From Stegostoma tigrinum (Eukaryota), in assembly GCF_030684315.1 (NCBI RefSeq), contig NC_081357.1, forward strand, positions 95,038,930 through 95,102,929: a DNA stretch of 64,000 nucleotides. The letters are read 5' to 3'. The notes beneath the pieces were generated by a model. The model ran no database searches, was not told where the DNA came from, and was given only the letters and a program-made list of their open reading frames with translations. The position numbers and the translations under genes were made by a program. Positions within the stretch are counted from its first letter, which is position 1. The number at the start of each line of letters is the position of its first letter. Shown here in pieces: positions 1-64,000 of the stretch.

Positions 1-129
1 GATTTTGTATAGCATAATGTAACAGATCGGTGACTTCACAGCTACCACACCCACCCCTAGATAGCAGCAACTACAAAAATCACTGAATTTTATATCTGGT
101 TGGAAAGGGAGAAGCCTGGGGCTGAATAT

Positions 130-1765
130 TACCTTAAATTTAAATAAGGTCAACTACGTGGACATGAAATCTAAGCTAGTTAAAGTGAACTGGCATATTA
201 AACTAAGGGACAGGTCAAAAGAAGCACAGCAACAGCCATGCAAGGAATTGTTTCAGAATAATGAGAATACGTATATCCCTACTCTGAAGGACAGTTCTAA
301 AGGAAGGACTCCACTATTTGTTAACTAAAGAACTTAAGAAAAAAAAACAAACAATCAAACTGAATGAAAAAGCATAACTGCACAAAGGTGAGTAGCAGCT
401 CAAATGAATAGCCTGAATATTAAGAATTGCTGCGAATGACTACTCAGGAGAAGGAAAAAGAAAAAGAGAGAAAGCTAGCTAGGAATTTGAAAACAGACAG
501 CAAGAATTTCCACAGGTACATATAATGAAAAAGACAAAAAGTCAGCGTTGGTCCTCTCGCAAATGAGAATGGGGAACTAATACTAGACAATAAAAGGAAA
601 TTATGGTTGTATTGAACAAATATATTGCTTCTGTCTTCACAATGCAAAAACATACAAAAACATTCCATTAATATCTGCAAGTCAGAGGGTGGAAGAGATA
701 GAAACTTAAATGAAATTATAATCACTTGGGAGGTAGTACTAATCAAACTGATGGTGCTATGGGCTGACAAGTCTTAAAGTGCAAAAGAGCTTCTTCCTAG
801 GGTCTTAAAAGAAAAGGCCAAAGGCCATTCTGTTGATGTTTATTTTCCAAAACTTGCTAGATGAAGGAAAGGTTCAAACAGATTGTAAAATAACAAATAC
901 TACCCATCTACTCAGGATGGCAGGGAGATGGGAAACTGGAAGCAATAAACCAAAGATGTTGAAATTGATGCTGAGTATTTAGAAAATCTCAGGCAATCAG
1001 GAAATGTCAGCATGGCATCGTGAAAGGAAAATCATGTTTAACTAATTTGTTGGAGATGTTTGAAGGAGTAAATTGCATTGTGGATAAATGGAGCCTGTAA
1101 GTACAATATACATGAATTCCCAGAAGGCATTTAATAATAAGGCATAACATCAAATGTCATTGCATAAAATAAAAAAGCATGTGGCGTAGAGGGTAACATA
1201 TTAGCATGGGTGGGAAATTGGGTGGCTGGCAGAAATTAGGGGGAAGTGTGAATGGGTCTGATTGGCCGGGTGTAACAAGTGAAGTCCCATGGGGATATGG
1301 GATAGGGCCTCAACATTTCATCATTTACACTGATGTCTTAGATAAAGGAAGTGAAGGCATGGTAGCTAAATTTGCAGATGACACAAAGATTAGCAGGAAT
1401 ATATATTGTGATGACGACACCAGAGAGTGTGCAGACAGATGAAGATAGTTGAGTGAGTGGATTAAAAGTCTGGCAGGTGGAGTATAATGTGGGAAAATTT
1501 GAATTTGTTCACTTAGAAAGGAAGAATGAAAGAAGTTGAGTATTACATTACCAGAGAACTTCAGAATTGGGAGGTGGAGGAATCTAAGCATTCTTGTTCA
1601 TTAGTAAACAGGTGTAATCAAGGACACTAATGGAAATGCTAAAATTCTTTGAGAGGAATTGATGCAAAGGTAAGGATACTATGCTTCAGCTATACAGAGT
1701 GTTGATGAGACTACATTTGGAATACTGAGTGCAGTTTTGGTCTCCTTATTTGAAGTAGAATGATC
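130..1765 (+). mobile_element. Old degenerate CR1 LINE ORF2 fragment
   Basis: RT remnants (GVTSEVPWG...KFADDTK in ORF 1206-1442) with many stops. Confidence 0.8.
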
Positions 1766-2599
1766 CCTCCCACAATTGGAAAAGTAATCTAAAAATCGTT
1801 TTAGCCCTTTTGGAAACATGAATAAAGCAACATATCAGTCACTCTTCTGATGGACAATACTTAGAGAAAGGTGTTTCTGAAATCCACAGTCGCTGCCTCT
1901 AAAACCTTGCGTTTCATCAGCTATAGCACTTATAACATTCTGTTAGTTATGTGCTTAGCTTCACAAAAAGGACAGTCCCATTTTTGTTCCTAAGAAAAAT
2001 ATTATACAGTAATATCTTGTATGAAGATTAGCATCTTAAAAAAATTGTAGCTCTTTTAAGTATATTAGTCTAAATGTTTTCAGTAGAGTGAGTCTACAGT
2101 AGCTCTAAATCAACAATGCTACTTATGGAGTGTTATTTTCACCCTAAATAATCCTTCAGATATAACATTATCTGTATAAGAAACCAAACAATTGTGAAGC
2201 TCGATTGGTAAATTGATCTGTTTGTGCCCATTGTGGCTTACCATGCTCCAAGTTCCATTTCATTTCTGCTTTTTTAAAAAGATAGTCTGTTCTAGAGCAT
2301 GGGTTTCTCACAAAAGAATACAGCAGTACGAATTGCCAGCTATTTCACATGAAATACAACTCTCATTAGTTGTGATTTACTGTCAAGCCCAAAACAAGCA
2401 ATATTTTTATATTTTTCCATGTCATCTATTGGGATTGCAACTTTCTACCTCAAAGCTTTTCTCTCAGCTTCCAGCCTCATCCCTAACCCTACTGCAGGTT
2501 ACCATTCTATCACTTTACAAGCCAGACACTGAAAGCCAGAAGGTAGAACTAGAGCCATTATTCAGAGTTATGCATTATAAACCTACTGCCTGTCCCTGA

Positions 2600-3345
2600 A
2601 TCCCAGATAAATGTGACGTGCTGCATTTTGGAAAGGCAAATCAGGGTAGGATTTATACATTTAATGGTAAGATCCTGGGGAGTGTTGCTAAACAAAAAGA
2701 CCTCGGAGTGTAAGTTCACAGTTCCTTGACAATGGAGTCGCGGGTAGACAAGATAGTGAAGGTTGTGTTTGGAATGGTTGCCTTTATTGGTCAGTGCATT
2801 GAGTATAGGAGTTGGGAGGTCATGTTGCAGCTGTACAGGACAGTGGTTAGGCCACTTTTGGAATACTGCTTGCAATCTGGCCTCCTTGCTATAGAACGGA
2901 TTTTGTGAAACTCCAAAGGATTCAGAAAAGATTTGCAAGGATGTTGCCCGGTTGGAGGTTGAGCTATAGAGAGGCGCTAAATAGGCTGGGCCTATTGTCC
3001 TTGGAGCATCAGTGGCTGAGGGGTGACCTTCTGTAGTTTTATAAAATTGTGAGGTGCTTGTGGGATCCAAAAATAGACAGCATAAGTTTAAAGATTTTAA
3101 ATACAAAAGGGAAACCTTTAGGAGCAACTTATTCATGCAGAGGGTGGTACGTATGGAATGAACTGCTAGAGAAAGTGGTGGAGATTGTTACAATTACAAC
3201 ATTTAAAGGCATCTGGAAGGGTGTATGAATAGGAAGGTTTCAGAGGGATATTGGCCAAATGCGACTAGATTTATTTAGGATATCTGGTCAGAATGGACAA
3301 GTTGGACTGAAGGGTCTGTTTCCATGTTGTACGTTTCTATGACTC
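2600..3345 (+). mobile_element. CR1 LINE 3' fragment
   Basis: VMLQLYRTVVRPLLEYC motif; CR1-type 3' end ending in ctatgactcta. Confidence 0.85.
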
Positions 3346-3929
3346 TATCCAATTTTGTGAACCAGTCATGGGATTGCATCTAATGGTAGGTAGCAGTTTT
3401 GGATTTAGCAAGCTAGGGCTTGCTGACTGGTCAGTATTCAGTTTTTTTTTTAAATGCAGTAGGCAAAGGATTATAGTATTTGGCTAATTTCTGGGACCTA
3501 TGACTTATATACTGAGCTGAAATCAAATTGTGATATTGTACGGTAAGCAGAATGAATCTTTGCACTGACAGGTCATGCTTTTTTTTTTAAGAAACTCAAC
3601 ACCAGTTGCTGTGCTCAGGTCAGTTTTGAAAGAGCTGAAGCATTTTAATGACATGAGCTAGTCAATGAAGGGATAGGAGAGTGAGGGGAGTTGTTGGGTG
3701 ATTTGGTGGGGAGGGTTGGATGAAGCGTAGTTGGCTGCAGGTGCTGGTGGATGGGTGTGGAGGAGATTGATGTGGGAGCGAATGGCGAATTCCGCTTAGC
3801 GTTAAGTATTAACATTTGCCAGAAATTGACAGGGAACAAAAGTGCAAGATTTAAACAACTGTTTTAAACCTTAGGGTCAGTAGTCTTGGAAGGGGCATCC
3901 CTGCCCTGAACGTGAACTGTTTCAGTATC

Positions 3930-5250
3930 TCGGGAGTGGTGAATATACTGACCATTGTGCAAGCGGTAGTGGACATCCCCACTTCTGAATTTAAGACATA
4001 GGGAAGGGCATTGGTGAAGCAGCTGAAGGCACTAATGCCTCAAACACTACCCCAGGAGGAATATCTGCAGTGATGTCTTGTGACTGAGATGATTGTCCTC
4101 AAACAACCACAACCATCTTCCACTGTGCAAGCTATGACTCCAACCAGTAGAATGTTTGCCCCTAATTCCTATTGATTCCAGTTTTGCTAAAGCTCCTTGA
4201 CGCTACACTTGATCTCAAGTAGCCTTGATGTCAAGGGCTATTACTCTTGCCTCATCTCTGCAATTCAATTCTTTTTGTCCATGTTTGACCAAGGTTGTAA
4301 TGAGGTTGGGAGCTGAGTGAGCCCTGGCAGAACCCAAACTGGGAATCAGTGAGCAGATTATTACTGATCAATTGCCATTTGATAGAACTGCTGATTGGCA
4401 TCTTCCATCACTTTACAGATGATGCTGTAATTGGCCAGGTTGGACAAGGCTTGTTTTTCCAAGGACCAGATTTCATTGAAAAATTTTTCATTGTCTGTTA
4501 GAAGCAAGTATTGTAGTTGTACCCAGAACAGCTTAGGCAGGACTGGAGGAGACACTGATAGGGTGATGGGAGAGTTAAAATAGTATCAGAGATAATGGGA
4601 ACTGCAGATGCTGGAGAATTCCAAGATAATAAAATGTGAGGCTGGATGAACACAGCAGGCCAAGCAGCATCTCAGGAGCACAAAAGCTGACGTTTCGGGC
4701 CTAGACCCTTCATCAGAGAGGGGGATGGGAAGGGTCTAGGCCCGAAACGTCAGCTTTTGTGCTCCTGAGATGCTGCTTGGCCTGCTGTGTTCATCCAGCC
4801 TCACATTTTATTATCTTACACTGATAGGGTGATAATTGGTTAGTTGTATGTGTCTTGCTTTTTCTTTTTTCTGCTTTGACCGGACAGGTGGACAATTTTC
4901 CATATTGCAGATAAGAAGCAAGTGTTGTAGCTGTACTGGAACAGCTTGGCTATAGGCTCAACTAATTCTGGAGTACAAATAAAAACCAAATGAGCTGCAG
5001 ATTCTGGAAATCTGAAAAGGGTCATTGAACCCAAAACGTTAACTCTGATTTCTTTTTGTTTCCGGAGTACAAATCTTCACTACTACTGCCGGAACATTAT
5101 CACGGTCACAGGCTTTGCAACAATCAGTGCCTTCAGCTGTTATTTGATATCATGTGGGGTGAACTGAGTTGGCTGAATACTGGTGTCTTTGATAGAGGGA
5201 TCTCAGGATGACATTGAGATGATCATCCACTTAGCACTTTTGGCAGAATA
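3930..5250 (-). mobile_element. L2-type LINE RT fragments, interrupted by a palindromic element
   Basis: Similar to the 8265-10065 element (e.g. cccacttctga..., gccttgatgtcaagggc). Confidence 0.65.
4589..4817. mobile_element. Young palindromic Penelope-derived non-autonomous element with hammerhead core
   Basis: Perfect 89-bp inverted arms 4623-4711/4729-4817; 16-bp direct repeat ACACTGATAGGGTGAT at 4552-4567 and 4818-4833. Confidence 0.85.
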
Positions 5251-6248
5251 TGTATATTTTAATTGTGTTTAATCAAGCCTTGATAGATTCCATTTAAATA
5301 GATATCAATAGAATGAAATTGGTTGTTGGGTTAGGAATTTTTTGCTTGTAACGTGTAACCCCAAAATGAAATATAAAATGTAGAAAGATTGGCTCCACTA
5401 TTTTCTTTACCACTTAGCTTTCCGAATGAAAACAAACATTCCCAGCTCCCAACCCCATAGTCCCATGTCCTTTAAGAGAAAGGCAGTAGTGAAATCTACT
5501 AAAAGTGAGACAATTTAGAAACTGCAGCAGCACTGGTGATGCAGGAAGAAACAATAACTGCTGTGAAGAAAGAAAGAGTGGAAGAATAGCATTTCCATTT
5601 CTAATTCAGTCAGTCACTTTGGATAGTGGTCAGAGGATTATGAAGAAGCTGGAGAAGAGGTACAGAGTGGATTTTAGATCAGTGAACCTTACAAGTTGAC
5701 AGGGGATGGTGGGGTGGGGAGGAATGTGGCCGAGTTAAAGGTGGGGCAACACCACATTTTATGCAAAATCCTTGAGTAAACGCAGGGGTTACCAAAACCA
5801 TGAACAGACTTTCACAGTCAGATGGTTCAAAAACAATAAAATCATAGCTGTTTAAAAAAATATTAACGGAGAACACAATAGTGCAGATGATAGAAATAAA
5901 AGCAAATAAAAACAATAGAAAATACTGGTCAGGAGACAGCGAGAGCGAGAAACACATTCAGCATTTCAGGTCCATGACCCTTTTTCTATCTTAATGGGGA
6001 GAAATTGGGCTGGCTGATGTCATACTGACAGTTCTGAGTCAAAACATCAACGGAGAGGTTTTCCCCAAGTGGGATGTTCCTGAAAGATAAATGGTAGCTA
6101 ACTGAACACCAAAATAAACTTGTATTATTGCAGATGCTAGGAATAGGAAATAAACGATAAAGATAGAATTAGGTTCTAACATCATGCAATTCTCCAAGCC
6201 CTCATTTAAAACCATCTTGCCAGCTTGGCACCATATTCAGTTCTGCTA

Positions 6249-6515
<267 letters not shown>

Positions 6516-7189
6516 CTAGCAGAGGTCTATAAAATTATGAAGAAGATGATGTTGGAGAAAGTAAGCAAGGGACGATGTTTCCACTTGCAAGGTGAGCAAA
6601 ACTAGGGTCCAATTAAATACATGATGGGCGCTAATAATGCCAATTGGAAATTCAGGAATATACTCCTTATTCAGAAAGGAGGATAGAACATGGAACTGGC
6701 TATTACAGGGAGGAAGTTAGCAAAATTGCAGGAATTTCACAAAAGGAATTGCTGATAATGGTTAGCTTAGGTAAGGGGAGGAAGCCTGGAATGGAATATT
6801 GACACTGGCAAGGATTTATTAGGCAGTGATTTGTTTCAGGATTGTAAGTCTGATGTCAGAATGTCCTAAATGACTTCAGAATTAGCAGTAGTAAGTTTAC
6901 ACTAGATTACAGAAAAAGGCAGAGAAGAATATTGTATTCAGAAAACTGCGATTTAAAAATATGCATGATAGGACTAATATCTCCAGGTTGCTAAAGAATA
7001 CAAATGTTTATTTAAAAAACACAGCTGTTGTAATAATTTCTAAAGGAAGCATACTTACCGGCACCTTTCCAGATCTCTCTGGAATGTGGAGATAATGCAG
7101 AAAACTTTTGGTGAAGTAGAAGATGCGCCATTTCTCATTGAATGGCAGAGCCGGCTCAAAGGGCTGAGTGGGCTATTCCTGCTCCTATT

Positions 7190-10100
7190 TTTCTAGAGCA
7201 CGTGTTATTTTAGATCTAGTATTATGTAAAGAGCCATATAGTCATTTTGTTGTAAAAGAACCTGTAAGAATGAGTGACCACAAGATAGAACTTTGCGTTA
7301 CATTCAAAAATACGGTAACTCATTCTGAGGCAAGGGTGTTAAATTTGAACAAGGTAAATTATGAAACCATGAGGCCCAAGTTTGGCTGAGATTGACTGGC
7401 AAGGTAGAATAAAAAGCATGATCGTACATAATCAATGGATAGTCTTTACAGAGCTACTACATTATTTCTGACAACTATGTATTTCCTCAAGGTGCAAAAA
7501 CCTCAATAAAGGTCAGTAACAACAGCTAATTAAAGTAGTTTAGGATTGTAGAAGACTGAAAGAACAACACAAAAAACTGTCAGATACAGCAGTAATTCTG
7601 AAGCTTGGGATGTTCATCAAAATGACAAAGGGCAACCAAAAAAAAAATTGATACGGAAAAGGGAGAATAAGATATGGATGCAACCCAGCAAACAAAAACA
7701 AAACCACAGGTTTCTGTACATATGTTTAAAAAAAGTTAGGCTAAAATCCGTGGGTCTATTAAAGGCAGTAATGAAAATTTACAATGGGGCCTATAGAAAT
7801 GGTAGAGAAGCTAAATGATGGCTTTGATTTCATTGAGCAAGATACCAGAAAGCTCCCAGAACTAGAAATGCAAATGGTTTGGCAGTCTGAGGTGTTAAAG
7901 GATACTTGTATTAATAAGAAGATTGTATTGGAGAAATTAATGGGACTGAAGGTTGAGAAATCCTAAAAATCTGATGGCCTACATCTCAGAGTGCTGAAAG
8001 AGATGGCTGTAGAGATAGTCAAACCACCTGTGGATTACTTATCTATAGACATACGTTCTACAGAATTCCATAGATTCTGTAATGATTTCTACAGGTTGGA
8101 AGGTAGAAACGTAAAAACACTGTTTAAGAAAACAGAGAAAACAATGAAATTCAGACTGTCAGCCTTATATCGGCAATAAGGAAAATGCTAGGATCTATTA
8201 CAAAGGATGGGATATATAGGCACCTGGTTGATAATGATCTGATTGGATATAGCCAGCGAGGATTTTTTTAATTCGCTCGAGACAGAGATCACTAGCTGGG
8301 CCAGCAACTATTGCCCATATCTCTTTGCCTTTCAGAAGGTGATGGTGATCTGCCACCTTGAACTACTGCAGTCCGCACACTGAGTTGGCCCATAATGTCC
8401 TTAAAGGAGGGAATTCCAGCATTGACACTTCTAAAGGAACAGCAGTATATTTCCAAGTTAGGGCGGTGAGTGGCTTGGAGAGGAACTTCCAAGTGGTAAT
8501 GTTCCCATGCATCTGCTACCCTTGTCATTCTAGATTGAAGTGGTCATGGGTTTGGAAGGTGCTGTCTAAGGATCTTTGGTGAATTTCTGCAGTGCATCTT
8601 ACAGCAAGTACACACTGCTGCTATTGAACTTTGGTGGTGGAGAGAGCAGATGTGCTGCCAATTGAGCCCACTTTGTCCTGGTTCATGTCAAGCTTCTTGA
8701 GTGTTGTTGGAGCTGTACTCGTTCAGGCAAATGGGGAGTCTTCCATCACACTCCTGACTTGTGCCTTGTGCATGGTGGATAAGCTTTGGGGAGTCAGGCG
8801 GTGGGTGAGTTATTTGCCGCAGTATTCCTAGCCTCTGACCTGCTCTTGTAGCCACTGTTAAGTGAGGAGTCCTGTTGAGCGTCTGGTCAATGGTAATGAC
8901 AAGGATGTTATTAGTGGGGGATTCAGTGATGGTAACACCACTGAACATCAAGGGGCGATGATTAGTTTGTCCCTCATTGGAAATGCTCAGTCTGGCATTT
9001 GCATGGCACAAATGTGATTTGCCGCTGGTCAGCATAAGCCTGGATACTGTTAGTACCTTGTTGTATGTGAACACGGACTGCTTCAGCATCCAAGTTATTT
9101 CAAAATGGTGCTGAACATTGCGCAATCAGTAAACATCCCCACTTCTGACCTTATGATGGCGGGAAGGTCACTGATGAAGCAGCGAAAAATTGTTGGGCCT
9201 AGGATACTACCCTGAGGAACTCCTGCAAAGATGTCCTGAAGCTGAGATGACTGACCAACAACCACAGCCATTTTCCTTTGAAGCAACTGGTAGGGATTTT
9301 GCCTGATACCTACTGATTCTAGTTTTACTCGGACTCCTTGATGCCACACATAGTCAAATGCAATCTTCATGTCAAGAGGTGTCACTCTCAACACACATCT
9401 GGAATTCAGCTCTTTTGTCCATGTCTGACCCAAGACTGTAATGAGGTCAGGAAGTGAGTGGCCCTGGTGGAACTTAAATTGGGTATCACTTGATCAGGTG
9501 CTGCTTGAAAACACCATTGATGATACCTTCCATCACTTTACTAGTGATAGCGAGCAGATTGATGCGGCAGTAATTGATGGGTTGGATTTGTCCTACTTTG
9601 AGTGTACAGGACACACCTGGGTAATTTTCCACACTGTCAGGTTGATGCCAACGTTATAACTGCACTGGTGCAGCATAGCTAAGGGAGCGGCAAGTTCTGG
9701 AGCACAAGTCTTTTGTACTATTGCCGAATGTTATCACAGGCCACAGTCTTTACACTATCAGTACCTCCAGCCATTTCTTGGAACCACATGGAGTGAATCG
9801 AACTGACAGAAGACTGGCATCTGAAATACTGTGGGCCAGTATAGGAGGCTGAGATGGATCATCCACTTGGCACTTCTGACTGAAAATTGCTGTGAATATT
9901 TCAGCCTCATCTTTTGCATTTATGTGCTGGGCTCTTCCATCATCAAGGATGGGGATATCTGTGGAGCTCGAGAGGTGGATATGGCTGGCCATGAGGTTGC
10001 AGATTGTGCTGGAGTACAATTCTGCTGCTGTTAATGGCCCACAGTGCCTTGTGGATGCCCAGAGTCATGAATACAAAATTGTATTTGTTGAACTTGGAGA

Positions 10101-11100
10101 TATTTTGAAGATGTTACTAACAAAATTGATAAAGGAGAGCCAATGGACATAGGATACTCAAGGCGGCTTTTGATACAGTTCCCTACAGGTGCTGGTTAGA
10201 CATAAAAAGGACATGGGATAGTGGGTAATGTGTCAGCGTGGATTAATAATTGGCTAAAACAGCGTCAGGAGGAATTGATGGGCAAGAACATGGTAGAGGG
10301 AAAAGACGAGGTTATTCGTTATTTGTTGGAAAGCACGGATGTGCAGAGTACTTCTTAAGTGGCAAGAGTTTGGAAAGTGTAGTCGTACAAAGGGACCTGG
10401 GACTCCTTGTCAACATATATCTTTGAGGGTTAACGTGGGTGCATCAAGCTATTTGGAAAGGTAATGGAATACTAGCATTTATCAAAAAAGATGAGTGTAC
10501 AGGAGTACTGAAGTCTTGGTTCAATTTCATAGGGTACTTCAGGTGTGATCTAAACAAGCCCCTATACAGTTTTTGTCTCCTTATCTCACGAAAGATACAA
10601 CTGCCACAGAGTGAGTGCAACAAGCTTCACCAGACTTATTCAGAGGATGGCAGGACTGTCCTATGGAGAAAGACTGGGCAAAGCAGAATATGTTCAAGTT
10701 TTGAGGAAAGAGAGATGATCCCATTGAAATCTATGAAATCCTTAAAAGGGATAGACAGAGTAAAGGTACAATGTTTCCTCCGGTTGAAGAGCCTAGAACC
10801 AGGAGGCACAATTTAAAAATTACAGGGTTGCCTCTTGGGCCTGAGATGAGGAGAATTTTTTTTTTGTTTAGAAACATGGAGGGTTATGAATCTTTGGAAT
10901 TCACTACAACAGAGGACAGTGGATGGGCATTCTTTCGGTTTAAGATAGAGAATGATTCATTTCTGACTGCCATTGGTATACAGGGTTATTGGGTTGTGGT
11001 GACGAAACAGCATGGAAAATGTGCAGTCAGCTAGGATTGTATTGAATGGTGAGTCAGACTCAACAGGCTGAAATGATGTACTCTTGTCTTTATGTTTCAA
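7190..11100 (+). mobile_element. Old CR1 LINE split by a nested L2-type LINE
   Basis: CR1 ORF2 remnants on both sides (LDLVLC..., KLMGLKVEKS; later RTRRHNLKI and a CR1 3' end near 11090). Confidence 0.7.
8265..10065 (-). mobile_element. L2-type LINE 3' part (RT)
   Basis: LDMKIAFDYVWHQG...GVPQGSILGPTIF RT motifs in ORF 9095-9433; its 3' tail resembles the SINE tail at ~40150. Confidence 0.8.
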
Positions 11101-11161
11101 CATTCTTAGGTTCCTACATTCTTGTGAAACAAACCAACACATTACTTTCTGGGATGCATAC

Positions 11162-11333
11162 CTGCTGCTTGTTTGGGTGTTAAAGCTGTTGCCATGACAG
11201 TGCCGAGTAATTTTGACACCGTAACTCTGACCCCATAATTAGATCCTTCCAGGGCTTTAAAGCAAAGAGTAGCTAGGTTTTCCAGTTCTGTGGTCCACAT
11301 GAAGACTGACTCCTTTTGTAGTTCCAGGAGACA
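11162..11333 (-). CDS. HEATR5B: HEATR5B coding exon 5 ([57 protein letters not shown])
   Basis: Translated by hand (absent from the ORF track); tcctag| acceptor, G|gtatgc donor, 172 nt. Confidence 0.95.
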
Positions 11334-11984
11334 CTAGGAGACAAAAGACATTCTCAAGAGTACACATGCTCTTAGAAACACATTCAATAAAAATTCGCAG
11401 CCTTCCTTCTTTCCACCTCACAGCCATGGCCCACAGCATGATAGCACTCTCATATCTCAAGTCAGAAAGCTGTGGATTTAAGTTCCAATCCAGCCCGATA
11501 TTCTTGCTGCAACATCTTTCATTCACATTCCATAGCTATAAACCAGAAGACTGGAATCAATCATGGTACATGTTTATTTATATTGAAATATTCTACCCCT
11601 TACCAGAAAAGATGGCCAAGCAATCTTTACTTTAAAGACGACACAATTGATTGTCAGTAATCTAATGGCCAGCCTTTCTCCACTGGTCATATTTATGCCC
11701 AAATCAGAATTGGGAATTCATCTCACACAATCCCAGAACAGTACGGAAGGAGTACACTTTATAGTAGACGTAAAAGATCCAATGTCAAATAACAATTCAG
11801 CGTTCGTCTAGTGCCCAATGAATATTCTGCTTTCAACCAACAGTCAACACTGATTAACTGTTAAAGAGACTAACCTGCATGCAAGTCAGCTGTCGTTCTT
11901 CCTTTTACAACGATACTGCACCTGGAGCACCTTGAGAGTTTTTAAAAATCTGATAAGCGTACAAGTCAGAAACATATCCCTTAC

Positions 11985-12134
11985 CTTACCAACTGCACAC
12001 CGAACAGCCATGGATCTGTCAGTCAAACCTGAGCGGGCATTTTTGTAGATATCTCGGTGGCAGGAAGCAGCTGCACCACCCAAACCATTGAGGACCTTCT
12101 GTAGGCTCAGCAGGATCTCACTGCGACCCTGTGA
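11985..12134 (-). CDS. HEATR5B: HEATR5B coding exon 4 ([15 protein letters not shown]...MAVRCAVGK)
   Basis: cag|TCA acceptor, AAG|gtaagg donor, 150 nt in frame. Confidence 0.95.
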
Positions 12135-15100
12135 CTGTTCGAAATACAGAGGTTTTAAAGAGTTAGAGACCTTCTGTGGCATTGCACCCAGAGTCAAGAC
12201 CAAGTGAAGGTATTCAGGTGAAGCAGGTTTCAATATAGGTAGTTAAGAACAGACTGAGGCAATTTGTTTCACCTCCTCGGAAATGATAGAATTCACTCCC
12301 CAGCGGTACTTTGGATATACTGAGCATGTGAACTGCAGCAGTAATAAAAAGCAGCTCTTGCACCTGCTTAATAATACAAATAGGCTATCTTCATAACCAT
12401 TTAAAAGTGGAATAATCAGCTTGTGACTTGGTAAGAATTCCTGGTATCCAGCACAAAAATCACAGGCAGTAGGAACATTGATATCCTGTAGAATAGTCTA
12501 CGCTGAAACTGAGGGGAGAAGGGTCAGTGAAGATTCATTCATTCCAATATTAATATAGATGGAAAAATATAATTTGGATGTAATAATGGAGACTGTTTCT
12601 GCTTTGACAGTCAGTGTGAGTGGGTGACCTGACCATGGTCTTCAAGTTTACACAATGTGGCTGAATTGTCTGCAATCAGCATCATTGTTCCTTTCTAATT
12701 TTCAAGTTAGTGCCACCTATGAAGTCTTGACTTTTCATACTAACACAGTTACCATGGCGGAACTCTAGCCTAAGCCAGAAAGCCATGGGTTCAAGCCCAA
12801 CACCAATACCTGAATACACACCCTAGACTGACACTTCAAGGAAGTGCATCCTGGTATTCTGACCAATGACAATCCTTCAGCCCCAATAAATCGGAAATTT
12901 GGCAAGGTCACAATATTGTGATGGACTTTTAATCCTCTGCAACATTACATATTCCAGGTCACATGTAGTCTGGCAAAGTTAGTTGTATCAATTTGCCTTT
13001 TATCAATTGGTTGCAGTGCATCCAAGTGCCATGGAGTGTCTTGCCCTTCTGTTGGCCAAATAGAATGACAGCCCTTTCCCTGAGCATGGATAGGATTTGT
13101 AGAACACTGACAAGTGAAACTGTTTTGAACTATTCACTCCCTTCTCTTTTCAGTCACTCACACCAGCATATTGCCCAAATGAGACAGGAAGTTCAGTGCC
13201 ATTAACAGAGGTGTTCAGTGCAGTAATTTGGAAACATTTACTTTACAATCACTGGTTAGTCTCAGCACTAAAGATTGTTTTTGTCTTGGGACTGTGTAGG
13301 CATGGCAGCCTTTTCAAATGAGAGTTAATGTTCCACTCGCAGCTGATCATTGTTACATCTGAAGTTTTTATTTTTTTTCAGTAATTAAAACACATGTAGT
13401 GTTTCCCCTTGATTGAATTATACATTAGTAATCTGGTTATGTAAAGTGCATTTGAATATTACTTGATGTTTAAATACTTCCCACATGTTAATAAAAGCAA
13501 AAAAATACTATTGATGTGGGAAACCTGAAACAAACAATGGAGAATGCTGAAGAAACAGGTCTGGCAGCATAGTTGGAAAGAGAAACCAAGTTAACGTTTT
13601 GAGACCAGTGGGAGTCGTCTTCAGAAATGTGAAAGATCAAAGGCTATCGTTGATAAGCAGCTCCCACATCAGATCAGCCATGCCAGCTCAATGACAGTTT
13701 GATAACAAGAACCTCTGCAAGTCAACAACCAAGCTGATGTGCAGACTGTACTTGGGCTGCGCCCAGACTTTGATTGGTATCAACAACATGGAAGAGTTCT
13801 GGGGAAATTCTAATATCTACCCCTGCATCCCCAATACAGGACTGTCAAGCTGACACTGGTGTCTTCCTTGAACCCACCTATCATTCTGGTAAATATCTGC
13901 AATGTTAACTTTGATGAAGTGGACACTATTTGAATGACCTAAAAGCATCTCTCCCACGAGAACCTGTTTTCTTAAAATTCAGATGGCTAACATTCCAGAG
14001 GAGGACAAAGAAAACACTAGAGGTACTCTGAAGGTCTCCTTGACATGCAGTCATAATGACTGGGAAGGGCTTGCTACAAATTATTTAAAATGCTGAAGCT
14101 TTTCCCAATGAGCTGCATTATGCCTGGTCACTGCATCTTGAGGTAATGCTGGCAGTAAAATAGAAAAGTAAGCAAATCCCACATTTTGGATCCATTACCT
14201 CACATATTGTCATGTTCCACATATCAAAAGATCTGAGTAGACATGATCCTTGCATTGAAGAATAACCAACAATAGCACCTTTTTTTACATAAACACTGGA
14301 TTGTAGTGTTTAACCCTCTCTGCTGTGAGTTAGTTTGCCTCCACTTCAGCTGTCAACTGATTCAGGGTGACAGCGCAACAGGGCCCAGTAGCATTGAAAC
14401 AAAGTGTTGGTCCAAAACATGGGTCCAAGTAGCAGTAAGAGATGAGTGATGAAAGCACTTTGGAAGTGAGTTTTAAATAACAAAGTTTTAACTCTGTTTC
14501 ACTGCATACGTTTAACTATTCAGCTTCAAATTAGGCCTTTAAACTGTATATATGCAAAAGAGACTACACCATCAGACAAAAGATAAGACTGACATAGCAA
14601 ATAATATCAAGGCTTATTTAAATGATTGAAAGATGATAAATAAATCAAAAATGTACAGCAGACATCTATAAATTTGAATGGTCAGCCCAGGCAGAAGTGT
14701 AAATCTACCTCAGTTTCCCGAGCTAACAGCAATTCTCTGAAATTGTGGGAACACTCAGTACCAACAAAAGCCAGTTTCACGCTTATGACTGTTGTAACCT
14801 TTAAGTTAGCTTTACCCAAGGTTGCTTCAGGCACATTATTTCGAGCCAATTGGTTGTTGTTGCATTAACTTTGTTGAAATTAGTGCTTATGCACATTGTT
14901 TCACTCCTGGGAGTAATGGACTTGTCCACGAGATCCCTCTTATCTGATTTTGTACAAGCCTTCATTCATTCTCTGGACATGCCATCCAGATGGTCAAGGT
15001 CAAATGGAACTTACAAGTCATATATTATCTGAATACTCCGTTCCTACAGAGAAAGCTTACAGCAGCAAAATAATACATTAAACTCCAAACCTTAGTAAAT

Positions 15101-16168
15101 TACCCAAGCTTCTAACTACTTCACAGAGCTCTTGTGGCACAATAGTATTGTCCCTACCTCTGGGTCAGAAGGTCCAGATTCAAGGCCCACATGCCCCAGA
15201 CATATCAAAACGCATCCAAACAGGTTGTTTAAAAATATCTATAGTTACTTGGCTAACCACTTATTGTTCAATTTCTACGTAACTGATTTTCACCAATTAA
15301 ATAATTTTTCTTAGTTGTTCACTAATTGTGCAGTAATTTTTGTTCAATACATATGATAGTAGTCTGTACTTAACATTGACCCATTTTATTGAAATTTAGC
15401 TCACTACAGTGAATTCTGTCATACATGTGTTATTTGAAGTAACATGGATTCAGTTTACTTGAAAATCTCACAGGTTTATTTAAACAGCTGTGACCAATTT
15501 GCAGTTACAGGTAACTAGGTAAGCATCTATGCTTTAACTTGTTTCTGCTTGGACTGCATAAGACAGTTAGTAGTTTCTTCCTGGCCCTTGACTCATTCGT
15601 TCTTAAAGTAATAACTTGCCAAATTTAAAACAAACTTTGTAGAATTTAGTTCAGCTCAAATTGACCATTTTCACTATACTAGTATAGAGTGTTCAGGCCT
15701 ACTTGCAGACATCCTAAGGTGGTAAGCCTCCATATTTTTGGAGCGTCTCATTTGGAGTGGCTTTCCTTTCCTTCAGAACAGGCAGTCAAGACTTCAGTTT
15801 AATCTCCTTAATTGAAAGGCAATTGCCCTGCTCATGCCTTGATGTCTCAGTTTTGCATTTACTTAGGACTTCTCAAACTCAGGAATTTGTTTTGTCACTG
15901 TTGTACAGTAATGCGGAAACAGCTACCAATATGCACATAGCAAGCTGCCACAAGGAATAAAGTAATTATTATGTCTTGTATTAGTAATGCACTGCAAGCC
16001 ATTGATAAAAGGAAAATTGATGCAACTACATTGAACTTGTAGCCTGCACCACAATGTTATGACCTTGCCAAAATTCAGAACACTAATTCTATTTGTAATT
16101 GCCAACATTTTTGGTTATAGTTGCAGTAACTGTATACACTCACCTAGAACAGATTGACATCTACATCA

Positions 16169-16462
<294 letters not shown>

Positions 16463-18368
16463 TCACATATAAGGAAAGGAAATCACACAATCCTTCTAAA
16501 ATGTTTCACAACTCAATTGGACCTTGGTTGATCCATATCATAATCACATTTATTTGCAATGGATCCATATCCTTTAACACTTTACTGAAGAAAGAAAACA
16601 AAAATCAGTGCATATAATTTTCATTTGTCATGCCACCCACCCGAAACCACTCGGGGTGGGGAGTGGTGGGTGCACGTGCACGTAGCACGCATGGGAGTTG
16701 GGTACAGGAGAAAAAAAATTCTGGATTTCTATTGTCTCTTCATGTGAATAACAAAAAAAAAGTTTCCTTACATTAAATTTTGAATGTATTGCTCTAACTT
16801 TAAAGTTATCCCTTCTTGATCTGATTCTCCAACCCGAGGAAGTAGCTTCTCTCTTGCTACATCAAATCCATGAAGAATCTTAAACGTGCCAAATTGATCA
16901 CCTCTAAATTTTCCATACTCAAGGGAATACAAGCATTGTCAACACAACATATCCTCAATTTAAGGCCTTTAATTCTTCAATCTGGCAATTGTGAAGGAAA
17001 TGTGCAGCTGAAAACAAAGCACTTTTAAGAACAGCAATATTTAAAAATGGAGATTGACAGATTTCAAAACACCAATGCTACAAAATAATATGTGTAGTGT
17101 ATAATGTGGGGAAAAAGGTTTAAGAAGTAGTTAACCATCCATAATTGCATTAAGTGGCAGAACAGGCTCAGTGGGCTGAGTGGTCTATTCCTACTCCCAC
17201 ATTTCTAAAATCTTATTGGGAGTGTGAGCCAACAGCAAGAAAGCTGTTAACAAAAGTCAAATTAAAGACAGGACAGACTCTGCTTGCTCCTACTGTAGAT
17301 TTGTTTCTGACCATCAAGTCTGCATCACTGCTTCCCTCCAGCAGTCAACAGTTTAACCCCAAGGCTTCTACTCATTCATCACAATGTTTGCATCATTTCA
17401 CAACAATAAAATCAAAAGTAAGTTTCAGTCAACAGATAGGAAGCTTGCTGAATTTTCTGGAATTCCTCGGTAGCTGCAACCAAGCTTCAGCACTTTTGTT
17501 AGAAAAACTGAAGCCAATGGGATGGGTTACAAAATCCGCTATGGGACAGAAAGCAAATAGTAAAAGCAATATTTTTTAGACTGGAGACAAGTGCTCAGTA
17601 CAACAGTATTCGACAGAGATCCATGTTTAGACCATTGTTCCTTATGGTATATATTCATAACCTGTCCTTTGGTATACAGGACACAAATTCAAAGTTGTTA
17701 GAGCAGATAAAATTTAAAAATGTAATAATGAGGATACTAACAAAGAAGGAAAAAGGCAAGCTGGTGAAGTGGATAGACATATGGCATACAAAAATTTACA
17801 AGCAAAGAAGTGTGAAGTAATTCATTTTGGTGAGAAGAATGATGTGAAACAATACAAAATAAACAGTAGCATTGAGGGGGATGCAGGGATACAGGGACAT
17901 GGGTACATGTAGCCAAATCTTTGAAAGTGACAAGAGTTAAGAAGGTTAAGAAATCATACAGAATCCTTGACTTTAGGGGCACAAAGCATAACTTCCTTGT
18001 TGTCTAAGTCTTTATACTGCACTTTATGAAGACATCAGAAAATAAATCCCATTTGCAGTATTGTGGAACATTTATTCTTATCTTTCTAAGACAAATTATT
18101 GGCAAATTTTTTATTCGGAGTCTCACTCCTGATACATTGAGTGGAAGTAAAACCTCTCAGGATGTGGGCATCAGTAGTAATTTTGAAGTAGCAATTTGTG
18201 TTCTTTATCAAAGCGGTATACAGGCAGTACAGCCCAATTGGCCTTATGCTATGCTGTAAAATTCCATACAATTTCCACAGTCAGCTCTTACACAGACCAC
18301 CTACTTCATTTAAATTAGTCATGCTTGCTACACCAGAAGTATGTTTTTTTTTCCATAACTTGCACTTA

Positions 18369-18710
<342 letters not shown>

Positions 18711-19231
18711 TCATTTTACAGCAACCCGTCAGCTCCCATCTTTGCACTTACGAAGTCACTTCTCATGCTGGTTTGTCAGTATATTATGAGGTCAGCTTCC
18801 AAAAGCATTCTTGACACCCAACCCCTCTTCTCCACACCCACATCAATACTGCCTGTCTGACATCAGGCCTTGGATGAGTCACAACTTTCTCTAACAGAAC
18901 GGGCATTATCACATTTGAATCCTGCCATTAAGCCATCTCCCTTGCTACTGACTTTATCCTTTCCTTGGCTGCAAACTCTTGATGCCTATTTAAAGTTAGG
19001 GCAGAGTTTTAAATCTCTTATTTCATCAAGCACAAGTGTTTTCCCCTTTCCGGGTAGAATTGCCAGTCAGCACTTTTACCCCCATCCCACTGCTGATCAA
19101 ATTCTGATTCATAGCTGTGTTAGAAACTTATTATTTTTCATGTTGTCTCGATCGACTAATTCTTTCCACATCTACATTCTCCAACTAACCCAAACACTCT
19201 CCCATTGGTGTCCAGTCTCTTGAATCCATCC

Positions 19232-22200
19232 ATACAGTGTGGAGCTGGAAAGTCAACATTTCAGGGCTAGACTCTTCATTAGGACTGGGGAGAGGAAAAA
19301 GAGCTGGGAAATACAGAGAAGAGGGGTGGGGCTGTGGGAAGACGATAAATGGATGCAGTAGGGGTAAGCAGGAAGGGTGAGGCAGATAGGTGGGGAAGAA
19401 GATGGGCAGATTGCGTCAGGTCAAGGAGGCAGGGATGAGAGGGAGGGTTAATCATGAGATGCAGCTGGGGTGGGTGAGGAGATTTTAAAACTGGTGATTT
19501 CTATGTTTCAACCTTCAAGCTGTAGGCTCCCAGGGCAGAATAGGAGGTGTTGATCCTCCAGTTTGCGTGTGGCGTCTTTGTGGCACTGGAGGGGGCCCAG
19601 GATGGACATGTCACCCAGGGGGTGGTGTGGAGGGGAGGTGAAGAGTTGAAATGGTTGCCATCCAGAAGGTGTTATTGATTAGAGCATACAGAGTGCAGAT
19701 GCTCCGCAAATCTGTCACGGAGTCTACTTTTGGTCTCACCGATATAGAGCAGGCCACATAGGGAGCAATGGATACAGCAGACCAAGTTGGAGGATGTACA
19801 GGCGAAGTCCTGTTGAATATGGCAAGTTTGCTTTGGGCCTCAGATGGAGGGGAGAGGGAGGCATAGGGGCAAGCATAGCACCATCTGTGGTTGCAGGGAA
19901 AGGTGCCGGTTGTGGAGGAGTTAGTGGGGAGTGTGGAGTGCACGAGAGAGCTGTGGAGTGAGCTGTCCCTATGTAAGCTGGATAGGGGTGGGGAGGTAAA
20001 TCTCTCTTTGGTGGAGGAGTCAGATTATAGGTGGTGGAAGTGGCAGAGAATGATACACTGGATGAGGAGGTTGGTGGGGTGGTATGTGAGGACAAGAGGG
20101 ATTCTGTCTTTATTTTTGTTGGGAGGAGGAGGTTTGAGAGCAGAAGTGCAGGAAGTACAAGGAATGTCCGGGAGTAGATCGCTCCATCTTGGCAGCAGAT
20201 ACAGCAGAGGAATTGGGAGTAGGGGATCATATTCTTGCAGGAGGGTGATTGAGAGGATGTGTAGTCAAGGTAGCTATGGGAGTTGGTGGGTTTGAAATAG
20301 ACGTCAGTGCTGAGATGGTTACCGGATATGGGAACAGAGATCCAGCAAGGGGAGGGAGGAATCGGAGATGCTTCAGGTAAATTTGAAGTTGGGGTAAAAG
20401 GTGGTGGTAATGTTAATGAACTGTTCAAATTTGTCATGGGAAGACGAGGCAGTGTTGATACAGTCATAGCTGTAGCCGAGTAAGAGGTGCTGGTGTAACA
20501 GTGGAAGAGGGGCTGCTCACGTATCCTATGATGAGGCAGGCATAGCTCGGACCCATACGGGTATCCATAGCCACGCCTTTAGTGTGTAAGAAGTGGGAGG
20601 AGTTAAAGTAAAAGGGTTGAGGGTAAGGACAAGTTCCAATGAGTGGATGAGTTTGTTGGTAGAGGGGGACTGGTTGGACCTGTGGGACAGGAAGAAGCGG
20701 AGGGCTTTTAGGCCATCGTGACTGGATGCCCATGGTGAAGAGACAGAGACACAGATAGAGGAGTACGGTGGAGCAGCCTAAAAGCCCTCTGCTTCTTCCT
20801 CTCCTGCAGGCCCAACCAGTCCCCCTCCGCTGACATCCTCATTCCTCATCCACTTAACAGAATTTGTCCTTACCTTGAACAACTTCTCCATTAACTCCTC
20901 CCACTTCCAACAGACTAAGGGCAGCCATGGGCCCAAGGTATGCCTGCCTCTTCATGAGATACATGGAACAGTCCCTTTTCTGCTGTTACACTGGCACTAT
21001 CCCCCACCTCTCCCTCCACTACATTGATGACTGTATTGGCATTGCCTGTGCTCCCATAAGGAGCTTGAACACTTCAACTTTACTAACAACTTTTACGCCA
21101 ACCTCAAATTCACCTGGACTATCTGTTACCTCCCTCGAATTTCTGGACCTCTGTCTCCATTTCTGGTAACCACCTCGAAACTGATATCTATTTCAAGCCC
21201 ACCGACTCCCACAGCTACCTGGGCTACACCTCCTCTCACCCACTCTCCTGCAAGAATGCGATCCCTTACTCCCAAGATATCCCAGGACACTCCCTGACAT
21301 CCCAGATGTCTTCCTAATTCAAGGGCTGCAACTTGCCCCCTCCAGTGATCAAAAATGCCCTCAACTGCATCTGTTGCATTTCCCACACTTCTGCCTTCAA
21401 ACACTTTCCCCCACAACGAAAATAAAGACAGAATTCCCCTGGTCCTCACATCACCTCACCAACCTCTGCATCCAGCATTTATTCGCCACCTACAAACCAA
21501 CCCCAAGGAGATATTTCCCTCCCCACTTCTATCTACTTTGCGTATGGGACACTCTCTCTGTAAATCCCTTGTCCGCTCCACACAAACCCCACAACCCCCA
21601 GCACTTTTCCCTGCACCTGCAGGAAGTGTTAGAGCTGCACCTACACTTCCCCTCTTACTTCCATCCAAGGCCCAAAGCAAACCTTTCATATTCGACAGGG
21701 GTTCACCTGTACATCCTCCATCTTGGTCTACTGTATCCGCTGCTTCCAATGTGGCCTCCTCTACACTGATGAGACCAAGCATAGATGTGGTAACTGTTTT
21801 GTAGCGCATCTGCGCTCCATACAAGGACAACACCTTCTGGTTGCAAACTATTTTAACTCCCCTCCCCACTCCCGGGGTGACATGTCCATCCTGGGCCTCC
21901 TCCAGCACCACAATGACACCACCCACAAATTTGAGGAGCAGCACTTCATGTTCCGCCTCGGGAGCCTACAGACTGCAGGCCTTAACATGGAATTCACCAG
22001 TTTTAAAATATCCCCACCCCTGACCTCATCCCATGTCCAACTCTCCTTCTCGTTTCCGCCTCCTTGACCTGACAACTCTTCTCTCCCACCTAGCCGCCCC
22101 ACCTATCCCACTGACCAATCCCCATCACTCTCTACCTGCACTCACCTATCATCATCCCACCTACCTTCCCCAGGCCCACCCCTCCTCTCTACTTATTTCC

Positions 22201-22345
22201 CAGTTCCCTTCCCCTCCCCATTTCTGAAGAAAAGTGTCAACCTGAATGTCAACTTTCCTGTTCCTCTAATGCTGGAAGACCTGCTGTGTTCTTCAGCTCT
22301 ACAATGTGCTGTGTCTGACTCGAGCATCTACAGTTCTTGCTATCC
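19232..22345. mobile_element. Penelope-like element, degenerate inverted pair (minus copy ~19232-20740, plus copy ~20770-22345)
   Basis: RT motifs (MGPRYACLF, YIDD), GIY-YIG endonuclease VYCIRCFQCGLLYTDET...H; both copies end in a degenerate hammerhead-bearing terminal segment. Confidence 0.85.
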
Positions 22346-22867
22346 TGTCCTATGTTACTCCAAATGCTTCAATATTTAAAACCCTCACCTTCCACTCTAT
22401 ACTCTCATCTACCCCTCCACCCTTACATCTTTCTCAGAATCTCTGGTAAGCTGGCTCTGACTTGATTCTTACTCCACTATTACCAAAAAAAAGTTTCCAA
22501 CTGCAGATTCCTACTACCATATCACTTCAGCCTAAAGGAAAGATGCAGCAGGTCATTCAGCTAGATAGACATTTTTCTATTTTGAGGCAAGGTGGAGAAG
22601 GGACAAAGAAACCAGCACAGCGATTCCTCTCCTGAGGAAGTGATAGCTTAGTGATTTCATTTTCATTGCCCTGGCCTCTGACTTAAATTTTCTTCACAAA
22701 TCATACAAGTCTGTACCCTCTTTGAACTTGTAGGAATACACTTCTAGGTTGATACCTGCTTAAAAATTGCAATCAATTATTTTACCAAAAATGCTGCTGC
22801 ACTTTAAAATGCCAGAGGATCAATCATTTACAATTCACACAGTTATTTTCTAATTACTCTATCTTCA

Positions 22868-23128
<261 letters not shown>

Positions 23129-23338
23129 TCAGCCTCACGTATGATCCAGGGTTACAATTCAGCCCTGTTGTGAAAAAACATTAATTTAGACCATCACTTC
23201 ACAGATGACAAATTACACAATGGCTATTCAAGAAGAACTACTTTCAAAAAAATAAGCACATGGGTGCATAGAGTGACCAGTGTAGATACTTTTTAAATCA
23301 ACCTGACGAGGTACATTATGACTGATCTCTGGGGGAGA

Positions 23339-25158
23339 GCATAGAACATAACAGCACAGTACAGGCCCTTCGGCCCTCGACGTTGTGCCGACCTGTCATA
23401 CCGATCTCAAGCCCATCTAACCTACACTATTCTATGTACGTCCATATGCTTGTCCAATGGTGACTTAAATGTACCTAAAGTTGGCAAATCTACTACCGTT
23501 GCAGGCAAAGCGTTCCATTCCCTTACTACTCTGAGTAAAGAAACTACCTCTGACATCTGTCCTATATCTTTCACCCCTCAATTTAAAGCTATGCCCCCTC
23601 GTGCTCGCCGTCACCATCCTAGGAAAAAGGCTCTCCCTATCCACCCTATCTAACCCTCTAATTATTTTATATATGTTTCAATTAAGTCACCTCTCGACCT
23701 TCTTCTCTAATGAAAACAGCCTCAAGTCCCTCAGCCTTTCCTCGTAAGACCTTCCCTCCATACCAGGCAACATCCTAGTAAATCACCTCTGCACCCTTTC
23801 CAAAGCTTCCACATCCTTCTTATAATGCGGTGACCAGAACTGTACATAATACTCCAAGTGCGGCCGCACCAGAGTTTTGTACAGCTGCAGCATAACCTCT
23901 TGGATCCAGAACTCGATCCCTCTATTAATAAAAGCTAAAACACTGTATGCCTTCTTAACAGCTCTGTCAACCTGGGTGGCAACTTTCAAGGGTCTGTGTA
24001 TATGGACACAGAGATCTCTCTGCTCATCTACACTACTAAGCATTTTACCATTAGCCCAGTGCTTTGCATTCCGGTTACTCCTACCAAAGTGCATCACCTC
24101 ACACTTGTCTGCATTAAACTCCATTTGCCACCTCTCAGCCCAGCTCTGCAGCTTATCTATGTCTCTGCAACCTACATCCTTCTTCACTATCCACAACTCC
24201 ACCGACCTTAGTGTCATCTGCAAATTTACTAACCCATCCTTCTACGCCCTCATCCAGGTCATTTTTATAAATGACAAACAGCAGTGGACCCAACACCGAC
24301 CCTTGCAGTACACCACTAGTAACTGGTCTCCAGGATGACCATTTCCCATCAACTACCACCCTCTGTCTTCTTTCAGCAAGCCAATTTCCGATCCAAACTG
24401 CTATATCTCCCACAATTCCATTCCTCTGCATTTTGTACAATAGCCTATTGTGGGGAACCTTATTGAACGCCTTGATGAAATCCATATACACCACAAACTG
24501 TTTACTCTCATCTACCTGTTTGGTCACCTTCTCAAAGAACTCAATAAGGTTTGTGAGGCATGACCTTCCCTTCACAAAACCGTGCTGACTATCCCTCGTC
24601 AATTTATTCTTTTCTAGATGATTATAAATCCTATCCCTTATAACCTTTTCCAACACTTTACCAACAACTGAGGTAAGGTTCACTGGTCTAATTACCAGGG
24701 TTGTCTCTACTCCCCTTCTTGAACAGGGGTACCACATTTGCTATCATCCAGTCATCTGGCACTATTCCTGTAGACAATGACGAGTTAAAGATCAATGCCA
24801 AAGGCTCAGCAATCTCCTCCCTGGCTTCCCAGAGGATCCGAGGATAAATCCCATCTGGCCCAGGGGACTTATCTATCTTCACCTTCTGAAGGATTTCTAA
24901 TACCTCTTCCTTGTGAACCTCAATCCCACCTCGTCTAGTAGCCTGTATCTCAGTATTCTCCTCGACAACATTGTCGTTTTCTAGAGTGAATACTGTCGAA
25001 AAATATTGATTTAGCACTTCCCCTATCCCATCTGACTCCACACACACAACTTACCACTACTATCCTTAATTGGGCCTAATCTTACTTTCATCATTCTTTT
25101 ATTCCTTAAATACCTATAGAAAGCATTAGGGTTTAACCTGATCCTATCCGCCAACAAC
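23339..25158 (-). mobile_element. Young 5'-truncated CR1 LINE
   Basis: Near-intact RT ([33 protein letters not shown]); tail of TATGTTC repeats at the left end. Confidence 0.93.
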
Positions 25159-25639
25159 TGCTTAAACCCTGGTCTCCCGGTCCAGGAGTAGAGACATGAC
25201 TACTGCACCACAAGATCCCTAAGAATGACCAGTCCAAAATTCCTGCCAGGTTAATAAAGCCATTACAAATGCAAACAAAACACTAAAGGTTCACACTAGA
25301 GAAACAGAGCTAAAAAGTAGAGAAGTCAAGTTAAATTTATGTAGAAATTTGGTTAGACCACACCTGGAGTACTGAATGTTGTTCCAGTCTCATTAGCGTA
25401 AAAAAAAAGTTGACATATTTGAAATGATGCAAGTAAATATCACTAGAATTATGGCCAAACTGAAAGGTTACACAAATGAGAAAACTTCAAACAAACCAGG
25501 ACGTAATTCTTGAAATGACTGATGGGTAGCCTGTAAAACGTAATTAAGATTATGACAGGATTTAATAATGTAGGCAGAGAATATGTTTCCACTTAAGAAG
25601 AAATCCAAGTTTCATAACCATGTACAAGGTGAAGCAATA

Positions 25640-27050
25640 CATCCCTGATCTTGCATAAGAATCCCCACTCTATGAATGCCTTGTTCACCTCCTGCTGCAC
25701 CTGCATGTTTACTCTCAGTGACTTGTGTATGAGGACACCCAGGTCTTTTTGTACCTCTCCTTTTCCAATCTATCATCCATAAAATAATGTGCCTTCCTGT
25801 TTTTATTACCAAAATGGATAATCTCATACTCATCCACATTATACTTCATTTATTTACTCATTATTTGTCCAAACCACACATTAAAGGATCTCTGAATCCT
25901 CCTAGTCAGCATCGCCTCATCTGAAAACTTGGAAGTATTACTTTTAGTTGCCTCATCTAAATTATTAACATGCATTGTGAATAACTGGGGTCCAAACACT
26001 GATCCTTCCTCACTTGTCACTGGCTGCCACTCGGAACATGACCCACTTGTTCCTACCCTTTCTTTCCTGTCTGCCAAATAGTTCTTTTTGCATGTCAATT
26101 TATTACCACTGTTCTCCTGTGCTTTAGGTTTACATGCTAAGTTCTTCCTGAAGCCTTGAATGAACTAGATCAAAAACCACAAAGTCCAAGTAAACTTATA
26201 TGATGAATAGCTGGGGCCCAAACTCAGATCCTTATGGTACCGCACTAGTCACAGCGTGGCAACCAGAGAATGACTATTTTTGTGTTCTCTTCATTAACCA
26301 ATCTTCTATCCATGGTAGTATATTATTGCTGATTCACTGAACTTCAATCTCCTGTACAAGACTTTAACAAAGTCTTCTGAAAATCCAAATACCCCAAATC
26401 CTCTGGTTTCTCATTATCAACTTTGCTTCTAACATCTTCAAAAATTCTCAGGTTTGTCAAACATAATTACCCCTTCACAAATCCATGTAGAGTCTGTCCA
26501 ATCAGACAATTATCCTTTTAAAAATGCAGTAATCATATTCCATAGAACTGATTCTAATATTTTCCCTACTACTCCCCTGTTTCTCTCTTCTTCCATTTTT
26601 AAAGTGCGGGTACATTTACAACTTTACAATCTATAAGTGTTACTGTTGAATTTGTACAAATTGAAAGCTGATACATCCATTATCTCTGTTGCGATCGCTT
26701 TGAAGACTAAAAGTGAAGATCACAACTTGTCAACTTTGAGTCCCATTAATTTCTCCAATAATACATTTTTCAGTTCTTCTTTCAACTTCACACACTTACT
26801 AGGACCCTGGATCTTAATTATTTCAAGAACACTGCATGTATCTTGATTATTAAGGCACACATACAAAGTATTTGTTTAGCTTCTCTGTCATTTTTCTATT
26901 TCTCCATTATAAATTCTCCTGTCTTCGCCTGTAATGGATCCACATTTGTCTTTGCTAATCTTTTCCTGCTTCAGAGGGTTTTACATCCCTTTACTATTTT
27001 ACATTCATATTCTATCCTCTTTTTTAAACAATTTCTTTGTCCTTCTTTAT
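25640..27050 (-). mobile_element. Old CR1 LINE fragments
   Basis: GSVFGPQLF...SKFSDE remnants in ORF 25850-26098. Confidence 0.7.
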
Positions 27051-28067
27051 TTGCAACAATGACCTTAGTGGTTGACAAAAGAAACTGAAAAGGCTGAACA
27101 CCAGATAAATACCTAGATAAATGTAATTGAGTTGAAATATTAAAGGTTTCACTCTGAGCACATATTGATGCCTGTCCTGTATTTCTATAACTAAAAATGT
27201 GGATTTGTACTCAAACATATTGGCTCATGAGTTTAAAAAGGAGGATATTTTAATCATTTCCTCCCACCAGTATATTACTCAATAGGTACTTTAAATGAGT
27301 TGTCGGCCTGGTCAGAGAGGAGAGAGCATTGCTGCAAGAATACCTGCTCCTCAATGACTAGCTAGAAGGATGTAGAAAAAAAACTTCAATGTAATGAAAT
27401 TTGACATCACCTGATCATCCATTGAGCAATGTTTCAAGGTAGTGTGCCACAATAATTAGTACAACTAGCAAAACTGTTTGCTTTCAGAGCTTAACCAATA
27501 TTTATCCCCCAAAACCATTAAAACAAATAATCTGGCAGTCATCACATGGCTGTTTTGGGGAGCTTGCTGAGCACAAAATGTCATGATTCCAGTCCACTAA
27601 CTAAAAACTACCCTTGTGCAGCACAAAATGAAAAAAAAAATCGCTTATCATGCAACAAATCGGGAAAAACTGGGAGGGGACAGGTGGGGGTGGTTGGGTA
27701 CGGCAAGTGGGTACAGTGGCAATGCTGGGTACGGTGCACAAGCAGGCCCAACACCACAGGCGAATGGGCAAGACAGGGCATAATAATGACAGGCAAGGAG
27801 CAGACAGGGCAACAGCAGCTCGGGGACATGCCCAGGACAGGGTTGTGACATCAGGGTGGGCACATAGCAAGAGGGTGTGGGAATAGAAGACGGAGGGGTG
27901 GAGGAGGAGGACGGATCAATGGGTGGTGGTGGTGTCCGGGGGGAGAGCGGGACGAGAGGAATCTGAACAATGCCCTGGCCCTCTTCAGCCCCTGGTGTCC
28001 GGCCGGAGACAGGCCGATGCGCCGGGCCAATAATCCCGGGGCCGCACCCTGAGTCCTAGCTACTCAC

Positions 28068-28220
28068 CCACTCTCTGCTTGCAGACCCTGGCTTGGGAAT
28101 GGGGTAAAGACGTCGGTCCGCCGCGGGCAAAAGCTGCTGCCCAGACCGTCAGCGCCTCCGAGCCCGCAGCTCCCCCCCCAGGGCCAGCATCAACAGCTCG
28201 TCACTACCACAACCTGTCAC
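28068..28220 (-). other. HEATR5B: HEATR5B non-coding exon 1 (5' UTR); 5' boundary approximate
   Basis: Minus-strand donor TGG|GTGAGTAG at 28068/28067 inside the CpG island, upstream of the ATG-bearing exon. Confidence 0.7.
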
Positions 28221-28472
28221 CGACCGTACGCACGCGCAGTCACTGCCGCCTGGTTCGCCCCACCCCAACCAAAGGGCACAGTTTGCGCACGCGCTGTCGC
28301 TCATGGTGCCGGCACTCCCGTTTTAAGCATGCGCATTTACAGAGGCGGTGGTGCGCTTCCATATTGCGCAGGTGCATAGTGCTCCTTCAGCTCCGCACTG
28401 TTATACCTGCAGCTTGACAGTCTTCCGGCGGCTGTGCGCATGAGCATTCTGCTGAGAGAGGCTGTGGTTGGG
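28220..28472. promoter_or_regulatory. Bidirectional CpG-island promoter of HEATR5B/GPATCH11
   Basis: CpG-rich; NRF1-like motifs at 28229, 28284, 28327, 28365 and 28435; ETS-like CTTCCGG near 28422; lies between divergent first exons. Confidence 0.85.
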
Positions 28473-28552
28473 ATGATGGCGGCTTCGAGTGCGCGGCAGG
28501 ACGAGTCGGAGGAGAAAGATGATTACATGTCGGATGTGTTCGTCAATCTGCA
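28473..28552 (+). CDS. GPATCH11: GPATCH11 coding exon 1 (MMAASSARQDESEEKDDYMSDVFVNL)
   Basis: Characteristic DDYMSD motif; CA|gtaag donor; the start could be ATG 28473 or 28476. Confidence 0.93.
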
Positions 28553-29043
28553 GTAAGAATTCGAATAGACGCCGGGTTTTGGGCCTAATCGTAGAGGGTA
28601 CTGATGTTAAACGTGTTGAACAGAGACAGAAAAACCAAAGAACTGAGGATGCTGGAAATCAGAAACAAAAACAGAAATTGCTGAAGAAAACTCAGCAGGT
28701 CAGGCAGCGTCTGTGAAGAGAAAGCAGAGTTAACCTTTCGGGCCTAGTCACCCTTCTCCAGTTCTCAAGTTAACTCTGCTTTCCCTCCACAGGTGCTACC
28801 AGACCTGCTGAGTTTTTCAAACAGTTTCTGTTGATGAGAGACAGGCCGTACTACTGAAAGTGTTTAATCTCTATTTAGTAAACAACTTATTTCCCAGGCT
28901 TTTCTTAGCTGCTATGAGTGCTGAAGAGAGTCGCTAGACCTGAAAGGTTAACTTTGCTTTCTGTGCACAGATGCTACTGATTTTCTTCTAGTGAAATAGT
29001 TGTCGCTTTAGCTGAAAGTAGTTACAATAATTTGTTCATGTTA

Positions 29044-31438
29044 CAGAACATAGAACAATACAGTGCAGAACAGGCCCTTCAGCCCTCGATGTTGTGCCGA
29101 CCTGTGAAATAATCTAGGCCCATCCCCCTACACTATCCCATCATCATCCATATGGTTATCCAAGGACTGTTTAAATGCCCCAAATGTGGCTGAGTTAACT
29201 AAGTTGGCAGCTGGGGCATTCCACGCCCTCACCACTCTGAGTAAAGAACCTGCCCTTGCCATCTGCCTTAAATCTATCATCCCTCAATTTGCAGCTATGC
29301 CCCCTCATACAAGCCGAAGTCGTCATTCTAGGAAAACGATTCTCACTGTCACCTATCTAATCCTCTGATCACCTTGTATGTCTCTATTAAATCCCCTCTT
29401 AGCCTTCTTTTCTCCAATGAGAACAGACCCAAGTCCCTCACCCTTTCCTCATAAGATCTTCACTCCAAACCAGGCAGCATCCAGGTAAATCTCCTCTGCA
29501 CCTTTTCCAATGCTTCCACATCCTTCTTGTAATGGGGTGACCAGAACTGTATGCAATATTCCAAGTGAGGCTGCAAAGGTGTTTTGTACAGTTGCAGCAT
29601 GACATCACGGCTCTGGAACTCAATCCCTCTACCAATAAAACCTAACACACCGTATGCCTTCTTAACAGCACGATCAACCTGGGTGGCAACTTTCAGGGAT
29701 CTATGTACATGGACACCAAGATCGCTCTGCACATCCACACTACCAAGAATCTTTCCATTGACCCAGTATTCTGCCTTCCTATTATTCTTCCCAAAGTGAA
29801 TCACCACATTTATCTGCATCGAACTCCATTTGCCACCTTTCAGCCCAATTCTGCAGTTTATTCAAGTCTCCCTGCAACCTGCAAAATTCTTCCACACTGT
29901 CCACCACTCCATCAACTTTAGTGTCATCTGCAAACTTACTAACCCATCCACCTATGCCTGAGTCCAAGTCATGTATAAAAATGGCAAACAGCAGTGGTCC
30001 CAAAACAGATCCTTGAGGCACACCACTAGTAACCGGACTCCAGGTCGAATATTTTCCATCAACCACCACGTGTTGCCTTCTTATAGAAAGCCAGTTTCTA
30101 ATCCAAACTGCTAAATCGCCCTCAATCCCATGCCTCTCTATTTTCTCCAAAAGCCTACCATATGGAACCTTATCAAAGGCTTTACTGAAGCCCATGTACA
30201 CCACGTCAACTGCCCTACCTTCATCCACATGATTGGTCATCTTCTCAAAAAACTCAGAGGTTTGTGAGACATGACCTGCCCTTGACAAATCCATTTTGAC
30301 TATCTCCAATCAAATTGTTGCTTGCTAGATTATTATAAATCCTATCTTTTCCCTACAACAGACATAAGGCTCACTGGTCTATAATTACCTGGGTCATCTC
30401 TACTGCCCTTCTTAAACAAGGACACAACATTTGCAATCCTCCAGTCCTCTGGTACTAAACCTGTAGACAATGACGACTCAAAGATCAAGGCCAAAGGCTC
30501 CGCCATCTACTCCTTAGCTGCCCAGAGAATCCTCGGAAAAATCCCATCCGGCACCGGGGATTTATCTACCTTCACACTTTCTAGAATTGATAACACCTCC
30601 TTACTAATCTCAATCCTTTCTATTCTAGTAGCTTGTATCTCAGTCTTCTCCTCTACAATATTTTCCTTTTCCTGAGTGAAAACAGATGAGAAATATTCGT
30701 TTAGCACCTCTCCAATCTCCACCGTGTTCACACATAACTTCCCACTTCTGTCTTTGACTGGCCCTATTCCTACCTTAGTCATCCTTTTATTCCTCACATA
30801 CTTATAGAAAGCTTTAGGGTTCTCCTTTATTCTACCTGCTAATGACTGCTCATGTCCCCTCCTTGCTCTTAACTTTCTCTTTAAATCCTTCCTAGCTAAT
30901 CTGTAACTCTCCATCGTCTCATCTGAACCATCTCGTCACAACGTCACATGAGCTTCCCTCTTCTGCTTAACAAGAGATACAATTTCTTTAGTAAACCACG
31001 GTTCCCTTACCTTATCACTTCCTCCCTGCCTGACAGGGACATACCTATCAAGGACACGCAATATCTGTTCCTTAAACCAGCTCCACCTTTTGATTGTCCC
31101 CATCTCCTGCATTATGCTACCCCATTCTATGCCTCCTAAGTCTTGCCTAATCGCATTATAATTGCCCTTCCCCCATCTATAACTCTTGCCCTGTGGCATG
31201 TTCCTATCCCTTTCCATCGCTAAACTAAATGTAACTGAATTATGGTCACTGTCTCTCCAAAGTGCTCACCTACCACTAAATCAAACATCTGGCCTGGTTC
31301 ATTACCTAGTACCAGATCCAGTGTAGTCTTCCCTGTTGTCGGCCTTTCGACATACTGTATCAGGAGACCCTCCTGCACACATTGGACAAAAACTGATCCA
31401 TCCAACGTACTAGAGTTATAGCATTTCCAGTCAATGTT
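29044..31438 (-). mobile_element. Young 5'-truncated CR1 LINE in GPATCH11 intron 1
   Basis: End of endonuclease (FVQCVQE...PT...LDLVLGN) through the RT in ORFs 31405-29438; TTCTATG-type tail. Confidence 0.93.
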
Positions 31439-32516
31439 GTTTTAAACATGACAGAACTAATACCATTGTAATGTTAAATACATTAAGCAGTGATGTATGA
31501 ATTCACAGAACTTATAATAATACAATGACTTGTCACACTGTGGTAAGATAGAGGCAGAGTACGATTTGCTGCAATTTATAGAATATTTATGAGATTGCAC
31601 TTGCAGTGCTGTGTACAGTTTCAGATCCCTTGCATATGGGAAGTATTACTTGCCTTAGAGTTCATCAGACAGATCACTGTGATGACAGATTGTCTTGTGA
31701 AGATTGTTTAAGGAAACTAGGCCTATATTCTTTAAAATTTAGATGACTAAGAAATGATCTCCTTCAAGCTTATGAAATGCTTATAGGATTCTAGTTAGAT
31801 GCAGGAACAATATTTTTCCTCACTAGGGAATCCAGAACTAGGATACACAGTCTTGGAGTAAGCACTGGCCATTAATCAGATGAGGAATTTCTTCACTCAG
31901 GGTGGTGAATCATCAGCGGTCTGTGGAAGCTCAGCCATTGACGACAGCTATTAATAGATTTCTACAAAATATCAAGAGATAAGAAGATAGCACGGAGGTA
32001 GAAAATCAGCCGTGATATACTGAAATGGTGAAGCAGACTTGAGGGGCTGAATGGTTTGCTCCTATGTTTGTGGCAATGAACTAGAACTACTTTTGACACG
32101 TATTCACTCTAGTTTCATAGGCACATATGGTACCCTAGTTTGCACACACCCATGTTCCCACAAACAGCAACCAGATGATAATTTAAGCTGTTCTAGTAAT
32201 ATTGAATGTTGTCCAGGGCAATGGGGAAGAGATCTCCTACTTGATGATTGTTGTTTGTTTTCCTGGATGTGGGCAGTGCTACCATTTATTGACTGCGTTA
32301 GTTGAAAACTAAAATAGATGCCCTCTACTAGTGACTGTACACAATATTCAAATAGCCACAAACATGTGCACACAAAGAAATGGGGCTTCTCAAGCAACTG
32401 CTCACTGAGCAGCCTGAAACCATGTCGCAGCAAGGGAAAGCTAATGCCTTTGATTGCAAGGCAAAGAAATTTGGCAGAGAAAATTAAAGGTAATGGTGCT
32501 ATTTGTGTTCACCTAG

Positions 32517-32743
32517 GCAGGATGTTAAACCAGGACTGATAATGGTAAGGAGAGTGAAGGAAGAAATCCTTAAGCGAGAGCGTGCAATGGAATTGATCCT
32601 GGAAAACAAGCAGAAGAGCAAAAAAGAAGAGGAGAAAGAGAGGCGTGAGACTAAATTACAGAGCTCATTAGGAAGTGAAAACAAGGGCTTCACGTTGCTT
32701 CAGAAGATGGGATATAAAGAAGGTCATGGTCTTGGCAAAAGTG
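32517..32743 (+). CDS. GPATCH11: GPATCH11 coding exon 2 (coiled coil and start of G-patch, NKGFTLLQKMGYKEGHGLGKSG)
   Basis: G-patch motif; tag|G acceptor, G|gtacgt donor, 227 nt. Confidence 0.96.
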
Positions 32744-34112
32744 GTACGTTTTCAGTCACTTGGACCTAATACACGGTTTTGAGGTGTGTGTGTTGACAGT
32801 TGCATTTAATCGAAATACTTAAGGACTTTGTTGTGAATTGCAATGATAAAGTCTCAAATATAATATGACAAACAAAGATAATTTCATTTTTAAAAAAATC
32901 ATTGGTTTTGTAGGATTTCAATGTGTACTATCATTTCATGTTATCACAACAACTATAAACAGGGTAAAATATTGCAAGGTGTTTTACAAGGACATAACAT
33001 AAAACAAAATTCAATACCACTTCTGCATCGGGAGATTGGAAGACAGGTGATCAGAAGCTTGGGCAAGTGGGTAGGTCTGAAGGAATGCCTGACAGGAGGA
33101 AAGAGGTCATGAGGCATTTGTTGGAGGCTGGAGGGATTTCTAAAGCTTAGAGCCCAGCCAGTTGCTTGCAAGGCCACCTCTTTTGGGGCATGGAAAATTA
33201 GGGATTCTTAATTGGCTGGAATTGGAAAAGACCTTCAGTTGAAGAAATCTTGGAAAGTTGTCGAGCTGAAGGAGGAAACTGAGACAGAGATGAAGTAGCA
33301 AGACATTGGAGCAAGGAGGATTCCGGATCTGCAGAAGCTAGGTTTATATGCTAAACGGAATAAAATATCCCCAGACTAAATTCATAAGTGGAAGAAAAGA
33401 AAGCAAATCTTAAGTAAGATAATGGTCATGTTTACGTGCTCATCTGGCTTTGAGTTTAATGTAATGGAGGCACTCCAATGACATTGCTCACTTGCATCAG
33501 TGTTTTTTTCATTCTGCTTCATTTATAGTCATGACTGCAGAATTGGCTTGCCTAAGAACGGAGAAAGTGGAGATGGACGTCTTGTGCTTCAGCCTGTTCT
33601 GCCATTTAATCAGATTGTAGACGACCTGGATCTTAAACCCATACACCCACTTTGGTTTTGTATCCCTCAATGCAATTGCCTAATAAAAAAACCACATCAG
33701 TGTCAATTTTGACATCTGTAAATTAACCCAATTGTCAATAGATCTTTGTGGCGGCGTGGGAGGGGCCGCAAGGTTTCCAACACCTTGAGTGTGGAATTGT
33801 TTCCTGAAATGACCTAGTTCTACTCTAAGGTTATGTTGCCAAACACCGACACATGTGCTGTCTCTTTATCTTCCTTTTCCCACAGCCCAATAGTTCTATT
33901 TTACATAATCCATCCTTTCTTTCTCATGTTGTAAAAGGTACTTCCTCTTAAAAGCATTCCTGCTCTTTCTCTCAACCACTGAATTCCATGTCCCAACTGC
34001 CCAGGTCAAGAAGTTTCTTCTAAATTCTTCACAAGATTATTAGTGATTAGTAAATTATACAATTTATGTGTATATCGTTAAAATCTCTAAGTACAATAAT
34101 TTGCTTTTTCAG

Positions 34113-34154
34113 GAAATGGAATTGTTGAACCTATTCCACTGCAGATTAAGACCG
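34113..34154 (+). CDS. GPATCH11: GPATCH11 coding exon 3 (NGIVEPIPLQIKT)
   Basis: tttttcag| acceptor, G|gtgagt donor, 42 nt; G-patch GIVEPI motif. Confidence 0.94.
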
Positions 34155-35574
34155 GTGAGTTAATCCCATTTTGCCATGATTTTTTAGAGATGCCACCATT
34201 CTCTATTTGCAACAAAGCTTATCCTCGAGCAACATTGATATGCATTGAGAAAGAGAGCTAATTGTGTTTGGGAGTATTGAGATTCAGTTCTCATTCCAAA
34301 GCTACCATGCCAACGATTCTGGTACAGATATGTCAAAGGACTTCATTTCAATAATCTACACATTACAGAACAAAGAATAGTTGAATTGTTCAGAGTTGTG
34401 TGGGAAAGACGTTGTGGGAGCAGGAGTTGGGTTTAACAAATGATGGGTTTGGTGAGAAGAATAATCTGGGAAATTGGAGAAGGGAGTAATGGGAAATTGG
34501 GGTAGGTATTGAAGTGTGTCTGTCTTCTGGATTGGGTTTTTATACCTTAGTGTGAAACATCCTCCTTTTGCCAGTTGCTTTCTTTATCAACATGTTTTGT
34601 CCTTTCTGTTTTGGTTTCTATTCTAGCCATGTTTCAATGATGTGTTTGTTGTACACACATTGAGAAAGGGCAGGCTGATGTGTATGAGGGAGATGCAGAA
34701 GTGAATTAATGGTATCAGCCCAGACACAATGAAATGGGAAACAGTTGTACAGTGATGGATACCCACCCATGGAAGGTGACCAGGCTGAGCAATAGTGTGG
34801 CCATACAATGATGTTCCATGAGTTTGCTGCTAGTAAAGCACCTGTGGTGCAAGTCTGGTAGAGAGAGTTAATTAACTCTCTGAAGTAGTCAGTTTGATTG
34901 GCATCTTCCTCCGGTTTCTGTTGGTGTCAAAAATCTCCAAGAATAGTGAAACAAAAGAGGAGGAGAAAGGATTCTTCATCTTGATGTAAGAATGCAAGAG
35001 GCAAGGATATGATGTTGGGATAGTTTGAGAGATCAGGAATAAAGCAGTTGTGTGTGGTTGAGGATGACTGATAGATGCTATTTGTATATTACCTGTCTTT
35101 AACTTAGACAGTTTATTGGCATTAGCTGTGGATTGTGTCCTTAAGTATTGTTTCTGTAGTGTAGTGGTTGTCATGATTACTTCACACACGAGGTCCCTGT
35201 TTCAAAACCAGGCCTACGTATTATCATGAATTGTTTCTGTTACACTGGGGAACTGTTGCCTGATTGATCTTTCTCGTGACACAGTGGGTACCATCCCTAT
35301 CTGTGAGCCAGACAGTCTGGGTAAAAGTCTCACCTTCCTGAGGAATGTCACCGCATTTCTGGACAGGTTGTTTAAAAATGACTTCTCCTAATTAGATAAA
35401 CTGGAAGTGTGGTTAGTCGATGCTTGCTGGAAGACAAGTATGTGAAATGTACTTTAATAATAAACAGCAATGCTGCAAACCTTTTCATAAAGGGTAGCAA
35501 CATTTCTGATAAGGAACACGAATGAGGCTGACTTGATATATGAGCTGTCGATGAATGACGTTTTATTATTGCAG

Positions 35575-35695
35575 GACGTGCTGGAATTGGCCATGAGGCA
35601 GCACAGAAACGGAAAGCCGAGGAAAAGGTAGAACACAGCAAACAAATGTCACAAATGAAAAAACGAGCAGAAGAATTTGCCCTTAATGAATATAG
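35575..35695 (+). CDS. GPATCH11: GPATCH11 coding exon 4 (RAGIGHEAAQKRKAEEK...NEYR)
   Basis: gcag| acceptor, AG|gtactg donor, 121 nt; ends the G-patch (GIG). Confidence 0.94.
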
Positions 35696-36915
35696 GTACT
35701 GTGCATGCCGGACTGACATTTAATTTTTCAAAATTATGTTTTTATTAAAAATTTGATAATTCAGCTAAAGGAAAAGAACAGTTTGTAAATTGTATCTATT
35801 TCAAAACTTAAGCATAATGTAACATCACAAGATGTTTACCAATTTATTCTGACATAAATTTCTTCAAAATTTATAATGTCACCTGCCTATGTGAGCCTAT
35901 CACACTATAATTATAGCTATCTTAATAGTGGGGCCACTGCAGTGTCATCTCTGAGAATTGTATAATTACAGCATATTGTGTTTATAGGATGCAACTTCAG
36001 CATTTGCAGTTGACACAAGACTTGTTGAAGAATGAAAATTGGGGATGCTCAAGAGACTAGAATTGGAGAAGGCCTTCGGTTTGAGAAATCTTGGAAGGTT
36101 ATAGAATTGAATCAGGAAGTATTGTGAACGGTGAGGAGGACGGTGACAGACTTTGAGGGCAGACAGGCTGGTGGAATAGGCAAAGGCATGTTAGATAAAG
36201 TTTAATGCTGTGAAGTGAGGTGAAGAGAGGCAACATGAACTAATTTGTACAATCCATCTTCCCTCTAAGCTGCGTAGCCATGCAGCTGCAACGAGGCTCC
36301 AAGGTTTCAGGCAGCCCCAGTTGACAATTTCAGATCTATACATTGAAAAAAAATTGGAGGGGGTAGAAGTATAATTCTAAAACAGCAATGGAACACTGGT
36401 GGCATATGTCTACAAATTACTAAAGGTAGCAGGCATTGAGCAAGTGGCTAAAAAGGAATTTCGAATCCTGGGGTTTATAAATAGAAATATGGAATACAAA
36501 AGCATGAGTTTTGATGAGCCCTTTTAAAGCTCTGATTTGGCCTCAACTGAAGCATTGTGTTCAATTCTAGGAATTGTACTTTGGAAAGACATGAATCTGT
36601 TTTGAGAAGTTTTTTTTTAAATCACTGCACCAGTGGCAGTTTTACTTTCAGTTTTCGAGGCCTTAAGCTCTCGAATTCCATCTTGAAACCTCTCCACCTC
36701 TCTAACTCTTTCATTGCTTTAAAACCTGCCTGTTTCACTAAATTTTTGGTCATCTATCCTAATAGCTTGAGGTAGCTTAGTGCAAATATTGTTTGCCAAT
36801 ACTCCTGTGAAATTTCCTTGGGTCATTTTCTATCTGTGTTATTGTTCAGACTTGATGGTGCTTTTAAAAATCAACTTGTGGTTTCAAAAAGCTGTTTAAT
36901 TTCTGGCTTTCCCAG

Positions 36916-37006
36916 GCTACAGGTCAGGAAAAAAAAGGATCAACTTCAAATGGAAGGAGACTTAAGGAAGAGTCAAGTTGCCTGTCAACAGCTGGATTTA
37001 CAAAAG
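36916..37006 (+). CDS. GPATCH11: GPATCH11 coding exon 5 (LQVRKKKDQLQMEGDLRKSQVACQQLDLQK)
   Basis: cccag| acceptor, AAG|gtatcc donor, 91 nt. Confidence 0.95.
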
Positions 37007-37512
37007 GTATCCCAACTGTCACCATGGATATAAGAACCATTATAGGAGACCATTCAGCCTTTAATACCTGTTGAGCCATTCAGTTAGATCAGGGTTATCT
37101 GTGCCTCAATTTCATTTATTCTTAGCTGCCTGTCCCTTGTAGCACAAACGGTTGAGTCTGACCCTCCCTTAAACTTGTTTGAGTAATTACAAGCCCAATT
37201 CATGCAACCTGGTCTCGTAAGTTAACTTCCTGTGCCCTGGTATCGTTCTGGTGGCTTTCTTTTGAGGTGTCAATAAAGGTTCAATGTTAGAATCTCTGTG
37301 GTGCAGAAGGCTTGAGATCACGTCATTTCTGAAATTTGGAATTTTCTGAGTTAAAGAATGATGTTGTAATGCTTAGTGAGTGAACTGGAAAATGCCATAA
37401 ATATGCCAAGATTGCAGCATGAAAATAAGCCTTTGAAATCTTGAGGAATCCTTCCAAAAATGGGAATCCACTTGCACGCTGAATGTAAAATATTACCTGA
37501 AGCTAATCACCT

Positions 37513-37697
37513 TTTGCTGTGGTTGGTTTGTTGTTCTGCAGATGTTTCATTATCTTGCTGGGTTGGGAAACACAACTGCGCTTCATCAGAGGCTGCACTG
37601 ATGATGTTACCCAGCAAGTTAATGAAATGTCTGCAGAACAATGAACCAGCTCGGTGAGCCAACCATCCACGACCTGAGCTACAAATTTACTCAAAAA
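37513..37697 (+). mobile_element. Short fold-back element from a second Penelope-like family, with hammerhead core
   Basis: 10-bp TSD CTAATCACCT (37503-37512, 37698-37707); matches the 3' end of the 61957-63614 element. Confidence 0.8.
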
Positions 37698-37899
37698 CTA
37701 ATCACCTGTTGGTATAGTTTGAAATGTGAAAAAATTTCCAGTAATTCAAATTAAATCAATATGACACATTTCATTGAATGTGTTCTGCATGTATGTCTTT
37801 AACCACTATCAAAATATTTTCAAAACTGTAAAATTGATTGTCTTTGGCATCCAAAACAAACAGGTAACCTAATTCATTCTGACTTGTTTTACTTATGGC

Positions 37900-38582
37900 G
37901 CCATCATAAGGATTCCACGCAAGTTAACTTTTGGTACTTTTAGTTTGAAAATTATCGCTCCACAACAGATCATCTTCCTCTCCTTGTTGAACATGCTAAT
38001 CCACAGTTTTGAAACAATCTGATGCTATATTGTGCCTTAATAACAACTCACAATCTGATGACAAAACTCCAAGCAGGATTCCGTGTGAAGAATTTTTTTT
38101 CTTCTTGATCAACCATCCAATGATTTCATTTGGCACGAACATGATCCTCGAATGTCTTGTGGCTGCATACACTTAGGTTTATTTCTTAGTCAGTGCCTCT
38201 TTGTCTCAACAGTTATATGGAATCCGAACATGTCCTACACTAGTCAGCCATGTCCTTTATTCAGGCACCTTAGTCAGACAAAGAAGCACTGACTAAGAAA
38301 TAAACCTAAGTGTATGCAGCCACAAGACATTCGAGGATCATGTTCGTGCCAAATGAAATCATTGGATGGTTGATCAAGAAGAAAAAAAATTCTTCACACG
38401 GAATCCTGCTTGGAGTTTTGTCATCAGATTGTGAGTTGTTATTAAGGCACAATATAGCATCAGATTGTTTCAAAACTGTGGATTAGCATGCTCAACAAGG
38501 AGAGGAAGATGATCTGTTGTGGAGCGATAATTTTCAAACTAAAAGTACCAAAAGTTAACTTGCGTGGAATCCTTATGATGGC
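37900..38582. repeat. Long inverted repeat, 307-bp arms, 69-bp spacer
   Basis: 37900-38206 is the reverse complement of 38276-38582; two mismatches seen by eye. Confidence 0.95.
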
Positions 38583-39909
38583 ACTCCTTTTACCCAATAT
38601 TGATGCAAAACTAACTTTCCCCAACCACATGTAATCAAAGTCTATCTGACCGTTCATCACAGCTGCATTTTTCCAGTCCTAGTGTCAGCATCATAAATCG
38701 ACTCTATACCCTTGCTAATGCAGTTACTTTTTTTTTTCCGTAATGATTTGGCCAGAACTGCACACAATTCAAGTTGTGGTCAAACTAACTAAGGAAAAAT
38801 TTCATATGCTGCCTGAGCTACCTTACCAATCCTATGACTATCACTGAAGTTCTACAGACATTCACTTCAGTCTCTCGTAATTCTTCTCCCACTATTGTGG
38901 ATCCCTTTGGTTTGTTTGGCCTCCTCAAATGCATCAATTCACACTTCTCCAGGCTGAATTCCATTTGTCATTGCAACCTGCCTGGCCTGTGCGGCAGTTT
39001 TCAATAGAACTGTTTTTAGACCTTTCTTTTCTGCAGTTCATTTGTTAGATATGTTTTATTTACAATTCTAATGTTGAATTGCTGGAAACCAGTAATTTTA
39101 GCATCAAGATCTCTTAGTGGAGAGCAACTGATCTTGGTCTTCTGCTGCACAAACATTTTCATTCCATAAAGCAGCTACATGAGCAAGCTTTTGCTTTGAA
39201 GTTTTTGCAGGTCTACGGGTTTGATTTTGGTCCTTTCAAGTGCATAAATACGTATTGTTTTCTGGTGACGTAGTCATTTTGTGGCAATTTTCGAGGACCC
39301 TTTCCAATTCATGCTGCTGGATCAGGCCAATGGCTGCAACCTAAAACCATGGTGTATTTGGCTTCTTCTGCAGAACGAGTTCCTTCTTTCATGTTTGCAC
39401 CAGTTTTTCATTAATATTGAATTTTCTCACTGCAGTAGTTACTTGACACATCAGTAAGTGTTCCAGCTTTTGGCTTTAAACCAGTTTTGTGTGGGCATAT
39501 TTTAAGCACCTGTGTATTTTTTGTCAACATGGCCCATATTGCCACCTTGATCCCATGCACCAACTTGGAACTTATTTCTGAGTGTGGAGAATTTCTTGGC
39601 AGAAAGAGGGGTTTTAGCATAAATGCCAAATAGAGCTTGTATGAGAATTTTGGAGCTGACATAATGGAGTCATTTAGTACGTCAGATCACTCGAATGCTA
39701 GTGGCCTCAAATTCACATTCCCACCTACCTCCTAATAACCTTTGACTCCCATGTTAGTCAAAAATATATCTACTTATGCCTTAAAAGATATTCACCCACT
39801 GTCCCTTTACTGCTGTCAGGGGAAGACAGAGTTTCAAAGACTTGCCAGTCTCTGAGAGAGAAGATTCTACCTTGTCTTCCTCTTTAATGGGAGACTCCTT
39901 ATTTGTAAT

Positions 39910-40205
39910 AGGGGAGATGATGGCCTAGTTGTATTATCTCCCCTATGGTAGATGGTGGAATTTGAATTCAATTTTAAAATAAACTGGAATTAAAAGTTTA
40001 ATGATGACCCAAATCCGCTGTTGACAAAAAACCCATCTGGTTCACTAATGTCCTTTAGGGAAGGAAACTGTCATCCTTACCTGGTCTGGCCCACATGTGA
40101 CTTCAGACCCACAGCAATGTGGTTGACTTTTAATTGCCTTCTGGGCAATGAGAGATGGGCAGTAAATGCTGACCTAGCCAATGATGCCCTGATCCCATGA
40201 ATAAG
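39910..40205 (+). mobile_element. tRNA-derived SINE with L2-type 3' tail
   Basis: GGGGAGATGATGGCCTAGT head (A-box-like), recognisable shark SINE body, tail GGGCAGTAAATGCTG...CCCATGAATAA. Confidence 0.7.
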
Positions 40206-42097
40206 AAAAGAATTATTAATTTGTTCCTTGGTCATAAAGCAATAATAAATAAGATAAATACTTTTGCTTATCCAGATACGTATCTTTCATGTTCCGTTTC
40301 CCAAAATTCAGTCCTAGAAGGATGCTGTAGGTTGCTTTGGATTGCTTCAGCATTTCTAGACAATTGGTGTGTATGAACAATAGATTTCCACACAGGGAGG
40401 CCACCATTATATCCTTTGAAATACAGTGCCCAAATTGAATGCACTAGACTGAGTGGAACTAAACTCTAAACTGCATTGCAACTTCCGTCTCTTAGTAAAC
40501 CAGCTTCTTTAGGCCACTGGTCACCATACTGTTAGTCTGTTTTGATTTTGCTTGTCACATGAATACTAGCCTTTAATGATTTCGGTATTTGGTCTCAAAT
40601 CTCTCTACAGTTCCTAGTTTGTACACCTTTAGGAAATACTTTAATTTATCTACCTTAGATTCAAAATGAACAACTAAACACTAGTTCAACTTTCTGCCCT
40701 CTCTAGCCTGATTTGTTTAAAATGACCATTGATTGAGAGTAATTCTATACAGACCCATTAGATCACAAGGGCTGGAAATTTGAGCCAGTAGGAATCTAAT
40801 TTGTTTCTTGGATAGTGTCTTTGTAACTTTAAAGGTTGAGTAGAGAAGGCTAATGAAACTATCGGAGAGACAGTAGCGTAGCGGTTATGTTATTAGAATT
40901 AGGTGGTCTTTAAACTCAAGTCTGTGACTGTTGGTCCCTAAGAGCATGTGCAGTCAACATGATTAATGTAAAAAGCATATAAAGAAAAACAGTTAAAAGC
41001 TACTTTTTTTGCTGTCCTTCCTCATTATGACGTTCCATCCTTCAGATAAGATGTGAAAACCTGAGTCCCTTTGCCTTGTCTGCCCTTTCAGGTGAATGTT
41101 AAAGATCTCACTGCACAATTTCAAAGAGGAACAGGGAAATTCTTCCTATTGTCTTTTCAATATTTATCCCCCAATCAACATCACTAAAATGGTGAGGATA
41201 CAGTCACCATTACAACGCTTTTGCTACTGTCTTGCAGTACAGAACTTGTTTGCTATATTTCCTACATTTATAAAGTTGAAAGACTAACTCGTTGGTCGTA
41301 ATGCACTTTTCGGTGTCCTAAGGTTACAAAAGGTGTTATAGAAAGTGAATCTTTCGTTTCGACTGCGAGTCCATAAACCACAGTTTGGAGTGCAGTTGCC
41401 CTTATGCTGTTTTTTTGCAAGGAAAATCTAACACTAATGCCCTATAATAAAAGCAAAACTCTGTGGATGGTAAAAGACAGAAATAAAAACAAAACATCAG
41501 AAACACTTAGCAGGTCTGGTGACATCTGTGGAGAGAGAACAACAATCAATGTTTTCAGGTCAATGACCATTTATCAGAACAAATTCTACATTGTTGCTTT
41601 TCCCACAGCCTTGTCTCTTTATCTGCTTCAAATATTTAAGCATCTCCCTGTTTTCTGTCTCTGTTTCATTTTTCCAGTCCATATCCAATTTCTCTGCACT
41701 CCAGTTTCTCTCACCACAAGCTGCCTCACAGTGGAATGTGAGTGTGTTCGTGTGCTAGCTTAAATAAGCTCTGGAGGTATTGCTGTGGGATTAATAGTGG
41801 ACATTCACTTTTACCCTGAGTGCTACAAATGATATGAAGTCCTCAGAAACAGGAAAAACCAATGTTCTTGCCTGTTCAGCTCCCAGACCTATCTGTTTGT
41901 CAGAAACTAAGATGTAACAAATTCTTGAACACTTTGAGCCTCTGTTTTATTTTAGTGGAAATCAACACGTTCCTCCCAGAAACTCAGTAATCAAATTGTA
42001 GAAATGTGATAAGACAGACATGTGGTTATACAGGAACTTACATGTGTCTGCTGTTATTAATTGCCATATTAAATGTCCTTCATTACTTCATGTCCAG

Positions 42098-42217
42098 GGT
42101 ATAGATGTTCCACAAGAAGCATGGTATTGGTTACCCACTTCCATCGATGATGATGATGATGATGGAAAGGAGGAGGAAGAAGAATCAAGTGGACGGGATT
42201 ATGAAATGTTTCGCACA
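42098..42217 (+). CDS. GPATCH11: GPATCH11 coding exon 6 (GIDVPQEAWYWLP, acidic tract)
   Basis: ccag| acceptor, ACA|gtaaag donor, 120 nt; WYW motif followed by a D/E run. Confidence 0.92.
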
Positions 42218-43937
42218 GTAAAGCAATTTTTGTTTTATCAAATCTTATTACAAGCTTTATTAAAGATTGCATACGATAATTAAGACAAGAAATCATCTTG
42301 AAGAACACCTTTTTCTAGTCTCTCTCCCTCTTCTTTCCCCCTTACCCCCATTCCAAATAAGAGTGCGTGGATATTTGGTGAAGGAACCTAAAGGGGTTAG
42401 GTTGTGGTTCCAACTCTGTAATAGGCTACTGGTGGTCACCATCAAAGCTGGTATAAGCAACGGTCACTGGGACAGGGACTCGGTGACAAGACAGCATTTT
42501 CAGGAGTACAAGCACTAAACTGGAGAGGAGCAAAATATCCTGATTGTTCAGGACTCTTCTGATGTGAAACATCAAAGTTCCTCCTCCTCCGATGCTGCCT
42601 GACCTGCTGTGTTCCTCCAACTCCACATAGTGTTGTCTCTGACTCCAGCAGCTGCAGCTCTTGCTATCTCATCCTGATAGTACATATGTTTTTATTTATA
42701 TCACTGTCATATGCACAACTTGTTAAATTCTGTGTGTCAAACCCATTAGTGCTTTATTGGAACTACATGCGCCTAGTTTTGTGCCTTTTGTGTGCTAATC
42801 CTGATGGTTTGGGAACAATTGAATTTGCTGCTGCATTGGAGCCCACTCATTCTCATTGAGCTGAGAGTGAATGTTCCCAGCGATGATTTGAGAGCAACGC
42901 TGGTGAAATACAGACAAAGGCTCAATTCAAACAAAATGCTGTCCCGAATGTTCTCCATTTTTCTTTCTTTGTTCTGTACAGTTTTTTTTTCATGTATAGT
43001 TCCTGTAAGATTGCTCATGGTCATGGCAGTCTCATCTTAAAGATTGCATGCACCTAGTTTGTTGCACTGCACGATAGATTACAATCACCACCTTCACTGG
43101 CCTCAACTCAAACAATAACACCAATCCCTTCATTGAACCCATCCATATTTGAGTGATCAGCACTGTTTCTTCAGAGGTTTGGGGATTCAAGTCCTCCATC
43201 ATTTCCTTAAGCACAGAATGTAGGCTAATATTCTGGTGAAGCAATAAGGGATGTTGCAGTGTCAAAGGTGTACTTTTTGTCTGAGAACTTAAATAAGAAC
43301 CCATCTCCCTACATAGGTAAATGCAAATAATTTTGTGGCATTACTTTGAGAGCAAGCTAGAAGAATTTTCCTGGTGACCTGGCCATATGTATCCCTCATC
43401 CAACATCAGATTGATTATTTATGACATTGCTGTTTGTGGAGTCTTGCTGTGCACAGTTTCACTGTAGCATTCACTGTCTTCTAGCATTAACAAGTGTCCT
43501 CATTAAAACAATGCACTTCAAAAAATGACTGAAATGCTATGGAAACTATTTAGCTCACGAAAGCTGATTTTTAAATGGATATTCTTTTGAACCACTTGAT
43601 TCTTGGCTGTTGTCATCGTCCCACATTACAATTCACACTGCCTAAGACCCTTAAGACAAGAATTGTTCCCTTCATTTTCAGTAGGAACAGAGTGAATTAC
43701 CGGGTCTGGTGTAGGAGAAGGCGATATATTATTAATCTAGAGTGGGAGAATGCAGTGAGTGACCATATCAGGATCACAGGAGTACAATGCGTTTTCACAT
43801 CTGCAGTACAGGAGCAGTGGAGCGCAGGAATGCAGTGAATGATTCCTTGTGGATTGCAGGAATATGGTCTGTGATTAAGTCACAATTTCCTTTGTTGAAG
43901 GTAAGCTTGTTAATTGAAAGTGTTTTCTTGTTTTCAG

Positions 43938-44019
43938 ATTGAGGAAAAACTGCTGATTTTGACCAGCTATCTCAGGAGAAAATACTTCTACTGTGTCTGG
44001 TGTGCAATTTCTTACCAAG
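43938..44019 (+). CDS. GPATCH11: GPATCH11 coding exon 7 (IEEKLLILTSYLRRKYFYCVWCAISYQ)
   Basis: ttttcag| acceptor, G|gtaaaa donor, 82 nt; YLR...YCxWC motif of the C-terminal domain. Confidence 0.95.
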
Positions 44020-45309
44020 GTAAAAATACACAGTACCTACTTTTAGAAAGTTTCTCAATAGGTGCATATTTGCTTTTATTCCAATTCTACAGAATCAAAG
44101 TATTTTGGCTTGTATGGTTAAATGTAGAGTTGAGTTGATTTCCCAAAAATTGTGTTCTGAAAACGTTTTAAAAAATTTCAGCTGCATAAATGTCCCTCAG
44201 CCCAGTATAATTCCAAACACTGGGGTCTTCAATAGCAACTGTATTTTGAATATCCCTCATTTGACAAATAGTCCAAAGCAGTTTTCCTGTTTTAAAATGT
44301 ATTCTACCTAGTACATTTTTTTAAATCCACTCAAGACTGGACTGTTTTTATGTTACATTTTTACATGAACTCACTATCCTGAAACAACTTATAGCCAATT
44401 TTCTTTTTTTTTTAAATGCAGCCAACACTTTTATAGAGCTTAGGACCTAAGTTCTAATGGCTTGTCTGTCAGTATTGGGGAGGAAGGAGTGAGAAATGCC
44501 CTAGAAACCAGATTTGGATATAAACAGAAATCATAGAGGATTGCAAAGCAAAATTTAAGAGTCCCTTTCACTGGGATGTGCTTATTTCTACAGCTTCTGC
44601 CTTGACACCCCTCCCAACCCCTCTTCTCTCAATTAAGACACCATTCCAGTTCTTAATTTCACCCATCTCATCTTGTCCTACATAGCAGATGGAAGCAATC
44701 CCAGTCCAAATGCAACCGGATTGGCAGTAACATCCTTAGCTTGAGCTGTAAAGAGGCAAATAATATTCACACCACACAAATGCCAGGCAATGACCATCTC
44801 CAATAACATATAATCTAACCACCCTTGGCACTCAATGGCATTACCATCACTGAATTCCTTACTATTAACATCTTGAGACTTACTATTGACCAGAAACTCA
44901 ATCAGACTCACCATATAAAGACAATGGCATCAAGAGGCTAGGAACACAGAAACAAGTACCTCATTGCCATCTTCTCAAAAGCAACCAGACAATAAATACT
45001 GGCCAGCAAGCAATTCCCAGGTCCCACAAGTGAATTTTAAAAATGCTATCATCAAACATCCTGTTTCCTCCCTGTTCTTTATCTTGTCCAGTGGCATCAT
45101 TTCACGTCATTCATTCAACAGAATAATGCCACTTTTGAACTGCCTCCAACACCACTGTATTGTTCTTAAATGTGGAGACCAATACTATACATAGTACTCT
45201 AGGTGCACCCTCACAATGCCCTGTACAGTTGTAATAAGACAGTTTTAAATTCCAACTCCTTAGCAATAAAGACCATATACTCCCATTAGCATGTTCCTTC
45301 CTTGTACAG

Positions 45310-46235
45310 TCATAGTCCTACTACTCAGTAATTGACTCTTTAGCCCATTCGTTCATACTGACCTGACATCCCGATCTGACCTAGTTGACCCTCCCTCATT
45401 TGCCAGCATTTGGCCCATATCCCCTAAATCCTTCCTCTTCATCTACCCATCCAGATGCCTTTTAAATGTCATAATTGCACCTTCCTGCAGCAGCTCATTC
45501 CATATACACACTACCTTTTGTGTGAAATATTGCCTGTCAGGCCCTTTCAAAATCTTTCCCCTCTCACTTGAAACCTGTGCCCTGTAGTTTTGGACTCACC
45601 CACCATAAGAAAAAGACATTGGCTAGTCATCCTATCCATGCTCCTCATGATTTTATCAACCTCCATAAGGTCACTCCTCAGCCTCTGGCGCTTCAGCCTC
45701 TCCCTATAACTCAAACCCTCCAGTGCTGGCAACATCCTCGTAAATCTTTTTTTGCACCCTTGCAAGTTTAACAACTTTTTTGCTATAGAAGGGCAACCAG
45801 AATTGTGTACTATATTCTAAAGTTCAGCAACACTCTCCAGGTCCCTGTCATTGCCTGTTTAAGCTCTGCCATGGTTTGCTTACCAAAATGCAATGCCTCA
45901 CACTTACCTAACTTAGATTCCATCTGCCACTGTCAGCCCATTGCCCCACTGATCAAGGATCCTTTGTACTCTGTACTCTGAGATAATCTTCATGGACCAC
46001 CACACCACTTAATTTGGTGTCATCTGCAAATTTATTAACTTTACCTCCTATATTCACATTCAAATCACTTATATACACAATGAAAAGCAGTAGACCCAGC
46101 ACCAATCCTTGCGGCACGCTGCTGGTCACAGGCCTCCAGTCCAAAAAGCAATTCTCTACCACCACCCTCTGTCTCCTACCTTCAATCCAATTAGCTCGCT
46201 CTCCCCGGATCCCATGTGATCTAATTTTACTAATC
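45310..46235 (-). mobile_element. CR1 LINE 3' fragment
   Basis: VPQGLVLGLLLF...KFADDTK; RFTRMLP. Confidence 0.85.
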
Positions 46236-46785
46236 AGTATTTATACTATCCTTCACCAGGAAGACCAATGCAGAGTATTGCTTTAAATTACCTGCTATTT
46301 CACTTTACCTTGTTACTGATTTCACTGTCACATTCTCTGAAAAATTCTCAACCAGAAATTTGAGAGCAGCTGCTTTAGAAGAGCTAATGGGCACTGCGAC
46401 CAGAAACACAATATAAACGTGAGAAACTGTTTTCCCCCAGGCCACAAAAATAATACATGGCCCCAGTGACCTACTGTTACATGGAACTGCTGCAATCATC
46501 CAGATCCCCAATAGAAGATAGAAGGACCCCTTTGTTGAGGGCCTATCACTGAGGATCTCTGCTGCCGAAAGGTAGAATGTATACCAGGGTATACCTGAAT
46601 GATGGACAAAGGAGAATTACAACAGTGACTACGTTAAAAATATACCATTGGGCTGTAAAGTCTTTGGGATGTATTGAGGTATGAAAGGCACTGTATAAAA
46701 GCTTTTGCTTATTTCCTTTTGATCCACTTCCTGGACAAAAAAATGTACCATCAATTTTGAAAATGTTGCTTCTGGCTTGTTGCAG

Positions 46786-46841
46786 ATGAGGAAGACCTAT
46801 CTGATAACTGTCCTGGGGATTGTGCTGCTGACCACTGCTGA
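46786..46841 (+). CDS. GPATCH11: GPATCH11 last coding exon (DEEDLSDNCPGDCAADHC*)
   Basis: tgcag| acceptor, TGA at 46839-46841; the exons sum to 819 nt = 272 aa plus stop. Confidence 0.94.
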
Positions 46842-47237
46842 CTGATGAAGCACAGTACAGAGCAAACAGAAATAGCATTGGTGGTGGCATGGCACTGCAC
46901 TGCACTTCCGAGACTGGCATGGAGTGTTCTGAATATGAGAAAAAACTTCTAATACTCAATTGTCAATTCTGAGCTGGTGTTGGCGATGTGTTCTCCAACT
47001 TGTATTTGAAGAAAATGAACTGAATGATGCCATTTTCATTGTGATACTGGACTGTCATCTTTACAACCTTTTGATAGATGGGCAACTGTACATGTAAAAT
47101 ATTTGTACTTTTGACATTTTATTTTAAAGTACCTCTGTATTTAATGATTTATATTGTGTTCCTTTATTTGCCTGAAAATAATTCACTGGGTATACTTCCC
47201 TTGACCTTATGAAATTCCACATTGTGGATCAAAGTCT

Positions 47238-47243
47238 ATTAAA
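47238..47243 (+). terminator. Candidate GPATCH11 polyadenylation signal ATTAAA
   Basis: ATTAAA ~400 nt after the stop in a U-rich 3' UTR, just before a CR1 insertion. Confidence 0.4.
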
Positions 47244-47298
47244 TTTCAATCCCTGCAAAGCACAAATTTTTGTGCTCTGAAATGAAGGCAGATGCAAC

Positions 47299-47815
47299 TA
47301 GAACATAGAACAATACAACACAGAATAAGCCCTTCGGCCCTCGATGTTGCGCCGACCTGTGAACTAATCTCAGCCCCTCCCTCTACACTATCCCATCATT
47401 ATCCATATGCTTATCCAAGGACTATTTAAATGCCCCTAATGTGGTTGAGTTAACTACATTGGCAGGCAGGGCGTTCCAAGCCCTTACCACTCTCTGAGTA
47501 AAGAACCTGCCTCTGACATCTGTCTTAAATCTATCACCCCTCAATTTGTAGCTATGACCCCTTGTACAAGATGAAGTCATCATCCTTGGAAAAAGACTCT
47601 CACTGTCCACCCTATCTAATCCTCTGATCATTTTGTATGTCTCTATTAAATCCCCTCTTAGCCTCGTTCTCTCCAATGAGAACAGACCCAAGTCCCTCAG
47701 CCTTTCTTCATAGGGCCTGTGCTCCAGACCAGGCAACATCCTGGTAAATCTCCTCTGCAGCTTTTCCAATGCTTCCACAACCTTCCTGTGATGGGGTGAC
47801 CAGAACTGCATGCAA
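47299..47815 (-). mobile_element. Young CR1 3' fragment (same subfamily as 29044-31438)
   Basis: QFWSPH...RRFTRMLPGL...RGHSYKL; agaacatagaacaata tail. Confidence 0.9.
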
Positions 47816-50800
47816 TAAATCAGATAAAATGTAAGAGACCCCACAGAGGCAAGGTAGCTGATGAGGCATGTTTGGTAAAATATGGTGAGAATTCCTACCG
47901 GGTCTAATCGCAAGAATCCCTCCAAAAAAACTCAACTTGCCCTTAGCCAAAAAAAGGTAAGATTTAGCTCATAGACTTGGTTTGTGCAGAAAGTTTATTG
48001 ACTATGCTTGTTGGATAGTTCTCTCTCCTAGTCTCAGGTGTTCTACTTTTATATATCATACTGAAATCAATCAATTAAATGCTAAAAAGTTTTCATTCTA
48101 ACCTTAATACTTGCTGTATTCTCAGATTTCCATTGTCTCTTTAAATATATTTTTTACTTGTATCCAATCCTTAAAATTCATGAAAAATTTGTTTGCGTTC
48201 TATATTTTGCATTGTAATTCATATCAACCTTCCAAATGCCTCCTCTTTTTTGACGAAAAATGTTGCAACATGTTCAGCTATAAAGCAATCCAAACAGACA
48301 TTTGACTTTCCGTGTTCTTATAACAAATGTCCTTCTTTGAGGACATCTAATAATTTCCCAGTACAAGCGTTCTTTTTGTAAAATAATCAGACCCATTTTA
48401 TTTTAGAAATCTCTTTTCTTTCCAAAACATTCTTAGATCAAGCAAGGTCAATTCTCAACTTTTTCCTCTCTAACACCCTTTGCTGAAGGAGCATCATTCT
48501 AAAAATAATGATTATCCATTTTATGGCTTGTTTCTTGGATAGGATTTCCTTCTGAATAATAGACAAGTGTCTATTGCTCACCATAGAGCCAGTTTTTCCA
48601 CAGCTAAAACTGTGTAAACTAGCTTTTTTTTAGATTCCCAGGGTAATGGGCAGCGTATATTATTCATTCCCAAGAATATGATAAAACCTGCTAAATTAGA
48701 ATATCCATTTGGAAGACTGGCATGTGAAACATTGCTAAAGGTGGTGAACTTCATGTCTTGCTCTCCTTATGCCCAATTTGGTGCCCACTACATTTTCATT
48801 TATTAACCTCTGTACCAACTCACTAGGTATCGAACACAGGCAGACCTCAGGATCCACACCTTGATGAAATGGAAAAAAATTCTCTATTTGTTACAGACAT
48901 CATTATCTTTAAATAAATTCATGAAAACCTATTACATCTAAATCTAATACATCTAAATCCTCTTAAATACTTAATCTCTTATTAAAACAAACATTTGCAT
49001 TCATAACCCCACATCCATGACAGCTAATTCTTTAGCAACCTTTTTTAAACCTGCCATTCAAAGTGTAAGTTCACACTCCACTCCCCACTATGACAATAAC
49101 AACGTGTGGAAGCTGTCACCAGCAATAATGCTACAATGATAGCACTTAACATGTCAACAAACAGTAATTGAAACTGCTCAAACTAGTCTTTTTTTGCTCA
49201 TAAAAACACATGCAGGCAGTTTTCATTTCAGAGGATGAGGGATTAAAATCATTTGATAGCCTCACAGTTTTAGATGCCTCTTTAACATTAAAGTCACAGA
49301 ATGCTCAATGCCTTCTAAATGAGATCTAATTTCACTGTGCACTGAGTTTCATCAGCCCAGCAGATTTGCACTTTATGCCTGTGCATTTCCCCAGCCAAGA
49401 GGAATGGTCTTTATTGGAAATGGGGAAAACGTTTCATATCCGGGGGCTGTCTGCAACTTTTAAAGGTCTGATGGAGTCTTCATGACTTTGAAAGTCTGGG
49501 CCGATGTCTCTCTTTGGATGTCATCGTTGACCAACGATTCTAACACTTCGTCAATTGCTAAATGGCCTATAGCTCCCTGAAATAGTTTTAATACCCACTT
49601 TGAAGAAAGAAATTAGTTTTGCTGCTTGCCAATTCTCCAGCACTATTCCTGTCTTTATTGAATTTTAAATTTAAATTGATTCAAATGTATCTGTTAATTT
49701 ATTCTTGTGATCTGCAGGCAAAATCACCAGAATCTAAGGCTTAAATGAGAAAAGTCAAACTATCTTTCTTGTCTTCAACTCACAATGCCACAAGTCACAT
49801 CAGGGAATCTATCATGTTAAAATATTGTTTGTGCAATATCAATAGCTGTTATTTATACAGTAAAACTGCCAATTTTCCCACTTATAAGTCCAATATTCCT
49901 GGACAAGTATCTGCTTATGACCTCTCCAGTCACTAACTGAAATACTTACAATGTAGTTAAATTCCCAATAATCCTTTTGCTCCCCTGAATGCAGCATTCT
50001 GTTTTTTCTAAAACACCCTCTCTCAATCTTTAGTTGAAAATTAACTTTTCACAGCAGCATGGAAAAACAAGTTAATGCCCCCATTAAAATTAATGCCACA
50101 TAAACACATTAAGCATGCATACATTAATACCAAAGAGTAATGTCCAAGCTTTATCCCCTCATCTGCAGCATACTTTCGGGAGTCCACACATCATTTCCTC
50201 AACTGTAATGACCAAGTCAACATTGTTCTACAGTCACGGCAGGCATCATCTGCTCTTCACAAATTAACATTGGTACTTCCCCATGAACTCAGACTTTCTG
50301 AGGATGTAGTTACTGATATGAGACCAATAGTTACATTTCTGGTTCCAGCCAGGGCAAAACCTTGTTCAGAAACGAACTCTGCACTTGGTACATTTAGCTA
50401 TCTCAGAAAGGTTAAAAATAAAATGTTTGGCTAGTTGTGGTGGAAAATTAACAGCCCTCTAAATAAGGATAAGATGATTTACCTGACCACTTGAAAACCC
50501 TGGTTTGACACCGACCAGAATTCACACTTGATCCAAAGTCAAACTATGCTAGACAAAACCCCTCTCCCAAACTACACAGTCTCCGACTCCACTCTCTTTT
50601 CTGGATAGTGCAAATCTGAATTTAATGTCCAACCTTTCAGTAATAGATCACTTTGTAATGGCACTTAATTTCCAATGTGAATGTATCCTATTTAATTAAC
50701 GTTTTCTCTAATTATGGCCTCCTGCAGTTTTTAAACTCTCTGTTTGTCCTACTTGAAGCAGCAAAATGTAAACCAAACCTAACACATGCCAATCTACTCA

Positions 50801-51459
50801 CTAAAATAATGTGAAATCAGATTTTTAATTATTAAGCTTCATGACCTGAGGCAACTTCTTCAGCTAGGACACAGGAAATAAACAAGGTGAACAGGTGTTG
50901 CGGTGAATGTCAAAGAATTCACAGTTCTGTGTCTGGAACATCAGCAATCTTTTCTTTTTGGCCAAATCAATGATAATTTGTCTACCAACGTCTTCTCATC
51001 TATTTCCAAGGTTGATATAAAGCGACAGCAGGGCTATTTCGAATTGACTGATAAATCTGTCAGCTCTTTGGACAGTCTTAACACTTGTCAATAACATGAG
51101 GCAACAAAAAAGCAGCTGCAAGCCACCTGGTTTCATTTTTAAGATTGTCGCTAAGTTCTCTGTGTAACTTAAATAATGTACAAGGTGAGTTTCTCTTTAA
51201 GGAACCAGCAGAAACACAATGGGACAAATTACCTTCTTCTAGACTGTAAAATGCTAAGATTCCCAAAAGTTTTAGGACCTTGGGTACCGATATATAATTG
51301 CCACAAACCTTTTTGATTTGTTGAATTATAGCTTTTGATACATGATTTCCTGAACAACTGACACTATATTTCTCTTTCCACTTTTTAACAACCCTCTGTA
51401 TGTTCCTTTGCAACTGCATATGAGTTATTTGAAATCATGAAAAGATTACCTTAAAAGGA

Positions 51460-53566
51460 ACTTCATGCCACATCAATCAGGCCTTCAGTTCTGTGTATAT
51501 TGGCAACTTCGATTCGAGCAGAATTTGCTTTATGCACCAATACTTTGTGCTTCATTTTATACCGGTAAGCAGTTAGCAATGCAGACCACTTTTTAACATG
51601 CTGGCTACTGCCCAAATGTTGTAAAGGTAAATGGCTCATGTCCAGCTTTGTGAATGACAGCCCCACCCCCATAAGCTTTGCATATAAATCCTGCATGTGA
51701 GGGTTTGGGTATTTATCCAGCTGCAAGAGGTTGTCTACCATTTCTTTAAAATCCCCACACAGGTATACTAACCAGTCAGGCTTCACAATTGGCATGACCA
51801 GTGCATCCAACTGTGCCAACTGTACTGGAGTTTGATGATTCCTTCACTTTCCAGCCTCTGAATTTCGGCCTCTACTTTTACCTGTAAAGCAAATAGTACT
51901 GAGCACTGGTTTTCTGAAGAAGGGTCTAGGCCCGAAACGTCAGCTTTCCTGCTCTTCTAATGCTGCTAGGCCTGCTGTGTTCATCCTGCTCTACACGTTG
52001 TTATCCTAGCACTGGGCAGGCCTTGCAGAATCATAAAATTGCTCTTGGTCCCTATGTAAAGTGGCTTTGGCTCCTTTGATAGTCTCTAGACCTTCCTGAA
52101 AAATATCTGGGTTAATTAATTAGAACTTCACTCAGGCAGCTGTTTTCTCATCAAAATGTTGAGCCAATCAATGTGAGTTTTTCTCAACCAACTTATTCCC
52201 GTTAGGTTTGGGCCGAAGCCTTTTACTACAACCAAACCGGTTGCTTCTTACACAAGACTGAGACCAAAATTGCACCTTTAATCTATAAGGGTTCTCAGTC
52301 AAGCTAAGGTATTATGCAAACTTAAGTGCTGGAGTCTAGAGTGAATTTTGTTAAAGACTGGTTCTGCACTCTGATACAACTGCATCAGTACCAACCTCCA
52401 TTAGAACTGGGTGACCATTTAGCCAGATGTTTATTTTGATTGGTTCTGATTTGGATGTTGCAAAGCAATTAACTGTTTCAACTCAGAAGTAGGTGGATAC
52501 TGTTCTGGATGCTGGCGTACGAGTTCTCTAACTCAATTCAGGCCCAGTGGGACTCCCTAGCTGTCTCAAGTCTGCATGTGGGCAGCAACTACAATGGCTT
52601 GCCAGCCTAGATCCTGAAGAAAATGTTAACTGTTTGGCTGAGGCTTGGCTTTGTTTTGGGGTTTTGCAGTGGGCTGACTTAACATCCATCTATTCAGAGC
52701 ATGTCCTGAGTGAGACTGTACAATTGCCTTGACTGGTGTCCTCCAGGTCAGTTGGGCTAGCAAGGGACTCACATACTTTTTAATTAGTCTGTTCCCCTTG
52801 CTACATTTTCTACTGACAAAGCCAGTTGTGGTAGCTGTTTGAAGTTCAGTTGGACTTCATCTAATAAGTGCTTTTTGCATGATACTGTCATTAATCCCAC
52901 ATACCAAACAGTCTCGCAGCATCCCATTAAGGGTTAAATCAAATTTGTGTGCCTTTGCCAGTCATCTGAATGTTGTCAAAAATCCCAATATTGAATCCCT
53001 TTAGTTCTCAAATTGCTGAGTAAAACTAATGGCATCTCAGAAATAGAGGAGGCTTGGGATTGTAATATTCCTTAACTAAATCCATCAATTCTTCAAAGGT
53101 TTCAGTATCTGGTGCCTCAGGAAACATTAGGTTCCTGATAGCCAAAAATGCTGTGGTACCACAAGCTGTCAGGAGAATTACTCAGTGCTTTTCATCTGCT
53201 CCAGTGTCATTTGCCTGGGAATAACAATATTCTCCCTATATACTGGGCCCAGTCTTTGACATCAGGATTGAATGAGTCAAGCTCAACAAATAATGGCATT
53301 GTGCCAGGAATGCTTACCCCAATTCAAAAGTAAGCTAATTTCTTCAGAAGCATATTTTTAGTCTCTTATTGTCACTGAAATAACTTCACAGAGGCCGGTA
53401 TCCTGTCACCAATTCAACCCCTATTTATACATGGACAGTACCTGACACCAGTCTGGCTTTCTGAGAGTGAGCAGAACCTCTGAGACTCCTGCATATACCT
53501 GTCTGATTATCAGTCCCAATCATGGAACAAATATTCTATGAGATCCACCTGGTTGACCTCATTACA
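51460..53566 (-). mobile_element. Truncated Ty3/Gypsy LTR retrotransposon (5' LTR ~53376-53566, gag, protease, RT remnant)
   Basis: LTR begins TGTAATG on the minus strand; gag-like MPLFVELDSFNPDVKDWAQY; protease-like LNGHPVLMEVGT; RT LCGDFK...DKYP...FTKLDMSH. Confidence 0.8.
51910..52007 (+). mobile_element. Solo Penelope terminal segment with hammerhead core, inserted in the Gypsy element
   Basis: CTGAAGA-AGGGTCTAGGCCC-GAAACGTC at 51914; TSD AGCACTGG at 51902-51909 and 52008-52015. Confidence 0.8.
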
Positions 53567-53605
53567 ATCTTTGGAACTAGTGAAACCATAGAACAGCACT
53601 AGGAA

Positions 53606-53855
53606 GAGATAATGGGAACTGCAGATGCTGGAGAATTCCAAGATAATAAAATGTGAGGCTGGATGAACACAGCAGGCCAAGCAGCATCTCAGGAGCACAA
53701 AAGCTGACGTTTCGGGCCTAGACCCTTCATCAGAGAGGCTCTCTGATTGTTTCAATCAGAGGCTCTCTGATGAAGGGTCTAGGCCCGAAACGTCAGCTTT
53801 TGTGCTCCTGAGATGCTGCTTGGCCTGCTGTGTTCATCCAGCCTCACATTTTATT
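53606..53855. mobile_element. Young palindromic Penelope-derived element with two hammerhead cores
   Basis: 93-bp perfect arms 53645-53737/53763-53855; 14-bp TSD AACAGCACTAGGAA (53592-53605, 53856-53869). Confidence 0.88.
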
Positions 53856-54350
53856 AACAGCACTAGGAACCTGGGTTTGATTCCGCCCTCGGGCAACCGT
53901 CTGTGGAGTTTGTGCATTCTCCCGTGTCTGTGTGGGTTTCCTCCCACAGTCCAAAGAAGTGTAGGGTAGGTGGATTGGCCATGCTAAATTGCCAATAGCG
54001 TCCAGGGATATTTAGGTTAGATGGTGAAATGCAGGGGTAGGGGAGTGAGTTGTGGTGGGATGCTCTTTGGAAGGGCGGTGTGGACTTGTTGGGCTGAATG
54101 GCCTGTTTCCACATTGTAGGATTCTATGGAGACCATACCAACTCTCTAAAGAGCATCGTACCTAGGACCCCCCCACCAAATGCCTGCACTTCCCATGGCC
54201 ATCCCAGCTCACCTGCACACCTTTGGATTGTGCGAGGAAACCCACACAGACATGAGGAAAAAACTTGTAACCGCTACACAGTCGCCTGAGGCTGGATTGA
54301 GCTCAAGACTCTGGCATTGTGAGGTAGCAGTGCCAACCACCGAGCCACTG
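53856..54350. mobile_element. Two HE1/V-SINE-like SINEs, tail-to-tail
   Basis: Plus copy: GGTTTGATTCC B-box-like, TGTGGAGTTTG...TGGGTTTCCTCC core. Minus copy ends at a tRNA-like head (CAGTGGCTCGGTGGTTGGCAC). Confidence 0.7.
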
Positions 54351-56267
54351 TGATTTTCCCCTGGAATACTGCAAGCTGTTTTTGGTTCCCTTTATCTAAG
54401 GAAAGCTATACTGATACTAGAAGCCATCAGAGAAGGTTCACTAGACTGATTCTGGGAATGAAAAAACTGTCTTACGAGTAGAGGTTGGATAGGTTCGGCC
54501 TGTATTTGTTAAAATATAGAAGAATGAGAGGTGACCTTTTTGAAACATACGTGATTCTTATGGGACTGGACAACATTGTACATGTGGAAAGGTTCATTTC
54601 CTCTTGTGGAAGACTCTAGTTCTAGAAGGCATAATCTCCAAGCAAGAGGTTAAACATTCAAGAAACAGGTATGGGGGAATTTATTCTGAGTGTAGTGAAT
54701 ATGTGGAATTCTTTATCTCAGATGGCTTTAGAAGCTAGGTTGTTTCCCGTAAGCAAAAAAAAACTAAAATCAATTCTTATAACTGAAAGCAAGCTGAATA
54801 GTCTTGAATGTTCACTCTGTATTTGTAAACATCTCACCAATGCAAACACATTGCCGTTATCAGCCCTGATCGTGTCTCATATACACACTCATTTTAGAAA
54901 AAGATTCCAGAGATATTGAGAAGTTGTTGATAATGGACAAACTAGCAATGTGAAGAAATTCCCACTCTTTTGAGATTGCAGAGACATCAAGGTAGGAGGT
55001 ATTCAGTCTCCCGGCCCATCCACTCCCTCTCATATGACCGATTACATCCTTTTTTCTTCATTTAACTTTTGAATCAAATTCACTTTTTCTTCTTTCTGTG
55101 GGGGTGTATTTAGAGAGAGGTTGCAGGGAGCTGTTGAGTGGTGGATCCAGTCCATTCCTCGTGGCCATGGTAGTAATTGTTTCAGCAACTGTTCCAGCGT
55201 TGATGGGTTGGGGCCGGTTCTTTTCCTTTGGTGTTTTGGCAGCATCTGCAATTGCGGCAGAGTGAATGATCCTTTGATCCTGGGGAGTTCATTTGGATGG
55301 TGTGTCGGTCCTTGGAAGCTGAGAATGGACAGCAGTCTGTGAAAGTTGGGACAGTCTCCTGGCTATGGCGGCAGCTGGAGTATCAGTGATGATCAGGTAC
55401 CTTTGGCAGAGATGGTGTTGGGTCAGCAGGGGGTTACTTCAGTGTGCTTCCTCCTTGGTGTTGCAGCCTCATGGACAGTTTTGACACCTGCAGAGTAAGG
55501 CACATCAGGTAGTCACTTGTGAATTCAAGAAGCCATTGTTGGAACAAAAACATGAAATTTGTCTTGACTTAGTATGTATTATTTCTTTTTTATAATTTAT
55601 GTAATTAAAATGGTGCCAGATTAATTATGATGACTTAGGCATGTTTTGGCAGTATTTTTCATAAATACATGTAACAGTAAATTACTATGATAATAATATT
55701 ATATTTGCTACTACCCAATACCCAATGATCTACACATGACCACACTGTTTTGATTTGATGTATTGTCACATGTACCTAAGTACAGTGAAAAGCTTTGTTT
55801 GTGAGCAGTACAGGCTGATCATAGTAAGCAAGGGCATACAGATTATAGGGTGAAAAAGAAACTTTGACAGAGGAAGGTATACAGGTTACACTGCAAAGGC
55901 TGTGTGATAAGCAAGTTCAACATAAAACAAGACCAGCATTGTTTTAAGTTAGAGAGTCCATTCATTAGTCTATGTCGACTGTCTCCCTTTGTTTCTCAAG
56001 GTGGCATTTCAAAGATCTTTGTCAGCTGGTGGGTATCAATTTGCAATGGGTCAGTGATGATGCTTCTTGTGTCGCTAATCCTTCACATCTAACTTACCCG
56101 TTGTCATAAAGTGGACCAACACCTTCATCAATACTCTTCCTGACAGGAGGTGTCAGCTGAAGAGAAAATTAGTGGCATGTAGTTGGGATTCCATCCTTTG
56201 GAAAGGGGCACACATGGAACCAAAGAGACCTTGAAATATGAGATAACAAGGTGTAGAGCTGGATGAA

Positions 56268-57260
56268 CAGTTACTAGTGGTGTACCGCAAGGGTCAGTGT
56301 TGGGCCCACTGCTGTTTGTCATTTTTATAAATGACCTGGATGAGGGCGTAGAAGGATGGGTTAGTAAATTTGCAGACAACACTAAGATCGGTGGAGTTGT
56401 GGATAGCGACGAAGGATGCTGTAGGTTGCAGAGAGACATAGATAAGCTGCAGAGCTGGGCTGAGAGGTGGCAAATGGAGTTTAATGCAGACAAGTGTGAG
56501 GTGATGCACTTTGGTAGGAGTAACCGGAATGCAAAGTACTGGGCTAATGGTAAGATTCTTAGTAGTGTAGATGAGCAGAGAGATCTCGGTGTCCATGTAC
56601 ACAGATCCTTGAAAGTTGACAGGGTTGTTAAGAAGGCATACAGTGTTTTAGTTTTTATTAATAGAGGGATCGAGTTCCGGAACCAAGAGGTTATGCTGCA
56701 GCTGTACAAAACTCTGGTGCGGCCGCACATGGAGTATTGCATACAGTTCTGGTCACCGCATTATAAGAACGATGTGGAAGCTTTGGAAAGGGTGCAGAGG
56801 AGATTTACGAGGATGTTGCCTGGTATGGAGAGAAGGTCTTACGAGGAAAGGCTGAGGGACTTGAGGCTGTTTTCATTAGAGAGAAGAAGGTTGAGAGGTG
56901 ACTTAATTGAGACATATAAAATAATCAGAGGGTTAGATAGGGTGGATAGGGAGAGCCTTTTTCCTAGGATGGTGACGGCGAGCACAAGGGGGCATAGCTT
57001 TAAATTGAGGGGTGAAAGATATAGGACAGATGTCAGAGGTAGTTTTTTCACTCAGAGAGTAGTAAGGGAATGGAACGCTTTTTCTGCAACGGTAGTAGAT
57101 TCGCCAACTTTAAGAACATTTAAGTCATGATTGGACAAGCATATGGACGTACATGGAATAGTGTGGGTTGGATGGGCTTCAGATCGGTATGACAGGTTGG
57201 CACAACATCGAGGGCTGAAGGGCCTGTACTGTGCTGTAACGTTCTATGTTCTATGTTCTA
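56268..57260 (+). mobile_element. Young CR1 3' part with open 277-aa RT C-terminus, nested in a Penelope terminal segment
   Basis: ORF 56297-57130; (TTCTATG)n tail; closely similar to 23339-24325 in reverse complement. Confidence 0.93.
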
Positions 57261-57880
57261 ACACAGCAGGCCAAGCATCATCAGAGGAGCAGGAAAGCTG
57301 ACAGTTTGGGCCTTGACCCTTCTTCAGAAATGTGTGAGGGGAAGGGGATTCTGAAATAAATAGGGAGAGACAGGGAGGCAGATACAAGATGGATAAAGGA
57401 GAATATAGGTGGAGAGGAGACAGACAAGTCAAAGAGGCAGGGATGGAGCCAGTAAAAATGAGTGTAGGTGGGGAGTTAGGAAGGGGATAGGTCAGTCCAG
57501 GGAGAACGGACAGGTGAAGGGGGCGGGGTTAGATTAGTGGGTAGGAGATGGGGATGGGGTTTGAGGTGGCAGGACGGACAGGTTAGGGTTGCGGTCGGTG
57601 GAGGGGAGATTCTGAAGCTTGTGAAGTCAACATTAATACCATTGGGCTGCAGGGTTCCCAAGCAGAATATGAGTTGCTTTTCCTGCAACTTCGTGTAGCA
57701 TGATTATGGCACTGCAGGAGGCCCAGGATGGACATGTCGTCTGAGGAATGGGAGGGGGAGTTGAAATACTTTGCGACTGGGAGGTGCAGTTGTTTATTGC
57801 GAACCGAGCAGAGGTGTTCTGCAAAGCGGTCCCCAAGCCTCCGCTTGGTTTCCCCAATGTAGAGGATGCCACAACGACCT
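57260..57880 (-). mobile_element. Penelope-like element 3' fragment (GIY-YIG and terminal segment)
   Basis: CGILYIGETKRRLGDRFAEHL GIY-YIG motif in ORF 57583-57906. Confidence 0.85.
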
Positions 57881-58289
57881 TGAAATAAAAACTGCATGGC
57901 CTCCAATAAAGGAGGGTGTGCACTTCATGGGATAGCAGATCAAGTTCCTTGCCAGTGAACACTATCCAGGAAGCAGCTTTTCCCCACAGAAAAGAAGTGG
58001 TGGAGGTGATGATTTTTGACACCCTGACTGGTAGTCCGCTGGGAAAAGCCACTCCCTATAAGTTTGGCATTGTGTCTGACACTTCCTTCAAACAAGTTCA
58101 GCCAGATGAATTCCAATGCCTCTTCCCCAAAAACTCATACTGTATTAAAACACGCTCCTTTCATTAAACACCCACTCTAAATCTACACCCTCCCTTGCAT
58201 CCATCCCCCTTCATTCCGCTCCGTGTTTGCAATGTGAGCCACGCAGTGGTTCCAGCTCTGATCCTTAAAGGCCTCTCTCAGTAACGCTG

Positions 58290-58422
58290 CAGGAAAGCGA
58301 AAGTAAAAGGAGCGGAGGCCGAGAAACGAAACTCTCTTTCCGACTGAAGGAAGAGACAATTTGCGTTCACGGTCTCCACTGCGAGAGTCAAGAGATTGCT
58401 GCTGTGAGCGCTGACGGTGAGT
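58290..58422 (+). promoter_or_regulatory. Interferon-responsive promoter and probable non-coding first exon (likely PKR/EIF2AK2-family gene)
   Basis: GAAAGCGAAAGT (58293-58304), KCS-like AAGGAGCGGAGGCC (58307-58320), ISRE GAGAAACGAAACT (58321-58333), local CpG enrichment, donor ACG|GTGAGT at 58416/58417. Gene identity is inferred from synteny and motif similarity only. Confidence 0.65.
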
Positions 58423-59476
58423 TTTCCTGGGGCTCTGAACGCATTACAGAATAATGTTATATTACACACACCGGCCGAAGCTTTACGGGGCACGCACCGT
58501 GGGTTCGGCAGGGGTTGCAGTATGACTCAGCTTTCAAAAATCTTCTTACCGATTAGTTACTTGATGGTGAATATTGTTTTACTGTCACCTCCGTTACAGT
58601 GGACTCTGAGTCGCAGGTTAGGGATTTAAGTCTTTCCTTCAGAGACTGAGTACAGAATTAAGGCTGACACCATCACTGTTAGTCTCTCAGATGAGACATT
58701 AACCCGAGGCTGGACCGCTCTCCTAGTTGGAACAACTGGGAGATGTGTATCTTTTCACAACCCGTTACCGGTCCCTTGGCCTTCTGCAGCTTTGTAAATG
58801 TTATCGCTGTTACATAGGAACAGGGCCAGACCATCCCATGAGCGTATGCATGGTTTACTTCATATCCCTGCTTTTCCCCATCTTCCTTACATTTTCCTCA
58901 AAAATCTGTCAATTTCTGTCTCGTTTAAATCACTTTGTATCATTTCGATTGCCTGTTGCTGAAGATAATTTGAAATTTCTAAGGCCCTGTTGAAGAGTAT
59001 CCTCATCCCTCTGCCGCAAGTCTAGCTCAGAGAGCCCCCTGTGCAGACAGAAGCAGAGTTAAAGTTTCAAATCCAGTGACCCTTTGTCAGAAGGATCATA
59101 ATCTGAAGGGTCATTGGACTCAACTATTTGCTCTGCTTTCCTCTCTCTCTATACAGATACTGACAGATCTGCTGAGTTTCTCCAGCACTTGCTGCTCGTT
59201 TCAAATTTCCAGCATCTGCAGTACTTTTATTAAGCTGTTTTATGTTGTTTGTATTATTGCTTTTTTATTGCAGTCTTAAATAGAGAATTGAAGGAAAAGA
59301 AATTGATCTAATATATCTGTAGAAATAACCTATATATTTTCTACACTAAACATGTTCTTATCAAAATGATCCTGGCGTTTCAATGTGTTAACTGGAACAT
59401 TTGATTGTAATGAAGGGAAATCCTTTATTAGTTTGTGAGTGTCTGAATTCTGCACATTCAGCAATGTTTCAATTAT

Positions 59477-60860
59477 TGGTGGGGAGCATTAATTGACATC
59501 ACATGAAAAGGGTGTGCTGATTGGCTGGCCAGATTATGAGCCCAATGAATCATCTTAAATTGGTTTTTAGCGTAATTGTTGTCACACTCAGGATTGTTTG
59601 TAACTGCTATCTAATCTTCTAAACCAGCCACATTCCTGTTCCATATAATACTACCTAGCTCCCTGACTCATTTCCTTGGGTGTAGAGGGACTAGTAAGGG
59701 GGAACAAAAATCTTGAGATCTCTTCAAATCTGATATTTTCTTTTATCTGAAATTTGATATGTCACAATGAGACCACAAGAAATTGGAACGGGGTAGATGA
59801 TTCAATCTGTTGAGTCTGTTGTGCCATTCAATGGGATTATGAGTAATGTCCCCTTGGGTAATTTTCCTCATGTCTGCTTTCCTGTCTTTTCCCTCTAATC
59901 CTTGATTCCGCTACTGATGAAGAAACTATCTCAGCCTCAAATTTTCATAAGGACTCCGTCCACACAACTCTGTGTGGCAAGGAGTTCCAAAGATTCTCAA
60001 CCCTCTGAGAGTTTGAGGGTGAAATATTGGCCAGGATATTGCACTGCATTTCATGACGTTCTTTACATTGTGTGTATAGGATCTTTTATGTCCACTCAAG
60101 CAGGTAGACACTTGAAGGTCTGATTGAAAACATAAGAACTGTGATAGCACACCTTGGATGTGACAGCCTCGAAGATACACTCACCTCTCAGTATGTGGAT
60201 TGAACTCTCGGCCTTTGGAATAAATTTAACTCTGGGTTTAAAATCCATGTTTAGCCTTTGCTTTGCCCTAGAGCCAAGTCAGGCCAGGAAAATACTTTGC
60301 AGGATGCCTAGCTTGTAGCGTGAATGAATTTTAAAGAATATTGCACGAGAACTGATTTATCTTTCCAAATCAAGGCATTAGTAAATACATTTCCCTGTAT
60401 TTTACACAAACAAATACTCCTACCAGGACTCCTAACAGCTGTAATGAGTTTTATAAGAAGTGTTTGGAAAAGTGGTGCATCCAGTTTACAATTGCCTGTT
60501 GCCATCTATGTAAGGGAGATGATTTAGATTTGGATGAAAATTTGCAGTGGGCAATATTGGATCTGCTGCCTGTTGTACATGACTCCTAGTTTCATTTCCT
60601 GTGGAAGTCACAAGGAAGTCTGATATTAATACTTCACTTCTTTGTAATGACAATTCTTGGTTGGTGAGAAAGAGACAGTCTGTCAAAACCTTTTGTCTCG
60701 CAGTCATCAGAACAGACACAAGAATTCCAAAGTTTAATGGTGGGGAGCACTAAATGACATCACATATGAAAGAAATACTGATTGGCAGATTGTGAGCCCA
60801 ATGGAGCATCTTAAATTGGTTTTTGCATAATTGTTGTCACACTCAGGATTGTTCAGTAAC
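59477..60860 (+). repeat. Diverged ~125-bp direct repeat pair (59477-59604, 60738-60860)
   Basis: Shared TGGTGGGGAGCA..TGACATCACAT..CTGATTGG..GAGCCCAATG..CATCTTAAATTGGTTTTT..TAATTGTTGTCACACTCAGGATTGTT. Confidence 0.85.
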
Positions 60861-61956
60861 AGATATCAAAACAGGGATTTATATGTATCATTGGAACATT
60901 ACATTCTGTGTTTTACAAACATTTTGTGAGTTGAGCATGTCCAGTACTCTGCCTACTGCAAGGGAATGTGATGTTTAATACAACTCAACAGTCATTGGGA
61001 TATGGGGCCCAGATATGTTAGCATTACACCGGCACTGAAATTCACATAACTGCATTACTCATTTGTGTGTCATGAAGAAAGCAGCACAAGCATCTGTATG
61101 GAAAACCATGTTCCTGTCTTGATTGCAATCCTATTAATGGAAAATATCAGTTATAGTATTACTTCATAATAGTAGCATATAATAACTGTTTTTACCTGTT
61201 ACTCAGATTTTTGAACTAGCTTACCGTTCCAGAATATTTTAAGATAGTCAAGATATTTCAGATCTCAAACTGATGGCCTTAGCCCCATTTGAAAGATTTG
61301 TAATAGACAGCAGGTAATAATGTGATTACAATAACCACTAAATTGCATTATAGCTTTAATGTACCCCATTTTGACACCCTACTTTTGTATGGTGAGCAAA
61401 TAGTTCAGGCCTTTTTAACAAGGCTTCCAGTAAGGCAGAAAATATCCATATGCCGGGATCTGTTTTCTACAGGCATAATAGACAGGTCCAGACATTGTGC
61501 CTTTCTAAAAAGAAAAGTATGAGGAAGCAATGGTTCTTTGCTGCACTCCCCATTGCAATGCCAATAATCAGAATCAACTTGCTAACCAACCGGCATTCTT
61601 TCCCCATGCAATGCAAATTGTTGCTCCCTTTGATTTTGGGAATTCTTGTGTTTGTCCTGCGAGATGAAAAGCTTTGACAGCTAATGAGTGTTGAAATGTG
61701 GAAGTTTGGCAAGCTGATGCAGCATAATCACATTCAGATGTGTTTAGTCTTCAGCTTTAATAGATCCGTTATATTGAGTGATTGAAAGGATTAGATCACT
61801 GTTGGTGCTAAAGAACAAATTCTAAGGGATTCAATATGAACCAAAGGCCTATTAAGTATCTGAATGCTTTGCCAATAATGACAGGTAACAGAGGGTAATT
61901 TTGGGATTCAGACTCTAAACTAAACTTCAAAGAAAGAAAATTCTTGGGATAACCTT

Positions 61957-63614
61957 GAGGTTGTAGCCTTGCTCACTGAGCCAGTGTGTTTGATTGCAGA
62001 TGTTTCATCATCCTGCTAGGTAACATTGTCAGTGCTTCCAGTGAAGCGTTGGTGTTCTGCCTTGCTTGGTATGTATATGCCTGTGTTTGCTGGGGTGGTT
62101 GGCATCACTTCCAGTTCTGTTTTTCAGTGGTTTGTATATCGGGTGCAATTCAATGTGTTTCTTGATGGAGTTCAGGTTGGAATGCCAGGCCTCCAGGAAT
62201 TCCCTGGCATGTCTCTGTTCCTGTTTCTCTATTAAATGCTCCTGTTATGCTTCGCGCAGACACCAGAATTGAAGAGGATGAGATAATGAAATTGTTCAAC
62301 ATAACAGCACTATTTACATCCATAACCATCGACCTAGCTGAAGAGACAATTGCCACACTGCTGGACAAATTAGAAAGGCGGGCACCCCACGACACCAACA
62401 GGGACAAAACCCTGAACCTGCTGGATCTGTGTCTCACAACCCACTTCGCCTTCAACGACCGTATATTCAAACAAATCAACAGAGCACCAATGGCATCCCC
62501 CACATCAGGACTGATTGCAGAAGTAGTAATGCACAGCTTAGAACAGACAGCACTCCCCACTATCCAACTCAAACACTGGGTCTAATATGCAGATAACACT
62601 TTCATGATTATCAAACGCTCCAGACTAGAAGAAACCCACTGACACATAAACAACATCCTCACTGGAATAAAGTTCACGAAAGGAGAGGAGAACAATAACT
62701 GACTACCCTTCTTAGACATAATGGTGGAAAATAAGAACAACGGGGAACTCCAGACCACCCATACAGACCAGATACTCAATTACACCAGCAACTACCCCAA
62801 CACCCATAAACAGAGCTACATCAGGACATTATTCAAATGGGCCACAACACACTGCACCAATCCGGAATTGCGCAAAGCAGAACAGGAACATTTTTAAAAG
62901 GAATGGACATCCAAAAAGCACAATCTGCCGTTACTGCAGCAACAGACCACAACAAGAAGACACAACACGGCCAGACACACTAGTCACCCTACTGTACATC
63001 AGGGACATATCAGAGATGACCACAAGACTGCTCAGACCCCTAGATATCAGGGTAGTCCAAAAACCAATAACCACCCTGCGACAGCTACTAACAAACGTAA
63101 AGGATCCCATACCCACAACCAATAAAACTAACGTAACATGCAAAATACCATGCAAGGTCTGTGAGAAACATTACATAGGCCAAACCAGAAGAAAATTGAC
63201 AATAAGGATATAAGAACATCAGCTAGCCACCAAGAGACACGACCAATTCTCACTGGTCTCAAAACACACAGACAAAGAAAGAAATGAATTTGACTGGGAC
63301 AACACATCCATAATAGCACCAGCCAAACGCCGGGGAATTCCTGGAGTTATGGCATTCCAGTGGAATTCCAACAACAAACATATTGAACAGGACCCGATAT
63401 ACAAACCACTGAGGAACAAAACCAGAAGTGATACCAAACACCCCAGCAAACCGAGGCATATAAATAACAAGTGGGACAAAACATCAGCGCTTCACTGGAG
63501 GTGCACTGACGATGTTACCTAGAGGGGTGATGAAATATCTGCAATTAAATACACTGGCTGGGTGAGCAAGTCTACAACCTCATCCACAATCTGGGCTACA
63601 AATCATCTCAAAAG
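61957..63614 (+). mobile_element. Penelope-like element (second family): RT, GIY-YIG and an inverted 3' copy at its 5' end
   Basis: FNITALFTSI, QIN.APMASPTS, YADNTF remnants; CKIPCKVCEKHYIGQT; inverted terminal copy ~61957-62240; TSD GGGATAACCTT (61946-61956, 63615-63625). Confidence 0.88.
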
Positions 63615-64000
63615 GGGATAACCTTAATGGCTGTTGTCTGTCCATCCATCGGTCAAGAAAGCAATTGACTTAGATTCTTAATTTTTTTATTGCCATGTCA
63701 AGATGTTGAATGTTTTCAAGAATGAGGTATAGTTCTCGGGGCTAAAAGGATCAAAGGGAATGGAGCGACAGTGGTAATAGGTACGGAGTTTGATAATCAG
63801 CCATGATCGTATTGTATGGAGGAGCAGGCTTGAAGGGTCAAATAGCCTACTCCTACTTCCTATATTACTATGTTTAGACTGAAAGAAGACATTGAAATGA
63901 TAGCAAAAGGAAAAGGTCATTTAGTCCTTGAGCCTTCAGTTAGATCATGATCAATCACCTTGGTTATCTAACCTTAATACCACTGCCTGAGTAAAATCTA

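Follow-up and report, generated by a model that had tools for sequence, protein, structure and literature searches.

The closest described relatives of the insertion considered here are the complex insertions of EN+ Penelope-like elements (PLEs), for which the literature gives as typical an inverted, truncated copy, a one-sided tail of 30-40 bp and target-site duplications (TSDs) of variable length (PMC8557442), together with palindromes at the inverted junctions (PMC3846280). Among PLE clades, a CX2-5CxxC linker marks Neptune and Nematis (PMC8557442), and a vertebrate survey names Neptune and Poseidon only (bioRxiv 10.64898/2026.07.22.740005). Minimal type-I hammerhead ribozymes usually have a helix I of 4-5 bp, the D. 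virilis Penelope hammerhead being a variant with 2 bp, and pairs of hammerhead motifs lying close together on opposite strands are also recorded in the same work (PMC4209133). Published work describes monomers as inactive and dimers as weak, with one of nine Xenopus dimers cleaved (PMC4209133, PMC11167929, bioRxiv 10.64898/2026.07.22.740005), and the ribozyme of an anole PLE as dependent on protein (PMC11167929). For that anole element, PAc (Poseidon of Anolis carolinensis), the same study has both target strands cleaved and extended, two start sites of reverse transcription bounding the tail, and hammerhead cleavage unneeded (PMC11167929). Non-LTR retrozymes are recorded in one chondrichthyan genome (bioRxiv 10.64898/2026.07.22.740005), and the origin of PLE inverted copies and tails, as well as the role of the hammerhead, is treated as unresolved (PMC8557442).

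The locus compared here with these systems lies in a 64,000-nt stretch of zebra shark (Stegostoma) DNA, to which we refer as the window. We propose that the insertion at 53592..53869 is, very probably, the 3' end of a shark's Neptune-type PLE, inserted very recently in head-to-head form and with extreme 5' truncation, and that its palindrome is best read as a by-product of insertion rather than a replicating family. Its parts are as follows:

53592..53605, no strand: left TSD, 14 bp, its final A possibly derived from the element
53606..53643, minus strand: one-sided 3' tail, 35-38 bp, which separates the family's long 3' end from its short one
53644..53737, minus strand: left arm, 3' end (part of the pLTR) of a Neptune-type PLE in minus-strand sense
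53706..53733, minus strand: minimal type-I hammerhead core, intact, predicted scissile bond 53706/53705
53738..53762, no strand: centre junction, 25 bp, two overlapping copies of the arm-end palindrome with a short hairpin between them
53763..53855, plus strand: right arm, the same PLE 3' end in plus-strand sense, stopping at the short end without a tail
53767..53794, plus strand: minimal type-I hammerhead core, intact, predicted scissile bond 53794/53795
53856..53869, no strand: right TSD, direct-repeat match to 53592..53605

The direct repeat AACAGCACTAGGAA is identical in 14 of 14 positions at 53592-53605 and 53856-53869, and a 14-mer match within 10 nt on either side of both insert ends would arise by chance with a probability of about 2.5e-6. 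Between the two copies lies an insert of 250 bp (53606-53855) that holds no ORF. Its arms are perfectly complementary over 94 bp (53644-53737 against 53763-53856), or 93 bp when the outermost pair, which falls inside the right TSD, is left aside. The sequence-only reading had described a 250-bp insertion with a 14-bp TSD and perfect 93-bp inverted arms, and this part of its description stands. It overlooked two things: the insert is asymmetric, with 38 bp (53606-53643) outside the left arm and none outside the right, and the centre is a duplicated palindromic junction, in which a 14-nt direct repeat recurs at a spacing of 24. The centre is not parent sequence; the parent's own continuation differs there. 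To the right, 53870-54350 presumably consists of two old SINE-like repeats in inverted orientation, with the insertion at the truncated 5' edge of the first, and the left flank (51463-51843 and ~53000-53570) holds what we take to be degraded, Gypsy-like remnants of LTR retrotransposons. These left-flank remnants occur at a moderate repeat level in all three organisms compared below. An empty site was looked for in public contigs: no joint spanning the whole insert appears among the 15 of 2320 contig joints displayed, and no listed contig bridges the locus.

The window holds other copies of the same family and of a second, Poseidon-type family:

4568..4817, minus strand: sister fold-back insertion, 16-bp TSD at 4552-4567 and 4818-4833
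19241..22345, both strands: old 3-kb head-to-head pair with RT and GIY-YIG remnants, same superfamily
37513-37697: Poseidon-type miniature fold-back, 185 bp, 10-bp TSD
42566..42675, plus strand: short, old 3'-end copy that begins within the core and has the tail
51910..52007, plus strand: single arm standing alone (solo), from an older subfamily, stopping at the short end, with an 8-bp TSD (51902, 52008)
56244..57876, minus strand: older 5'-truncated PLE copy with a GIY-YIG remnant (57876-57557), a pyrimidine-rich 3' region and a degenerate hammerhead (57328-57300)
61957-63614: Poseidon-type coding copy, 1.66 kb, with an inverted 5' copy, a tail of ~31 bp and an 11-bp TSD

To judge from sequence comparison, the arms are the 3' end of a PLE that encodes RT and GIY-YIG. 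The predicted C-terminus of a zebra shark protein (P0003) continues through the 3' region into arm sequence, matching arm copies in 16 of 17 residues at 4725-4675, 14 of 16 at 53739-53692 and 15 of 20 at 53749-53808, and it carries the residues of the young subfamily (the 4.6-kb copy and the left arm, 53739-53692). This match places the host among the sharks, probably the carpet sharks. The older copy at 57876-57260 on the minus strand provides the same linkage at the DNA level, running from a GIY-YIG remnant through a pyrimidine-rich stretch to a 3' end with a degenerate hammerhead, 86% identical to the arm. The remnant itself (57876-57557) matches 39 of 47 candidate proteins, the best named matches being whale shark P0001 (90%) and P0003 (84%), followed by skate and devil ray. 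P0001, a relative of P0003 along which the window remnants align, has an RVT_1 match (E 9e-5, below cut-off) and a GIY-YIG match (E 9e-5, above cut-off); RT followed by a C-terminal GIY-YIG in one ORF is thus a property of the parent family and not of the insert. It also has a CX4CxxC linker and two cysteines ahead of the YIG motif, in keeping with the CX2-5CxxC linker and EN CCHH motif of Neptune, a combination shared with Nematis. Because the linker fits Neptune or Nematis and the vertebrate survey found only Neptune and Poseidon, the parent clade is probably Neptune, an assignment made from linker and survey rather than from RT phylogeny. Eight degraded frames of the window gave no Pfam matches (0/8), and the one match of a 62-aa frame, to GIY-YIG, was weak (E 0.009). 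These results bear out the proposal of the sequence-only reading that a Penelope RT/GIY-YIG protein was the machinery, as do the PLE traits found together here: a hammerhead in the pLTR or 3' end, a one-sided tail, an inverted 5'-truncated copy and TSDs of variable length. The 3' end of the older copy 56244..57876 is split at ~56270-57259 by a fragment with a 287-aa open frame, which we take to be a CR1-like LINE (56270-57259).

The sister insertion at 4568-4817 is identical to the insert over the tail and left arm (134 of 134 nt), and differs in having another centre, a 16-bp TSD, a right arm that begins within the core, and only one intact core; its left arm extends 14 nt past the core. Between its TSD and the usual tail end lie 20 extra bases (4568-4587), the first few of which resemble the post-tail sequence at 42675 and may be family sequence beyond the tail. 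The old 3-kb pair consists of a minus arm (20717-19241) and a plus arm (20776-22345) with a degenerate hammerhead and tail. TSDs of the Neptune-type family measure 8, 14 and 16 bp; the 3-kb, 37.9-kb, 42.6-kb and 59-kb elements were searched and showed no TSD, and a 12-bp repeat match at the 56-57-kb copy was not relied on as a TSD. When the 3' ends in the window are aligned they fall into two classes, short and tailed. At the other end, the start lies 4-5 nt before the core in both arms of the insert and in the 51.9-kb solo, and four of the five young or intermediate arms stop within ~4-14 nt of it, a clustering that simple random truncation does not explain. The window holds no head-to-tail tandem that would place two or more cores on the same strand, nor any partial tandem of the sort that creates direct pLTRs in active PLE copies. 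The same fold-back plan extends from 185 bp to 3 kb across the two PLE families. Within the window, then, the palindrome does not look like a defined family. The sequence-only reading had taken the 250-bp palindrome for a defined non-autonomous element, a claim that the sister with its other centre, TSD and right arm does not uphold, and the heterogeneous truncation products that it had named as the contrary outcome are largely what the window contains (solo, 1.6-kb and 3-kb forms).

Contigs of four public runs, all contigs included, were placed on 53000-54300, an interval that also holds other repeats; one run (X1) may be the window's own sample, and another (X5) has no library record. No RNA run is listed among those that contain the sequence, which carries no information on expression. 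Of X1, 180,944 records were placed, 94,648 of them fitting two places. Sequence is left at 53641 into varied flanks by 658 X1 records and at 53605 by 23 X5 records; these exits are the family's two 3' ends, ~36 nt apart. A further 339 X1 records, like the 4.6-kb copy, read on beyond 53738 into the body of the element. Among the 15 of 2320 joints displayed, 13 cross the centre and all 13 are distinct, with one to five X1 contigs each. Their X1 depth of 80-940, against 7.85-14.1 for exact single-locus contigs, is summed contig depth and not copy number; some centre junctions may exist in several copies, an outcome compatible with re-amplification and with recurrent microhomology alike. The commonest displayed joint, with 38 X1 contigs, is 53608/53641 on opposite strands: the tail end is fused 3'-to-3' to the short end without a spacer, and the 7-mer ATTATCT stands at both ends. 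Reading the fold-back as a by-product leaves this joint unexplained. At 53689, T>A accounts for 9% of the depth in organism A (X1) and 97% in organism B (X7), so that the young variant dominates in organism A and the older one in organism B, and in organism C the arms are nearly uncovered at 85% likeness. These shares point to a burst that is recent and restricted to one lineage. Several displayed joints lie ~10 nt or less from the predicted cut site (53697-53706, 53790-53804), at the palindrome AGCT. They could reflect cleaved templates or merely subfamily mismatches (53689, 53698), and since the latter could yield such joints we have set them aside as evidence of cleavage.

A hammerhead core does lie on each strand (53767-53794, plus; 53733-53706, minus), as the sequence-only reading had it. 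The plus-strand core comprises CUGAUGA, an extra A, a 4-bp stem II with a CUAG loop, GAAA, an ACGU helix-III half, a GUC site and a 2-bp stem I. The core nucleotides, the additional nucleotide that follows A9, the G10.1-C11.1 pair and the palindromic ACGU all fit the minimal consensus of Cervera and de la Pena (2014), which has CUGANGA, the same extra nucleotide and G10.1-C11.1 pair, GAAA, a palindromic helix-III half (15.2-16.2) and a NUH site (PMC4209133); this confirms a minimal, PLE-like type-I hammerhead with vestigial stem III. It departs from those hammerheads in its stem I of 2 bp, short of the usual 4-5 bp and as weak as had been suspected, in its 4-bp stem II, and in the opposed placement of the two cores, which cannot dimerise in cis. 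A relaxed minimal-hammerhead descriptor finds six sites in the 64-kb window, against a mean of 0.05 (maximum 1) in 60 first-order Markov controls, and all six are inside Penelope-like ends. Rfam covariance models, a check that the sequence-only reading had suggested, gave no such confirmation: no family reached its gathering score in the 64-kb window, and at relaxed E-values the interval 53400-54400 gave 18 sub-threshold matches, mostly to miRNA-hairpin models, with no hammerhead model among them. The miRNA-model matches are rejected here, since they merely match the hairpin shape and are all sub-threshold.

The whole insert is predicted to fold into a long hairpin of -220 kcal/mol, one of the two outcomes that had been offered for its transcripts, and the computed probability of the first stem-II pair within it is ~1e-21 on either strand, because the 94-bp hairpin outcompetes the hammerhead fold. 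When an isolated arm is folded, CUGAUG pairs with CGUCAG in an inactive form; a dimer with one active site is placed at -9.4 kcal/mol, whereas two monomers reach -22.8 and an inactive duplex -38.0. These energies come from a nearest-neighbour model that ignores core and protein contacts, and protein-assisted cleavage may therefore still occur in the parent RNA, as reported for the anole element. The two cores being on opposite strands, no single transcript of the insert carries both. Intact copies across the window subfamilies vary only at the free position 7 and by a U.G to C-G change in stem I; no compensatory change in stem II, which the sequence-only reading had looked to as a test, occurs among the window copies, and stem I shows one one-sided change. 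The hammerhead is, in sum, a genuine PLE motif that is masked by the hairpin in the insert, and both copies are in all likelihood passengers of the duplicated 3' end. Self-cleavage of insert RNA from either strand, which had been considered possible, is on these predicted folds unlikely. Since the scissile bond is kept in both arms, the template RNA would have been uncleaved or religated, which is in line, by analogy, with the anole study, in which cleavage is dispensable for insertion in vitro (PMC11167929).

Hammerhead loci from other hosts offer some comparison. A pattern scan of metagenomes gave at least 123 loci, and the same scan of viral contigs gave none. Likeness to the insert is limited, among the matches listed, to ~30-50 nt around the core, so that these loci serve only as comparisons from other hosts. 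Exclusion of 27 of 123 listed loci for short flanks left 96 usable ones; among the matches listed, 17 of these 96 have an inverted upstream partner 15-739 nt away, and in seven of the 17 a direct repeat of 8-14 bp directly abuts one arm and lies 31-52 nt outside the other. The recurrence of such partners in other hosts marks the fold-back with tail and TSD as a general PLE footprint. Many listed loci adjoin pieces of Neptune-like ORFs, one of them (L006) aligning to P0001 over 451 residues directly upstream of its core. For stem I, 127 matches were reduced to 94 distinct ones with full flanks among those listed, and at least three stem-I pairs are found in 69 of these 94, against a mean of 19 (maximum 31) in 2000 partner shuffles, so that the motif class is under pairing constraint; the scan pattern left stem-I pairing free and fixed three stem-II pairs, which puts stem-II covariation beyond it. 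Strong stem-I pairing is seen only in the families of other hosts, and 25 of the 94 distinct matches listed have two stem-I pairs or fewer. A hammerhead from another host, L080:1493-1529, likewise has a stem I of 2 bp, and its cut site is followed by AGCUUUU as in the insert, which suggests that the 2-bp stem I represents a wider subtype.

How might such an insertion arise? The TSD, the two 3' ends, the head-to-head arms, the non-parent centre and the origin from a coding PLE are the part of the mechanism that is shown, and the steps that connect them can be proposed. The GIY-YIG endonuclease would make staggered nicks 14 bp apart, as the TSD implies, and reverse transcription of uncleaved element RNA would then begin at the family's two 3' ends ~36 nt apart, their use as start sites being suggested by the anole element. 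Both target strands would be primed, one cDNA starting from the long end (tail and arm) and the other from the short end (arm only), and both would stop 4-5 nt past the hammerhead. Repair would finally join the two cDNAs with short templated strand switches, generating the duplicated palindromic centre. The template may have been either a full-length mRNA or a transcript of a truncated copy. Dual-strand priming with repair joining appears to us most likely, with a probability somewhat better than even, and it agrees with the behaviour of the anole protein, which cleaves both strands and extends them from two start sites at the edges of the tail. Alternatively, a single cDNA might have folded back on itself and been copied to the short end, a route that we rate as a less probable though substantial alternative; it fits because rotifer junction palindromes have been read as self-priming (PMC3846280). 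The arms being identical, the two routes are indistinguishable at this locus.

The by-product reading has to be weighed against readings in which some part of the insertion replicates. The fold-back unit might be a non-autonomous family, its 250-nt palindromic RNA, or that of like fold-backs, being transcribed and re-inserted by the Penelope protein in trans. In its favour, pLTR sequences alone can be mobilised in trans in rotifers (PMC3846280), PLEs are known to have non-autonomous derivatives (PMC8557442; bioRxiv 10.64898/2026.07.22.740005), some centre joints are far deeper than single-locus contigs, and the 3'-to-3' joint expected from tandem fold-back units recurs in 38 contigs. Yet the two young fold-backs of the window differ in centre, TSD and arm length, the 13 centre joints among the 15 of 2320 displayed are all distinct, a single plan is seen in two families at sizes from 185 bp to 3 kb, and a hairpin of -220 kcal/mol would mask the pLTR in the RNA. 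The one common centre found in other hosts, that of L038 and L112, comes with a common flank repeat, and the two look like one locus in two assemblies. We therefore consider such a family quite improbable. Slightly better placed, though still unlikely, is a SINE-like RNA of ~140 nt, from hammerhead to tail, transcribed from truncated copies and acting as the main template, the fold-back being the insertion form of a single-arm unit. The common start of three arms 4-5 nt before the core would suit it, as would a family that is very abundant and young in organism A, represented by an older variant in B and nearly lacking in C at 85% likeness; the 4.6-kb left arm that reaches 14 nt past the core, the 339 X1 records that enter the body at 53738 and the existence of longer copies speak against it, and a stretch rich in purines immediately beyond the core could make RT stall. 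A broader scenario joins these elements: fold-back or single-arm hammerhead stubs would be the replicating unit of a very young burst in the shark lineage, some palindromic junctions would be re-amplified in trans, and the 53608/53641 joint would be an undescribed circular or tandem intermediate of Penelope integration. We hold this scenario, too, to have only a small chance; if it is true, Penelope biology would gain a palindromic retroelement that is non-autonomous, or else a circular intermediate.

Two further readings concern the hammerheads and the inverted arms as such. If the hammerheads were active in the insertion, they would release a short RNA from either strand as monomer or dimer. 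The full core match to the minimal consensus (PMC4209133), the pairing constraint on the motif class (69 of 94 listed matches with at least three stem-I pairs against a mean of 19), and the confinement of variation among intact window copies to position 7 and a stem-I U.G to C-G change would agree with activity. Against it stand the 2-bp stem I, the predicted inactivity of the isolated arm and of the dimer, the placement of the cores on opposite strands so that two never share a transcript, the lack of compensatory stem-II change among window copies, and the inactivity of published monomers, the weakness of dimers and the protein dependence of the anole ribozyme (PMC4209133, PMC11167929, bioRxiv 10.64898/2026.07.22.740005); we regard activity in the insertion as very unlikely. 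Long, perfect inverted arms with a TSD might also suggest an assembly artefact, or else a MITE or other derivative of a DNA transposon whose terminal inverted repeats are long. The inverted repeat, however, is not terminal on the left, where the 38-bp tail intervenes, TSD length varies from 8 to 16 bp, and the arms correspond to the 3' end of a retroelement; the perfect TSD, the second independent fold-back and the fold-back joints in public contigs leave an artefact, like a MITE, with hardly any credibility.

Compared with the systems described at the outset, the by-product insertion proposed here agrees with EN+ PLE complex insertions, as set out in PMC8557442 and PMC3846280, in its head-to-head ends, one-sided tail (here 35-38 bp), variable TSD, junction palindrome and strong 5' truncation; unlike them it has no ORF or direct pLTR, both its arms are shorter than 135 bp, and its palindrome is duplicated. 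With Neptune PLEs it shares a parent in which RT precedes a C-terminal GIY-YIG (P0001), the CX2-5CxxC linker and a hammerhead in the 3' end, the parent being known here without an intact full-length copy and placed by its linker rather than by phylogeny. The likeness to PAc lies in two 3' ends that bound a tail ~60-100 nt downstream of the cut site and in the use of uncleaved RNA as template (PMC11167929); PAc belongs to a different clade, and the insert is known from the genome alone. Non-LTR retrozymes are likewise non-coding, hammerhead-bearing and derived from the PLE pLTR, according to the preprint (bioRxiv 10.64898/2026.07.22.740005), but they are head-to-tail tandems that carry two cores on the same strand, whereas the insert is a single head-to-head pair; with no head-to-tail tandem in the window, retrozyme identity is rejected. 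Our literature search, which had Repbase and most subscription journals outside its range, found no account of shark Penelope hammerheads or fold-backs, and the supplements of PMC4209133 and of the retrozyme preprint may list this shark family. Architecture and ribozyme are already published, and the insert is most likely an ordinary, heavily shortened copy of a PLE tail end and no new mobile ribozyme.

Taken alone, the locus is nothing unusual: stubs of this known class of transposon are very numerous. Its value lies in the material that it offers. A very young, abundant and near-identical family permits counting: of 5' ends relative to the scissile bond, of discordance between arms, and of re-copying of centres. 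Arms that differ within one insertion would mean two templates, and arms that never differ would mean fold-back copying. If the insertion is transcribed, its likeliest effect would perhaps be small-RNA silencing fed by the 94-bp hairpin, which hides both cores, by analogy with the Drosophila Penelope inverted repeats that yield small RNAs (PMC3681739). A genome with many perfect 90-bp hairpins would probably also give rise to small RNAs and to false microRNA calls.

Some other elements of the window deserve mention. The hammerhead of the Poseidon-type family at 63506 is better formed, with a 4-bp stem I and a 7-bp stem II. A young fold-back at 37900-38582 has arms of 307 bp (99% complementary) and a 69-bp centre, and shows no TSD, no hammerhead match and no second copy in the window. 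Old hammerhead-like ends of a further Penelope-type family are seen at 13520-13640, 28625-28836, 28927-28975 and 59040-59230; two of these are degraded head-to-head fold-backs, and an 8-bp repeat flanks the one at 28.7 kb.

Follow-up and report, generated by a model that had tools for sequence, protein, structure and literature searches.

Positions 58290-58422 of the window, by which we mean the whole 64,000-nucleotide stretch of zebra shark (Stegostoma tigrinum) DNA analysed here, are probably the core promoter and non-coding first exon of the PKR gene (eif2ak2), which would read rightward in tandem behind GPATCH11 and have its coding exons beyond 64000 or in a form unrecognisable here. It is very likely that the segment is a real interferon-type promoter, and its paired ISRE-class sites, CpG peak and strong splice donor coincide far above chance. 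The features are as follows.

1-28300, minus strand: left-hand gene, head-to-head with GPATCH11; from its ORF translations we take it to be HEATR5B.
28440-46841, plus strand: coding span of GPATCH11, the upstream neighbour; exons match Stegostoma tigrinum XP_048387863.1, with the Pfam domains G-patch and DUF4187.
58201-58600: CpG-rich TATA-less promoter patch (CpG o/e 0.93, GC 0.50), in single copy in the window.
58293-58304, plus strand: upstream IRF-E/ISRE with a two-base spacer (GAAA-NN-GAAA-GT), which fits the consensus as given in PMC4514678 and would be bound by IRFs.
58307-58320, plus strand: GC-box-like element; 58312-58320 resemble the 3' nine bases of KCS (8/9), homology not established.
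58321-58333, plus strand: proximal ISRE with a one-base spacer (GAAA-N-GAAACT), 11/13 identical to the human PKR ISRE.
58378-58416, plus strand: putative non-coding exon 1, taken to begin with an initiator-like site 45 nt past the ISRE.
58417-58422, plus strand: 5' splice donor ACG/GTGAGT, ranked 9 of 3391 GT sites.
58417-61206, plus strand: candidate intron 1, with T>A skew and the first plus-strand polyA hexamer at 60219.
61207-61313 (alternative donor after 61391), plus strand: uncertain candidate exon 2, with an acceptor and donors.

The motifs that the sequence-only reading had quoted were found at 58293-58304, 58307-58320 and 58321-58333, and the donor at 58416-58422. Its description of the surroundings as CpG-rich also held, since 58201-58600 contained 23 CpG and its CpG o/e of 0.93 compares with 0.27 for the whole window. 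The only CpG peaks in the window were this patch and the GPATCH11 promoter near 28 kb, and a CpG density as high as that of the patch was reached at 91 of 6360 sampled positions. TATA(A/T)A was absent from 57900-58420. Self-BLAST of the window gave no second copy of 57900-59140, and Rfam gave no matches across 46000-64000. A transposon origin of the ISREs was considered and found unsupported, as a second copy was absent within the window, to which this comparison was confined.

An ISRE/IRF-E consensus was found near the putative start above chance, with the two-base spacer at 58293 and as a one-base variant at 58321; the human ISRE used as reference was the 13-mer, and the KCS reference the 15-mer, quoted in the sequence-only reading. 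The two IRF/ISRE sites are on the same strand and 30 nt apart, or about three helical turns. There are eight ISRE-class sites in the window, and only those at 58293 and 58321 have at least 19 CpG around them. Further single ISRE-class sites flank the promoter at 60598 (minus strand) and 55852 (plus strand); they are in CpG-poor DNA and are either chance matches or auxiliary IRF sites.

We estimated how often such a cluster arises by chance in several ways. Of 300 Markov-simulated windows, one had two ISRE-class sites on the same strand no more than 50 nt apart, although this simulation undercounts single ISRE-class sites (2.5 expected vs 8 seen). When the patch itself was dinucleotide-shuffled 20000 times, two same-strand sites turned up once. 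Working by hand from the site counts actually seen, we put the probability of a chance pair at about 0.02. The rank of the donor at 58417 refers to plus-strand GT sites scored with an approximate self-made weight matrix, and a donor this strong is found within 150 nt of 2.6% of positions. IRF sites act in either orientation, and the patch is short, with a GC content of only 50%; both would suit an interferon enhancer that works in either direction, or motifs clustered by chance, instead of a promoter with a first exon. However, CpG retention, paired sites and a donor coincide here, and most of the CpG-rich stretch is to the right of the ISREs, where a first exon would be, so that we regard the enhancer or chance reading as hardly probable at all.

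The anatomy of the segment is that of a promoter, with CpG retention, a first-exon donor and a directional U1/polyA asymmetry. On the plus strand, a strong donor follows the ISRE after 84 nt and the first polyA hexamer comes only at 60219. On the minus strand, there is a polyA hexamer at 57798, and no donor scoring at least 2 was found between 57300 and the ISRE. Leftward transcription was rejected because this asymmetry of donors and polyA signals favours the plus strand. In the unmasked bases of 58420-61200, the T>A skew was +0.082 ± 0.026 (errors binomial only). The sense-strand sign in the neighbouring genes was the same (GPATCH11, +0.037; left-hand gene, -0.047 on the plus strand), while intergenic DNA gave about +0.03 and 61320-64000, over an A-rich retroelement remnant, gave -0.19. 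The skew is weak evidence of rightward transcription.

Initiator-like matches were found at 58378, which would give a 39-nt leader exon, and at 58280. ATG is absent between the ISRE and the donor (58334-58416), consistent with a non-coding first exon. The sequence-only reading had proposed a rightward first exon behind a promoter with ISRE and IRF sites, and this is supported, with an exon that would be non-coding. By eye, an 11-nt word at the end of exon 1 (58408-58418, plus strand) recurs near 28150 (minus strand) in the leader exon of the left-hand gene, possibly by chance.

Candidate exon 2 may be a leader, a uORF or intron. An ATG at 61273 opens 13 codons in it. A search of 5.8 billion proteins gave no candidates for the encoded peptide, and its similarity to teleost PKR was no higher than that of shuffles. 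Its single HMMER match, to a protein made of six tandem repeats that scored 22.7 bits per copy, was rejected. The peptide and the 3' end of the exon (61243-61313) loosely resemble the N-terminus of catshark PKR-sis over about 6-7 residues, a likeness that was seen by eye, is unscored and is probably due to chance. Candidate intron 1 also contains two diverged copies of a dispersed repeat of about 140 nt (59473-59614 and 60734-60870). Further right, 61956-63582 is a degenerate retroelement with broken RT-like ORFs and inverted terminal arms (61956-62225 and 63312-63582, 77-88%). It gave no Pfam match, is presumably Penelope-like, and would sit in an intron of the proposed gene.

The neighbouring genes identified both the locus and the species. 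When a single GPATCH11 exon was used as the query, 50 GPATCH11 proteins were found among 193 candidates, with sharks on top. The GPATCH11 exons of the window match the Stegostoma tigrinum protein XP_048387863.1, and several residues set them apart from whale shark, in agreement with the shark origin that had been read from the sequence. The last GPATCH11 exon begins at 46786 and its stop codon is at 46839-46841, which places the promoter 11.5 kb past the stop. The left-hand gene matched only HEAT-repeat look-alikes and gave no Pfam match. One GPATCH11 intron carries an inverted repeat (37900-38206 and 38276-38582) with 307-nt arms that are 99% complementary and a 69-nt loop. In the pre-mRNA it would fold as a long dsRNA hairpin, and it is either a foldback element of recent origin or an error of the assembly. 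Between GPATCH11 and the promoter, the gap is filled by retroelement remnants at 51400-53300 (minus strand), 56267-57127 (plus strand) and 57586-57924 (minus strand). The first is presumably LTR-type, the second is a LINE RT (Pfam RVT_1) and the third is a weak GIY-YIG match (E 0.021).

No PKR kinase or dsRBM exon had been recognised in the window from the sequence, and the searches confirmed this. None of 351 ORFs from both strands of 46.5-64 kb (350 of at least 30 aa and one of 24 aa) had a dsRBM, kinase or Z-alpha match in Pfam, and the only match past the curated cut-off in this region was RVT_1 at 56267-57127. A family-motif scan of the window for PKR exons was negative. When teleost PKR was used against the whole window, by tblastn, by phmmer and as a profile of six dsRBM domains, the best E among 2803 ORFs was 3.6. 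As a control, 16 of 23 pieces of a second teleost PKR were found at E of 0.012 or less, which overstates the sensitivity because these proteins are closer kin to each other than to shark. The minus strand showed no PKR 3' exons over the 17 kb that follow GPATCH11; a shark PKR convergent with GPATCH11 could have its end past 64000.

Since neither strand of the window contains a PKR coding exon, the assignment to PKR is indirect. We used consecutive accessions as a proxy for gene adjacency, which assumes that genes side by side are often numbered in sequence and does not encode strand. In whale shark, PKR (XP_020373736.1, as listed in the supplement of PMC11305385) and GPATCH11 (XP_020373737.1) are consecutive. 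The same was found in catshark (XP_038656502.1 and GPATCH11 XP_038656503.1) and in bamboo shark (GCC17119.1 and GPATCH11 GCC17120.1), where the neighbours of GPATCH11 are listed only as EIF2AK proteins. Thus, the accessions were consecutive in 3 of 7 cartilaginous fishes, and in the other four they were 37, 273, 412 and 525 apart. The sequence-only reading had named a PKR-family gene, and this adjacency, together with the two fused teleost models described below, makes PKR the most likely member. By eye, the whale shark model XP_020373736.1 begins inside the first dsRBM, and the protein tested under this accession may miss part of the N-terminus.

The promoter might instead be a real interferon-driven promoter of another transcript between GPATCH11 and PKR, such as a PKR paralog, the dsRBM-less PKR-sis, another interferon-stimulated gene or a non-coding RNA. 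In line with this, the 5.6 kb that follow the donor contain no PKR coding exon, PKR is described as repeatedly duplicated in tandem in fish and frogs (PMC2291453), inverted duplicate copies are reported at the PKR locus of tarsiers (10.64898/2026.10.23.761390), and cartilaginous fishes are reported to have PKR-sis, an EIF2AK kinase without a dsRBM (PMC11305385), whose catshark N-terminus the 13-codon peptide loosely resembles by eye. However, catshark PKR-sis (XP_038664788.1) is about 8300 accessions away from GPATCH11, and it is another EIF2AK that is adjacent. Moreover, human PKR has untranslated 5' exons, so that 5.6 kb without coding sequence would be nothing unusual in a shark genome rich in repeats. 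We therefore consider a transcript other than PKR quite unlikely.

Gene order in other vertebrates bears on the direction of the gene. A search with full GPATCH11 against proteins of 497-2000 aa gave four matches among 2440 candidates; two of them had no kinase, and two were fused models, from the characiform Acnodon oligacanthus (KAL7889597.1) and the eel Gymnothorax javanicus (KAJ8248011.1), that contain G-patch, DUF4187, three dsRBMs and a kinase. In PDB, the Gymnothorax model matched PKR best, narrowly above PERK, and its nearest Atlas clusters were dsRBM kinases. These GPATCH11-PKR fusions are probably prediction artefacts, and as annotation errors they are worth correcting. Since such a fusion cannot otherwise arise, they indicate that PKR follows GPATCH11 on the same strand in both fishes.

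Human CCDC75 (GPATCH11) is given as a plus-strand gene and EIF2AK2 as a minus-strand gene, so that the two are convergent (PMC3637798). A rightward promoter behind a plus-strand GPATCH11 is the opposite layout, as the sequence-only reading had pointed out. That reading took the shark gene to be inverted or a duplicated paralog, which found no support, since two distant teleosts also have the tandem order on one strand and neither event is needed in the shark. The synteny argument is thereby reversed: judging from these layouts, GPATCH11 followed in tandem by PKR was probably the arrangement of the jawed-vertebrate ancestor, and the convergent human pair is probably derived by a later inversion, which parsimony places on the line to mammals because eel and characiform share the tandem order. 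Alternatively, the gene is PKR and its tandem layout is a shark-specific inversion or duplicate, with the teleost layout independent. Mammals are convergent (PMC3637798) and the locus is prone to inversion and duplication, and the layouts compared were those of human, eel and characiform, plus shark if the promoter is that of PKR, with no lobe-finned fish, amphibian, bird, gar or chimaera among them. Eel and characiform share the tandem order, and this alternative takes two or more independent events where one would otherwise suffice; we consider it very unlikely.

The GC-rich element had been labelled KCS-like, and only part of this label stands. Its 3' nine bases agree with KCS at eight positions and it is just upstream of an ISRE, but the first six positions differ, and the best ungapped match to the KCS 15-mer is 8/15. 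By sequence the element is thus outside KCS, as the 15-bp element of human and mouse is essentially invariant. An ungapped 8/15 was reached by 29-34% of CpG-rich 30-mers. The local KCS score was reached by 39 of 1340 and 21 of 880 CpG-rich 30-mers (2-3%), by 292 of 22540 intergenic ones, and by 4671 of 20000 shuffles of the purine-rich 30-mer itself. In the window, 73 sites match KCS at 10/15 or better. The shark element and human KCS fit the GC-box consensus equally well (8/10), with AGCGG in the shark at the GGCGG core. The element directly abuts the ISRE (0 nt), whereas KCS and ISRE are separated by 4 bp in mammals. A G-to-A change at position 6 reportedly inactivates KCS, and in the ungapped register the shark element has an A there. 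The ADAR1 promoter also carries a KCS-like element. On these comparisons, the GC element may be a weak Sp site beside the ISRE that works like KCS. That it is a true, eroded KCS homologue seems unlikely; the composite module of Sp site and ISRE would then have driven PKR since PKR arose in the jawed-vertebrate ancestor, and would have stayed whole when the entire gene was inverted on the way to mammals. To a specialist, the one surprise here would be a conserved KCS, and for that claim the match found is too weak.

If the segment is the PKR promoter, the CpG patch and the GC-box-like site would give basal TATA-less transcription through Sp/KLF factors. Upon infection, IRF3, IRF7 and IRF1, together with interferon-induced ISGF3, would bind both IRF/ISRE sites and raise transcription, and the short leader exon would be spliced at 58416 into downstream exons for the dsRNA-binding motifs and the eIF2-alpha kinase. 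We infer this mechanism from mammalian and teleost PKR; transcription, induction, the identity of the downstream gene and the polarity of the inversion are likewise inferred. In the mammalian PKR promoter, Sp1 and Sp3 are described as acting at KCS and ISGF3 at the ISRE (PMC8297547), and IRF9 is reported to be present in sharks (PMC10107944).

It is already known that sharks have PKR and that fish PKR is controlled by ISREs. Whale shark PKR is reported to phosphorylate eIF2-alpha and is thus a working kinase (Wu et al. 2024, PMC11305385); it is likely the orthologue of the gene served by the zebra shark promoter. In the text available from that source, shark PKR and PKR-sis are treated as proteins only, without promoters or gene order. 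We found no shark PKR promoter and no PKR orientation outside mammals in the literature searched, which left out most subscription papers and preprint supplements. What the analysis yields is a specific sequence to test as the shark PKR promoter. It points to interferon control of PKR through ISREs as early as cartilaginous fishes, as one would expect, but no mention of this was found in that literature.

The EIF2AK2 promoter of human and mouse, with KCS and ISRE, was reportedly described by Kuhen and Samuel in 1997. The shark promoter is like it in having an ISRE that is 11/13 identical to the human one, a GC-box-like element just upstream, a TATA-less CpG context with a putative non-coding first exon, as in human PKR, and a position as that of the next gene after GPATCH11. 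It differs in resembling only the 3' nine bases of KCS, in its 0-nt spacer and one-base-spacer ISRE, in having a second IRF site 30 nt upstream, and in facing away from GPATCH11. Promoters of the IFIT family of interferon-stimulated genes are described as having two or more ISREs near the start site (PMC3688568), and the shark promoter similarly has two ISREs in the same orientation within 200 bp of the start, though sharks are absent from the survey as far as its accessible text goes. In teleosts, the PKR and PKZ promoters of grass carp and crucian carp are reported to need one or two ISREs for interferon induction, and the PKZ promoter to be activated by IRF3 and IRF7 (PMC7137213), PKZ itself being described as ray-finned-specific (PMC11305385). 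The teleost promoters differ in that the accessible account of them mentions no KCS (PMC7137213) and in that their function was tested, whereas the shark promoter is known from sequence alone. They are like it in their ISREs and, in eel and characiform, in their tandem position behind GPATCH11.
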